Part shown: positions 1-64,000 of the stretch, piece by piece
Position numbering within the stretch: position 1 is the first letter of the stretch
How the letters are laid out: every line of letters begins with the position of its first letter
Source: Monocercomonoides exilis PA203
Taxonomy: Eukaryota > Protista > Preaxostyla
Direction of reading: 5' to 3'
Assembly (NCBI GenBank): GCA_001643675.2
Contig: LSRY02000032.1
Span: 1,126,041 to 1,190,040, forward strand
DNA: 64,000 bases
The notes under the pieces: model-generated
Seen by the model: only the letters and a program-made list of their open reading frames with translations
The model's database searches: none
What the model was told of the DNA's origin: nothing
Program-made: the position numbers and the translations under genes

Positions 1-3000
1 TTCACAACAGCGTCTTCTCCGTTCATTTCAAAGTCTTTCTTCGATGTTTGCTTGATTTGTGAATATTTGCTTTCATCTTTCCCACTTTCTTCCTCTTTTG
101 CGTCACTTGAGAAGTATTCATCTGGAATTTGCTCACTTTTCAGTCCTGTTCGAAGAGCTAGTCCTCTTCCTGTTCCTTCTGAGCTTTCTAATGAAGAGGC
201 AGCAGCAATTGTTGAAGGCACGTTCCTTGTTGCCTGCAATGGAGTGACGTTCAACGGGAGAACTATTTTTCGCAAGTGGGTTATGTCAGTCCACACAAAC
301 TCGTTCTGCCCACTTTCTTCGTCAGCAGTCATCAAGAGAATTCGTTCTATTCTCTTTGATTCTTCTTCCATTGCCTCCTTTTCCTTCTCTTCAGTCCATT
401 CACCTTTATCCATCAATGCCTTCCTCTCTCTTTCTTTCTCTTCCTCTTCCTCATCGCTTAAACCTCCTTCAACTTCCCAAACAAGGCCAATGCATTCACG
501 CTCAGTGTGAGAGCTAGCTATTGATTGCGTTTTCGATAAGTTTTCAGAACAACATCCTTCACTTGGCAAGCAAACAAGGACAGTCTGTCCAACTCTGACT
601 TTCTCACGACGCACAAAATGTTTAGCTGAAGATGTATCAACAGATGGCACAAATGGGACAACACCACTTCGATCAAGTTGTCCTTTCATGTAGCTGTAAA
701 GAGAATGGATGAACGTCGCATAAGCTTGTTCATCCACACCATCCAAATCTTCAATTGTGGTAATATCATCCGAAAGAAGCGCTTTTGATCCTTCATTTTG
801 AGTCAGACTTGTGCTCAAGCTGGAAGTTGATGGAGCCACAGAAACAGAAGAAGATGCTGATAATAGTTCTGGATCCTTCCTTCCGCTTATTTGCTGTGCA
901 GCAAGAAGTCTTTTCGCTGCGATTGCAGATTCTGTTTCGAGTGAACGGCCCAGCCACATCATTCCTGTTCCACATGCAGCCGATACAGTTCCACTCAAAT
1001 CTCCCACGAATGTGTTGATTGGCTGAGTGGGTGCTGAGTCAGAAGAAGGAGGAGTCTTAAGCATAGATAGAAGCTTGACTGACGGATGAAGCATCGAAGG
1101 AGATAAAAATGTTGAATCAACAACAGCCATTTCATTGCTCTTGGCTTCTGCAGTATCTGCTTTACTCGACTCGTTACTCCAATTTTCCAACGTTATTCCT
1201 TCGGGAATATCATCTTCTTTCTCTTTCTTTTCGCTTTGAGAGATGTCTTTTCCATCTTTCATCAACTTTGAATGAGACAAGAACAGACTTTCAACACAAA
1301 ATGAATAAAGTTTCAATTTCTTTTCTGGAATCGTCGGTTCTGATGCTTTTGATGTCGTTTCAGATGGTTTTCCAGTTTCAACTTCCTTTTTCTCTTCTTT
1401 TTCAGAATCATCAGTCTTTGAGCTGTCCTTTCCAACTGAAGAGTCATCTTTTTTAATATCTTCGGCTCCTATCAGCACATCAAGAATTGCTAAGGAAATA
1501 GAATCATCTTTAACATTGTCTTCAATTTCATCTTCTCCGAACAACGAAATCAATCCACTTTCATCATTCTTTATTGGCTCATGCACTTTTGGCATGCCAT
1601 ACACTTTCTTCGGGATTTGAGAAATTAATGTTTGCTCATACGCAACCAGATCTACAGCAGATGCATGAGTCGCCTTGGAAGCATTAACAGATAAAAGCGC
1701 TGGTTTTTGTTCGGAGGTGTATATCTTAATCTGAGCTGACCGCTCTCCTCCACTTTCCTTTGTCGAATCAGAGATACCAACTACAGCTGTGTCGCTTGCA
1801 TTGCTGGCTGTGCTATTAAACGGCAAAATACTGTTTTTGTTCTGAGATTCAATTCTTTGCTCTGCTTCAACAACGCGCTTAATGAGGCTTTCTTCTTCTT
1901 CTCTAATTCTTTCATTTGTTTTGCTTTCAATTTCTCCAATATTCGTTTCTTGTTTTTTTGAATCATCTTCCTTATTATCCTTCTGCTCGCCTTTAACTTC
2001 ATCTTTTTCTTGTAAAGTTTCATTTACCTTTGATATTTTTTCCTGCTTCTCCATTGCATGAGCCAGTCTTGTTCCAAAAACAGTTTCAGAAGGAATCTTC
2101 TTTTTACTGTTAACATTTGCTGCATTTGCACCAACTGGACATTCAGCAGCTTTTACAACAGCTCGCGAAGGCATATTAGCAGAGGCGCCATTCATAATCT
2201 TCCAGAAGTGGCTGCTTGTATAAGCGTCTTCTTCTGCGCTCTCCTCTTTCTTTTCTTGCTTGACGGACAAATAAGGAATAGGCGCTCCCAGAACAGGAAG
2301 TTCCTTTGTTAAGTCTTTCGTGAGTGCCTGTGAAGAAATGCTTTCAGACACCGAATATGAAGGAGGCGGTCCAAAGAACGTGGAAGGAGATTCAATGACT
2401 TCCATTCGAGACAGCCAATCCTTCTTTTCTTCTTCTTCCTCTTCTTCTGAATCATCACTTGAGCTATCATCTTCGTCTTCTTCTTCTTCCTCCTCTTCCT
2501 CTTCCTCTTCCTCTTCCTCATCGTCGTCGTCATCATCATCAGAATCAGAATCAGAGTCAGAGTCAGAGTCAGAGTCAGAATCAGAATCATCACTTCCTCC
2601 TAGCAAGCCCTCTCCTTTCGTCCAAAATCTTCTGAACTTTTTCTTTTTTTCAGTGTCTTTCGATTCTTTCGTTCTTTTCCCTGAACTCGAATCGGATAAA
2701 TCATTCTTACTTGCATCATCATCTGAATCATCTAAACCATCTGAATCAGCAAAATCTTTTTCTTCTATTCCTAACATTGCCCCGACCGTTTGTTTGTTGA
2801 TAGGAATCTCTCCCCGAAGCATCATAAGTATCACGTCATCATCAGTTAAACCCTTATCAGAGGAAGCTGAAGCCTTTGCAGATGCAGATTTCGTTGAGGC
2901 AGTTTCAGAAACATCACCATAATCGTTTTTATCGCTTTCATTCGTGTGCTCTTTGGACGTTTCCTCCTTTCGTAGAAACTGTCCAACATCAACTGGATGC

Positions 3001-6000
3001 TCAATGAAGCTGTGTGTCTGAAGAAGAAGCGAAAGAGCCATAAACAAATCGTCGCTTTCAATGTCTTCACTTTTTGTCACTTTGCAATCCTTATCACTTT
3101 TTTCTCCCTTCAAAGCATCTAAAACTGAAGTTGCTCCAGAAATAGGAGATACTCCTGTCTTTTTCAATGCAAATGTTGAAGCTAACAGACTCAGTGCTTG
3201 CTTTTCTGCTTCTGCTTCAATCTCCTTCTTTGCTAAAGCCAGTGCTTGTTCTTGCGTTATTGGATTCTTTGTGAATGAAGACGTAGCCAGTAACATCATC
3301 ATTCCATCGAAATATTCATTCTTTTTGCTGATTTCATTCGCACATTCAGATATACCCATGTCAGTTTCAGGTTTTGTATCTGCCACTTTTTCTTTTTCTT
3401 TTTCTTTTTCTTTCCCTTCGATCGTTTTGCTTTCGCTCCCAGATACTTCTGAAATAAGGAGTTTCAGAAGTTCTTCTTCGCTTTTGTCGGCACTTGTTTC
3501 TGAGGAAGCCACATCAACCGAAGAAGTTGCAATCTCTTCTTTTTCTTTGTTCTGTGCCTCAGTCTCTTCTGCTTGGTGAAGCCTTCCCATGTAACTGATG
3601 AATTTCCTTTTCTTTGCCCATTTCATTGCTAGTTTGGTGCCAATGAAGAACGGCGGAAACACTTCCTCTTCTGGACAGACCCAGATGTGATCACCAGGAT
3701 TTGGAATCTCATATAACTCCTTTTCATCATCGTCATCTTTACTGCTGTCTCCATCACCTCCAGCCACGCCTTCTTCATCCATAACAACATCATACATTCC
3801 TTCGACACCTTTGTATTTCTTGAACATCGCAGGCGATTCTTTCAATGAGATTGAAGGAGGCAAAATTGGATCGCACAAGCAAGGCCAGTTGCGATCGGTT
3901 GTTTCGTTGCAGTCGCAGAATCCGCGCGAGTGTAAAAACGTCATCCAGGGCTCGTGTTCAGGCTTCTTCTTCTTTTCCTTCTTCTTTTTCTGCTCGTCAG
4001 TTTTGTATGACTGGAATTTGTCACGGCGGTGATGCTGATGGTCGTGGCAGGTAGCCAGGCACACTGCACACAACCCTTCGGATTTTTTGAACTCGCAATA
4101 AACACATTCAAAGAATGCCATAATTCCACCTTTGTCGATAAGATCTGACCCAAATTTCCCAACGCCGATGGATTCCTCCAGGATTTTTGCTGGTTTGACA
4201 ACAACAGCCGCCTTCTTTCCATCGTCTTTGTGGCTGCTACTGTCACTTTCTGAAGCACCATGCACTCCGACTGTTGCTCCCCTCAAAAGACCTCTTGACA
4301 GAGCATCAAACATCGCTTCTGCAAGTCCATTGCCAGAGTCTTCCAAGCATTTCTTGAATCGTTTTTTCAGATCAGGTGAAATTGGCAACGCTTCCGCACC
4401 TTTTGGCTCAATCTTGTTCTTCTTGCTCTTTTTATGACCTTTCTTTCCTTTCTTCCTTTTTTCCTCCTCTTCCATCTCGCTCGGATCAACAAACAGATAC
4501 GCAGGATGTATTCTATTCAGCTTGGCAAGTTGCTTCACTTTCCTTTTAGGCGTCTTGCTATCAACGTGGACTGACCCGATATGCGGTCTGGCATGTCTCA
4601 GGCATATTCCTTCCTGCATGCACAGAATTGAACTCCACAATGAATCAGCCGAGGGGGTTTCAAACACATTGAGATGGATCTTAAATCTGTTGTCCAGTGC
4701 ACACGAAACAGCTGCCTTTTTCATGGTAATAGTTGTCGGATATATCGGAGAGAACACTTTCAACTTTAAAGATGAAGAGCCAAATGCAGACGGAGGTGGT
4801 GGAGAAATAGAATCTGAATCAGAATCTGAGAAATCTCCAGCCAGTTGAAATTCCACGTTTTCTCCTTCTTCGTCTTCTAAAGAGCTGTCATCGTCAATGT
4901 CAAAGAATATCGATGTTGCTCCGCCTTCAGCATCAGCAAATGGATCTGCCCCTGATGATGAAAACGATCCAATCGATGCTGGCGATGGAGCAGTAGATGA
5001 AAGAAGCGAAGACGCACTCGAAGAGCTTACCATGTTCCGCATTAAGTCACTTCGAGCCTTTTTGCCGCAAAACAGGAATATCGATCCGAAGTCGTTCAGT
5101 TTTAAAAGTGTGTGTCGTTCCATGTTTTCGCTTATAAGAGCTTCAGCGTCTTCTTCGTTGAGGGACTTCACTCCTTCAGACGGATGAGGCATCCCTTTGA
5201 TGAAAGTGGATGGGCTGTACTGATATTCCCATCGCTTGACATAAGCATGAGGTTCAATAGAAGAAGATTCAGCAGAAGAAGTCGATGATGATAATTGAGA
5301 TGAGGAAGATTCATCCGAATTCGCAGAATGGAGATAAGATGGATATTCAGTCAGACAGCCTTTGCCTAAGAACTTCTTTTTGCTTTCTGTGATTCCCGTT
5401 GGAGCGCCTACACCGCCACCCCATTTTTGTCCAGACAGCCTCAGACTTCTGTCTATCACTTTTGGGAAGTAGCAGATGATGCTGTCTGAGTCTGCATCAG
5501 GCACCACAAGACGAGCCCCCTTTGCAGTTGTGTCCAGCAGAGACAGCGCATGCAGCAGGCAGCGATTGTCACAAGGGGAAGTGATCAATATTCTATCGAA
5601 TTTGAAAAGTTGAGGAGACATTGATAGAAGCGAATCGACCATTGGGAAGAAGTTGATTGGAATGTCGGAGTCAATCTGGCTGTAGTAAGGAAGACTCAAC
5701 GTGAATGGCGATGTGTGCGCAGTCAAAGGCCTGCTGTTCTTCAGCTGATCAGCCAAACAGCAGGATTTTGTGCCAGATTTAGAAGATGATACAGAAGATG
5801 AAAGTTTTGTTGAATGACCTTTTCCGCAACCACATTTGATGTGCACTCCATCTTCACCATCACAACAGTACACGTCGTTCGGATTGACAATGCCAACCTT
5901 TCTTTCCCACTCAGCATATTCCTGCATCCTCTTTTCTGCTTCTTTGCAGTCCCATTCGTCATCTTCTTCCTTCTTCACCGACGGATTTTTCATTTTGACG

Positions 6001-9000
6001 TTCTCTTTCAGTTCCGAAATGAGATCGAAGTTCAACACAGACATGCTCTGCACAACAAACCCGCCTGGTGCAACAAGATTCGATGCAGCCATTCCGATGA
6101 AGTAAGGGTCACATGATATAACAAGCGTCCTCAGCCCAGGCGTCAGGTCAAGCGAATGGAGAAGGAACTCCACAAGCGCAGGTGGGAAGAAGTAAACATT
6201 GTGCTTCAGCTCTTCGACGGATACTGGAGATGACTTGTCTTTCTCCCAAAGTTTGAAGTTCTTTTCTAATGTGATCATCGGACATGATGTTGTAACAGCA
6301 GATATCACTCTCTGCGACACAGGCTCAAGAGCAGGAAACGGCAAGTTCTTTGCTTTCTCCACAAGCGAAGAAGAAGAAGAAGAAGAAGAAGACGACGACG
6401 ATAAGGCAGACTGCGATGTCTGTTCCTTTTGCTTGCGTGCTTCTTCTGAGTTCTTCTCCTGGATCATCGCATTCGCATGGTCCACCATCGAATTCGCCTT
6501 CCGCTTGCTTTCGAGCCAGAATGCTCCGTCGCTAAGCTTTTTGATCTTCTTTGAGCGAGGAAAATCAGCAAAAAGATCAAAAATGTCTTCATGCGAAATG
6601 AAGCATGGAAGGACACTCCATTCGCATTCGGATGGAAGAGGCAATGGTTGACTAACAAGAGGCGTTGAAACATCAGTTGAGGAAGATGAAGATGAAGATG
6701 AAGATGATGCTTCTTCTTTCTCTTCCTTCTTCTCTTCTTCTTTCTTTTCCTCTTCTTTCTTCTCTTCTTCCTTCTTTTCCTCTTCTTCCTTCTCTTCTTC
6801 CTTCTTTTCCTCCTCTTCTTTTTCAGTGCTTTCTTTATTATCATCAGTTTTGACAGGAATTCCTTTCTTTTCTGCCTCTTTGATTGATTCCTGGATTGCC
6901 CGTTCCAACTCCTGCTCAAACAAAAGATCTTCAGCTGAGGCAGGTTCTTTCTTTTTTTCATCCTTCTTTGCTTTTTTAAGTTCCTTCTTCTTTTTCTTCT
7001 CTTCTTCCTTCTTCTTCTTCTTTTCTTCTTTCTCTTTTTTCTTCTTCTGTTTTTCTGTCAGCTCAGCTTCTGCTGCAGCAGGCTTCTCTTTCTTCTCATC
7101 ACTCCACAAGCATCTTGGATCAACTGGAAGCGAAGGGTGTTTGAAGAACGAGATAGGCGCTTCTCCAACTTCGTCCTCTTCTTCTTCGTCTGCATCGTCT
7201 TCACCTTCTTTCTTCGCCTTCGTTTGATGTATGCCGCTCTTTGACTTCACCAAAACACGACGGCGCAGGTCAAATGAAAGAGGAGTCGTCAGAGACGGAG
7301 GAAGAGGCGGATGGAACTCTGTGAGTGCTTCAGTAGAGGAAGAAGAAGAAGAGGAGGAAGAAACAGAAGTTGAATGAGCATTGACCACAGGCAAAGGAGT
7401 GAGCAGGGAAACTGGCGGGAATGCTGAGCCAACGGTTGAGATGGGGAATCTTGCAACTGACGTTTCTTTGCAGTACAAAAGACATGTCGCAACATCCACA
7501 TGCTTTTTCTTTCCCATCCTGGCAATCGAGGCAAGCTCATTTCGGTTGAGGATCGCAAAGAAATATGTTCTGCTTTCTTTCTTCAGTTCCCTGTCTCGTT
7601 GCTTTGCTTCCTTCAGATCCTTCTTCCTCTTCTTCCTGGCCATCGCTTTCTCTTTCCTCTTGACTGAATCATCATCATCATCATCGTCATCGCTATCGTC
7701 TTCTCCATCTTCTCCATCATCATCACCTCCGCGGCATCCACAATCACAGCAATCAGCCAGCTTGCTTTTCACTCCGCATTCTGAGCAGCGGAATTCTGAG
7801 TTGTTCTTTTCTTTGATGAGCTGCGAGGGAAGCGACAGCACCTGTCCACACTCGCATTTGACGACAGACAGGATGAAGCAGCGCCTGCAGATGGAAAGGC
7901 AGGCAGTGGCACAGACATCGAAGAAGGAGTGCTCCCAGCTGGACAAAGTGGCATCCATCACAACAGGTGAGAAGGTTGTCAACGGAGCTGCCCCTGTGGT
8001 AGAGGCAGATGGAGAAAAGGACGGAGAAATCGAAGGCGAAGAGAAAGGTGATGGAGAAGGTGTTGATGGAACACTCAAAAGATTGGTGGTGTCTTTATTG
8101 GGAGACTCATAAAGAGATGTGCTAAGTCCCTTTTCGCCATCTTCAATGTGCTTCATAAGCATGTCTTTTCCAGTCTCAGAAAGCGAAAATGGAACAGAAG
8201 ATGCTGGAGCGATAATTCCATCATCCTTCTTCTTTTCTCCCATTTTCGACTTCACATCATCTGGAGCAATTGTCAGCTGCATTGTGATTGGCGTTTCGGC
8301 AAGCTCCTCCAAAAGAGCACCACATCGCATAGAAGTTGCAGCAGAGTTCTCAGCTTTTGCTTCTTTGGCAAACGATGAAGCAACAGAGAACAAAGAACGG
8401 CCTGCCAAAGGAGCAGTTGGTAGTGACTGAACAGACGATGACAACAAATATGAGACGAGCTCATGTGGAAGATCATTCAACACATTCATTTCGAGAAGTG
8501 ATCTGATAAATGAGGAAGATGAAATAGAAGCGGAAGATGCAACAAGAAGAGCTGTAAGAAATAGAGAGGAATCTGAAATTGTATTTACGTTTTTAGCTTC
8601 ATTGCTTTCTTCAGAAGATGAAAGAAGTTCATTTTTCTCTTTCATCTTTTGCGAATTTAGTTCATTCAAAACTTTCAGCATTGCATCTTTAATTTGAAGC
8701 ATCTCCACACAAACTTTCAAGTTCTCAGTGAATTTTCTGCAAATCTCTTCTTTTTTCTGGCTACAAGCTGTCTTTGAACAATCACATTCTTCTTTCATCC
8801 TTTCAATTTTCAAGCTGATAAATGGAACAGCCTTTGCCTTTCTTTTCATATCTTTGTCGCTGCAATCTGCATCGCAATCAAACAAAACAGAAGCAGTTGG
8901 CATTCCTTCAGAAGCTTGAATCACTGTGCCTGAGTGTCCAGTTGTGACATCCACAACTCTATCTCCGGTGCGAATAGACAACGACACATCAGACTGAAAG

Positions 9001-12000
9001 CCAACAGAATGGAACAAAACTAAAAGAATGTTTAATGCCTCATTTTTGTGCAAATATTGATTTATCTGCGAAAGACGAGGAACCTGAGACTCAGTTTTCA
9101 TAGCAGAATCTGATCCATTTGACGACTTGAGCCAAGGGAACATTGCATTAATTGCATTTGGCAACGAATTCACCATTGAATTAATTCTGTTGGATGTCCA
9201 GTCATTCCACTTGCTTCCAGCAACGTTTTCAGCAATCACTTTGACAACAGTATTTTCAGCAGCACGGCTGACTTTCTGCATCGAAGTGTATGTCTGCAGA
9301 CGAAACGGAACTAAGAAGAAGCGGATGAGAGCGTCCCAAAAGATGGAAAGACGCCTTTCTGTTTCAGGATCAACATCTGGCTTCTTCTTCTTCTTTTGCT
9401 TAGACTCTCCTTCGTCTGACTGAACTGAGTCTGCTTCACTTGCTTGAGTGCGCAGTTCAGACTTCACGGACAGCGCTGGAGATTTCGAGCTTGAACTGGC
9501 AGGCGCAGGGGAAACAGACCTTCTCTGGCTATGAGCGATAGCAGGCTTGCTGACTTCAACTGCTCCTTCGCTTTGACTTTTGCCTTCTTTCTTCAATTCG
9601 CTTTCTCGTTTCTGCAGCGCCTTCAACCACTGGACTCCAACTTTAGCAGTTGTGGAGTCGATGCCTGATGAAGTAAGAAGTGTGCTTAGCAAACCATTCT
9701 CTAATGAAAGAAGAGAAGCAACATGATCAGAATTCAAAGCAAGGAATGGTATGACTGTCTTGAAAAAGCTGATCGATGCATCAAGAAGCGAAGCTTTGGC
9801 AGATGAAGATGAAGATGAAGAAGATGCTCCTGTGGATGGCTGACTGGAAGAGAGAAATCGGACAGCCGAAGAAAGCGCTTCTTTCCTTTGTTGCGATGAA
9901 AACAAATAAGAATGAATTGTCTGTGCTGCTGTTGAAGGGCTTGGCTGATAGCGTGTAAGAAGCCATGTTCTTAGTCTGGCAAGATCCTCATCTGATTCTC
10001 CCGCAGATGTTGAAGAAGCACTGGAGGATTGCTGGTCAATCATTGACAGAGGAATAAGTGTGCTCATCCGGAAAGATGTTGGCAAGCTTGCAATAACCAG
10101 CAGCAAATCAAATAGATCGTATTCTTTTCCTTTTAATGAAACAGATACCCCACTTTTAGTGCCTGAAGGCGAAGATGGCTCATAAAAAGACAGTAAAAGT
10201 GGAATGCATGAGAGAGAGACAAGTTGAACGCGAGGCGATCCAAAAAGAGCACACAATGCCATTTCCTGAATTGCAGAGTATTTCTTGTTTGAAGAAGCAG
10301 ATGATGCAGATGATGCTGACAATGGCTGTTTTGCTTGATCTTTCAAAATGGATCGGAGTGTTTCGTGCGAAGAATATGTGCTAAGGATAGTTTTCAATGA
10401 GGTGAGAAGAGTAAAGATTGTTGTATCATCAATTGAATGGAATGATTTGTTTGTGTCATCTCCACAATCCTTCACATCACTTGAATTTTCAACGAAAAGA
10501 TGAGGCTGATAGAAATTGTTGAGCTTCAATGAATTGTCCTCTTCTTTTTCGTCACCTTCTGCCAATTTCTCGTTGACACCATCGTTTTCTTCCAACTGAT
10601 CTATCCATTGAATAAGTTCTTTTGTGTTGCTCGCTCCGATTCTGCCTGACTGGATTTCTCGAACAATACGACTCATTCCAGCAGATGAAACAAGAGCATC
10701 GCTTATTACCTCATCTGCACACACAGACAGACAGTTCAAAAGACAGTTAATTGCCTCCTTCGATAATGCCATCATCGATTCTGAACATTTTTTGGCTGAC
10801 TGTCGCTTTGAAGAGCATGTTAATTCACAAATCTCAACTGTCATTGCCTTCAGCACAGCAGCAGCGATTCGCTTCACCTGAATAATGTCAATTTCAACAG
10901 ACGACTGAACAGAAAGAATTGTCTTTACTGATTTGCACAAAGAAGGAATAATCAATGCCAGCTCCTTTTCAACAGCAGTCATTGTGCTGCTTCCATGAAG
11001 CAAGTTAGCGAAATGGCTGTTGAGTGTTGAAACACATTTAGTGAAGAAGATTGAGAAAAGAGACAGAAGATGAGAAACACGTGCAGCTTGTAGCAGAGCA
11101 ACTGGAGAATGAATAGAAGAAGAGGCCGATCCATCCTCTGTGGTTGAAATAGCCCTCGTGAATGATTCGATTTCGTTGTCAAGAACAGTCTGAAGTGTCG
11201 AAAACAGACGAATCATTTCAGCAAATTTCGACATTTCAGCTGCAGAAGGCGAACCAGCAGAAAACAACTTTGATTTTACAGTTTCCTCTGTGACTGACAG
11301 AATCAGCGAGCGAACTGACCTGCACAGCTCAAACAGCGAAAGAGACACGAAATGAGAGGACTTGGCAGAATAAGACGAAAGTGCACGCAATCCAAACAGC
11401 TGCAGCTGATTGCTCAGGCGCTTCATCAAAAGTGATCGGATAAAGCCAGGTGAATGGAAAGATGCAACAAAAGAGGTTGAAGATGCAGCTGATGAAGAAG
11501 CTGATTGACTCGAAAGATCAAAAGACATCCCAACTTTCTCAAATGCTGCTGAAGCATAAGACAAGATCTGATTGTCTGTGAAAGACAAGAAAAGCGAATG
11601 AGACAAAGAAGGAGAAAGAACCATTTCGTTCATGAGCTTCATTCTTTTCTTTTGATCTGCAATCACTTTATCCATTCCAGTCTTCAATGGAGCATCAGTT
11701 GCATCAATGCCACGAACATCTCCCATCAATTGCGCTTCAATAGAAGACAACACTTTGTCCATTATTTCACAAGAGATTCCTTCACAAGCAATTCTTTTGC
11801 ACAACAAGGCTGTCGTTGCATCATCAAGAACACTCCGATAAGAAGCTGATGGTCGTTTGCTGTTTGACTGAGAAGAAGAAGAAGACGAAGAAGAAGACGA
11901 AGAAGAAGACGAAGAAGAAGACGAAGAAGAAGACGAAGAAGAAGACGGAGTTTGATAAGATGACGGTATTTCATTGGAGCTCGTTTGAGCATCAGAATAT

Positions 12001-15000
12001 GGTGAAATGTGATCTGGAAGAGGAAGAGACGGATGCCGAAGAGGATTCATTATTTCCTTCAGCATTTGTCCAGAAAGACAAGACATCGAATGAGAAAGCA
12101 CGACACACCAAAGACCTTCTCCCACATCTTCATCTTGAACACGAGCAGAAGATGCAGATGAAGACGAAGATGACGATGCTGCTGATGAATCGTTCTTAAT
12201 CAACCTTTCGTATTCAAATGGTGAATTGCCAGGAGAGGAGTGTACGACTTTAGTTGGGTGGTTGATCTTCTTTTTGTCTTCTTCAACAAACATGCCACGT
12301 CCCATTTCGCTTGCTCTTCCGTCGACTCTTCCGCCAAACGCGCTGTGTGACGTGGGCATGATGGATGTCACGTCGCATTCAATTCCCCAGTCAACACCGC
12401 TTTTGTCAGAGAAGAATGAAAACACCAGTGCTGGCTGCATCACAACAATCTCGTCTTTCGGGAAGCTGTTGCCTGTGAAGAGATAAAGTCTCTTGCCTTC
12501 CTTTTTGTTTGTGGAAGGCAGACGAAGCGCAGTGAACTTCGAAGAAGAAGAAGAAGAACCACTTTTCTTGGCAGATGAAGGCGATCCTGCTGTGCCTGCA
12601 CTCGGAGCAGAAACAGAATGCTCAATCGCTTTTGCCATTTGCCATTTTGTTGGAAGTGAAATTGTGAAGAAGTCGTATCTTTGTTCTGTTTTGCACTGTT
12701 TGTTGAATCTGATACGATATCCCAGCGCAGACGGCACATAGAACACCTCCTTCCAATCCTCGTTGTTGAGATATGGATGGCTTGTTTCGATTCTGACTGT
12801 GGCAGATTGCAAAGAAACAGTTTCTGTATGATGCAGCAAACGATACTGTTCGGTGAAGAACAGAGGATATGGAACATTTGATGCACGTCTAACAACTTCT
12901 TGCTTTGATGATGAGCACGATTCTGAAGCAGAACTCTGAAGTGCCTTTAATTTATCAGCTGGAAATATCAATCCAAGCATATTGTCGAAGTATCGCTGGA
13001 AAATCAGAACGGGTTTCAGAAACACAGCTGCAGCATCTGTGGAAGAAGAAGAGAGAATTGCCATCATCACACGAAGCGGATGAACCAGCTTCCCAGCAAA
13101 TGAATGAAAGACCACAGACAGCAGTGAACGGCGAAATGAAACATTCACAACAGACGACGACGAAGAAGAAGAAGAGGAAGAAGAAAGCTGCTGGAGCTTT
13201 TTGGTTATCTTGTCGAACACAACACAGCTTCCTCCCAACACATACAGTGCATAGTGTGCAAAGAATGGGAAGAGCACATTAAATGCAGGGTTGATTGCTT
13301 CAGCTGGAACAATTTTGTTCTCAAAGCTTTGTGACCTCTGATTCTGAGAAGATAGAGTTTTCTTTGGCCTTGGAACAAGTCTGAAGAACAGAGAAAACAG
13401 CTGCTTTTGGAAAGAGCACAAGAATTCCAAAAGAGACGAATGGGACTTTTGACGCTCATCCAGTGAATTCTGACTGTCAATCAAAGAATTGAGATTAGAA
13501 ACTGTGCTGTTCACTTCGCTCAGAATCATCATCTGCCAAACGCGAACTGCATTCAAATAAAACGAAAGAGACGAGTCTGTATTTCCACTCTGGAGAGGTT
13601 CAAATTTTCCAAACAATGCTTCTTTCTCAATTTTGCTCACTGACATTTTTGCGCTTTGCTTTGTGAGCGATAGAGGTTGATAAAGTGAAGGGAAAAGTTG
13701 AGGACTTAAAGAAGCAACAGGAAGGAGATTTCTGGTCGAAAATGCAGATAGTGTCACAAACTTCATGTGATATGGAACAATTGCAAATATCCTTGTGATG
13801 ATTGATGAAACATCACAAGGAATATCAAACTGAAGCGAAGAAGATGCTAATAATGAAGTCGAAGATGCCTCTGGCGCTTCATTTCCAGAAAGGCACAGTG
13901 AATGGAAAGAAAGCTGAGCAGCATCTTTGTTTGATTTTCTTTGAGCGATTGCCTGTGTTAATATGTTTGCCAGAAGTTCCAGTGCTTGTGTTGAAGATTC
14001 TGCGAATGTGATCACAACCAAAAGAAGAAGCCCCACAGAATAAGCAGAAACAGCATCCAAAGCAGATGCAAACGGCAATTCTTTGCTTGCCTTTGCAGAA
14101 CAGAATTTATTCACTGCTTCAAACAAAGCAGATATATGCGAATCCAAAATCCCAACAGACTTTCTCGTGAATGGCGAATGAAACAGTGAAAGCACGTTGG
14201 CCCTTGAAATGCACATGACAGAATAAATGCAGCTGCAAAGATGTGCAATTTTCCTTTCAATTTCTTTGAGTTTTGTCTGAGACTTTGCTTCAGAAGCAAG
14301 TGATGTATACTCCTTTACTGCGTCGTTCAGAAGATTGTTGAGGAGATTTAGAGTTTCGGCTGCTTCCTCTACAAACTGCGACGATGCATCCAGAACATAT
14401 GGCGCAAACAATGTCATACATTCAAAAGAAGTCAAGGGCGATTCAGCTCCTGCAAATTGAGAGAAATTCTGTAAGTGGCTAAGCATTTGATGAGCAATCA
14501 CAAGTGAGTCAGTCTCCTTCTGCTTTTCATCCACCAGCGCCTTCGAAGAGGAATGCTGCATTTGACAATGATATTCTTGCTTCCTATCTTCTAATTGCAC
14601 CCATGCAGAAATTATTTCTTTGTGTTCTTCTTCTTCTCTCTTCAGAATCCCCATTCTCTGCTTCATTTTTAATCTGTGCAGCATCAGAAGCAAATCCACT
14701 GAGTCTTCGCTGCTTTGCTGTTGCTTGAGTTCTTCTTCTCCACAGCATGTAAGACTATTCAAATATTCATTGATTGTCATTTCAGCAGCTGTTGGAATGC
14801 TCTTAACTGAGTTATCAGTCAGTGGAAGAATCATCAATTTCTGTTCCTGTGCTTCTTTCTCCTTTTCTGTCTCTTTCAGCTGATCTTTTCCGTGATTATC
14901 CTTTTTCGAAGAAGATGAGTCTCTTTTGAAAAACAATGCCTCTGACGACCGAGTGATGAGCACCTGGTTCACTCTATCGAAACAGACAGGACCAGACTGA

Positions 15001-18000
15001 AGAGTGAAATTTATAGACAGTTCGATGTGCGGCTCCATCTCAATTTCTATTGCTTCTACTTCCCTTTTCTGAGCTGATTCGTTGAATGAAGACGAGGCAG
15101 AAAGAGAAAACATCATGTCCTCTTCGCTGTTTGCACCACAAGCACTGTCTCTGCACAAACTGCACTGCTTCTTGTTGGAATCGAGTTTTGTGTTCTGATC
15201 TATCTCCTTTATCGCATCATCTATGTTCGCTCTCAGATTGTATTGCACGAGTGGCTCATTCAACTGTGCAGATGTGAGGCAGAAGGCATATCCATCTGAA
15301 AAGATGCTTCCTTCGAGCAGATGCTTTTTGGTAAGAAGACGAATCTTGTTGATCATCGGATGAGACGGCGCCAGAGGCATCCTCGTCAGCTTGTGCGAGG
15401 CGCGGTGCAGATGGTTTTCTCTGCCGGTTTCGTAGCATTCGGGGCAGACGAACACTGCTCTGGTATTGATGTTGTCGTATGTGAAGTATGATAAAGTAGA
15501 TGATAAATGCTCCAAATTGGCAGATGGCTTTCTCATCTCCTTTTGCAGCTCTTCATCGCTGTGGATAGACTCTTCACCTCTACTCCCAATCCTCACAAAA
15601 TCTTCCCATTCGCGGCGTGTGCATTCTGTGCAACAGAACTGTACGTCTGGCGAGAGAGCTCTTCCGCACACGTTGCACGATTCGAGTGAGACATGATTCG
15701 ATGTCGAGAGAAGATGGCGGCTCTGCACACGCCATTCAGACAGCTGTGGCAGTGTGTGAGTGTTCTGTGCAAGTGGCAGAGTCTGACTGAAGACGGTGCA
15801 TCTCCTATAAACAGTCACCAGGATAAATGGCAGTGCCTCGTTGGCGCTGTGTACAAGCGATGCCAAATGAAGCAGATGTTCACCATCAGTGCCGAAGCGT
15901 GCCACCTCCGAATAGCCCATCTTCCGCAGCTCACGTGGCGTCAAACCCGTTTTCTTCTTCTTTGCAGCATTCTCGTTTTGCGTAATTTCAGATTTTGATT
16001 GAGCTTTCTCTTTTTCTGAATCGTCAAGCGAGTTTGAATTCTCTTCTATCTCTTCCTCCTCTTCCTCTTCCTCTTCTTCACTTATTTCGCTGGAATCGTC
16101 CATCCAGCTGTCTTCTTCATTTGAGTTGCTTCCTTCTCTATCAATCTCATTTTCAACAACTCCTTCTGAAGTCAACGTATTTTGTGACAAATGATCATCG
16201 TCTTCTTCTCCATCATCTTCATCTTCTGCTTCTTCTTTTGCTTTTCTCTTTTCTTCTTCTTCACTCTCTTTTTTCTTTGTCTTGTCTGTTTCATGTTTTT
16301 CTTTTCTATCCTTCAGCTCGACTTCTTCTTCATCTATCTCTGAATCAGAATCTGAAGCAAGATCATCATCTCCTTTCTTTTTCCCTTCAACATTGTCTTC
16401 CTCTTCCTCATCCTCGTCTCCTTCCTCCTCTCCATCACCATCGCTTTTATCCTTTTTCCCTTCTCTTCCACTTTCTCCAGTTGAAGCAGCATTATCAGCA
16501 CCAGACGATGCCTCACCGCTTCCTGTGTCATCTTCCTTGCTTTCCTTTGCAGCTCTTTCTCTTCCTTTGAGCGTCGAAAGCTGCGCGTGCTGAAGGAGTG
16601 TTTCGCGGAGAACAGGCGAATACGATGTCAGCTGTGCAACCTCGTGGAGCATCGAAGGAAGCGTGACAAACGAAAGTGATGGCTCCTCAAATGGACTCTG
16701 AGATCCTTTTGAATTGCAGGAAGATGGAAAATTCTCTTTTGAAGAAGAATTACGCTCTTTTCGTTCTTTTCTTTCTTTCAATACCATCTTCAACCCTTCT
16801 GCAGTGTAGCATTTTTCGACACATCTAAGCGATTCTGTGTCAAATCCAGAAAAGACGCACTGGCTGTTCGAACTGTTGTTGAAGGAGGAAGAAGAAGATG
16901 ATGATGCAAATGAACTATTTTGCAAATTGTCGCTTTTAAGGAGCATGTGTGAAAAGAAGGAACCAGAAGAATGGTGAAAAACAATCAATTCTTTATTTGG
17001 AAAAACTAACGTATGAATGTCGCAATCCCCCCATTCCTGACCATCTTTTTCTCCATTGTTGGGCATTGCTCTTTCTTTCCCTTTTAATTCATTCAAGTCC
17101 AATGATCCACTAACGTCAATTACATTTCTTTCTGTTCTTTCAGAGGAAGAGGTGTCATTGTTCTCTCTTCGAGCTTCATCAACTCTGCCAGCAACTGTTC
17201 CCTGAAATCCGGAGCCAATCTTTACTATCAATCCATTTATGTGCATAAACACATGCGCACCATCGCTTGCAATTCCCTTTAATTTTTTGCGCTGAATTTT
17301 TTCATCGAGAAAAATACGCTTTTCATTCGCTTTTGTTGGAGGCGAAATAAGCGATACTTCCATTGGAGTTGGCGATGAAACAAGAGAAGTGAATGGATAA
17401 AATAGAGACCTCCTCCAGCTGTTAAAATCGATAATATGCTTATGCTGATGTGCCAAAAACTGATGTAATGTAGATGTAGTACGCAAAAAAGCTTTTTCGT
17501 CTTCGATAACCAATTTATAATGTCTCAAAATTTCTTGTACAGCCATTAAAAAATAGTGTTGTTTCCCAGTTGTCACTCCTAAAGTGATGAGAAAAGGAAT
17601 TAATATTGTTTCAAAATGTTTATTTCCTGAGCATGTCTTCATTTCTTTAATCACCTTATCAAATCCACGATAACCTTCGTTTGATAATTTTGCTAATGTT
17701 GATGGAGTAAAACTTTGCAGAATATTAAGTAATGCACAGAACATTTCATCTGAAGTTTCTGGAAAAGCACTTTTTAACGTTTGAGCAATTGTGCTGCTTA
17801 AATTAAGTGCGAGCTGAATTGATGTTTCTCCACTTTTCTTTTGACTTTTTGATGACTTTTTATCAATTTTTTGCTTCAATTGAACCTGGCATTAACAAAT
17901 GCAAAAAATAAAGTTAGCGTTCTGACAAAACAAAATATTAAAAAATTTGAAAATTCAAACATCATTTTCAATTTCTCGTCTTGAAATAACTGTCATTCGC

Positions 18001-18155
18001 CTGCTTTCATCAACATGACTTTGATCAACTTTCCGAAGTTCATTAAATCTTGGTATTTCAACCATGTCATTAACATTTTTAGAGGAACTTAAATCACAAT
18101 TGCCGGCATTCAACCGCGCTTTTCTCGTAAAATTAGAGTTGAGAAAAAATGACAT
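1..18155 (-). CDS. Giant HECTD4/MYCBP2/HERC-like putative E3 ubiquitin ligase, 3'-truncated by the window edge (>6,000 aa in window); exons 18155-17961 and 17885-<3
   Basis: One minus-strand frame was open wherever spot-checked from 17885 to the window edge. The ORF track lists no long minus ORF here, consistent with no stop in the window. The 75-nt phase-0 intron is GTTTGA(17960)..CAG(17886). Motifs read by eye: IASDGAHVFMHINGLIVKIGSGFQGTVAGRV (17275-17180, HECTD4/MYCBP2-type N-terminal motif), ZZ finger (15677-15393), ETSHPY..CKTE..D..F..FFSDKSGVDWG CUB-like domain (12791-12366), IRTGDRV..GTVI..ASVLFD (~9000-8875), zinc ribbon (~7860-7770), UIM (~6925-6876), PIMT-like fold (~6330-5470), UBR box (~4113-3873). 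No catalytic HECT/RING domain is visible in the window. Confidence 0.85.
11870..11947. repeat. 12-nt tandem repeat (GAAGAAGAAGAC)n, about 6 copies, encoding poly-Ser on the minus strand
   Basis: Directly visible tandem array inside the giant gene. Confidence 0.85.
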
Positions 18156-18612
18156 GATCAATCCACCTTTATTATGGTGTTCGATCTTTTATTCGCATTT
18201 GTTCGTCAGAAATTTCAATTTCCTTCTTTGAATATGATTAATGTTTGCGTTGAATGATTTTCTTTCAAAAAACATCAATTTTGCTTTTTTCATTGCTTAT
18301 GTATTATCAAAAAATAATCTGATGTCTTTCTTTTAAATTACAAAAAAGTTAAACCACCAGATTTAAAACAAAAATTGAAACGAATAATTCGCACACAAGT
18401 TTAAATTAAATGAGATATAATTTGTCAAATAAATGGTTTGAAAATTACAAAATTTGAATAATTGTTAAAAATCATAATTGAAAAAATTTTTATGGTACGA
18501 AAAATTATTTTGCTCTTGCTTTTGAGAGCTAAGTTAGCTCGAAAGACAAAAAAATATAAAAGATTCTTTCAAAGAATAAAGTTATATTTTTTCTTTACTA
18601 TCCATTCAACAT
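18156..18612. promoter_or_regulatory. Putative bidirectional promoter region between the giant E3-like gene and the RhoGEF
   Basis: 457-nt AT-rich gap between two head-to-head ATGs (18155 minus, 18613 plus). No specific element identified. Confidence 0.5.
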
Positions 18613-21600
18613 ATGGATTCTTTATCCAACAAGGATAAAGATTTAGCAATGATATCGCAAGTATTCTTGAGTACAAATTCTTCAAATAAAAATAATGAAT
18701 CCAGCCGCGATAAATATACTTTTTCTCAAAATGCTAGCGATTTGCACCTTGAAAATTCGCTTATTTCAACAACTGACACTCAACAATTGTGCAAAGAGCA
18801 ATTGCAGGTTGAAGCAAATTGTGATGCAACTACAGAAAAATCTTTATATCAAGATAAATCAAAGTATTTCAAACATCGCAATAGCTTTATTTCAGACAAT
18901 GAAAAATCTGAAAATGAAAAAAACGATAAAAAATTCGATCATTTGAGTCCCGAAGGACTTATTTTACAAAACGATAGAAAAAGTGAAAACAGCATTAAAC
19001 GTCAACAAAAATTAAAGATAAAAGTGAAAAAGGTTGAGGAAGCAGAAAAATTTTCGGGTCAGATTGATGATGCTCAATTGAATGTTGATCAACGTCAACC
19101 TTCACGGAGCAATATTTGTTCTGTATCATCTGCAAGTTCTTCGCAATTTCCTCATTCAGTTACAAGGTCAAGTCACAAAGAATCAATTAATGCTTCTCGC
19201 ATCCAAGGAACCGGATATCTTATTCAATCTGCAAGTTCTCGTTCGTTGGTAATGTCGGAATTTTCATCTTCAAACACCGCAAAATCAACCATTTTTCATA
19301 ATTCACCGGCATTAAAAGAAAGGCAATTTGCACTGAGAGAGATTCTGAACATGGAACAAGTATTTATTGAGCAAATGAATCATCTGATTATTGTATGCAA
19401 ATGCTCCTTCGAGGAATTTTGTGAAATTTATTCGAAACTTTTCACTGCTATTGAGGACACTTTTTTCTTTTGACGAATTATTTTATTTTCTTATTTTTCT
19501 GAGACTTATGGCTTTTTTTTAAATTTTATTGTTATCCTTTGATTAAAAAATGTTATGTATTTTTCGCCTTTTCTTTCTGTTTGTTTTGTTTCAGTATTAC
19601 AAGATGCCTCTTGTTCGCTCGATGGATCACTTTTCCTTGACACCTCGTGATTTGCGTGTTCTTTTCCGCAACGTGTCTGTTCTGAGAGACATCACAACGC
19701 ATCTGCTCCGTTCACTTCAGAACTGCGTCGAATTCAACCAGAAAAACGAGATGGAAAAGAAGAAGGAAGAAGAGAGGCTTCTGAAGGCAGCACGCGAATA
19801 TGTCGAGTGCGCTGCTCGCAAATCTTTGTCAGCTTCAAACATGCAAATGCAACAAGTCTCAACAGATTCATCATCATCATCATCATCATCTTCTTCTTCT
19901 TCTTCTTCTTCTTCTTCTTCCTCTGCTGTTCCTGTTCCTCCTCCTCCACTACTCCTTCCTGTGCCTCGTCTGCCAGCCAGCAACGAGCAGCTGAACAGCG
20001 TTGGCAAAGTGTTCTCTGCCATTTCGCATCTGCTCACTCAGTACTCTCCTTATGTTTCATCCCAGCCACAGGCAAACGAGTTTCTCAACCGGCACATCAA
20101 AACAAACAAGCATTTTCGCGAGTTTCTGAGCCAGACGCAGGCGATGCTGCCGATGTACAAGTTTGATCTGAGCACATATCTCGCATATCCTGTTCAACAC
20201 GTGGTTCGATACCAGCTGCATCTGGAGAAGCTGATACAGACATACGAAGCAAGAGAAAAGGAGCTGCTGGCAGAAAAGGAAAGGGCAAGAGAAGAAGAAA
20301 AAAAGGATGAAGAAGAAGATAAGGGAGAGATTGAAGAATCAACATTTGAAGCAGAGCATTCACAATATCAAGCATCAAAAGATGGAGCAGATGAATCTGA
20401 GTCTGAAAGAGAAAACATTCCGAACAGACCAACCGAAGAAGAGAAAATGAATGCGAAGATCGAGAGGGAAGTGAGAAAGCAGGAGAGGCTGATAAAAGTG
20501 TACCAGCGCAACATGTGTGCAGAGGATGAGAAGAGAGAGGAAGAAGAGCTTCGTGATGCTTTGAGTCGGATTCGGCAAGTGACAGCGTCGATTGACCATT
20601 CGAAGCAGGAGCAGGATGAGAAAGTGCGTGTGGTGGAGATTACGAGGGAGATGCAGCGGGGAGAGGAGATTGCTGGCAGTTTGATTGCGCCAAGCAGACG
20701 GTGTCTGGATGAATGTGTGGCAGAGGTGATGATTGAGAGGCTGGAGACATTCTGCAAAGTGAGCACGAAAAAGAGGGGTAGAGCGAAGGAGAAGGAGGCA
20801 CACGAACAGAATTCTCATGAGGAAGATGGAGAGAAGAAGCATTTTGCAGGAAATGACATTACAATCACAGAATCATCAGCTTTTGCGAAAGTGAGTCAGC
20901 AAGCAACTCAAAAGAATGCAGGATTACAGCCACAAACACAGAAAAGCTTTTCTTCAGATTCCTCGTTTGGAGAAAGCGAACTACAAAACAATAATAAGAG
21001 ACAAGGGGTGAATGGAGTGTCTGATTATCCATCTGATTTTGAATACAACATCACTTCCTCGAGAAAGCATTCAAGAAGTAGAAATGGAGAGAAAGACAAC
21101 ATGACAACAAATGTGAACAATCGATCTGGTGAAAGAAGAGCAGTTTCTCCGTCCAGCCAGCCATCGTCGCGTGTGTCGGGCTCGCCAACACCAACAACAG
21201 CCTCTTTCTCAACAAATCATTCAGACAGCAGACAAATTGTGTACAGATCAGAACTGGCAGCAAATGTGGTTGTGTTCAACGATGCGCTGATGCTGAACAG
21301 ATACAGCAAGAAAAAGAGAGAGAATGTGATTCGACTGAAACGAGAGCTCAAAACGAAGAAGGCGAAGGACCAACACATTGCGTCTTCTTCTGCTTCAGAT
21401 GCGTCTTCGTTTGTGTGGCAGACGTTTGAATGTATCTTTCCATTGCAGTTTGTGAAGACTGTTGTGCTCATCGACGACAACCAGACAGACTTCGTTCTTG
21501 TCAACGAAGAGATGAATGGGCAGAGACAGAGACAGAGCAATAACACATCCAGCAGACCGAACTCTGCTTCCATTTCTCCCCAGCCTCGCAGCACAGATGT

Positions 21601-24600
21601 GTCTCCCTGTGACAATTCAGACAGACACCTTTCTGTTTCTCCCCAACCCCTCTGCCCAACTGGTATCTCGTCAAACACTCCCTTCTCTCCTCTTCCTCCG
21701 TCTTCTGTCTCTTCCCTCGTCTCTGCCTCTCCCACTTTCTCTTCTCCTTCTCCGCGTCAGCCCAACCGCTCCGGCTTCTCCAGCTCTCATTCGCGTTCTC
21801 CTTCTCTGTCCCCTCCTTCGCATTCATCCATTTCTCCCCAAACACCTTCTCCTCAGCTGAAGCCTGTGGAAGTTCCGACTCTTCAGCTGCCTCTCTTCTC
21901 TTCTGCTTTTGCGTCTGCCTCGCCAACAGCCAATGCTTCTGAAGCACACGTTTCTCGTCTGCCATCTTCGGTCTTCCGCTCCAAATTCTGCCTGACAATC
22001 ACACTCGACTTACCTTCTTTCATCGACCCTACTTTTGTCGATTCTGCCACAAAATTCCCTCATTTGTCTCATCTTCCGCGGGGAGCAGAACGGAAATTCC
22101 GACATTCGGCAACGATTCGGCTGCTGTTTGAAGAGGAAGACAGTTGTTTACAGATGAAGGAGGCTGTACAGAAGGCAGTGAATGAATGCAAAATGAACAG
22201 AGAACAGCAGATTGGCTTTGATGCGATGCAGGAACAAAACAGCAAATACACAAAGAAAGAGAGAGGGAAGAAGATGAGAACGAAAAACATGAAAGGGAAA
22301 AGAGAAAAAGAAGGAAATGACAACATGTCAAAAACAGATGAAGGAGTTATAAGTGACCAGCCAAGTGAAGAAGATGAGGACGGGGTGGAAGTAATGGATG
22401 ATGATGAAGAGGAAGAAGAGGAGGAGGAGGAAGAAGAAGAAGACGATGATGACTTAGTTGTTCTTGTGGATGTGTTGGATCAGACACTTGCACGCCATGA
22501 GCGTTCTTCTGCCTGTGAAGCATTTTCATCATCTTCCTCGTCTTCTTCATTTCTTTCTGAGTTGCCTTCATCCTCTGACCCCTTTTCCTCTTCATCATTT
22601 ACTCCTTCTTCTGCCCTTCGCTCTTCTCTTTCACTTTTCTCTCCTTTTTCTTCAGCACATTCTTCATTCACTTTCTCATCGCATCCACTTTTCCCACCGC
22701 CAACAGCAGCGCAGCTGAAGTATCAGTCGATGCAGTCACTTCTGCAGAACGAAGAGAACTATGTTGAGCAGCTGAAGAACATTGAGACCTTCTTCTATCG
22801 TCCTTTGCTGCAGTCGTTTGAACAGCTAAAGAAAAAAGGCAAAATGACATCTTCGTTTCGCTCAAAGTTTTCAAAGGCGCCAGAAAAGAAAGAAAATCAG
22901 AAGATGACATCTCCATCAGATGATATAATTGCATCTCCAATGGATTATTCAAGTGATGAATATGTTCCATTCAGTGGAAATGTGTCCTGTTCGTCTAGAG
23001 CTTCTTCGCCAAGGTTGATGGCATCTGCTCCACAGGCACCTCCATCTCCCACGCTGACTCCTCGTTCAGCTGCTGAATCGTCCTCTCTTCTTTCTGATGT
23101 TCTGACTGAAGAAGACATCCGCTCTGTCTTCAATTCACTAACATCTGTGTTGGGCGTCCACAAATCCTTCCTTGTTCAGCTGAGAGATGTCATTCAGACA
23201 CGAAATGGAGTCGGATTGAGTGCCATTTTGTCTGCTTTTTCGCAGCAGATGAAGATTGTCCTGCCGTTTGCATTGGAGCAGCCGAAGAGGAGGGAGATAC
23301 TGGCGAAGTGGAGAGGAGGGTCAGCTGTCTTCAGAGAAGTGGTGAAGAAAGGGGAGGAAGAGGTGTGGAACAAGGAGAAGAGGAAGATCAAAGAGAAGAG
23401 CAAGAAAAAGCAGGAAAGAAGAGAACATGAGAAATCAATGGAGAAAGAGTGGGAAAAGGAATGGGAAGGCGAGTGTCGCAAAAAAGGAATAGACAACTCA
23501 GAAATTGAGAGATTTCGAGAGAAATTACATGAAATGCTGGAGAAGATTAACAGACAGCGCGAAGAAGAGGAAGAAGAGCGGGGAGAAGATGTTTTATCAT
23601 CCATTTTGACATTCGAAGAGATGCTGCAGCTTCCACTCAACCGTCTGTCGATGTATGTGCCTTTGATACGTGCAATTATCACGCATGTGCAGGATGAGTC
23701 TTCAAAAAATGAAGAAATGAATAACGGAGTCAAATCTGCCAATCGCATTGAGAATTCTTTTGATGGCAAATTGAAGGCATCTCAAACGAAACAATATCCA
23801 CAAATAACATCAGATGGGCTTCCATCGCAATCTTTGCCTTCGTCTCTTCTTTTGCTTTCCTCTCCGATGGCATCGTCAGTCACCATCAGCACTTCAGAAG
23901 ATGAGGTGATGGGGTTGGAAATGGCGTGTGCCACATTCTCGCGGGTGAGTGACGAAGTGAGAGAAGCCATCCAGCGGAACGAGGCAAAAAGGAAGCTGAT
24001 TGCATTGATCAGTGAATATCCACTCAGTTCAGGACAGAGGAATGTTGTGTTGGCGCCAGCGAGAGGAGTGGTGGTGGATGTGTGTGTGGAGCAGATGGCA
24101 GATGTGGAAGAGGAATGTGACGAGGTGGATCTCTTAGCAGCACTGAAGAAGAGCATCGGGGTGGAGCTGGTGGAGGGAGAGAAGGAGAAAGAAAAAGAAA
24201 AAGAAAAAGATAAAGATAAAGATAAAGAGAAGAATGAAAAAGAGGAGAAAGAAGATAAAGATAAAGAAGAAGAGAAAGAGAAAGAGAAAGAGAAAGAAGA
24301 TAAAGAAGAAGAAGCAAAAGATAGAAAAGACAAAAAGAAAGATAAAAAATCAAAAAATGAAAAACATCAAAAAAGCAAAAAAGGTCTCAAAGAAAGCAAA
24401 AGTGCAATTTTTATTCCAATTCCAACAAAACAGCACAACTCCAATTTGAAGCACCACAACAAAAGAAAACATCAGCACGAAAAAGAGGCATATGACTCGG
24501 ATTATTCAAAAGAGAATAAAAAAGATTCAAAAGAACTCCGCAGGAAAAATTCTGGTTTTCAACAAGTTTCACCTAAAGAAATTGATGAATTTGATGACAA

Positions 24601-27600
24601 TATTTCACGCTTGGTGCAAAAAATAAAAGTGAAAGGGAAAAAAGATGGTTGCAAAAAAGATTTATCCAAAAAATCGAAGAAAAAAGAGAGGGAAGCAGAA
24701 AAATGTCAGTTGGAGTATCCTTTGTCCGAGACAGACATCACAATCATCTCGATCACATCGTCATCTGCAGTCACTCTTTCAGACAGAGGAAGCGAAGATG
24801 AGAATGTTGAAGCATTGTCTGTGCTTCCACACAAGAAGAATGCTCTAAAAGAGAAAAAGGCTGATGTTTATGGAAGAAAAGCTAAAAATGATTTTAAAGG
24901 CGAATCTGATTTTATTTCATTAAGTGCAGAGTCTTCTAAAAGTTTTGGTTTGGCAAAAGAAAGTGAAGAAAAAAGGAAGGAAAAGGATGGAAAACGAATA
25001 ACTAAAGAAAAAGAAGACGAATATTTGTCTGATGATGAGCCAGTTTCAGTGGATATTCAGGATGAAATAAAAGCGGAAGAAATTAGCAGAATCATCTTGT
25101 CATCTCTTTCAACACACAAATCAAAAACTAAACAAAAATACATCAAAATTCTATCTGAAAACACGCCAGGCAAAAAGAACTCTTCTTTTTCATTGCAACC
25201 AAATCAAAGTCAGTCTCAACTGGAAAACTCACAATTCACTTCATTCAAACCTTTGAAAACATCCTTTTTCCCTTCTTTTGAGCACAACACATCCAAAATG
25301 AGTGTGTCAACAGCAAATGCAGCATCCCCTGAGTCGCTTTATGTCATTCCATCTGTTTCATTCTCATCAAACATTCAGCAGGCAGCAGTTCCTTCTCTCT
25401 CTTCTTCTTTCCCTTTGGCTTCTTCGCCTGCCTCTTCTTCCTCAGAAAGCTCTCTTTTCGCTGATCTTTCAGAGGAACAGCTAAACACCTCCTCCATTTC
25501 TTCGTCTTCTGCCTCGAAGGGACCAATTAAACGATACTTTGTCGATTTGAGTGCGCCTCCCCAGTCGCTTTCTTATTCACCTCCTTCTCCTCTTTCCCCT
25601 GCTTCTCAGATGTCTGATGCTTTTGCTCCAAAAAGCAGCATAAAACAGTCTTCAAGCAATCTTTCTCTGTCTTCGTCTTTCTCATTCTCTGCAAATAATG
25701 CTACAGTTCTGAAGCCATCTTCCACCACGATTTTCATTCCAGCACCATCTTCCTCTTCTTCCTCATCAGTCTCTTCCTCTTCCTCTTCCTCTTCCTCTTC
25801 AACGTCCTCTCCTTCGCCTTCCTCATTCCACTCAAAGCTGTTTAACACCAACTCATTCAGAACAGCCCTTTCTCCAACAAAATCTTCTTCCTCTTCTCTT
25901 CCTCCTCAATCATCAGCAATTGACTCATCTGCCTCTGTTTCTTCTTTTTCCTCTTTGTCTTCAGCTTCGATAGTTGCAACAAATTCTGCTTCTTCTGCTT
26001 CTGCAACAACAACATCTTCTCCTTCTCCTTCTTTATCATCTTCATCATCTTCATCATCTACAACAACAACTTCTCCTTCGTCTGTCTCTTCTTCATCTCC
26101 TTCTCCTTCTCCTTCTTCTCTTCGAAGCATTCAGTTTCAGAGCCCTCTTCCTCGAACGAGAGACACCAGAAACAAATCTCCATTCCGTCAGCCTTCGCCA
26201 ACTGAACTTTTCTCTTCTGTTTCTTCTTCTTCCTCTTCCTCTTCCTCCTCCTCCTCTTCTTCTTCTTCTTCTTCTTCTTCTTCTTCTTCATTTTTTTCTT
26301 CTTCTCACAGAATGTCTCGTTCTGCTTCTCCAATTCATCTGTTCCACAACACAGCTGCACTTTCTTCTTCAACATATCAAGGGCCCTCTCTGTCTCCTCA
26401 ATACACTTCATCATCGCATTCTTCTTCTTCTTCTTCAAATTCTTCAAATTCTTCTTCTTTATTGCGTTCACTTTCTCCTTCTCCTCCTCTTTCTTATCCT
26501 TCTTCTTCTTCCGATTGCATCCCTCAAAATGCAACATCACCCTCTTTTCAGTCAAACATTCCAAAAAGAGCTATTTCTCCTCAGTCGCATTTTCAGCCTC
26601 TCAAACTTTCATCCACACATACTTCTCCAAACAGCTCTCCTTTTCATTCACGACAACCATCTTCTGCAGACACAATGACATCAAAGACAACTTCCAACAA
26701 TACTATTCCACCACCTCCTCCTCCCACTTCATCATCATCATCATCATCATCTTCTTCTTCTTCTTCTTCTTCTTCTTCTTCTTCTTCTTCTTCTTCTTCT
26801 TCTTCTTCTTCAATTCCTTTTGACTCAGCAGTGTCGTCTGTCAAACTGAGGAGATCTCAAAAAGTTCCTCCATTGAAATTGAACCAGGCGCAAAATTCAT
26901 TTTCTTCTTCTTCTTCTTCAGCAAATGCTTCATTTAGTCCATCTTCTTCATTCACAAACACTCCAAATCATTCAACTGATCTGTTTTCAAAGCATTCTGC
27001 TTTCCTTTCTTCTGCTTCTCTGCGCCGTCGTTCGATCACCCCTCCTCCTCGTCCAACTGGCTTCAAGTCAGTTCTTCCTTCTCCTTTTGCTCCTTCCTCT
27101 CAAAACAAGAACACACAAAATTCTCAGCTTCAAAAAATAGATGCGATATCAGATGCTCATTCAATGAATACGTTCCACAGCTATTCGCAGAGCACAACAC
27201 CTCGTTCTGTTGTCATTCCACCCACACCTCCTCGATCAAGAAACACGTCTCCAAGAGAAGAGAACATGAGAGTCACTCTGCAGTCATCGCCTGATGCATA
27301 TTCTCTACCATCACAAGCATCAACAACTATTTCATCAACAACTATACCATCAAATACTAATGCAGCCACAACTAATACAATGTTAACTAATTCAACTGCT
27401 ATAGCAACATCTCCAACTGCGTGCACTCCAAGCAATTCATCAACAACTTTATCTCCATTGTCGCTTAACACTCCGCAAACAACACCTCTTTTTTCATCAA
27501 TAACACCTCATCCACACCTCTCAACAACAATCACACGCCCAACTTTTTCTAACACTTTTGCAATTCCTCATTCACTGCACAAAAAGCTTGCCAAAAGAGA

Positions 27601-28447
27601 AAGGAAAAGGAAACTCAGACTGTCAATGAAAGAAGAATATGCAAATGAAAATGGTTTTGCTGAGGCAACAAAGCTTGTTCTGTGCAATGATGCGTTGATT
27701 GTGCTGTCTCTTGAGCCAGCACACCGAATGCATCCATTCAAAAGGATAATCAATCTGAGATATGTTGACTGGTTTGAAGTGGTTGATGGAGAAGGGGAAG
27801 ACAAAAGACTCAAAGAAGATGAAGAGAAGAGGAGAGCTATGTTGGCACACAAAGAAAGAAGATGGACAAAAGGAATGGAACAACAGGATGAAGATGAGAC
27901 AAGTGAAAGTTACGAAAGAAAGAAAGAGGAAGAGAAAAGCGAAAGCAGTTTTGAACTTGTTGGAAGCAATTTGTATCTGTTTCGTATGTGTGTTGTGGTG
28001 GAATCACAGAAGACGGACATGTCATTTGCAGATAAAACAGGAAAAAATAAGCAAAACTCACGTGAAAAGAAATATCATTTCGAAGATCTTAATGATTCTT
28101 CATTTGGATATTCATCCCATTCAAAATATGATGATTATCGGTCGCAAAGTCGTTCTTTTACAAAGCTTTCTCATCTTCATTCACATGCTCGTCATCTTCA
28201 TGAATCTAAGTCATATTCTCATTTGTATTCTCCCTCATCTTCCGAGTGTTCTTCTGATCCTTCGTCTGATTCTTCGCCAAAACAGAAAGGTAAACTTCGA
28301 AAGAATCTTTGTCCATTTTGTTTTCGCTTATTTTCCTTCTCTTTTCCATCGAAAGAAGAACTTCATCGTTTTGCTTGGAGTTTCAGTGATGTCGTGAAGG
28401 AGCTGAGAGTGCGTGCCAGAAAAGAAGCTGAAATGAAGCGGTTTTAG
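18613..28447 (+). CDS. Tandem DH-PH Rho guanine nucleotide exchange factor (~3,210 aa); exons 18613-19392 and 19595-28447
   Basis: Splicing the 202-nt phase-0 intron GTATGC(19393)..CAG(19594) rebuilds a Dbl-homology start, ERQFALREILNMEQVFIEQMNHLII|YYKMPL...DLRVLFRNV, ending LSTYLAYPVQHVVRYQLHLEKL. Second DH: LLQNEENYVEQLKNIETFFYRPL...DIRSVFNSL...MLQLPLNRLSMY. PH-like strands VVVFNDALML and LVLCNDALIV, with a C-terminal FSFPSKEELHRF helix. Confidence 0.88.
26728..26811 (+). repeat. (TCA)n(TCT)n trinucleotide microsatellite encoding a run of about 28 Ser
   Basis: Directly visible. A similar (TCA)n(TCT)n tract lies at ~19868-19924. Confidence 0.9.
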
Positions 28448-28973
28448 ATGAATGTCTGAATAGATGGTTATTTTTATGCATTTGAAAGATTGCATTGTGT
28501 TTTTGTAATTTCAGTTTTCGAATATGTTTATGATAAAGTTTTAATTGCCTGTAACTGTTTATTTAATTGTTCTCCAATTTATAATCTTTTTGAATTGAAT
28601 TTTGACTAGTTTTATTTTAATTAATTGGATTGAATGGTAAAGTATTGTTTATGTGATGTCTTTCTTGTTTGTAGATGAAATGATTCATAAAAATTTTTTG
28701 TATGTTTTTTTCCTAATTATGATTATTAAATTTTATGTGAAGTTTGTTTGAAAGTCAGTTTCGCTACACATTACAATTGAAAGAATATTTCAATTTTATA
28801 ATCATATGTTGATCTGAATGGTCTTTTCATAATGTTCTTTAATTTCTACGGAAAATTGCTTTTTTATATTGATTGCCCTAACGCCTTTTTTTCATTTTCT
28901 TCTTGCTTTCCATTTCTATTTTTTCGATGAGATTTAAAAAACAAGATTTTCAATCTCTCCGAACGAGAACTTG

Positions 28974-29067
28974 TTCAGAATTGCAATGTGTGTTGTGTAT
29001 TCGAAGTGGATATGACATAAAACGCTGAGGCCCAGCAACTAATGCCGGGCACAAATGCAATTCTGAA
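28974..29067. other. Candidate structured non-coding element (multi-stem fold), unassigned
   Basis: Perfect 12-bp closing stem TTCAGAATTGCA(28974-85)/TGCAATTCTGAA(29056-67) encloses a GC-rich hairpin GCCCAGCA-ACTAA-TGCCGGGC and a second G-U-rich hairpin. Confidence 0.4.
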
Positions 29068-29579
29068 AACACAAAATGATGGAATAATCATTGGATGTGA
29101 ATAAAAAAAGTTAAAATATCAAAAAAGAAAGTTAAAAATCAAAAAAATAGAAAAATGACTGACAGAAAAATCAATACTTTAATCTTCAAGTAACCAAAAT
29201 CTTAAAATGTCACCCAAAAAGTTAGATAAAAAAAAGAAGGGCTTGTTTGTTTCTCACAAGAATTTGGGCAGCAAAAAAAGATAAAACTTAAGTCCCTTCA
29301 TGCAACAATGTCACAGCATTCAAAATGCTCATAAAGTTTAACTCTTTTCCAGAGCTCTTCAAATGTCAGCTGTTGTGCCAGTGCTGTTGAGTGGGTGTGA
29401 GTGACAGAATGCATTCGGGGGTGATTGTGAGTGTGTGTGTACGTGTGGTTGATGAGACTAAGTGATGTTGTGTGTAGAGGTGTAAAAATGTGAATGGATA
29501 TTTTCAACAGCTTTCCAAAATTTACAGGTTACAGTTTATAAATGCTCCTTTATTTCTCTCTTGAACTCTTTCATTCATC

Positions 29580-29665
29580 GTTAAAGAATAAAAGGTTGTT
29601 TGATGTTAAACTCTTTTTTACAAACAAATTAATTCTATCATCAAACATAGCCTTTATTCTTTAAC
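29580..29665. repeat. Imperfect inverted repeat (~26-bp stem hairpin)
   Basis: GTTAAAGAATAAAAGGTTGTTTGATG (29580-29605) versus CATCAAACATAGCCTTTATTCTTTAAC (29639-29665). Confidence 0.7.
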
Positions 29666-29993
29666 ATAATAGTGAAGCATTCCTTCTTAATATTTCACAT
29701 GTTCAAAGGCAACGTCATTCATATCAAAAAGGATCAATCAATTAAAAGGATTTCCATTCATTTATCTTCACAAGCAAAAATAGTGGAATTAATTTCTTTT
29801 CTTAAACTTTTGCATAAAGTCCAATTCACATTTTCATAATTTCTCTTTCTCTTTTTATGATTTATTTTAAATATTCTCTTCCATCCCTTCTCCTTCACCC
29901 CATTTCCTCCTCCCTCTTTCCCTTTCTCTTCCTCTCTCTCTCTCTCTCTCTTCTTCCCCCTTCCTCTCTCATCTCCTCCACTTCCCTCCCGCT

Positions 29994-32835
29994 TTACTTC
30001 CCATCAGCCCCAAACAGTGCCAGTATCCCAGGTGTCAGCTGCTCTCCACAGCGCGCACACACAAACGTATCCGCGTCTGCAAACAGCTTCTCTTCTTCGG
30101 GGGTTGGGAACAGCGCCAGAATCAAGTTGAACACAAACTGGATCTCCATCTTCAAGTTCTTCACTGCCTGTGCCGGGTTGTCTGTGTCCATCCGAATCAG
30201 CGTCGGGGCAAAGATAAGCGCCAAGTTGGAGCCGTTCATTCTGTTCGCATCGACATTCGCTGGATTCGCAATCACTCGCAAAAAGCGGCAGAGATACTTC
30301 AGCAGAATTCGGTTTGTCTCTGGAATGGCTGTCTCCACAAAGTTCACACACGCAGCCTGCTCAGATGCTACTGATAGAGCAGACTGGTACAGCGTGAAGG
30401 GAATCAGCGGATCAGTCAGCCTCTTCAGCCATGTCTTCAGCAGCACAGCATACAGATGCGGGTTCTGTGACTGGAGAGTGTAGAGTCCCTTGTTGATTTG
30501 GTTGACGGACTGCTCTGTCTCATCGATGGTGATGCACTTTCGGAACACGCCTTCGCACTGCAGCCCATTCACGCTCATCAGCCGTATTGCCAAGTACACG
30601 CACACAATTGGCACAGGAATGTCTGCCTCGCTCTTGACGCTGATGGCAGACAGGATTTCGTCTCTCTCTTCAGGTGTCAGCACGCGGATGGCTTCTGACG
30701 AAGAGGGAGACGAGGAAGGTTTCAGCGATGCAGACGCAGATGCAGACAAAGACGAAGAGGAAGAGGAAGACGATGGCGGAGGAGCAGAGTAAACGAAGTG
30801 TTGTGTTTGCTGGCGGAGGAGGATTTCGTTCAGGGAGCACGAAAAGACCCGTTTTGTTGATGTGATGTCGGTCAGTTCGCTCACCCGCTCGTCGCTCACT
30901 TTGTCTCGCCCTCTTCCTTTGCCTTCGCCTCCAAACAGAGTCGTGTTCTGCAGTCTGTTCAGCGCATACTGTGCAAGAACACTCACTTTGGTCAGATGGT
31001 TCGTCAACTCCTCTTCCCGCCCTTTCTCAAACATCTTCTTTGCACCTTTATCAGCAGAGGAAGAAGAAGGAGATGTCGATGATGACTGCGCTTGCTGCTC
31101 TGCGTCTGCCTCAGCTGCTGCTGCTGCCTCTGCCTGCTTGCTCTTCTCGTCTCCTCCCAAATCATCCCCGTTTTCCATTGCCTTGTCCAGATGTGATAGA
31201 AGCGTCTTTTCCAAATCGCGTGTTGGAGAGAATGAGTCACAGCACAGAATCATCAGCTGCCAGCCACGCTCAATCGCATCCATCTGTTCTCTCTCTTCCT
31301 TCAGTCGTTTTTCTCTCTCCTTCTCCTTCTCCTCTTTCTCTTTCTCTTTCCCTTCCTCTCTTTTCCCTTGTAGGACGCGTCTGAGTGCTGGCGTCGGGTT
31401 CGTCTGTTTGCACAGCTGCAGGAATATCTCGTCTCTCAGCTCAGGTGTCGATGTACCCCTTCCCACAATCCGCTGTGCTGCCATCTTCATCCCAAGCGTC
31501 ACCACGGGCACCGATGATGACGTCGAGTGATTGGACTGTGAGTTTGATTTCTCTTTCCCTTGTTTCAGTCCTGTGTACATCAGGATATCTTCGAAGTTCT
31601 TCAGCGCATCCTTTGCGATGTTCTTGTTCCTTTTCACATCACGCAAAAGAGGCTTCGACAGCGTGTCTTTCTGAAACGCCATCAGCTCGTCAATCGGAAT
31701 CGCCTTCTTCAGAAACAGAAATCCAGTTTGATGCCTCGCAAAATGCTCCTTTGCAAACCCCTCAATTTTGAATGAATGGATCTCTGCCTTCAGATTCGGG
31801 GGCAGCATTCGCAGAGGCGCTCCTGTAACTCCTCCACCGCTGGCAAGCAGCGAAGAAGATGTCATCCCCACACGCAATGTTTGTGCCCCATTTCCAACTG
31901 CTGGTGGGACAGAATGCCTTGCCCTTTGAGGGGTTGGCAGTGTGTTGTATCCCCCCATCGACATTGAGCGGTCACTGTCCGTTGAACCTCTTTGTTCGCT
32001 TGGCAGTGCGGTTGGAATGAGTGATACAGTGCCTGGCAAACTTGTTTCATAAGATACGTGGTGTTGTGCTGGAAGAGCTGTTGGAGATAAAACTGCAGGA
32101 CTTTGTATGTTTGTTGATTTTGTATCCTCAATTGGCTGTGTGTGCTGAGCATCAGAAACTGAATTAGAATTAGAAGATGAAGAAGAAATCTGCTCCGCTA
32201 ATTGAACGGTGTTGTTCTCTTGATCTGTTGTTGTGAGAACAGTTGGAGTGGAGGATTTTGAAGGAGTGGAAGAATGGACAGGTGTAGTGGGAGTTGATTC
32301 TCGCTCTGGATGTGCTGAATGAGTTTGCCGTGGTGATGATGTTGTGGATGAAGATTTTTTAGATGTTTCTAACAAAAATAATTAAGAAAATAAATGAATC
32401 GAAAATATATAAATAATATGTTCTAACTTGTTCCTGAATCTTCTGTAGGGAATTTCCAGGTAGATTTTTGTAATGCCTTATTAACGTAATATTTCCTCTT
32501 TGTTTTTTCATCAAATTTAACTTCAAAATTATATTTTTAAAACAAAAATTTCTTTTTTGTACTTGATCATCTCAAACCTTCCCAGCCTGGAGGAAGCTTA
32601 GGCTGTTCTTCTTCAATTATTTCTTTTTTGGTGTGTTCCTGCGCTGGCGATTCTTCTTTCTTTGGCTTATCCCAGGATACAGCCTTTGTTTTAACATGAT
32701 AATCTTTGTGTCAAAGTTCGAGTAATTAATTGAATCAAATCTCAATATAGCTCTAAATAATAATTGCATACAATATGTACGCTTTGTATTTGGATCTACT
32801 GCTGACTTCCAATCGGGAGGTAAATCTTGATCCAT
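29994..32835 (-). CDS. WW-WW-MyTH4-RhoGAP protein (ARHGAP39/Vilse-like architecture, ~885 aa); exons 32835-32772, 32703-32578, 32520-32428, 32368-29994
   Basis: Three short introns (68, 57, 59 nt) rebuild two WW domains: LPPDWKSAVDPNTKRTYYYHVKTKAVSWDKP and LPPGWEVKFDEKTKRKYYVNKALQKSTWKFP. MyTH4 motifs: LSKPLL, ELRDEIFLQLCKQT, RGWQLMILCCDSFSP. RhoGAP motifs: EGVFRK with arginine finger, LLKTWLKRLTDPLIP, NRMNGSNLALIFAPTL. Confidence 0.92.
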
Positions 32836-33155
32836 TTTGTTTTAAAAATGAGCAAGAGTAAAGGTATACTCGATCAACATTTGATCAATTTTGTCGAGAA
32901 TATAAAATTAAATATAAACATAAACAGGATGTTGATTATTGAAATAAACTGATAAAAGCTTAATATAATAAGTTTATTCTCCTCTCAGAAACCTTTCGAA
33001 AAATGAAAAAGTGATGACAGTTGTTTTGAAGAATTTTTTGAAAGAAATTATGATCGAAAACTGCTTTTATAACTATTTTCTGTTTGATCTTTGATGTTTG
33101 GAATTTTTATTGTCATTTATTCTCTCCAAACGATCTGTGTATAATTTTTTTAAAA

Positions 33156-33986
33156 ATGCTCTTTTTTGTTGGTTTGCTTTCATTTAATGGAATTGTAATT
33201 TTGCATTTGAAGGTTAAAATCATTGTCAATGCATTTTGTATATATTCTTAATAATTATAGTATTTTTTATAATTTGTTTGATTGTTCAATCAAATGAGGA
33301 TGTTGATAAATTGTTAATTTCTGGGTTAAATGAAGAAAAAGCCATGAAAATATCGGAGGCTATTCGCATATATAAAGATGCCATTTCGTTCATTGAGGAG
33401 TCTACTCGTGATGCATCACCTGAAGAAAAAGAATTGGCAAATGGCTTGTGAAAATTATCTTAATGCATTGAAATAATTTATTATAATCAATAATTGACTA
33501 TCGTATGATCATTTAGGAAAAATAAATTATATTAATAAACATTGTGCTCAACTTCTATCTGAACATAGTTTACAAGAGCCGTCAAATGAGAAATCAGATT
33601 CTCAATATAGTATTGATGAAAGTGAGGATCAAGATACAGCAATTTTAGATGATGTTACCGAAGAAATGCAACGAGAAAATCAAGATTTTTCAGAACCAGG
33701 TGAATCAATGAAGGAGAACACAGAAGATTTTGAGAATAACTTCATATCTGGAAGAATACCAAAAGCTTCAAAATTTAAATTTTTGAATAAACGATATAAA
33801 ATTGGTCATTATTTCGCATCAGCTGCGAAATCTGTTGTGAACGCAGTGAAAGAAGTGAATCAAGAATATAAAATTACTGAAACAATTGCAAATGGAGCTA
33901 AAAAGACAGTAAATACAGTGGGCAATGGAATATCAAAGGTTATACCATTGAGAGAACGAAAGAATAACACAAATAAAGAACTTTGA
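33156..33986 (+). CDS. Small protein with predicted signal peptide, MIT-like helical domain and C-terminal NKEL (~222 aa); exons 33156-33171, 33261-33443, 33517-33986
   Basis: Introns GTTTGC(33172)..TAG(33260) and GCTTGT(33444)..TAG(33516) give one continuous frame: MLFFVVFFIICLIVQSNEDVDKLLISGLNEEKAMKISEAIRIYKDAISFIEE...EEKELANGKINYINKHCAQLL. This frame joins track ORFs 33236 and 33666. Confidence 0.6.
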
Positions 33987-34144
33987 ATTGACAACTATTT
34001 ATTCATGTTTTAGATTACATTTTTAAAAGTTACATAACTTTTTAAAAATGTTTCACGTTATTATTTATGTTCTACTTCATTTTTGTGGTTTTGAAAACAC
34101 AACGTGTCATTATATTTTAATTTTTAATATTTTTTTTGCGTCTT

Positions 34145-34148
<4 letters not shown>

Positions 34149-34178
<30 letters not shown>
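34149..34178. repeat. Poly-T tract (30 nt)
   Basis: Directly visible homopolymer. Confidence 0.95.
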
Positions 34179-34180
<2 letters not shown>

Positions 34181-34345
34181 GAATAAAATAAAAATATTTT
34201 TAAAAACAGTGTTTGACTTCAAATATTTCGAATAATGAATCGGTGGTTTATTTTAAAGAAAACATAAGTGATATTATTTTTTTATAAAAAAATGTTCTTT
34301 TATCAAACTTTGAAAATCCATTCGAAAATAAAATGCTTTCATTGG

Positions 34346-35345
34346 GTCAACTTTTTAATGGGACTTTTTTCTTTATTGGCACTTTTTTGTTTTTGCACGC
34401 CAATCATTCAAAAAAGCTAGATGGACCTCAACACTCGGACGAGGGTGCTGATAAAACAAATTCATTAAATTACCGGTTTGTTTTTTAAATTTTGTTTAAT
34501 TTTCGTAGAGATACAGCAATTTTTAATTTATTTTGAAGTGACTTTTTTCAGCCGAAGAAGCGTTTCACAAATTTTTGAAATATATTTTTTAAAACTACTA
34601 GCATTTTCCTTTTAATATTCAAAATCTTAAGTTTAACAACTTGTTTTTTCTTCATTTTTTCACATTTCAATTTTTAATCAACATGCGAATACATTTTTGA
34701 AAATATCTTTGTTATTAAAATGAAATGTTAAAAATAAAAAAATGATATGAAAAATTCACACTCTAATAAAGAAGTGTGGAAAAGGTTGGACTGAAAATGA
34801 TTTTTTTTATCTCACACAGGTGAATGGTCACAACATTGAATGATCTGAGATAAAACTTATTCTATTTTAATGTGTTGAAAGCAAATAGAAAATTTTAATG
34901 TTCACCCTTTTCCACACTTCTTTATTAGAGTGTGAATTTTTCATATCATTTTTTTATTTTTAACATTTCATTTTAATAACAAAGATATTTTCAAAAATGT
35001 ATTCGCATGTTGATTAAAAATTGAAATGTGAAAAAATGAAGAAAAAACAAGTTGTTAAACTTAAGATTTTGAATATTAAAAGGAAAATGCTAGTAGTTTT
35101 AAAAAATATATTTCAAAAATTTGTGAAACGCTTCTTCGGCTGAAAAAAGTCACTTCAAAATAAATTAAAAATTGCTGTATCTCTACGAAAATTAAACAAA
35201 ATTTAAAAAACAAACCGGTAATTTAATGAATTTGTTTTATCAGCACCCTCGTCCGAGTGTTGAGGTCCATCTAGCTTTTTTGAATGATTGGCGTGCAAAA
35301 ACAAAAAAGTGCCAATAAAGAAAAAAGTCCCATTAAAAAGTTGAC
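34346..35345. repeat. Long inverted repeat: 440-bp arms (34346-34785 / 34906-35345) with a 120-nt spacer
   Basis: The arms read as exact reverse complements by eye (GTCAACTTTTTAATGGGAC... / ...GTCCCATTAAAAAGTTGAC). Paired coordinates have a constant sum, so there is no net indel. Confidence 0.95.
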
Positions 35346-35692
35346 ACTAGTATCATTTTTTTCGAGATAGGAAATTTTGTATAAAACTTGTCACAATAAC
35401 AGAATTATTATCATCAGTTATGGTTGAATTAAAAAGAAAAAATTAATATTCAATTGGTTGTTTTGTAAAAGTTTTTGCTTCAAAAATTCTCATGATCAAA
35501 TAATTTTTGCTGAATGATATTTTATAGCATAATAAATGACACAAATAATATGAACTAACTTCGATGAGAGATGATCTAATAAACACAAAATGGTGAGATA
35601 TATCAAAAATTTCAGAATTAATATAACTTTATTTTCAAAAAATTAACATCATGGATAAAAAAAAAAGCACACTAAAAATATTTCCTTAAAAA

Positions 35693-37150
35693 TTACTTGC
35701 TCACGAAATATCCTGAAAGATCTTCTCTCTGAAGAAAATACTGCGTTTGATGTTGAGGTTGCTCAAAATAACTAATAATGATATCTTCATATCCTTCTTC
35801 TTCAAAATGTTCAAATATTTTCTCTTTTTCTTCATTGTTTTTCGATTCGTAATATTCTTTCTTCTCTTTTCTCAGCAAGCTTTCTGATAATGAAAAAAAG
35901 ATTCTCACAATCTTCAGCACAATTTCATTTGTCAACGAAAAGCAACTAATTTCTTTCAACAAAAAATCAACTGCACCACTTTGGAGGAAATATTCAACAA
36001 TCACGGTTCTGCAATTTTCAATTCTTGAAATAATATGAACACCTTTGTTCACGATTTCTCTGTTGAACTTGTCGGCAGCTTGACAGATCCCAACAATGTG
36101 CTTTATCAGCTCAACAAATTCTTTTCCTTCGTAAATGATATGGGAAACATATCTTTCAATAATGCCGAACCATCTGATCATCATATAAACTTCCTTTAAA
36201 CCTTTAGTACATTTCCCATCATTTTCCCAATCTACACATCTTTCCAGTTCAGCCAATTCTGCTGTTGTATCTTTTGCAAAATGAAGATCATATTTTTGAA
36301 GATGCTCGCTTTTGCCATTAAAGAACAACAATTTATCCAAAAATATCCAAGCTGATTGCTTAGCAACAGAGGTCAAGTTGTGATACTCCTGGTCATATTT
36401 AATAATTTCTGTGATCTGAAAAAGATACTTACCCTTTTTATGTTTCTGTTTGAAAAATAACATTCCCCATAAACATCGCAATCAAGAAATTAAACAATAT
36501 CACACATAGTTCATAATACAATTGCTTAAAGCTAGTATAGCATTTTCCACATCATTTTTTGCTTTTTCGTTCGTCTCTTTACATGAAGCACTCAAAAGAA
36601 GATAAGACGAACAAATTGAAAATATATGCTCTGATACAACACATTCACTATCAAAGCAGCAAAGCATAAAATAGCACTCACAAAGATCAATAAGAAATCG
36701 TTCGTTCTTTTCATGTTGTTTCTCTTCTTCATCAACGATCATCTGCTCAATTTTTTTGCGAAGTGAGAGGTAATTGAAAATTTTTTTGTTTATCCCTTTC
36801 ATCACTTTCCAAAATCCGATATGTTTCAATAATATAACAGCAAAAGTCCATGAAACTATATTTTCTCCAATTAAAAAGCGCACTTCATTGAAAGTTTCTT
36901 CCGAAATTATTGATTCGATTTCATCCTTTCCCATCATTTCCATCAATTTATTCAACTCATTTGCAATTTGTCCTTGCTCAATGGATGTGCAAACTTCCAG
37001 CTGAAGCAACTTTTCTTTGAAATATCAGAATTAATCATATAAGTATAATAGATATCGCTTTATTTTAAAACCTGAAAACATTTTCGTCAACGAAAGCTGA
37101 TCAACTGTCAATTCTACACCTATTGAATCGTCTATTTCAAATATATAATC
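35693..37150 (-). CDS. Member of a lineage-expanded alpha-helical (ARM-like) protein family; 5' end unresolved
   Basis: Introns GTTTTA(37071)..AAG(37015) and GTGTGA(36505)..CAG(36446) join track ORFs 36500-37009 and 35693-36481. Shares motifs with 57707-59187 (DLCEC, LALS, HNLT..A.QSA, L.SGA.D, EEEG(Y/F)EDII). Confidence 0.75.
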
Positions 37151-37510
37151 CTCTGTGAAAGCAATAGAAGAAAGAAGTCAAAAAAATATGTAAACATAAT
37201 GATGTTATTTCTTTTCATTCAAAATGCTTTTAATATACCCGAAAAAATATTCGAAAGCGAAATTTGTTGCGTCAAACCGAAGAATAAAAAACAATCAAAC
37301 TTCCCAATTTTTAAATTTTCGATCATTTTTTATTATTGTTATTCAAGGATGTATATATCATTATGAAGAATATGAATTTATCATGCTATTATTATCAATT
37401 ATTTATTAAAATACTTGCTTTTTGCAACAATCATAAATATTCCATATTTAACATTGATCTTATTATTCCGAAAATCGCTTGCTTTTTTAACAAAAAGTTT
37501 TTTATCGAGC

Positions 37511-40500
37511 ATGGAAGATCCAGTAAAGACAAAGACCTTACTTGATGTATGTGGAAACACATTTTGTTTTTTATATTTATTATGTAATTTTTTGTTTGCA
37601 TTTTAAGTTGAAAACTGTTGTGTCAGATCCATCTCTTATTTCTTTCACAACAACCTCTCTTCAATCAGAAACAGCATTGACATGCCAAACACTAATTGGA
37701 GCAGACAAATATGTTATACGTTTGAACCCTCGCAATCCAACGCAAAGAGATCAGCACAAAATGGGAGCAGACCTTGTTGCACCTCATCCCAAATCCAATA
37801 TTCTTGCACTTAAAGGAGGAGCGTCGATTCAAGTGTATAATTTCGATATTGGTTCTCGCTTGAAATCATTTAAAATGACAGAAAATGTTGTTTATATGAA
37901 ATGGCTTGACATTTCAACATTAGCTCTTGTCACTACAAACGGTGTGTACCATTGCACAATGGATGCAGAAAGCATCCCAGAACTTGTTTTCCAGCGCTTG
38001 CCGCAACTTGAAGGATACAATATCATCAATTACAGAGCAGATGCAAATAAGAACTGGCTTATGCTCCAGGGATCAATGGTTGATCCAGCAACGCAACGTC
38101 TTGTTGGAGCAATTCAAGTGTACAACGTATCTAAAAAGAAGTCTCAATTTTTACCGGGACATGCTGGAATGTTTATTCAAGGACAACTTATGGGAAAGCA
38201 AGTTCAGTCAAATCTTATGGTCATGGCGGTTAACAACAAGCTGTTAATAAATGAATTGGATGTTGATGCACCAGCAAAAATGATGCAAGATATTCGCTTT
38301 TTGGATGATAAGGATGTCCCCATTGCAATGGAATACAGCACTCGCTTTGGATTGATTTTCGTTATTTCCGCTATGGGATTGCTCTCTGCTTATGACATTG
38401 GAGATGCAGCTCTTGTTTTGATGTCAAAAGTTTCGCCTTCGCTTATCTTTTCAACAATCTCTGAAGAAACAGAGAACGGCGTGATTGGAATAAACCAACA
38501 AGGACAAGTTCTATCAATCACAGTCAATCCAAATACTTTGGTACCTTTCATCACTCAAAAGTTGAAGAACGTTCCTTTAGCTGTACGTATTGCAAGCAGA
38601 GCAAACCTGACTGGAACCGAAGAGCTGTTCACCGAACAATTTGAAGCTGCATTTGCTGCACAGAACTATCAGGAGGCTGCTCGTGTTGTTGCCTCGTCTC
38701 CTGGTGGTGCATTGAGAACTGCCCAGACCATCCAACGCTTCAAAGCAGCTGCTCCTATCCCAGGACAGGCATTGCCCATCATGCAGTACTTGGCATTATT
38801 GCTGGACAAAGGAAAGTTGAACGAACGTGAATCACTTGAGCTGTTGATTCCCGTTATGCAACAAGGACACAAAGAGATGGTTCAAAAATGGATGCAGGAA
38901 GGGAAAATCTCTGCTTCAGAAGAACTCGGCAACTTCTTACGTCAATACGACATTCAGTTGGCTCTTATTATTTACTTGCAATCAAAATCACATGAAAAAG
39001 TAGCTCAAATCTATTGCGAATTGGGAGAATACGAAAACGTGATCAAATACTGCAAGAGCAACAATTATAAAGCACCATACACTGAGCTTCTGAGAGGTGT
39101 TTGCCAGATTAACCCTGCTGGTTCTGAGCAATTCTGCAAGCTTTTGTATGACAACGCTCCAGAAGGACCTCTCATCGACATTGGCGAAGCGATGGAAATT
39201 CTGTTCCAATTTGATTTGATCAAAGAACTGACTGGCGTGATGGTTGGTGTTCTCGCAAAGAACGAGCCAACTCAAGCAAAATTGCAGACACGCTATCTTG
39301 AAATTCTGCTGCTGAAGCGACCGGACGTTGCAAATGCACTTTTCGAGAAAAGACTGTTTACTGAATATGATCAAGCATATATTGCACATTGCTGCGAAAA
39401 AGCTGGTCTCTATAACAGAGCATTGGAACATTATGATGCTTTGCCTGATATCTTGAGATGCATTGTCTTCACTAACAAGATGACGATGGAGTTTGTTACA
39501 AGCTACATTCATGATGTGAGCGAGCAGCGTGATGTTGCTATTGGTACAGCGTGTTTGAAACAACTGACAAAGAACAAGGCCAACCTGCCCTTGTGTGTGG
39601 AAGTGTGCAAGAAGTGCACAGGCGTCATTGATCCAAAAGAAATGATTACTATTTTGGAGCAAGGAGGAATGGTTGAAGCTGTGTATCTGTATCTTCAGGG
39701 AGTTGCTGCAACTATTGAAGATAAGGAGCTTGTTTTCCGCTTCATTCAATCTGCTGTGAAGACCGGACAGATCAAAGACGTGGAGCGCGTTGTCAGAGAA
39801 AGCAAGTGGTACGATCCAAAGGAAGTGAAAGATTTGCTGAAGGAATCAAAGATTGAACCAACAGCGCTGATGATTGTGTGTGATAGATATGGATATGTGG
39901 ACGAATTGGTGAAGTATCTGTATCATAACAACCTTCACAAGGCCATTGAAAGGTATGTGACAGGATTCAACGCTAAAGCTACACCTGTTGTTGTTGGAAC
40001 ATTGTTGGATGTCGAAGCAAACGAAGAATTCATTAACTCACTTTTGGGATTGGTGAAAAACGAATGCCCAATCGACCAACTTGTCGAAGAATGCGAACGT
40101 CGCAACAGACTCCGCATTCTGCAGCCATTCCTCGAGGCGCGTGTATCTGAGGACGGAAACACAGACCCTGCTTGCCATTCTGCATTGGCCAAAATCTATG
40201 TGGAGACAAACACAAATGCTGATCAGTTCCTGACTGACAACCAGTTCTATGATTCCCTCGTTGTTGGAAAGTTCTGCGAGAAACGCGATCCACGTCGTGC
40301 TGTTATTTGCTATCGCCGCGGCAAATGTGACCAGGAGATGATCCAACTGACGAACAACAATTCTCTTTTCAAAGAACAAGCCAAATATCTCGTTGAACGA
40401 AGGGACAAAGACTTGTGGGCCCAAGTTTTGAATGAAGAGAACCCGAACAGAAGAGCAGTCATTGACCAGGTTACATCATCAGCACTTCCAGCTTGCAAAA

Positions 40501-42924
40501 ACCCGAATGAAGTGTCTGATACAGTGAAAGCATTTGTTAGCGCTAATCTTCCCAATGAACTGATTGAGCTGTTGGAAGTCATCATGTTGAGAAAGAGCGA
40601 CTTCTCATCAAACAGAAACTTGCAAAACTTGCTTCTTATTACTGCTATTAAGGTTTGATTGGAGAAATCCATAAAAATTTTTTTCAAACATGATTTTGAT
40701 GAGTAATGATGAGTGCTGTATAACAGCCATATTCATCCGTGTTTTTGACGAACCAATGTTTGAATGATATCAAACTTTTTTCTGAATACTCACTCAAACT
40801 TTAAAAATTTTTTTGATATAACTTTTTATCGTTTATTATTGAATGACAAAATTTTTTTATCCTATTTTATTTTTAATGATAATATTTTTTTATGAATAGG
40901 CTGGCAGCAATCGTGTTAAAGACTACATCCAACGATTGGACAACTATGATGGAATCGAAGTTGCTAAGTTTGCTCTTTCATCTGGATTGAATGAAGAGGC
41001 ATTTGAAATGTACAAAAAGTTTGATCATCACAAAGAAGCCATCGGAGTTCTTTTGGATCAAATTGACGATGTAGAGAGAGCGTATGATTATGCTGTTGCT
41101 GTTAACACAAAAGAGTGCTGGTCGCTTGTGGCAAAGGGACAATTGGACAGAGGAATGGTCGAGAAATCGATCGACTCCTATCTCCGCGCAGAAGACCCGA
41201 ACAACTACCACGAAGTCATCAGCGCTGCAAGAGACAGCAATCTGTATGGTGCTCTGGTGAAATACCTGAAAATGGCAAGAGTGTTGAAGGAGCAACTGAT
41301 TGACAGCGAATTGGTGTATGCATATGCTAAGATCGATGCCCTTGCAGAGATTGAGGAATTTATTTCTCAGTCGAACCAGGCGGATCTCGATGGAATTGGA
41401 GAAAGATGCTTCGATGAACAGATGTACAATGCTGCTCGCATTCTTTTCAATCATATTGGAAACTATGCTCGCTTGGCATCAACCCTTGTGTGCCTTGGAC
41501 AGTACCAAGGAGCTGTGGATGCAGCAAGAAAAGCTCAATCAATCAGAACTTGGAAAGAAGTGTGCTTTGCATGTGTTGATGCACATCAGTTCCGTCTTGC
41601 GCAGATGTGTGGTGTCAACATTGTTGTTCAGGCCGATGAGCTGGAAGAATTGGTTCAATACTACACAGACAGAGGCAGGTTCGAAGAAGTTATTTCATTG
41701 CTGGAATATGCAATGAGATTGGAAAGAACACACATGGGAATGTTCACAGAATTGGGTATTTTGTACTCTCGCTTCAAGCCTGAGAAGCTTATGGAACATA
41801 TTAAATTGTTCCACTCAAAGATCAACATTGCCAAAATGCTTACGGTCTGCGAACAAAATCTGCAGTGGTCCGAGTTGTGCGTGTTGTACTGCCATTACGA
41901 CGAGTATGACTCAGCTGCCACAAAGATGATGGAACACATCGATGCTTGGAATCATGCACAATTCAAAGATATCATCCAGAAGGTTACCAACATGGAGATC
42001 TTCTATCGTGCAATCGATGTGTATCTTAAACAGCACCCAACATTGCTGTGCGACCTTCTTTCTGTTATGGCTCCTCGCATTGACAACACACGTGTTGTTT
42101 CTCAACTTCGCCGTTCTGGAATGATTGCACTCATCAAGCCATATCTCTTGTTTGTTCAGTCATCAACAAAACCAGAGATTCCAGAAGTTAACGAGGCTGT
42201 GAACGATCTCTATTTGGAGGAAGAAGATGTGGATTCTCTGCGTGCTTCAATCGAGAACTACCCAACATTCGATCAACTTGGTCTTTCAAGAAGACTCGAA
42301 GCTCATCCTCTTCTGAGAATGCGCCGTCTGGCCACATGGTTGTATACCAAGAACAAGAGATTTGCACACGCTGTGGAGTTGGCCAAGAAGGATCAGATGT
42401 ATCAGGATGCAATGGTTGCTACTGCAGAATCTGGAGACAAAGATGTTGCAGAAGAGCTTTTGCGCTTCTTTGCAATGGAGATTGAGGAGAAAGACAGAGC
42501 AAGCTGCTTCGCTGCCTGCTTGTACACTTGCTATGAGATTCTTCCACCTGATGTTGTTATGGAGGTTGCATGGATCGCAAATCTGAGAGATTATGCCATG
42601 CCATACTTTGTTAACTCAACCAAAGAGTATGTCAACAAGGTGAATAATCTTTCAGCTGAATTAACCGCAATGAAGGAGCAAAAAGCGAAAGAAGCCGAAG
42701 AGGAAGCTGCTGCTAAGCCAATGGAAAATGAAGTTATTACTCCGATGATGGGAATGAGCACATCTGGAATTACTTCAATGCCACCACAAATGATGATGGC
42801 TACACCTCCTCCTGGATATGTCCCCACACCCGGAGGATATGTTCCAACACCGTCTCCTCCATATTATGGCCAGAATGCAATGCAACCAGGCATTCCTCCA
42901 GCAAGCCCGTTTTATCCTCACTAA
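37511..42924 (+). CDS. CHC: Clathrin heavy chain (~1,701 aa); exons 37511-37546, 37608-40652, 40900-42924
   Basis: Unmistakable CHC motifs: SPGGALRTAQTIQRFK, VGKFCEKRDP, DLPNEL-like ANLPNELIELLE, NRNLQNLLLITAIK|AGSNRVKDYIQRLDNYD, FRLAQMCG, ERTHMGMFTELGILYS. Introns GTATGT(37547)..AAG(37607) and GTTTGA(40653)..TAG(40899), both phase 0. Confidence 0.98.
40701..40791 (+). ncRNA. Intronic box C/D snoRNA, U18/SNORD18-like
   Basis: Box C ATGATGA (40706-12), D' TTGA (40745-48), box D CTGA (40782-85), terminal stem GAGTA/TACTC extended by TTTGA/TCAAA. The D' guide TCCGTGTTT is complementary to the conserved LSU rRNA segment AAACACGGA, the known U18 target. Confidence 0.8.
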
Positions 42925-43412
42925 ATGAAAATGATTTGCTCAGTATTTGTTGAGCAATTTGGAAAAAAAAATATTAGTACCACCATTTCTGCTTATTTCA
43001 GTTTGAATTGAGCATTGGTTGAGTTATTTTAGGGATTACCAAAACTGTTCATATTTTGATATTTTTTTTTTTGAAAATTTACTTTTAGTTTTCTTGTTTT
43101 CTATTTCTTAAACATGAGCGAGACTATGATAACTTGTGTTTGTGTGTTTATTTCGCACTTAATTATTAAAAATATATTCCATTAAGGAAAATTTTGGAAA
43201 GATTGCACATATGCTGACCATTTTGATCATTGAACCATAATAAATTTATAGGGTTTTATTGAATTCTTTTTCTGACATTTGTAGTTGTTTTTGGGTTAGG
43301 ATTATCGAAAAAAATCTTCTTTAAAAAGTTTTTTTTAGGATATAGTTTTGTGTCTCGAATCTTCTTTTTGAGTGATTACTCATTTTTGAATACCATTATA
43401 ATTTTTCAATAA

Positions 43413-46400
43413 ATGAATTTGTTGTTTATTTTTGTTTCTGTTTTCTTACAGATTTCTTTTGCACAAGATAACAAATGTGAATTTAATGATTCATATCCAT
43501 ACAAACCGTCAGATGTTCTTAATTGCATGAAATCGATTCCTGTTTGTTTAAACTTTTTATTCATTGTTACTTTCCATTGCATTTTAAATTTTTTTATTTA
43601 TATAAGTATGATAAAGACGACTCAGAATTTAGTGTTATATTTGATAAGACGTTAACATTTTTGGAATCATATGTTCTGAGAGACATATTTTTGAACCCTC
43701 CAAAAGATTCAACTTTTGAACTTGTAGACATCTTTGCCGAGATGGATAAAATTAAAAACAAACATTATGAATTTGCATATGATCTTTATGCGGATATTTT
43801 TAACACGCTTTCGGAATATCACGATTATTTTGCTTCTTTTGTAGTTCCATGCTTAAGTGAATTTACATTTGTCCTACCATTTCAGTTTTCCTTTTCCGAG
43901 GATGCCACTAATGACGGATCAACTGTCAAAGTAGTTGCATATCCAAATCTTAACAAAGACGCATACTCAATATTTAATAAAGATGGATCCCCAAATCTTA
44001 TAAATTGCACAATTCAAGCAATGTGGGACAATGAAGGAGATGAAGAAGTTAATGCATATGAATATATTATGAATTGGGCAATCAAGAATGTTCATTTTTA
44101 TCAAGAAGATTACACAAAACTTAATTATGCTGTTCCATATGCTTTTTCAACAAGAGAAGGACGAAGATTTCTTATTCCTCATGATTCGATAAATATAAGA
44201 TACCTCGATTCAATGAACCAATCAAAATTTGTAGAACTTCCATTTTATGCAATTTTGGATTATACGGCCACAAATTTAGATGACATTTGTGGAATTAAAA
44301 AAAGAAAGTTTTTGGACAAGAAAAATCAATTTCAGAAAGAGATTAATTCTATTAATTTCATTTCTACATCAAATGAAGCTAATAAAAGAAAAGCAACCAA
44401 AGAATATGTTCCGCCTTCTAAAAGAAACAAGCAAAGCGAATTTGTTGCACTGAATTCTTCTTTAGATAATTATTCAGATAATTTATCAAAGCAATCTTCA
44501 CTTCACAACAATTTAAACTATTTCTCAAGAAATAACTCCACTTCATTATCACTTCAAGCATCTCCTTCTTCTTCTTCTCCTTCTCAGTCATCATTGCCTG
44601 AATTGCTCATTCCAACAGATTCAAATTCAGAACTTGAACACATCTACAGCGGAGATGATATGTCCTGCTATCACTTCAAGGACGAGTCTCTCGGTGTTCT
44701 TTCATTGCACGACTTCGACATGTCAGATTATTCAGAATATGAGCGCCATCTTCTTCATTGTGTCGGTGCCTTTCTCACTCGCAATGCCAGCCGTCTTCTT
44801 CTGGATTTGCGAGGAAATCGAGATGGGACAGCAGATGCTGTTCCACTTGTGCTGCGCTTTCTGTTTCCCGAATCTTTTCCATTCTCTCCAGTTCTGGCGA
44901 TGCCAAAGAATAGCATAAACGGAGAGCTTTCGAAGCTGCTGGTTGGAGACTCGGAAATAGCCATCCTCGACCCAGCAACATTCGAGCCACTTGAGAATTT
45001 CTATGCGGCCACAGTCGAAAAAACAATTGTGCTCAAAAACAACACTCAACTGAAGCGAAACTGGACGCAGCCATTCCGCCGCATCTGGAATAAGCATTCA
45101 CACATGGAGGAGTTCAAGAAGAACCACAACAAAAACCCTAATGAAAACATGTGGAGTGCAGATAATGTTGTTGTCGTGGGCGATGGAACTTGCAGCGGTG
45201 CCTGTGCATTGTTTTTGCACCATCTTTCACAGAGAAAGCTCGCAAAGAAAGTTGCCATTGGACACATTCCAAAGACAGCAGCAGACCGAAAAAGAGATGA
45301 GCAACAGCAAATTTCGTCTAATTCATCAAACTCTTCTTTCACACGGAGAATGAACACTGGCAATGAGACTCCTCCTACTTTTCGTATGACTGCATCTCCT
45401 TCGCCATTCCACTTCAGCGCAGGAGAAGTTAACTATTACAGGAAATACGGAAAGGGAATTGTGAACACTTCGAATTTACCGATTGGATATACGCGCAGCA
45501 CAACAGATCTTGTTTATTCTGCGCTGCAGGCGTTTTCACTCGATCCGCAGAAGCAGTATGAGTCTGCGATCGACTTCGATTCTGTGCTTGCAGATGAAAT
45601 AGTTCCGCTGTTCATCAATTGCACAGCATTCACATCGACAACCTTCTCAACAATTGTCTCAAAGATCATTCCATTCTACCGCAAGTGCTACGGATGGCAG
45701 GTGCTTCCACAACCTGAGCACTGTGCGTCAAAAGGAGAGCATGAGGTGTGGGGCTATCCATGCGATGCTCAGCTGGGAGAGTACAAAAACGACACATGCG
45801 TCTTTGCTAAATGCGAAGTTGGGTTCTATTTGAATGAAGACTTAAAATGTGTTGCACTTCCTGGATCAAAGCCAAGCGAGCCGCCGAAGAAGAGAACAAG
45901 AGGATTCATTATTGCTATCACCGGTGGAGCGATGTTTCTGCTGATTGCGCTGATGTTTGTGGCATTTTTTGTTGTATGGAAAGTTCGAAAACCAGAAAAA
46001 GAGGAAAGTGAAGACCAGAAAAAACTCATTGAAAATGGGAAAGAGATGAAAGGGATGAATATTTATGCAGAAAAAGGAGAAGATATAAACAGAGGAAGAG
46101 GAAGAGGAAGGGGCAGGGGCAGAGGGAGGGGAAGGGGAAGGGGTAGAGGAAGAGGAAGAGGCAGGGGAAATGGAAGGGGAAGAGGAAGGGGAAGTTGGAG
46201 TGCATTGAAGAATCAAAATGGCGAAGAAGAGGCAAGTTTTTGTGTTGATCAAAACAAAAGAGAATCGCAAGCAGGAAAAATAAATGCAGTTCGTTCGAAT
46301 TCTGTTCACGCAGACCAACAAACAGAACAAATTTCTACGGCATTACGTTCATTAGAAGAATTGGCGTCCACTGATTCTTCATTGAAAACTCCGCTCATTT

Positions 46401-46483
46401 CACACAAACAGGAGCTTTCTGATAATTCTTATGCTGCACTGACCGAAGAACATCAACCCAATCTGCTATCTATCAATAATTGA
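43413..46483 (+). CDS. Type I membrane protein with S41 (tail-specific/CPAF-like) peptidase-like ectodomain (~1,001 aa); exons 43413-43541 and 43607-46483
   Basis: Signal peptide MNLLFIFVSVFLQISFA; intron GTTTGT(43542)..AAG(43606); S41-like motifs LSEYHDY, RLLLDLRGNRDG, VVVGDGTCSGACALF; Cys-rich juxtamembrane segment; TM helix FIIAITGGAMFLLIALMFVAFFVVW; cytoplasmic (RG)n tract. Confidence 0.8.
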
Positions 46484-47150
46484 GATTTGTTAAAGCATTG
46501 AGTTTGAATATTTGTTTTCTTCCTTTTCGCAAATGTGAAGAATTTCTTGTGTACAAACTTATAATTCTCCTTTTTCTTTCCTTTTCCATTTTAACAGAAA
46601 AAAATGTTGATATTTGGTTTATTTGGTTGTTTAATATGTATTGTTTATGATTTTCATTTTTTGTGATGCATTTTGAGATTAATGAATAATGTGTCATTCA
46701 CCTCATAACATTTCTGAAGTCTTTTTGTTCTCCAAATTGAGTTAAAGAAAATATGAAAATTTTGATTGCTTTTAACTTTGTTTTATGGAACACTCAAAAA
46801 ATCGAAAAAGAAACATAACAGAAACCTCTAACATGCAAACTCACAACAATGCAAATGAATGAGATGTTAAGTGTATATGGTAATGATATAGCAACTGTCT
46901 GTTATTTTATAAGAATAAAAGTATGTTGAACACAAAAAATGATAATTCCATGACTCCTTCATCATAATTTGAAAGAATCCAAAAATGCGTGAAGAGGTAA
47001 AGATGTGGAAACAGTTGGTGAAATGAAGAGCACCATTTAAGTGTAAGGAAAATGTTTACAAGAAAATAAACAAAATGTCGAAATGACGAAAGATAATTAC
47101 TATACTTGTTGTGAAGTGGTGAGAAATAATTTGATATGAAATACATAAGC

Positions 47151-50100
47151 CTAACTACTTTTTTTCTTCGACTGAGCAGACACTTTTTCAGTCTTTTTCT
47201 TCGGTTTTGTTTCAGATGACGTGCGGACCTCGCTCTTTCTCAGCTCTTTCCCAACTTTCTCTTTCGACTGAGATTTTCTGTTTGTAGATTGAGCAGTCGA
47301 AGGTGCAGAAGTTGATGACAAACCTGTGTGAAGCTCGTTTTTCTCGTTTGATGTGTCAGCAGACGGAATGTCATCGGCAGTCCATCCGATCTGCTTCAGC
47401 CGATGTGCCTCAACAATCACCTTCAACCGCAGCGATATTTGCTCTCTGATCTTTTCCAGCAGAAGAAGTGTTGTGCGGCAGAACTCGTCGATCTCCTTCT
47501 TCACAACTGGATGCAGCACAATTTCTGCAAAGGTGATTTCGATGAAGCGTGGCACCGCAGTTATCAGCACAGACGAGTGCCTTCGATATCCTTGCCTCAA
47601 AAGAGCTGCGCGGCGGCAAAGAGAATTAAATAGCGGTGGAGACAATGCTGCTTCTTGTGCTGCGCGCTGTAGGATCGGTTGAAGAACAGCATCCCGTTCC
47701 TGCAGCTGTGTTTCTATCGCTTCTGTCTGTTCATCAAAAAGTGCCATTTTTTCCTTCAATTCCAGCGCATCTGCTTCTTCCTCACGTCGCAGCACGGTTT
47801 CATCCCAGAATTCGTTTCTTTCACCGCTGTGAATGCGGAAAGTGTCGCTGCTGCGCAATGCCCGCTTTTTCTCTCTGATTTCTTTCCGTTTGGAAAGCTC
47901 ATCTGTCAGTTTCTTCTTCTTCATCTGCACAAACAGAAGAGGATTTACAGGCTGCTTTGCAATGAACGTTGTGTATTCTTCTGCTGGAACAGAATCAACA
48001 ATTGAGCGCAGATGTGCAAGATGCGACACAATTTGCCGATAAAGTTCTCGGGCATTCTCCACCAGAACACATAATCTCGATTCTCCTTCCTCAATCGTGT
48101 TGTGTTGGGGCCGAAGCGGAATTCCTGTCGCTGCCTTCGCAAATTCGGCAAGCACCTCAGCATCAGCTTCGCAATCTTCGTCTTCCTCAAGATACAGCTC
48201 TCTCTTCTCCCTGTCTTCAATCCCAGAAGAAGTGATGCCAGCCTTCAAGCTTTTCAGAGGCGATGTCTCGTAGTGGCAGAAGAACGAAGCAAAGGAGTTG
48301 CCCCCGGGTGTCAGTGCATGCGCCAGCAACTGCTGAAGAGGCGACTGGTGCCACGGCAGAATTCCGAGTGCGACGCCGAACGAAGCTACATTTTGCCCAG
48401 AAGGAAGTGCTGGGTTGATCATCGGGTTAATTTCGATACCGTCACTGCTGCCGCCAATTGAATCGTGAGAAGACGATGCAGATGCTGACGAAGAGGAATA
48501 AGGAGAAGGAGAGCGCTGAGATGGGTGCGAATGCGAGTGGCTGTAATTCCCTTTGTTTAGTCCGCGCTGAGCTGCCAATGCCATTTCTTTAAGCGCGTCG
48601 CCTTCGGCAGAAAGAAGCGAGGTTAAATACGACAATCCAGCGTTTCGTCCCACTCTTTCTCCGACTTCAAACAAGTCTTCCCTCGAAACAAACGCCACCA
48701 CAATTGATGCGACGGAGTAACCATAACCTTGTTCAACACCTCCTGTTCCATCAGAATAGCTTCCCCTCAAATGACTTCCTCGTCCAGACATTCCCGATGC
48801 GCTGTTATCAACACTTCTTTCTCCAGTGTTTTCTCGTTCTCTTCTTTCGTTCATATCATCGTCTAGATCAGATTTTTCGCCTCCTCCGCTTCCAACCCCT
48901 GTCTTTCCGCCTGTTTGATTGTGCATCCTTCTTCCGCCACTTCCATTTCCACCAGAAATAGGCAGTGTACCATCTCCTCCTCCACTACTACCCAATCCCA
49001 TAAGGACCTGCTTTCGATGCCCTGCTTCTTCGCACTCAACTCTCAGCGCAAACAATTTGTGTGCTGTCCGCGCAGCTTCTCCTTCCACACACAAGCGTTG
49101 AGCTTCGCCAGCCGCAATGCTGCTTTTGAGGGCTTCAGCAGTCGTGAACACATGCCACAGGCGGTCGTTCAGCGATGAATACTCTTTCATCAGTGCCTCC
49201 TGTCGAGCCGATCGTGACGACTTGCCGTAGTTCATTGCCGAAGTTGGTGTGGAACGAGATGATCCTCCACGCTCTGGTGGCTCCAATTCGTCTCCATCGC
49301 GATATCCTCCCGACGCTCCAAACGGTGGCGATGAAGGTTTGACATGGTCAAACACAAAAGGAGAATTTGAGAAGAGCGCAGCGACCTGCTTTCGATGCAT
49401 CGGCGACGACATCCCAAACTCTCTGCTTCTTCTGATTTCACCGTTTTCACTCTGCTGCGTCATGTATGAACCGTCGGCAGGAAAGAGCTCTTCTTCCTCT
49501 TCCTCTTCTTCATCCTCGACAGACAGAGGCGAGATGCGCAGAGCTGGCGGAAGAGGCATTGCTCCACCGGTTGAGTCGGCTGACGGGCAGAGCACAGCCG
49601 AGCGGCTCTTGATATCAAAAGCTTGCCGCAATGCAAGAACAGGAGCAGGAACTGTTACTCCACCAGACGAAGTGACAGATGTGATGGTTGAGCCAACAGA
49701 CGAATACTCACTCTGGTGTATTCCATCACATTCCTCTGCTTCTGAATCCAGCCCGCGAGAAGACAGCATCCCCGCTGCAGACAAAGACTGTTTCACCGCA
49801 TCAACTACAGTTGCTGTAAATGACTGTGCTGGTGCAGGCGCATCCGAAGCAGAGAAATCATCTACAGATTGAGAAGTAGATGGCTTATCAACATCTGGCT
49901 CTTGTGCAGTAGCTGAATCTGGAGGTTGCGAATTTTGTGGTGAAGAAGAAGAAGAAGAAGAATATGTCTTTTGCATTGACGGATCTTGCTGCTGTGGCTG
50001 AAGTTTTGCAACAGAAAGTCTGTGAGACAAGGAAGGCATCTCAGAAGCTGCATGTTTTGAGAGAGGAGGCTGTGGAAGGAACGGTGATGTAGCTGATGGC

Positions 50101-51259
50101 GTGACAGAAGAAATGCGAGATGGAGAAGCCGGTGGTGAGAAGGAAGATGGAGCAAGACGCACAGGTGACAGAGGAAGAGTGAAGATTGAAGGGAGTGGTG
50201 ATGTCGGCCTGTTCTTTGCCTGAGGAGAGACTGATCGAGTGTATCGTTCCCCAGAAGGGGACACTGAAGAAGGTTGGAAAGGAGAATTTGACTGTTGTCG
50301 GAAGCTGTTGTAATCCTCCCGGTTTATTGCAGGAGCTGTCTGAGGCAGCTGAAAAGTCGAAGATGAGCCGTGGTATTGCGATGGAGGCTTCAACAGTAGT
50401 ACTGAAGAAGGGTCAAGAATAGAAAGCGGATTAATAAGTTGTAACTGTGGTAGTGCTGGGGAAGTGAAGTGAAAACCTTTTGCATGTTGTGTTGTTTTTT
50501 CGGATTCTTCATCTTTTTCAAGTCCAGTCTGGTTAGATGAATAAAAAGTGGTCTGAACGGAAGAAGGTCTTGCATATTTACTTTTTAAAGACTTTTCAGT
50601 GCTTGCAGGACGATAGCATGTCGCTTCTGATGAAGGAGGTCTGGGTGGCGTACAATTTAAAATTGGATGGAGAGAATCAAAAATGTTATAGCATATATTG
50701 TCAAAAACTTCTAAGTATGCTGCATGAACAATGTAAGCATCTTCAAAAAGCTATTCAAATTTAATAAAATACGATTACACAAGAAATAATTTTATTCGTT
50801 TTTCAAACATCCAATTTTGGTGATTGAGGATGATAAATGCGTTCAGATAAATAATCAAGGATATCGCTTTGTGTAACTATTGGTTCAATTTTTTCTGATG
50901 GCTCCGCAAAAATAAGTGTCTCTAAAAATTAAAAACAAAGACTTAATTTTTTAAATTTTTAAATAAATAAATGAAAAATACGATTTTCACCATTTAGAGC
51001 GCCTTCAATCAGCGGCTTGCACAAACTTTCAACAATTTTCTTTTTTGGAGTACTCCTTGCTGTTTAAAGATATTTAAAAATACACATTGAAATTTTCACA
51101 AAGAAAACAAAATATGAAAGTTTATATTTTGAAATAAATATTTAAAGAAAAAAATTTGAAGCTTCCTTTAAATTTTATTTCAACCAATAGCAAACGAAAA
51201 ACGACTGGAAATGCTCCTTGAGCATTTGATGATACAGCTGCACAGATAATGCGTGGCAT
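47151..51259 (-). CDS. Hypothetical low-complexity/coiled-coil protein (~1,281 aa); exons 51259-51196, 51059-50991, 50921-50809, 50750-47151
   Basis: The frame of track ORF 47151-50393 stays open up to a TAG acceptor at 50751. Three upstream introns (GTTTGC..CAG, GTGAAA..TAG, GTTTGA..TAG) have compatible phases back to ATG 51259. No recognisable domain. Confidence 0.75.
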
Positions 51260-53452
51260 ATAAAAAAGTTGAAAATGATAAGTAGAAATGGTACATGGAT
51301 CAAAACATTTTGATGAATGAGACTCTAAAGCTGAAATGTTAATTTATGAAAAGAATGATTTAGAAAAAAATAAAAAAAAAGTGCTTGAAAGTTTGAGTTA
51401 ATTGTTATTTGTTAAAAGTGTTAACATAATTTTCATAAAAAAATAATTGACATCTATGATAAGTAACAATTGAACTATTTGAATTTTATTCGTTATAAAT
51501 TTCATATGAAATCTTAATATCTTCTCGTATAACAAACAATTATTGTTTTTCTGAGAGATTTTTATCAAAATCGTAACTTTTCTCGAAGAGTTGTTTCTCA
51601 AAATGAATGATTTCTTAAGAAAGGGTTTTTTCATTCAAATGAATAATAAATTATCATTTCTTCAAAAGATATTGTTATTGATTAAACTCATGAACAAAGA
51701 GTCTTCGTTTTGAGTTTGAACTTTTATGCGTTCATTTTCTAAGATTCACAGTGAGTTTTCAAACCGAATTTTTGAATGAAAAAATATGAGTAATTCTTTC
51801 TGAAAAGTAACAAATGTTAACTTTTTAAATAAATAAAAAATTTGATATTTTGCTCAAATTTCTGTTTCTTCTCACGAATCTTCTTTGGAATGAGTGAACT
51901 AGCATTATTCAGAAATAGATTCCATATTAGAAAAGTTTGGAGTATGCAAACAAAATTTTGAACAAAATATGAAATTTTGATTTATTTGAAAATTAAACAT
52001 AAACGACTTTTCAAAAAGAATTTCCCATATGGTTTCAAAAATAATTACCAAACTTATCAAAAATAACAATACAAATAAAAAACGTTTTATTTGTAAGACT
52101 ATTTTCGATGTTCGTCATTAACAAGAATAGAAAAAAAAGGATTCAAAAAAGCTCATGGTTAGGTTATAAAAGTGCCTTTTTTTGTGAATATATTCGTTGA
52201 TAACAAAAATCATGCCATATTTTCGGAATCATATCTGAAATTGCAACGTCTTTTCGCATTTGTGAAAAAAAAAAAAGCCTTTTTTATTTATTGGAAGTTT
52301 ACTGACAGATTTCCACATTTCTGATAAACGACGCTGTTATGAATTAGTTTTGCACGAATCAATATATTCTATCCTATTTTAAAGATCACAAAAGTATCGG
52401 ACTGTTTAATTCTTTTTTGAAACACTTGTTGATTTGTTATTCAATGATCATTTGTGGTTTTTTAATACTGAATTTCTTAGAAAACAAAAATTTCTTTTTA
52501 AATAAAATACTGATATCTTCATTTATTGGAAACAAAAACTGAAACACTTTCTACACTTTTTTCGTTCGTGAGTTTGAATAACACGCGAATTAAATAGTTG
52601 ATTTTGGATTATTTTCGGGAAATATTTGACTTTGAATTTACTATTGTTTTCGTATTCATCACTTTTTTCATAGTATTTGTTATTTCCAACATTTATAAAA
52701 TATGAGCTGCTTTTGCTAACTGAAAAATATTTTCTACAAAAAAAATATCAATTATTAGTTTTTCTTCCAACGTTCAACCAAATGAAAAATTGGCAAAAAC
52801 ATCTCTTATTTTTTATTTTTTCTACAAAAAAACTTGGAATTTGTAAAAAAAAAACATTCAAATGGAAAGTTTCAGTAAGAAAATTCATTTGTTTTGAATG
52901 GAGTGTATTTTATCAAAAAAATTTCGAATAAATAATCACAAGAAAATCAATAATAAGACATAAGTGAAACATTATTTTATTGAGAACTATCTATTAGTTT
53001 TTTATTGTTTAGTTTTTTGATATATTTAATCGCACTTTGCAAAAAGATGAAACTTTATTATTTGAAACATATCTCTTTGTTATACAATTGTGATTAAAAA
53101 TGTCCACATCGTGTATGTGCTACAAATGTTAAATATTGAACGACAAAAAAATAATTTTAATTTAAAAAAAAATGGAAAGGAATTTTCAAAAAATTGAGAG
53201 CAATTGAATCTCTTTCTCCATTGATTCATACTTTTCCATAAAGAAAATGATGAAAGTCAACATTGAAAACCAGTTAAAAAAATACTAACCAAAATGTCAA
53301 TTTGACATTCAAATGCATTTATCACCGAGAAATAAAAAATCAACAATTACAATTCTAACAAAACTAAACTGTTAAAAATTATATTAAACAAGTGAAGAAT
53401 AGTCAAATCAAATCAAAAAAAAAATGAATGAATGAATGAATGAAAGGCTCCA

Positions 53453-55432
53453 TTAATATCCAATTGTAAACTTTGATGCAATTATAATTAAATCATTTGT
53501 AATTCGAGACCATTTGTAAGTGTATGTTGAAATGTCATCTGATTCTTGGTTCGAGAAAAGCTCAAGAATATCAATTCCACCTTCTTCTTCAAAAAGCTCC
53601 ACAAAATTTTCTGAGATGTTAAATGCATTCTTCAACTCATCGAAACTTATCTGTTTGTCAAAAACATTAAAAATTTTTGTATAATTGAAATATTTTCTGT
53701 TTACCAACTGTTTAGCCATATTTTCTTCGTTGTTGAGGAATGCACGCGCAACAAAGTGATAGTAATAAATATTGTAAATTATTTTTTGTAATATTTCAAT
53801 TCTCATCCTCGTTTCGTGCGTATGTGTAATGTAGTCCATGATTTTTGTTAATATATGTGGATATTTCGAGAATTCTTTGATTGTGCTAATATCTGAAACA
53901 AACTGATACAGAATTTTATTTAAACGAAACTGCCAGTTTTTTTTAGCACACTTTAAAATATTTGGTACTCTTTTACAACATAGATAAGTAGGAGAATAAT
54001 AAACAGAAAACCGTATCGCCACATCCATGCAAAATACAATAAACTCAAGAAATCCAGTTATCTTTGACAAGGAAAAAAAGTCCCATTCAACTTTTATAAG
54101 ATTTGAAAAGAATCCAATCAAAGATGAAAAAGGGTCATTCAGAATCACGCTTGAATCCGTTTCATAATCTTGACGAGGTTTCCTTTGATTTAGATTAAAT
54201 GGGTACGAAGAATTGGGATTTTTGAAAGAAAGCATTTTTGTAGGTGCTAATAGAGGTTGCAAATTCACAATTGAGAGAGGAACGAAACATAACTTTTGGA
54301 TACTCCTGTAAAGTGAGCAACTTGAATTTCTTGTAGAATGTGCTTGAGGCTTATGACAAACATTAACATTATGAGAGGTATATGATTGAGTTTTCAATGT
54401 ATTATCTGATTTTTGAAATGAATTATCTTTTTGAATTAATGTTAAAGGTTTTATAGTTGACAAATTTTGTATTGAAGCTTTCTGAATTCCTTTAAGTTGC
54501 TTTGGTACAACTGATCCTGATATTGCTGTTTCGTTTGTCGTTGTGCTTAATGCTGCAGTGGAAACAAAAGAAGGCGAGTTTATCAAATTTGAATTTAATA
54601 TTGATGCTAACCAAGCCAATTCATTTGAATGTGACGAAGAAGATTGCGAAATAGATTTGGTCTTTTCTTCTGGAGGACTTTTGAACCATTCTTCAATTAT
54701 AGAAATAACATTAAAATTCTGAACTTCACTTTTCATTTTTCTAATAACTCCAAATAACTTAAGATCGTTCTTGAACAACTTATTGACAACCTCAAAACAG
54801 AGCCATTGGCAAATTGGAGGAATAGAAGGTATTTTTGCTATTAAAGAAAATAATATTTTCTTGAAATCTCTAACATCACGCCAAATAAAGTCTGAAAAAA
54901 TAATAATATATATATATATCAAAATTAAGGCAAATGAAAAGATATTTTTCGATTACGTACCATCATCGATAAAATGAAGAAGAGAAAAGCATGTCAAAAA
55001 TAATTCTTCTTTACTTGAAGATCTATTAACTTGCATTTCTAATATGTTAATAATTGCAGCTTCTTCTTCAAATGATAAATCATAGCATTCCATTCCTAAA
55101 ATTCGAGCGATGATATTTTTAACGTGGATTGGAGTTCTTCTCGCAACAATAAGCTTCAAAAAAGAGTCCCTTATAAGAGATCGCTTCAAAATAGCTCGCA
55201 TCCGATCTTCTGCTTGCACCGAGTTTGCAGAAAAAGCTTTAAAAGTAATAAGCTCCAAAAGAACAAGAATTGAGCTTGTCAATTCGATTGAATGGTTCTC
55301 AAGATAAACAGAAAGCATCCCAAATGAATCAGTTGTTAACCCTCTTATTTCCTCAAATGAAATATCAGCAATGTTCATTACAATCTCTTGAATAAGCGTT
55401 AGTTGGAAAATTTCATTGTTCTTCTGAGTCAT
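53453..55432 (-). CDS. Hypothetical alpha-helical protein, possibly a distant relative of the 'EEEG' family; the 5' end may extend further
   Basis: Intron GTACGT(54960)..CAG(54892), phase 1, joins track ORFs 54953-55432 and 53453-54922. C-terminal ELFEEEGGIDILE resembles the family motif. Confidence 0.7.
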
Positions 55433-57706
55433 TTTAAAAACCGCTTCTTCAAAAGAAAAACCTTTTCCGGTAGTACTTCCTATATCTTCTTTTTCTTTCG
55501 TCCTTCAAATCAAAAACAACATTTTATTGCTTGGGCAAATAAAAATCAAACATTCATAATTTTTCTGTCTGTCACTTTACAAAACAATGAGTTTATGATC
55601 AAAAAATGATATAATTTTATTTAATTCAAATTTGATTTGACTTTTTTCTCAAATGTAATTTTAGACTTTTTTCAATTCAAAAATGTATAATAGGGGTTTT
55701 AATTTTTAACAAGAGCATAAACTGTCAGAAATGAGATCAACCAAGAAAAAAAAAATTATTTTTTTTTTCACCTTCGTTCAGTTCTTTCCTTTTCATATCA
55801 ACCTCCATCGCAACTTCTCACTTTTTTTTAACATTTCAAACAAATAACTTCGTTCTATCAACATGCTGTTCTGCTGTTTTTCGCAACAAAACATGCGTCA
55901 TCACCAGTCTCATAATCAAATTCGTCTTTCTTATTCAAAGTGGTCAGTGTCACCTTCAACATCCAACAATATGTCTAAACCAATTTTAGAAATAAATATT
56001 TAATTTCAATCTTTTTGTCGAATTGTAATCGTTTGATGGCTGATCATGTCTTTCATATGGCTCTCCTAAGTTGATTTTGTGAAGGTAATCTTTAAATATA
56101 TTCAGAATAAATGAATAAATTTGTTTCTCGAAGAAATAAAAATCACAATGAAACTAGGTGTATTATTATGTCACAGCCAGGCTGTTTTATGAGAAATGAC
56201 ATTGTTATCATTTTTGTTGAATTAAGAAATGGATGAAGAGTACACTTGTCGAAAATGAAACGAGACAGATGTACTCTTCAAGGTCAGATGAATGATATAA
56301 GCAAAGAAAAAGAATCAATGCAAGAATGGGCAATCGAGTATAACCATTTTGAATATCGAAATGATAATGAGTGAAAAAGCAAAAGGAGATAAAGATAAAA
56401 AAAGTGGTTTTCATGTCTGATTGCAATTTTTCAGTTGTAAAACTACTTTGAGATTTGAATTCAGATAAGTGAAGATATTCTTTCTGATAAAAAACAAACA
56501 TTCAAATCGTGTCGAAGAAAAAAGTTCAAAGGGATATTTGGATGAGCATCAAATAACACAAATAAAAACCCAAACAAAAACAAAAAATTCAAAAGATTCA
56601 TTTTTTGTTGTCCAATGAGAATTTGATGACTATCTAAACAGTAACCATCAAATATGAAAAGAATGGTCTCACCAGTCAAAAAGAAATATCGTCAAAGAGA
56701 ATATCAAAGGAAAAGGAGAAGAAACCATTTAAACTTTTAAAATGATGATCGAGGATGTATATCTTTGGGCAAGACGCTCGATACAACAACGGCTGTTATT
56801 TGGAATCGAAGAATGCTTTTTAAAAAAGAAGAAAAATTAAATTTGCATGGATTGCGAAATTCCTTCAAAAGTGAATACCTGCCATCCCTGCTGCAAACGC
56901 GGAAGATAGTTCAATCTCTTACGATGTTAATCTCCATTTTCATTGTTTCAAAGTGCTCCTTTCTCCATCATCCTTTTTTTCCAACATAAATATCCTGCTT
57001 TCTACGTTGTCATCCACATTTTTTTTTTCACAAAAAAATAATTCAGTATTTTAACTTTTCAAGTGGTGTCCATTTGTTGGAATTCTTCTTTTCCCACTCA
57101 TACTAACGCTTTGAAATCGAATTTGTTTTTCATCACCTCTCCAAACTGAATACAAAAAATATGCAATTCTTATTTGATGATTGCATCTCAGCATCCAGCT
57201 GTCATCTGATATTCTGCTCAGAAATGCTAAGGAATTACCATTTTTATAATTTATCATATTCTTAAGCTTTAAAAAGGCTATAAATAAAAATATCCTCATT
57301 TTAATAGAGAAAAAAGAAAAGTACATGCAGTAATATGTTTGCTTTCAACATATAAATTGCCGTCTTTCCATTAAAGATGCTTTTCAGAAAATCATCTTGC
57401 TCAATTCCAAAATTAATTTATCACCATCATTGCCTTCTATGCTCACAGAAAATAATTATTTTTATACTTTAATATATGTTCCATCACGATCTCACTTTTT
57501 TCCAATTGATATTATTGTTCAAAGAGAATAACTTGATCATTGAATCCATTACAAATAAAGAAGAATTTTAAAGTGTTGTTTTTCTTCATAAACCTTTGCC
57601 AGAATTTTAACAAAAAGAAAAGCAGTATGAATGCATATATTTATATGACTATTTTGAGGTTTTATTTTTCATCTATTTCTTCTAATTAAACAGATACGAA
57701 TTCAAT

Positions 57707-59187
57707 ATGAATGCCAAAAATGCACTGTACCCATTGCACAATGAGTTTTAAAAATAAAGGAGACGAACAGCACAAAAGAATACACTGGTTTTCAATTGTC
57801 GTTGAATTTGAATTCTTGATAATAACAGTTTTTTCTTTCTTTTTTGTTTTTTCTAAAGAAATATTCTTAAAGCTGAAGCGTTGCACTGAAATTATGCAGA
57901 AATAAAAAATCAAAGAAACAAACGAAGTGATAGAAAAAATGAATGAAGAAGAAATTTCATCTGTTTTTAAAACGGAATTATTCAATAAAATAGATAAAAT
58001 GATTGAAGTAAAGAAACTGTCAATGGAAAATGCACGTTTATTTCTGAAGTATTTTGGAAATTGCAAATTGCTGCGGATTTTTTTGGATTTTCGATTTTTG
58101 ATAATTCTTTATTGTGCAAAAGATTCGAAACTCTTATTTCTAAAAAAGTAGAAGAGATAATTGGAAAAAGAAAGAATCAAAAACTCTTAAATGATCTTTG
58201 CGAATGCTGCGTAATGTAGCGTATTTGTTTTAATTCAAAGGAAGAATTCACTCCATTTCGGTGCCATGTCTTTTGAAAGCTGCGTTGAAGAAAGAGGGAA
58301 ATGAGGAATCACAAAAAGAAGTGGAAATTGCTATGCTGGCTTTAAGTGAATTTTATATAAATAAGGCATGCTCAATTCTTTTTCCTTTTTAATGCTTTTG
58401 GTTTTTTTCCTGATTTTTTTAGAAAATTGATAAAAAACTGTATCTGGATGAAATCAAAGAGATTATTCAATGTCATCAGGTGCATCAGAATCTGACACGA
58501 TTTGCGTACCAGTCTGCAATGCAATTTTTGATGTTCGGGATTTTTTATGAAAGAAGCTTGGAAGAAGTTTTTATGAATGAGTTGCATTTTGGAAGAGAAG
58601 CAGCAAGAGAACTGGAAGGGTTGATGAAATGTATCGATTGGAAGAAGAAAGAAGAGGAAATGAGCAAAGAAGAAGCGAAAGAAGAGGTTATTTTGACAAG
58701 ATGGATTGAAACATTCTCGATTTATTTTCGCGATTGCCGATTGAGGAATGAAGAATACGTTTTCCTTTTAATCAGAATTGTTCAGATATATCGAGCAGCA
58801 AAAGGGAATAATGGAGTAATTAGCAATCTCTGCATTCACTCCTTGAGAACTGCATCAGATTATGGAGTTGTGAAAGTTGAAGACTTGTTGAAAAGCGGTG
58901 CTATTGATGCTGTTTTGGAGGAGTTGAACCGACCAACGTTGAATGAAGGCATGACAAATGAATGGTTACAATTCTTCACGAATGTTTCGGAAAGATTGAA
59001 CGAAAAGAATAAAGATGAAAAGGAAGAAGAGGAAAGAAAGGTAGCGAAAATGGAAATGTTTGAAAAGCTGGAAGAAGAAGGATTCGAAGATATCATTACA
59101 GGCTTTCATGAAACTTTCGAGTTTTTTCAAAGAAATTATGATTGTGGTTTGTCATTGAATGCTGAAGATTATTTTGTGAATGCTTAA
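57707..59187 (+). pseudogene. Disrupted copy of the expanded helical family (paralog of 35693-37150)
   Basis: In-frame stops TAA 57903-05 and TAG 58217-19 and apparent frameshifts near 58100 and 58260 interrupt family-like sequence. The last exon (58423-59187) is intact. Intron 58366-58422 sits at the position homologous to the paralog's intron. Confidence 0.75.
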
Positions 59188-60667
59188 TAAAACAAAACTT
59201 TATATTTTGTTTGACAAAAGTTCGGATTTTCTTTTTTCATCATTTCACAAGAAAGAAAACAATTGAATTGCGTTTAAAGAGTCTATTTTTTCTTAACTTC
59301 AAAATGGAACAAAGCAACAAAAGAAAGATAGAAAGAAAGAAAAGTAAGGAAGAAGAGAGAAGAAGAAAGTGATTCGAGGGAAATAGAAAGTTAAAATGAT
59401 GGAAAGGAAAAGAAAGGTTTTTTTTGAAACAAAGATTAGAAGTGCATGAAACAAACACACCGCACAAAAAGAGATGGATTGAATGAGAGAAGAGTGAACG
59501 ATATGGATGGAATTCTATTTCTTGTTAAAGGAAATGCGAGTAGGACTTATTGGAAATGGAAGGAATTTTTGTGAGAAAAGGCAGATGATGATTAATTTGG
59601 AAAAGAAAATGTTTGATTGAAGGGTATTTTGGAGGATGCAACAGAAGATGCAAATAAACAGGAGAAGAGAACGAAGAAGACAGAGAAAAAGAGGCAGCAA
59701 GTGAGACAGAGAATGGAAAGAAGGTGGGGAAAAGAGCAAAAGTGATGATATGAGAACAAGGAACGAAAAGGAGGGGGAGGAAGAGGAAAGGTGGAATGGA
59801 ATGAATAGAAAATGTCATTTCAGGAAGGAGACTGATGTTGGAGCAGCTGACACGATTTGGCAGAAAAGCGAAGAAGAGGAAAGATGGAAAGGGAAAAAGG
59901 AATGAAGCAGAAAAAGGATCAGCAATCAACAGGGATCTTTGTTTGCAACAAGGAGAGTGAAGTGAGGGGCAGAGGAAAGCTCTGTTGCAGCAGGAGCATC
60001 ACTCAGAATCCATCTTGTCTTCCCTTCCTTCCTCCACCTCATTTCAGCTGCTTTCTTGTTATTTTCTTTTTCTTTTTTCCTGAAGAAACTGCTTTTGCAG
60101 CATCAAACTTTGGGGATGAGCCCATCTTTGAAATAAAAAGAAAAAAGGATTTGTTTTGTTTTTCATGTTTTTATTCTTGTTCATCGGCACACTTTCCTGT
60201 GCTCCAAACAAAGTGAGCTGCAAAACAAAGCATCCAAGTCATTTCACTTTGATTGATGTGCCAGTCAAATTATTGAAAAATGAAAAAGAAAAAGAAAAAG
60301 AAAAAAAAGTTAAATATATCCAATCCAGTAGAGGAAGGACTTTGCAGCTTTCCTGCTGATTGGAAAGCGCTTTCGCCTGAACAAGGCAAAAGCGAATAGC
60401 GAAAATCAAAAAACAACGGAACAGATGAACAAAAATATAAATTAAAAAATTAATATAAACAACGACTAAACCAACTTGTAACTACTAAAATAAAATCATC
60501 ATTGGAAAAGTCGAGTTAAATTGTCCATCAAAATAGACAAATCAAAAATACAATAAAACGTCTAATAATCTTTAACCATCACAAACAACAAATATCAAAA
60601 GCCTTTCTCTCCTCTTCCCCTTCTTCTCCTCCACCCTCGAACTCATCCCAAGGCTTTTTTGTAAATA

Positions 60668-60925
60668 GTGAATGATGAATGGTGTATGGTGAATGGTGAG
60701 TGATGAATGATGAACAGTGAACAGTGAACAGTGAGTGATGAATGATAAGATACGTGAATAGTGTGCATATACAATTAAAACGCATATATACATACGTATA
60801 TGTATTTCATTTCACCATCAGCAATAATATTGTGAATGGCTAATTATGCAAAATGCAAAATGCAAATTGCAAAAATACAAAAACACAATAATACAAAAAA
60901 TGCAAAAATACAAAAATGAAAACAT
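60668..60925. repeat. Simple repeats (TGAA/TGAACAG and AAAAT(G/A)C units) downstream of the surface-protein gene
   Basis: Directly visible short degenerate tandem units. Confidence 0.7.
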
Positions 60926-61026
60926 CAATAAAAATTTAAGAATATTACTCCTCTCCTCCTTTTTCCCTTTCTTCTTTCTCTCCTCCCCTCCTCCCCTCTT
61001 TCTCCACTTCTCTGATGCAATCTCTC

Positions 61027-64000
61027 TTACACATTGTTACTCATCTCCTGTTCCTTGTCTTTACCAACATCATCCGAGTTGTACTTCGATCTTCTCTTCT
61101 TCACAACCACAATCACAATCACAACCACTGCTATCACAAACACAATCGGAACCACAACCGCCACAGCAACCACTCCTGCGTTTGTCTTCCGGTCATCTTT
61201 CTTCCCTGGTTCAGGCTCTGGCTCTGGATCCTTCTTCTCCTTCAGATACTTCTCATACACATCCTCTGGCTCAGCATTCTCATCTGCTGCTCCAACAACC
61301 CACCCTGTTTCTCCTTCATCGTAGTTCTTTGCAAACTCAAATGCATTATCCTGCTTGCTGAATGAGTCAAAATCTGCCGCCACAATGCACAACGATGCTC
61401 CTGATGTTCCTTTCCCGCTGTTCGTCCCATCAATCTCCAGTTTGTTCTCTCCTGGAAGCTCAAGATTCCCACTCACATGCTTCATCTCAATATATATCGC
61501 TCCCGACTTCCCGTTTTCTGCTTTGCACTCCTTGAATGTGCACACCTTTGTCCTTCCCATCCTCACCTTCGAATTCTCCTCTCCCAGCGCTATCTCCACC
61601 CCTGCTGTCTTCCCACTCTTCGACTTCACCCCTTCCATCCGAAGCCCTTCAACAACCACAATCGTCCCTTTTGTCTCTTCTGCCCCTTCATTCTTTTTGT
61701 TCTCTTTTCCTTCTCCTTTTATTCCATTCTTGATGCTCATCGCCGCACCCTCTTCCACTTCCACCTTCTTCACTTCCACATCCTCAATCACAACTTCCTT
61801 TGCTCCTTCAACCAAAAACGGAATCACTTTGAACGAAACTGTTTTCTCATCATCAATACATTTAGCTCCTGTCATCTTCAGTGAGCCTGCACTCACTTTC
61901 ACAAGATGGATTCCAACAATATCTCCTGTTGTAGGTCGTACAAAGTCACAGTTCAAAATTGAAAGCGATGTTGATTCTGCATCAGCATGAATAAGCGCTA
62001 ATCCAACTTCATTGGCTTTCAATTCACCTTCATCTTGTGTAATTGTTGTTGAGAAGTCAAAAATCAAATTCTTGAATGCTACCGTTTTCTCGCATGTAAA
62101 TAAATCGTTTTCATCTGTTATTGCGCAGTCAATTTCAGCTTTCTCGTTTGCTCCTTTTGCCTCTGTAATTCCTTCAATCGTGATTTTTGATTTATCGAAT
62201 GTTATTGCTTCGGGTTTCAGAGCTGTGGTTTCAGTTTCAGCTTTGATGACTTTAATGGAAAATCCTTGATCGCTCGTTTCTGCAAGCAATTCATACGCTC
62301 CTTTCAAACTGCCAATTGGTGCTTCCTTCCTCACTCCTTCTCCTTTCCCTCCACTCTTCACAAATACCTCTGTCGGTTGATCAAAATATTTTAACGTGAA
62401 ATCAACATCAGCATCACTTTCTCTTTTTGCAGCAACAAACCATCGATTATTTTCAAGTGTGTAACCTGTTGCAAAGCTTTTCTTCATCGCATCCGCAATG
62501 TTTTTATGAAGTTCAGTTTTCACTTCCAGATACAATCCTGTGTTCTTTTCAGCATTCGAAGTTGGATCTGCTTCTCCAGTCGTACACCCAGTGAATTCTA
62601 AGTTGGTTCCTGTTTCTGGCCATTTCAATTTGGAAGCATCGTCAATTTCCGTCATTTTCAGATAGATTCCTCCTGATTTTCCATTTTCGCAGGTGCATTT
62701 AGTAAATGTTGTTGTACCTGTATCTCCAATCTCAAATGTGCTATCTGCTGAGGCACTTTCAACATACAATGCTCCACTTGTTGCTGTTTTGAGACTGCTT
62801 GAAACGCAATCTGTAAATGTGCATTTGTCCAATGAAACCTCAATTTTATTTGTACTTGTGATTTTCATCACAGCACTTGAATTTGTCGCAATCTTCTTTA
62901 AATTCAATGATGTCAATGAAACTGTTGCTGCTCCTTCGATCAAAAATGGTGTCACTGAAAATTTCACTTCATTCTCCAAAGTGCATTCAACCTGATTCAT
63001 TGTCAATGATCCTGCACTCACTTTCACAAGATGGATACCAACTGTTTCTTCGTCTGCGTTTGAAAGCATCCCAAGTTTATCAGTTCGTGTTGGCCGAACA
63101 AATCTGCATTTCACAATGCTCAATTCTGCATCTTCACCGTCTGTAATTATCAATGCAAATGGTCCTGTCACTTCTGGGCCATCATTCTTCGCTTGTTCTC
63201 CTTCTAATGTCGATGGGAAGTTGAAGGCAAGGCTCCTGAACTCAACTTTCTTCTTGCATGTGAAAAAATCGCCTCCTGTTTTAACATCGCAATCGATCGC
63301 AACTTCTGTCTCATTCACTTCGGCTTCTCCATTTGCTTCGTCAGTTTTTTGAACACCCACAATCGTAATCAATGATAATTTATCAAACGTAATATCTTCA
63401 GCTTTGTATGCTTTATCCGTTTTGATGATGTTGACTTTGAAATTTTCTTCTCCAACACCCTCTCCAAGCAAATCGTACGCTGCCTTCAGACTTTTCTTTG
63501 GGTTGTCATAGCTCAATCCACCTTGGTCATCACTTGTAGCTCCTTCACTCACATACACATTTGTGATCGGATCGAAATACACTTCTGTGAAATCAACTTC
63601 AGAGCTATCGTCGGTTACTTTTGCAATAACAAAGCATTTATTTGCATCTTTCTTGTAATTGGCTGCAAAACTTTTCTTCATTTCTTTTGCTATGTCTCTA
63701 TGAATTTTTACTGGCACATTCAAATATAATGCTGTGTTCTTTTCAGTATTAGAAATTGTATCTTCTTCAGAAACCTTGCACCCTGTTAATTCTAAATTAT
63801 CTCCTTTTTCTGGCCACGATAATTGAGTTGCTTCTTTTATTGCAGTCATTTCCAGAAATATTGCTCCTGATTTCCCCTTTGCACATGTGCAACCATCGAA
63901 TTTTGTTTTTCCGTTATCTTCAACTGAAAATGTGCTTCCTGCATGTTCGCTCTTTACATACAATGCTCCACTTGTTGCTGCTTCTGAACTGCTTGAAGAG
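61027..64000 (-). CDS. Repetitive type I membrane surface protein (adhesin-like), 5'-truncated by the window edge
   Basis: Frame open to the window end. About 375-400-aa internal repeats (TSGALYV..S..STF...T.F..CTC..GKSG.I.L.M; VGIHLVKVSAGSL; KSFA..Y), PEPEPEP stalk, TM AGVVAVAVVVPIVFVIAVVVIVIVVV followed by KKRR and a short tail. Confidence 0.88.
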   Translation of the reverse strand, partial: SSSSSEAATSGALYVKSEHAGSTFSVEDNGKTKFDGCTCAKGKSGAIFLEMTAIKEATQLSWPEKGDNLELTGCKVSEEDTISNTEKNTALYLNVPVKIHRDIAKEMKKSFAANYKKDANKCFVIAKVTDDSSEVDFTEVYFDPITNVYVSEGATSDDQGGLSYDNPKKSLKAAYDLLGEGVGEENFKVNIIKTDKAYKAEDITFDKLSLITIVGVQKTDEANGEAEVNETEVAIDCDVKTGGDFFTCKKKVEFRSLAFNFPSTLEGEQAKNDGPEVTGPFALIITDGEDAELSIVKCRFVRPTRTDKLGMLSNADEETVGIHLVKVSAGSLTMNQVECTLENEVKFSVTPFLIEGAATVSLTSLNLKKIATNSSAVMKITSTNKIEVSLDKCTFTDCVSSSLKTATSGALYVESASADSTFEIGDTGTTTFTKCTCENGKSGGIYLKMTEIDDASKLKWPETGTNLEFTGCTTGEADPTSNAEKNTGLYLEVKTELHKNIADAMKKSFATGYTLENNRWFVAAKRESDADVDFTLKYFDQPTEVFVKSGGKGEGVRKEAPIGSLKGAYELLAETSDQGFSIKVIKAETETTALKPEAITFDKSKITIEGITEAKGANEKAEIDCAITDENDLFTCEKTVAFKNLIFDFSTTITQDEGELKANEVGLALIHADAESTSLSILNCDFVRPTTGDIVGIHLVKVSAGSLKMTGAKCIDDEKTVSFKVIPFLVEGAKEVVIEDVEVKKVEVEEGAAMSIKNGIKGEGKENKKNEGAEETKGTIVVVEGLRMEGVKSKSGKTAGVEIALGEENSKVRMGRTKVCTFKECKAENGKSGAIYIEMKHVSGNLELPGENKLEIDGTNSGKGTSGASLCIVAADFDSFSKQDNAFEFAKNYDEGETGWVVGAADENAEPEDVYEKYLKEKKDPEPEPEPGKKDDRKTNAGVVAVAVVVPIVFVIAVVVIVIVVVKKRRSKYNSDDVGKDKEQEMSNNV

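What the first reader, a model, noticed from the sequence alone, without database searches (positions are those of the whole stretch)
1..18155. Hidden >6,000-aa E3-like gene combining two N-degron-type zinc fingers, a UIM and a pseudo-PIMT domain
Seen: one exon of about 17.9 kb missed by the ORF track. N to C it carries a HECTD4/MYCBP2-type 'SDG..KIGSG..GT..G.V' motif, ZZ finger, ExxHPY CUB-like domain, HERC-like SH3-type barrel, zinc ribbon, UIM, PIMT-like fold and UBR box. Known: UBR boxes (UBR1/2/4) and some ZZ domains (p62, HERC2, KCMF1) bind N-terminal degrons, and UIMs bind ubiquitin. Inference: a single-chain protein quality-control ligase that reads several damage or degron signals. 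I do not recognise this domain combination or order from characterised E3s; plant BIG/UBR4 has UBR before ZZ and no PIMT fold.
Basis: partly seen in the sequence, partly recalled or inferred. Interest (0 to 1): 0.85.

Follow-up and report, generated by a model that had tools for sequence, protein, structure and literature searches.

The report
Giant degenerate HECT protein of Monocercomonoides
The left 18 kb of the window encodes most of an expressed 7,850-residue HERC2-related HECT protein of the oxymonad Monocercomonoides exilis that really does carry a UBR box, a ZZ-like finger, CUB domains and a dead PIMT-like domain, but whose ligase domain has serine where the catalytic cysteine should be.

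Summary
One stop-free minus-strand frame of 7,787 codons runs from window 17891 to 5.5 kb left of the window. RNA contigs show a 75-nt GT-AG intron spliced out and a first exon starting at the ATG at 18155, giving a 7,850-residue product. A HECT domain lies at the C-terminus, outside the window.

The genome is Monocercomonoides exilis. The gene belongs to a collinear family found so far only in Preaxostyla: four M. exilis paralogues, three Blattamonas proteins, one Paratrimastix protein and one environmental protein.

Family profiles confirm two CUB domains, a UBR4/FBXO11-type UBR box and a PIMT-like Rossmann domain that has lost its AdoMet motifs. A split ZZ-like finger is probable. An 8-Cys zinc ribbon is conserved. 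The UIM is weak and is not conserved in relatives.

The C-terminal module is nearest to HERC2, not HECTD4.

This copy has Ser (TCA) at the catalytic Cys position, a shrunken E2-binding subdomain and a HECT branch nine times the median length. It is therefore more likely a pseudo-ligase scaffold than an active quality-control E3.

The scan also noted a PIMT-plus-UBR arrangement elsewhere in this genome (s1-471565).

Verdict: a new variant of a known kind (class I giant HECT).

The parts
17961..18155 (-). Exon 1, 65 codons, starting at the ATG at 18155
   Evidence: Sequence read. RNA contigs reach 18167 and join 17961 to 17885.
17886..17960 (-). 75-nt GT-AG intron
   Evidence: A joint skipping 75 bases appears in the contigs of all four RNA runs, with 210 bases on the shorter side. 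GT and AG were read.
1..17885 (-). Window part of exon 2. The exon continues 5,469 bases left of the window to the stop codon.
   Evidence: Stop-free frame. RNA contigs cover 13500-17882 without other real joints.
17157..17294 (-). Conserved Gly-rich N-terminal motif (frame residues 200-245), probably part of a beta-rich region
   Evidence: Conserved in P0001, P0005, C47, P0004, P0006 and C8. No known family was matched.
15192..15974 (-). Beta-rich block that carries a split ZZ-like zinc finger. The ligands are Cys 739, 742, 754, 757, 816 and 819 and His 829 and 833 (window 15393-15677), with an insert of about 55 residues between the two halves.
   Evidence: Six Cys are invariant in 8 relatives. 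hhalign of the short-insert members against eight M. exilis ZZ domains aligns all eight ligands in register, P 6.8e-4. Pfam ZZ_ADA2 scores 0.009-0.054. The AF2 finger has low pLDDT, while the flanking strands reach pLDDT 84-88 and resemble propeller blades at Z 6.5 or less.
12312..12824 (-). CUB domain 1 (frame residues 1690-1860), with a Ser-rich insert
   Evidence: The family profile A4 matches C1r, TSG-6, PCPE-1 and MASP CUB domains with E from 5.5e-5, and all 13 hits are CUB domains.
8856..8984 (-). Short conserved SH3/KOW-like strand motif (frame residues 2970-3012)
   Evidence: Conserved in C47, P0001, P0009 and P0004. The fold was not tested, and Pfam MIB_HERC2 did not find it.
7734..7889 (-). 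Conserved 8-Cys zinc ribbon-like module (frame residues 3335-3386)
   Evidence: The Cys pairs are conserved in 6 relatives. No Pfam family was matched.
6861..6917 (-). UIM-like motif in a Glu/Lys-rich linker (frame residues 3659-3677)
   Evidence: Pfam UIM_2 is the only hit, at E 0.029 and 14.9 bits, below its cut-off of 21. The motif is absent at this place in relatives. A comparable motif arises in 7% of locally shuffled copies.
5442..6359 (-). PIMT-like class I methyltransferase fold (frame residues 3845-4150) with a disordered insert of about 110 residues. The motif I glycines and the post-motif-I acidic residue are lost.
   Evidence: Profile A7 against solved structures: TrmI 1.4e-4 and PIMT 2.3e-3, and all 15 hits are methyltransferases of this group. 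Foldseek top hit is PIMT 2yxe at 1.6e-4. VIA Z is 14.6 and the top 8 hits are all PIMT; PCMTD1 scores Z 12.4. All Atlas feature hits are PCMT. Motif loss.
4491..4769 (-). Conserved block of unknown fold between the PIMT-like domain and the UBR box (frame residues 4375-4467)
   Evidence: Conserved in P0001, P0005, C47, C8 and P0004.
3567..4112 (-). UBR box of the UBR4/FBXO11 type (Cys/His 4596-4673, split by a Lys-rich insert), followed by a conserved extension to residue 4775
   Evidence: Profile A9 matches the UBR4 UBR box at 2.1e-4 and FBXO11 at 0.012, and 6 of 7 hits are UBR boxes. Pfam zf-UBR is the only hit on a short piece, at 0.003. The aligned Paratrimastix orthologue passes Pfam zf-UBR at 1.7e-7.

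Best explanation
Window 1-18155 (minus strand) is the 5' three quarters of a two-exon, expressed gene of Monocercomonoides exilis that encodes a protein of 7,850 residues. It belongs to a family of giant class I (HERC2-related) HECT proteins found so far only in Preaxostyla.

The same modules, separated by long low-complexity linkers, occur in the same order in all members:
1. A beta-rich N-terminal region with an inserted ZZ-like finger.
2. CUB 1.
3. A small SH3-like motif.
4. An 8-Cys ribbon.
5. A PIMT-derived Rossmann domain that has lost its AdoMet-binding motifs.
6. A UBR4/FBXO11-type UBR box.
7. A HERC2-type CUB 2.
8. A C-terminal HECT domain.

Shown: the gene model, expression, family membership, and the identities of the CUB, UBR, PIMT-like-fold and HECT modules.

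Inferred: the modules are protein-recognition surfaces. The UBR box and ZZ-like finger would bind protein termini or short degrons. The PIMT-like domain would act as a ligand-binding pseudo-enzyme, as in PCMTD1.

In this paralogue the HECT domain has Ser at the catalytic Cys position, a reduced E2-binding subdomain and a very long branch. The protein is therefore most likely not a thioester-forming ligase. It more likely acts as a substrate-binding scaffold or pseudo-ligase, perhaps alongside the paralogue on contig C8, which keeps an intact HECT domain.
For: - Gene and expression.
- Organism: MONOS_985 is 100% identical on contig C14 of the same assembly.
- Collinear relatives.
- HECT: Pfam E 7.5e-6, above the gathering score. 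A class I HECT profile built here matches the N-lobe at 2.3e-12.
- Ser at the Cys position. The codon is TCA, two changes away from any Cys codon.
- The HECT branch is 5.18 against a median of 0.57.
- CUB. CUB 2 matches animal HERC2 near residue 3600-3710 at about 1e-13.
- UBR.
- PIMT-like fold. Loss of the AdoMet motifs.
- ZZ-like finger.
- Nearest HECT relatives are protist MIB_HERC2+CUB+SPRY proteins, then animal HERC2.
- Precedent for a PIMT-like domain as an E3 substrate receptor: PCMTD1 (PMC12590147).
- Precedent for ZZ and zf-UBR gain in class I HECTs: PMC3673628.
Against: - No binding or catalytic function was tested.
- The ZZ-like finger has no confident model and no Pfam match above threshold.
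- PCMTD1 needs AdoMet to bind isoaspartyl peptides (PMC12590147). This domain lacks the AdoMet motifs, so the analogy may fail.
- The C-lobe still keeps the Leu-Pro-x-Tyr segment after the Ser, which could mean some retained function.
- The 'Preaxostyla only' statement rests on one exhaustive single-sequence search of residues 3801-5000 and on word-limited searches.
Confidence: 0.75

Rival explanations
1. It is an active single-chain quality-control E3. The Ser takes ubiquitin as an oxyester (or another Cys substitutes), and the UBR, ZZ-like, UIM and PIMT-like modules each read a degron or damage mark.
For: - The HECT fold is present, and the C-lobe segment after the Ser is kept.
- The ORF is intact over 7,787 codons and is expressed.
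- The recognition modules are conserved.
Against: - The catalytic Cys is Ser, encoded by a codon two changes from Cys.
- The E2-binding subdomain is shortened.
- The HECT branch is nine times the median.
- The sister paralogue MONOS_985 has lost the C-lobe altogether in the DNA examined, which suggests that catalysis is dispensable in this subfamily.
- The UIM is not conserved.
- The AdoMet motifs are lost.
Confidence: 0.15
2. It is the oxymonad orthologue of HECTD4 (KIAA0614), as the N-terminal motif suggested to the reader.
For: HECTD4 and HERC2 both belong to class I of the HECT classification (PMC3673628). Both are giant proteins with few recognised domains.
Against: - In the search seeded with the CUB2-to-HECT region of the Blattamonas relative, no listed hit is named HECTD4. 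Many are named HERC2, with E down to 1e-42, although HECTD4's length lay within the window searched.
- CUB 2 matches HERC2 directly.
- No HECTD4 sequence was available to test the N-terminal motif.
- The HECT tree does not resolve this copy.
Confidence: 0.07
3. The recognisable modules are structural relics in a huge scaffold. The fingers only hold zinc, the PIMT-like domain is a spacer, and the protein has a role unrelated to degron or damage reading.
For: - The AdoMet motifs are lost.
- The first Cys region upstream of the UBR box, present in Paratrimastix, is missing in the oxymonad copies.
- The acidic residues used by N-degron-binding ZZ fingers (from my knowledge of p62 and HERC2; PMC9001736 for HERC2) are not evident in the family consensus.
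- FBXO11-type UBR boxes are not known N-degron readers (my own knowledge).
Against: The zinc ligands, the PIMT-like core and the extension after the UBR box are conserved between Paratrimastix and the oxymonads despite 25-40% overall identity. This argues for selection on these surfaces.
Confidence: 0.3

Closest known systems
HERC2 (class I 'large HERC' HECT E3)
   Same: - Giant size.
- A CUB-like domain before the HECT domain, which matches HERC2 directly at about 1e-13.
- The HECT domains of the intact relatives are nearest to protist HERC2-like proteins and then to HERC2.
- A ZZ-type finger is present, and the HERC2 ZZ binds arginylated termini (PMC9001736).
   Different: - Pfam found no RCC1-like repeats, Cyt-b5, MIB_HERC2, CPH or DOC domains.
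- The ZZ-like finger lies near the N-terminus and is split.
- There is an extra UBR box, a PIMT-like domain and an 8-Cys ribbon.
- The catalytic Cys is replaced by Ser.
UBR5/EDD and UBR4
   Same: UBR5 combines a UBR box with a HECT domain. The UBR box here is closest in sequence to the UBR4 box.
   Different: - UBR5 belongs to HECT class IV (PMC3673628) and has UBA and MLLE domains.
- UBR4 has no HECT domain.
- Neither has a PIMT-like domain.
PCMTD1 (CRL5 substrate receptor with a PIMT-like domain)
   Same: A PIMT-derived, non-methylating domain attached to ubiquitin-ligase machinery. The structural match is Z 12.4.
   Different: [quoted passage not shown]
- Here those motifs are lost, and the domain sits inside a HECT protein rather than a SOCS-box adaptor.
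Paratrimastix pyriformis 'putative HERC2' (P0009), Blattamonas P0003/P0004/P0006 and M. exilis MONOS_985 (P0005)
   Same: They have the same order of ZZ-like, CUB, PIMT-like, UBR, CUB and HECT blocks. These are the true family.
   Different: P0009, P0004, P0006 and the M. exilis C8 copy keep a canonical HECT domain with Cys. This copy has Ser, and MONOS_985 lacks the C-lobe.

Membership tests
HECT E3 ligases (Pfam PF00632) | HECT domain at the C-terminus | tested here: met
   Pfam gives E 7.5e-6 and 26.2 bits against a cut-off of 23.9. A class I HECT profile built here matches the N-lobe at 2.3e-12.
HECT E3 ligases (Pfam PF00632) | Catalytic Cys in the C-lobe, about 35 residues from the C-terminus | tested here: not met
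   Ser (TCA) aligns with the Cys of the Thr-Cys motif in C8 and P0004.
HECT E3 ligases (Pfam PF00632) | Complete N-lobe with the E2-binding subdomain | tested here: inconclusive
   The region is about 25 residues shorter and poorly aligned. There is no structure.
HERC2 | RCC1-like domains plus Cyt-b5, MIB_HERC2, CPH, ZZ and DOC | tested here: not met
   Pfam found none of them. Only the CUB-like-plus-HECT module and a ZZ-like finger are shared.
HECTD4 (KIAA0614) | Orthology of the HECT domain and the N-terminal region | tested here: inconclusive
   No listed hit is named HECTD4. No HECTD4 sequence was in hand, and the tree does not resolve this copy.
UBR box (PF02207) | Cys/His zinc-ligand pattern and profile similarity | tested here: met
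   Family profile against the UBR4 box, 2.1e-4. The aligned Paratrimastix orthologue passes Pfam at 1.7e-7. This copy alone is below threshold at 0.003.
UBR box (PF02207) | N-degron binding pocket | not testable with these tools
   Pocket residues cannot be judged without a confident model. The second acidic residue after the Cys-Asp-Cys motif varies in the family.
ZZ zinc finger (PF00569) | Six Cys and two His in cross-brace order | tested here: inconclusive
   The ligands are conserved. hhalign aligns them in full register at P 6.8e-4 but with probability only 27%. Pfam is below threshold. The AF2 finger has low pLDDT.
Protein-L-isoaspartate O-methyltransferase (PF01135) | PIMT-type Rossmann fold | tested here: met
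   VIA Z 14.6, rmsd 3.2, 165 residues aligned, and the top 8 hits are all PIMT.
Protein-L-isoaspartate O-methyltransferase (PF01135) | AdoMet-binding motif I (Gly-x-Gly-x-Gly) and the post-motif-I acidic residue | tested here: not met
   Both glycines and the acidic residue are replaced in this copy and in all oxymonad relatives.
CUB domain (PF00431) | Profile similarity to CUB domains | tested here: met
   Family profile against C1r, TSG-6, PCPE-1 and MASP CUB domains, E from 5.5e-5. Protist relatives carry Pfam CUB.
UIM (PF02809/PF23625) | Motif above threshold and conserved in relatives | tested here: not met
   Pfam gives E 0.029, below the cut-off. The motif is absent in relatives. A comparable motif arises in 7% of shuffles.

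The most novel reading that the evidence does not exclude
A lineage-wide tandem of a PIMT-derived pseudo-enzyme and a UBR box inside a HECT giant is an independent recruitment of the isoaspartate-recognition fold to the ubiquitin system, convergent with PCMTD1. It would read damaged or truncated proteins without AdoMet. This paralogue, with Ser in the HECT active site, would be either a decoy or regulator of the active paralogue, or a natural oxyester-forming HECT.
Probability: 0.12. Interest if true: 0.8.

Novelty: new variant of a known kind. Interest (0 to 1): 0.55.

Why it matters
Only one E3 system, CRL5-PCMTD1, is so far known to use a PIMT-like domain to recognise spontaneous protein damage. 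Its authors ask whether other ligases do the same (PMC12590147).

This report describes a PIMT-like domain conserved next to a UBR box in HECT giants of an early-branching, mitochondrion-lacking lineage. The arrangement offers a second, independent case to test.

The family also holds natural variants with an intact, a Ser-substituted and a truncated HECT domain within one genome. That is a ready-made series for asking what giant HECT scaffolds do without catalysis.

Tried and rejected
- Pfam on 1,400-residue pieces of this protein and of MONOS_985 found nothing relevant.
- Single-sequence searches of solved structures with the HECT region, the PIMT-like region and the UBR region gave nothing significant. 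Family profiles were needed.
- One search failed on a frame error and was corrected.
- The Atlas features of the N-terminal region gave no usable hit.
- The search for homologous proteins on residues 1130-1980 scored no candidate, not even the known paralogue, probably because low-complexity words swamped the candidate choice. That blank is uninformative.
- The search seeded with the Paratrimastix PIMT+UBR region found only itself.
I therefore cannot tell whether the gene is annotated.
- hhalign of the family against the single M. exilis PCMT exon was weak (E 0.18) and was used only for residue mapping.
- Two Pfam zf-UBR hits in the genome (C13, C50) look like B-box fingers and were not used as references.
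- The AF2 model of the ZZ block was too uncertain in the finger for a fold test.
- The HECT tree could not place this copy because of its long branch.
It was replaced by an index-based one.
- The spliced exon 1 + exon 2 protein, and the protein joined across the window edge, were never sent to a search tool. The pieces were searched apart, by reference.
- Rejected readings: pseudogene or chance ORF (7,787 open codons, spliced RNA), and sequencing error at the Ser codon (two base changes would be needed).
Full report
**Observation**

The ORF list shows nothing long on the left of the window because the tool omits frames that run off an end. A six-frame scan finds a minus-strand stop-free stretch from 17891 to 3, 5,963 codons long. 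The window is contig C28:1126041-1190040 of an 82.3-Mb assembly in 101 contigs. With the 20 kb to the left fetched, the frame continues to a stop 5,469 bases beyond the window, for 7,787 codons in all.

Contigs of four RNA runs from one study cover 13500-17882. They then skip 75 bases with GT-AG ends on the minus strand and continue to 18167. The gene model is therefore:
- exon 1 at 18155-17961 (65 codons);
- intron at 17960-17886;
- exon 2 from 17885 to 5,469 bases left of the window;
- a product of 7,850 residues.

The splice shows that the contigs derive from RNA. The runs are labelled synthetic metagenome and are contigs only, so they say nothing about expression level or about the rest of the exon. 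Residue numbers below are frame residues (residue 1 = window 17891); add 63 for the spliced protein. The joined spliced protein and the protein joined across the window edge were not sent to any search tool. Pieces were searched by reference.

**Organism and family**

An exhaustive phmmer search of residues 3801-5000 against 1.84 billion representatives found only four proteins. One is from Monocercomonoides exilis (MONOS_985), two are from Blattamonas nauphoetae and one is environmental. MONOS_985 is 100% identical to contig C14 of this same assembly, so the genome is M. exilis and MONOS_985 is a paralogue.

Two further paralogous frames lie on C8 (7,152 codons) and C47 (4,209 codons). A search seeded with the C-terminal region of the Blattamonas relative added another Blattamonas protein (P0006) and a Paratrimastix pyriformis protein deposited as 'putative HERC2' (P0009). 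All of these are collinear with the gene here, block by block.

**HECT domain**

Pfam finds HECT in the C-terminal piece outside the window, at E 7.5e-6 and above the gathering score. A profile built from 55 class I HECT tails matches the N-lobe at 2.3e-12 and weakly matches the last C-lobe segment.

- Aligned with the C8 copy and P0004, which have the canonical Thr-Cys motif, this copy has Thr-Ser.
- The codon is TCA, two changes from either Cys codon.
- The E2-binding subdomain is shortened.
- In a tree, this HECT has a branch of 5.18 against a median of 0.57 and cannot be placed.
- MONOS_985 lacks the C-lobe in its frame and in the 1.5 kb downstream.

I checked it and agree.

**Modules in the window**

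- *CUB.* A profile of both copies from the family matches C1r, TSG-6, PCPE-1 and MASP CUB domains from E 5.5e-5, and all 13 hits are CUB domains. The second copy, left of the window, matches animal HERC2 near residue 3600-3710 at about 1e-13.
- *UBR.* The Cys/His pattern is conserved. Pfam zf-UBR is the only hit on a short piece, at 0.003. The nine-member profile matches the UBR4 box at 2.1e-4 and FBXO11 at 0.012, and six of seven hits are UBR boxes. The aligned Paratrimastix segment passes Pfam at 1.7e-7.
- *PIMT-like.* Language-model features point only to PCMT clusters, at score 0.80, which is a lead only. The nine-member profile matches TrmI at 1.4e-4 and PIMT at 2.3e-3. An AF2 model has core pLDDT 80-93 and a disordered insert. 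Its best Foldseek match is PIMT 2yxe at 1.6e-4. With VIA, the eight best chains are all PIMT (Z 13.6-14.6, rmsd 3.0-3.9, 150-165 residues aligned), followed by CbiT and TrmI, with PCMTD1 at Z 12.4. The motif I glycines and the post-motif-I acidic residue are replaced here and in all oxymonad relatives. The domain is a PIMT-type fold that should not bind AdoMet in the usual way.
- *ZZ-like.* Six Cys are invariant in eight relatives and the two His are common, with a variable insert between the fourth and fifth Cys. hhalign of the short-insert members against eight genuine M. exilis ZZ domains aligns all eight ligands in register, with P 6.8e-4 but probability 27%. Pfam ZZ_ADA2 and the KCMF1 and dystrobrevin ZZ fingers appear only below threshold. 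AF2 does not model the finger with confidence. It is probable, not proven.
- *Zinc ribbon.* Eight Cys in four pairs are conserved.
- *SH3-like motif.* It is conserved, but the fold is untested and Pfam MIB_HERC2 does not find it.
- *UIM.* One good-looking motif sits in a Glu/Lys linker. Pfam UIM_2 scores 0.029, relatives lack it, and a comparable motif arises in 7% of locally shuffled copies.
- *N-terminal Gly-rich motif.* It is conserved in the family, but I could not link it to HECTD4 or MYCBP2.

**Classification**

The intact HECT relatives are nearest to protist proteins with MIB_HERC2, CUB, SPRY and Laminin_G_3 domains, then to animal HERC2 (E to 1e-42), HERC1 and HUWE1. No listed hit is named HECTD4, although its length was within range.

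In the published survey, HERC1, HERC2 and HECTD4 (KIAA0614) all fall in class I. Independent gains of ZZ and zf-UBR in class I are noted there for Thecamonas, and PCMT is not mentioned (PMC3673628). A word-limited search with the Paratrimastix PIMT+UBR region found nothing else.

**Mechanism**

Shown: a conserved array of protein-recognition-type modules on a giant HECT scaffold, and a degenerate catalytic domain in this copy.

Inferred: the modules bind protein termini, short motifs or damaged residues. This copy acts without thioester catalysis, as a scaffold, decoy or partner of the intact C8 paralogue.

The PCMTD1 precedent (PMC12590147) makes a ligand-binding role for a non-methylating PIMT fold plausible. 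But PCMTD1 needs AdoMet for isoaspartyl binding, and this domain lacks the AdoMet motifs. That weakens the direct analogy.

**Novelty**

The gene is a new variant of a known kind. It is a class I giant HECT family restricted, as far as these searches reach, to Preaxostyla. Its members combine ZZ-like, UBR and PIMT-like modules not described together in characterised E3s, and this member carries a natural Cys-to-Ser active site. Relatives are already deposited as hypothetical or 'HERC2' proteins. The scan also noted the PIMT-plus-UBR arrangement on another piece of this genome (s1-471565).

Noticed in passing
L005 (G000:C14:2461612-2468643), minus strand: The paralogue MONOS_985 (7,469-codon frame) ends just after the HECT N-lobe. 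No C-lobe was found in any frame of the 1.5 kb downstream. It is a HECT protein without a catalytic lobe, unless there is a distant exon.
   Followed up: partly
G000:C8:367864-389319 (+) and G000:C47:881540-894166 (-): Two more giant paralogous frames. The C8 frame (7,152 codons) ends in a canonical HECT domain with the catalytic Cys. The C47 frame (4,209 codons) ends in an Asp/Ser-rich tail after the UBR block, so either it lacks a HECT domain or an intron follows.
   Followed up: partly
G000:C20:1218282-1218398 and G000:C19:1203581-1203679: Canonical ZZ domains lie inside other open frames of 10,821 and 10,499 codons. This genome holds several proteins of about 10,000 residues.
   Followed up: no
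G000:C13:311078-311194 and G000:C50:331457-331585: Two near-identical frames of about 360 codons score above the Pfam zf-UBR cut-off, but their Cys/His pattern looks like a B-box finger. They are probably false zf-UBR calls.
   Followed up: partly
window 18613-19473 (+): A 286-codon ORF lies in the 1.4-kb gap between this gene and the divergent 2,965-codon gene at 19550-28447. Low-depth RNA contigs lie on 18752-19392.
   Followed up: no
window 16043-16085, 16191-16257, 16396-16433, 16885-16914: RNA contigs break or carry loose ends at purine-rich (GAA-like) coding repeats. The apparent joints 14636-16885 and 16419-16885 each occur in one run only, with about 20 bases on the shorter side. They look like repeat artefacts, not introns.
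   Followed up: partly

Follow-up and report, generated by a model that had tools for sequence, protein, structure and literature searches.

Why should a protein that ends in a ubiquitin ligase domain carry, far inside its length, the remains of a methyltransferase? The question is raised by a 64,000-nucleotide stretch from the genome of Monocercomonoides exilis PA203, a protist without mitochondria (contig LSRY02000032.1; hereafter the window), in which an earlier note, made from the letters alone, had read a degenerate protein-L-isoaspartate methyltransferase (PIMT) segment as a dead sensor of damaged proteins. The peptides quoted in support of that reading are all found on the minus strand in the same frame, within 5,963 codons that are open inside the window (3-17891); the frame continues past the left edge of the window to a length of 7,787 codons and ends at contig position 1120571 in a degenerate HECT domain of class I. 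A wrong-frame artefact was rejected, as the frame is single, long and conserved in paralogues. The region is transcribed, with a fraction of 0.99-1.00 of the words from positions 4000-9900 present in four RNA-seq runs of one study. Table 1 gives the layout of the domain and its surroundings; a second CUB-like copy lies beyond the left edge of the window, and each of the seven other long family members likewise has, after the domain, a Cys motif resembling the UBR-box-like finger.

Table 1 Features of the giant frame and of its pseudo-methyltransferase domain, in window coordinates
Feature	Position	Strand	Remarks
Giant open reading frame	3..17744	(-)	codon 50 of the 7,787-codon open frame is the first Met, at 17744; ~7,740 aa
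CUB-like module	12330..12830	(-)	C1r CUB E 1e-4
Upstream helices superposing on the PIMT N-terminal helical part (tentative)	6285..6533	(-)	pLDDT low to moderate
Domain core, pre-motif I to beta6	5463..6194	(-)	open-frame residues 3900-4143; leave-out HMM E 4e-33
Pre-motif I equivalent	6174..6194	(-)	YFFPPAL in place of TISxP; Pro alone kept
beta1 and former motif I	6099..6128	(-)	TLVISCDPYF in place of VLEIGTGSGY
PGG turn and beta2 (post-I)	6039..6068	(-)	beta2 tip without Asp/Glu in every copy
Variable insert, disordered in the model	5682..5996	(-)	pLDDT <50 over most; contains DGEDG (5847-5861)
beta3, true motif II position, beta4	5577..5654	(-)	invariant N ... FD.I; gap-free register with PIMT
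beta5 (RLVVP), then directly hairpin and beta6	5463..5519	(-)	DSSP of both models; no intervening helix = PIMT-type topology (PMC12590147)
Tentative trace of beta7/post-III (FVP in PIMT), with a [YF]x[PG]-like column	5211..5237	(-)	alignment; after a second, variable insert; outside the confident part of both models
Cys/His finger resembling a UBR box, lying downstream of the domain	3867..4106	(-)	zf-UBR E 0.0017, 18.9 bits, under cut-off 25.2

The class I methyltransferase fold is real, as seen through the family in its homologues, its profile-profile scores and two predicted structures. Taken alone in single-sequence searches, the window segment has no methyltransferase match in Pfam or the PDB, and its scores against PIMT and TrmI HMMs are marginal (5-7 of 1000 shuffles score equally high). 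The profile-profile scores of the family lie well over shuffled-column controls, and hydrophobic core columns are conserved among the copies despite an overall identity of 17-37%. AlphaFold, the check that had been suggested for the predicted fold, was run for the window copy and for a Blattamonas copy, and both models (core pLDDT 82-95; VIA Z 13-14) are of class I methyltransferase type, with a Rossmann-like alpha/beta/alpha core of parallel beta1-beta5 plus an antiparallel strand. In structure searches with these models, the best 50 matches listed for each are methyltransferase-fold proteins throughout, and ESM Atlas feature searches point to methyltransferase clusters at 0.85-0.88, which are leads only. 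A chance motif match is excluded by the family and the models.

The domain is known in nine copies: besides the window copy there are three in M. exilis paralogues, three in proteins of Blattamonas and one on each of two further contigs. No full match was found outside these nine; word-indexed protein searches, with a region of the whole protein and with the alignment, returned no matches, and no relatives came from a scan of JGI metagenomes. The nine domains give a tree in which the branching is not resolved. Among copies with a named source, the combination of HECT and pseudo-methyltransferase is so far confined to oxymonads, and the proteins carrying it are named in databases either as HECT or not at all. 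The M. exilis genome also keeps a canonical, spliced PIMT gene, which was read exon by exon.

While the fold has persisted, the cofactor site has not. The (E/D)xGxGxG signature of motif I is kept in none of the nine copies, which answers the question whether homologues retain GxGxG, and none has Asp or Glu at the tip of beta2, a position that Rossmann methyltransferases cannot do without (PMC4777477). Where the Gly loop used to be, the central Gly is Asp in every copy, the third is bulky and the beta1 acid is lost, the first Gly surviving in 5/9; the loss of the loop, noted earlier for the window copy with its SCDPYF, is confirmed and family-wide. Alignment tallies show the SAM contacts lost in 9/9 copies. 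At the true position of motif II (5625-5654), the window copy has D-S-L for G-D-G and the other copies differ among themselves, and the DGEDG that had been taken for the PIMT GDG..G motif belongs instead to an insert of ~100 residues not common to the other copies. On the substrate side, PIMT contacts isoAsp through a pre-motif I Thr/Ser, of which the Ser hydrogen-bonds the isoAsp (PMC11522691); this Ser is absent from all nine copies, two of which have Thr at the same position and the window copy Tyr/Phe, with the Pro alone conserved. The motif losses throughout the family support the earlier proposal of a catalytically dead methyltransferase, provided that it is widened to the PIMT/TrmI group: the domain is degenerate, very probably without methyltransferase activity, and presumably does not bind SAM.

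The C-terminal HECT homology of the window protein (PF00632, 31 bits against a cut-off of 23.9, for part of the N-lobe only) is also seen as a blastp match to an intact M. exilis paralogue, C8. Ser7761 stands at the position of the catalytic Cys, aligned without gaps to the HTC motif that C8 and the Blattamonas proteins P0003 and P0004 have, albeit with a weak HMM score, and a deletion in the N-lobe has removed the E2-binding part. The HECT domain of the window copy thus looks dead, and its Ser at the catalytic Cys makes an active ligase improbable. The claim of a fusion in cis to an E3 scaffold holds in that the same frame ends in HECT, but probably not for a working ligase in the window copy. 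Among the four M. exilis copies, HECT is broken in at least two and absent in a third; it is intact in C8, P0003 and P0004. For the intact paralogue, HECTD3 is the best match among solved structures (136 bits versus 82 for the next), and it is on HECTD3 that the class I affinity rests. The very long N-terminal scaffold is likewise shared with class I HECT ligases (HERC1/2, KIAA0614/HECTD4 and HECTD3; PMC3673628).

From which methyltransferase did the domain descend? PIMT is favoured over TrmI and is the probable source, without the matter being settled. The expectation that PCMT-family proteins would come out as best matches was borne out by Foldseek, whose first match is PIMT 2yxe with either model (E 6.6e-4 and 1.9e-6). 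The Z-scores that VIA gives PIMT, TrmI and CbiT lie within 1 of one another. VIA matches the window model best with 2yxe (Z 14.1, rmsd 4.1), residues 38..397 of the model superposing on 2..192 of 2yxe over 177 residues, whereas no TrmI chain aligns to the model before residue 115. In both predicted models beta5 passes through a hairpin into beta6 without a helix (DSSP E378-383/E388-392 and E179-184/E189-194), and it is beta6 that runs antiparallel in PCMT1-family proteins (PMC12590147). Likeness to PIMT/PCMT1 (PF01135; 2yxe, 4o29, 1i1n, 1dl5) thus extends over the class I Rossmann core, the beta5-beta6 hairpin, the gap-free spacing of beta3 and beta4 (N ... FD.I), the Pro ahead of the helix that runs into beta1 and, probably, the N-terminal helices. 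Unlike these enzymes, the domain lacks GxGxG, the acids of beta1 and beta2, GDG and the pre-motif I Ser, has large inserts, sits inside a protein of 3,400-7,800 aa and falls under the Pfam cut-off (PF01135, best member E 0.074-0.085; the window copy has no match).

An origin from the TrmI/Trm61 (or CbiT) branch is unlikely, although several signals point that way. Trm6 is a dead partner or RNA-binding module, and under such an origin the domain would be one as well. The tRNA m1A58 methyltransferases TrmI/Trm61 (PF08704) share with the domain a strong likeness in the N-terminal half, including a loop before beta2; local profile scores for TrmI versus PIMT are 49.5 versus 41.9 for this half and 48.5 versus 38.8 for the whole core, and the TrmI HMM outscores that of PIMT in 7/8 members. 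The best PDB profile matches, although not significant, are of TrmI type (1o54, 2b25), ESM Atlas structural matches are mostly TrmI, and TrmI heads the VIA list for the Blattamonas model with a lead of <1 Z. The comparison of N-terminal halves is biased towards TrmI because the PIMT profile set is bacterial and lacks the loop before beta2 found in eukaryotic PIMT, of which one fragment was gathered as sequence. Against TrmI stand the features of the C-terminal half, whose profile aligns in register with PIMT (score 21-22, nulls 10.6-11.7) and scores at null level with TrmI. The helix after beta5 and the Asp ending beta4 that mark TrmI/Trm61 were found in neither the models nor the alignments: the end of beta4 is Thr/Leu, which is the PIMT pattern, and not the Asp-x-Pro of TrmI. 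The upstream elements are helical, fitting PIMT, and the weak methyltransferase matches in Pfam and NCBIfam include PCMT, pcm and FxLD, with GCD14 absent.

Taken as a whole, the explanation that we favour, by a modest degree, is a PIMT-derived pseudo-methyltransferase that serves as a SAM-free scaffold module within a class I HECT giant protein. The fusion of a PIMT gene into the middle of such a protein would date from an ancestor that at least Monocercomonoides and Blattamonas share, with the domain retained through later duplications, keeping its seven-strand Rossmann fold and neither binding SAM nor methylating. It may act as a folded protein-interaction or architectural module, by docking a partner or packing within the scaffold; in the intact paralogues it could help to position or recruit partners for HECT ubiquitylation, and in the window copy the whole protein would scaffold or regulate without catalysis. 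Because the contacts to both cofactor and substrate are lost, a scaffolding or binding role is more likely than the sensing of damaged proteins. Against this explanation, the Asp that every copy has where the Gly loop was, and those after beta4 and beta5, suggest that a site has been kept and that the domain does more than pack.

The scaffold role, which we infer from precedent, has its nearest counterpart in complex I of Paracoccus denitrificans, whose dead PIMT subunit (CI-PIMT) is a closer precedent than PCMTD1. In CI-PIMT and in RPA2580 of R. palustris, both dead PIMTs, the pre-motif I Thr/Ser and the Asp/Gly of motif II are replaced (PMC11522691). As in M. exilis, a dead PIMT fold is kept there beside a canonical PIMT, and the role of CI-PIMT is structural; chain t of 8qby aligns with the domain over 174 residues (Z 12.4). 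Both differ from the oxymonad domain in being stand-alone bacterial proteins without a ubiquitin link, and probably arose independently.

Rossmann folds bind ligands at the C-terminal edge of the sheet, and the old active-site face could have been re-tooled there, through Asp residues, for another ligand (a basic peptide or degron, a polyamine, a metal ion or a metabolite), so that the domain would read substrates or signals on behalf of the ligase. This is improbable, even with Asp at the central Gly position in 9/9 copies, after beta4 in 6/8 and after beta5 in 6/8, all at that edge, and with an invariant Pro and Asn. The neighbouring residues vary, and the Asp after beta4 starts the next helix in the model and so may be a simple helix cap. 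About equally doubtful is a reading in which oxymonads would have made from the PIMT fold a domain that recognises damaged or modified proteins without SAM and is wired in cis to HECT, with the dead-HECT paralogues as adaptors or decoys; if true, it would be a second, independent link between a repair fold and degradation.

The original proposal, a dead isoAsp sensor that hands damaged proteins to HECT in convergence with PCMTD1, fares slightly worse and is not supported, the isoAsp-binding Ser and the AdoMet site being gone. PCMTD1 and PCMTD2, substrate receptors of CRL5, likewise have a PIMT-like domain without repair activity tied to the ubiquitin machinery (PMC12590147; 9oma). In the three proteins with intact HECT a PIMT-type fold does stand in cis with a ligase, the pre-motif I Pro is invariant, a post-III remnant may persist, and the lack of a methionine cycle in oxymonads (PMC10703272) could favour a SAM-free reader. 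The analogy is weak because PCMTD1 binds isoAsp only with AdoMet, keeping motif I and post-I (PMC12590147), both gone here. PCMTD1 recruits CUL5 through a SOCS box, for which Pfam scans of the giant protein gave no match, whereas the oxymonad domain has its HECT on the same chain; PCMTD1 (9oma) is only 44th for the window model (VIA, Z 11.9), and the decay of HECT in the M. exilis copies also speaks against a sensor. Were SAM-free isoAsp reading true, it would answer whether other E3s target spontaneous protein damage, a question raised in PMC12590147. That the domain still methylates, by way of an atypical SAM site, is scarcely credible with the beta1 acid, the second and third Gly, the beta2 acid and motif II all lost, although the kept fold and the first Gly of motif I, which survives in some copies, could be cited in favour.

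The pseudo-methyltransferase within a HECT protein is thus a new architecture of narrow distribution and uncertain function. Text searches of the open literature found no report of a HECT ligase with a methyltransferase-like domain, and the word methyltransferase is absent from the main text of the HECT survey PMC3673628 and of a 2026 review. After PCMTD1 and Paracoccus CI-PIMT, it would be another case of a PIMT-type fold reused without catalysis, and the compact Blattamonas version of the domain (about 200 aa), which lies at about residues 2570-2830 of KAK2959130.1, makes testing easy.

The domain embedded in the giant protein is, as modelled, a class I methyltransferase fold. Specifically, AlphaFold predicted a Rossmann core for both the window domain (core blocks at pLDDT 82-88) and a compact Blattamonas domain (core pLDDT 84-95), Foldseek ranked the protein-L-isoaspartate methyltransferase (PIMT) 2yxe first for both models (E 6.6e-4 and 1.9e-6, respectively), and VIA gave Z 13-14, with PIMT, TrmI and CbiT tied. 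The earlier note's assignment to this fold class therefore survives its own structural test; all the peptides it quoted are present in the sequence. Support for the observation comes from relatives, the segment alone giving little: it matched no methyltransferase in Pfam or PDB and scored marginally against PIMT and TrmI HMMs, whereas the window copy was recovered at E 4e-33 by an HMM from which it and the two members most similar to it had been left out. Monocercomonoides exilis has three paralogues, on contigs C14, C8 and C47, one of which carries the database name MONOS_985. A profile built from four sequences found six matches among 1.84 billion proteins (the C14 paralogue, three Blattamonas nauphoetae proteins, one ENA protein and one fragment), and every named source is an oxymonad; with a profile of four sequences, more distant relatives may exist. 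That fragment, 82 aa long in the database because the wrong genetic code was applied, comes from a contig of SRR8661008 that encodes the full domain in one frame only if TAA/TAG is read as glutamine, a code that presumably fits Streblomastix. Other HECT domains in very long frames, at C22:400810 (10,324 codons), C5:1558538 (11,405) and C36:661217 (7,239), gave no match to the pseudo-methyltransferase profile.

Features of the giant HECT family and of the remainder of the window
Feature	Position	Strand	Remark
Pseudo-methyltransferase domain	window 5463-6194	-	
Giant open frame	from window 17891 past left edge	-	7,787 codons; first Met 17744
UBR-box-like Cys/His finger	window 3867-4106	-	downstream of domain; Pfam zf-UBR E 0.0017, below cut-off
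Second Cys-rich finger (C..C pairs)	window about 7730-7960	-	upstream of domain; blastp blocks near residue 3310
HECT of window protein	L006:4431-5900 = G000:C28:1120571-1122040, left of window		Ser at catalytic Cys register; C-lobe insert
C14 paralogue	G000:C14:2463112-2485518	-	7,469 codons
C8 paralogue	C8:367864-389319		7,152 codons
C47 paralogue	G000:C47:881540-894166	-	4,209 codons
SRR8661008 domain	L030:671-1996		442-codon frame
RhoGEF-domain protein	window 19550-28447	+	2,965 aa
MyTH4-RhoGAP protein	window 29994-32375	-	
Clathrin heavy chain	window 37542-42924	+	two large frames, split near 40655-40900

The motifs of the SAM site are lost throughout the family. In 9/9 copies the beta1 acid is replaced by a hydrophobic residue, the central glycine of GxGxG by aspartate and the third by a bulky residue, so that the loss of the glycine-rich loop, claimed earlier for the window copy, proves to be family-wide. 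Pre-motif I retains its proline alone, and in the alignment of the copies the beta2 tip has no acid. Across the Rossmann methyltransferases the SAM ribose is bound through this residue, and M.HaeIII cannot function without it (PMC4777477). The DGEDG formerly taken for motif II (window 5847-5861) sits in a disordered insert not common to the other copies; where motif II truly falls, aligned with PIMT without gaps, the residues are D-S-L. We infer that the domain does not bind SAM.

Its ancestry is probably PIMT. Derivation of the dead module from TrmI, for which we see perhaps one chance in five, would account for the higher TrmI profile scores (local N-half, 49.5 versus 41.9; local whole core, 48.5 versus 38.8; global, 35.3 versus 33.6) and for the mostly TrmI Atlas rows, but this lead is inflated because the PIMT comparison set was bacterial, without the loop before beta2 that eukaryotic PIMT has. 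In favour of PIMT, in both AlphaFold models beta5 runs straight into a hairpin and beta6, the strand that runs antiparallel in PCMT1-family proteins (PMC12590147); the C-half profile scores 21-22 in register with PIMT (null means 10.6-11.7, maxima 16.7-20.8) and no higher than null with TrmI; VIA aligned 160-177 residues of PIMT chains, including upstream helices, versus 131-145 of TrmI; and the weak Pfam/NCBIfam matches include PCMT, pcm and FxLD, with no GCD14. The same genome retains, on C14, a PIMT gene of canonical type that contains introns (read exon by exon), and on C23 a Trm61 gene.

The giant protein, whose residues are numbered from window 17891, has at its C-terminal end, outside the window, a HECT domain that scores 31 bits. 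Compared with intact relatives it is without the E2-binding part of the N-lobe, Ser7761 replaces the catalytic Cys (register gap-free, HMM score weak), and it is a probable pseudo-HECT. Judged from their sequences, the C14 and C47 paralogues would have lost ligase capacity by other routes, the former stopping before the C-lobe of the HECT and the latter ending without a HECT, in a tail rich in Asp/Ser. Only C8, one of four M. exilis copies, has an intact HECT, and the HTC motif is kept there and in Blattamonas P0003 and P0004. Among solved structures the C8 HECT is closest to HECTD3 (136 bits versus 82 for the next), and the family accordingly belongs among the class I HECTs (PMC3673628). Most members have CUB-like modules in common, Cys motifs like the UBR-box-like finger occur in the other long members, and the second Cys-rich finger is conserved in all three paralogues. 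The family may also be kin to HECTD4. The sequence words of window 4000-9900 recur at a fraction of 0.99-1.00 in four RNA-seq runs from one study, and the region is therefore transcribed.

On balance we lean towards a PIMT-derived, SAM-free module that would serve interaction or architecture within the giant HECT scaffold. The pattern of loss matches that of Paracoccus CI-PIMT and RPA2580, dead PIMTs without the pre-I Thr/Ser and the motif II Asp/Gly; CI-PIMT is a structural subunit, repair being done by a canonical PIMT (PMC11522691). A re-tooled pocket based on the invariant Asp is improbable. The earlier note rightly placed a degenerate and very probably inactive methyltransferase fold in cis in an E3-family protein, but the isoAsp-sensor role it modelled on PCMTD1 is slightly less probable still: PCMTD1 is a poor model because it retains motif I and post-I, whereas our domain has lost its SAM-site motifs, and because it binds isoAsp only with AdoMet bound (PMC12590147). 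An active enzyme is highly improbable. Text searches of the open literature turned up no description of a HECT ligase that carries a domain resembling a methyltransferase, and on that basis the architecture appears to be new; there are precedents both for dead PIMT folds and for a PIMT fold with a link to an E3.

Elsewhere in the window, Rfam at gathering threshold found nothing between 17900 and 64000. The RhoGEF-domain and MyTH4-RhoGAP genes lie near each other, and an inverted repeat occupies AT-rich DNA at 34346-35345; its arms, each of 463 nt, are 98% complementary and separated by 74 nt.
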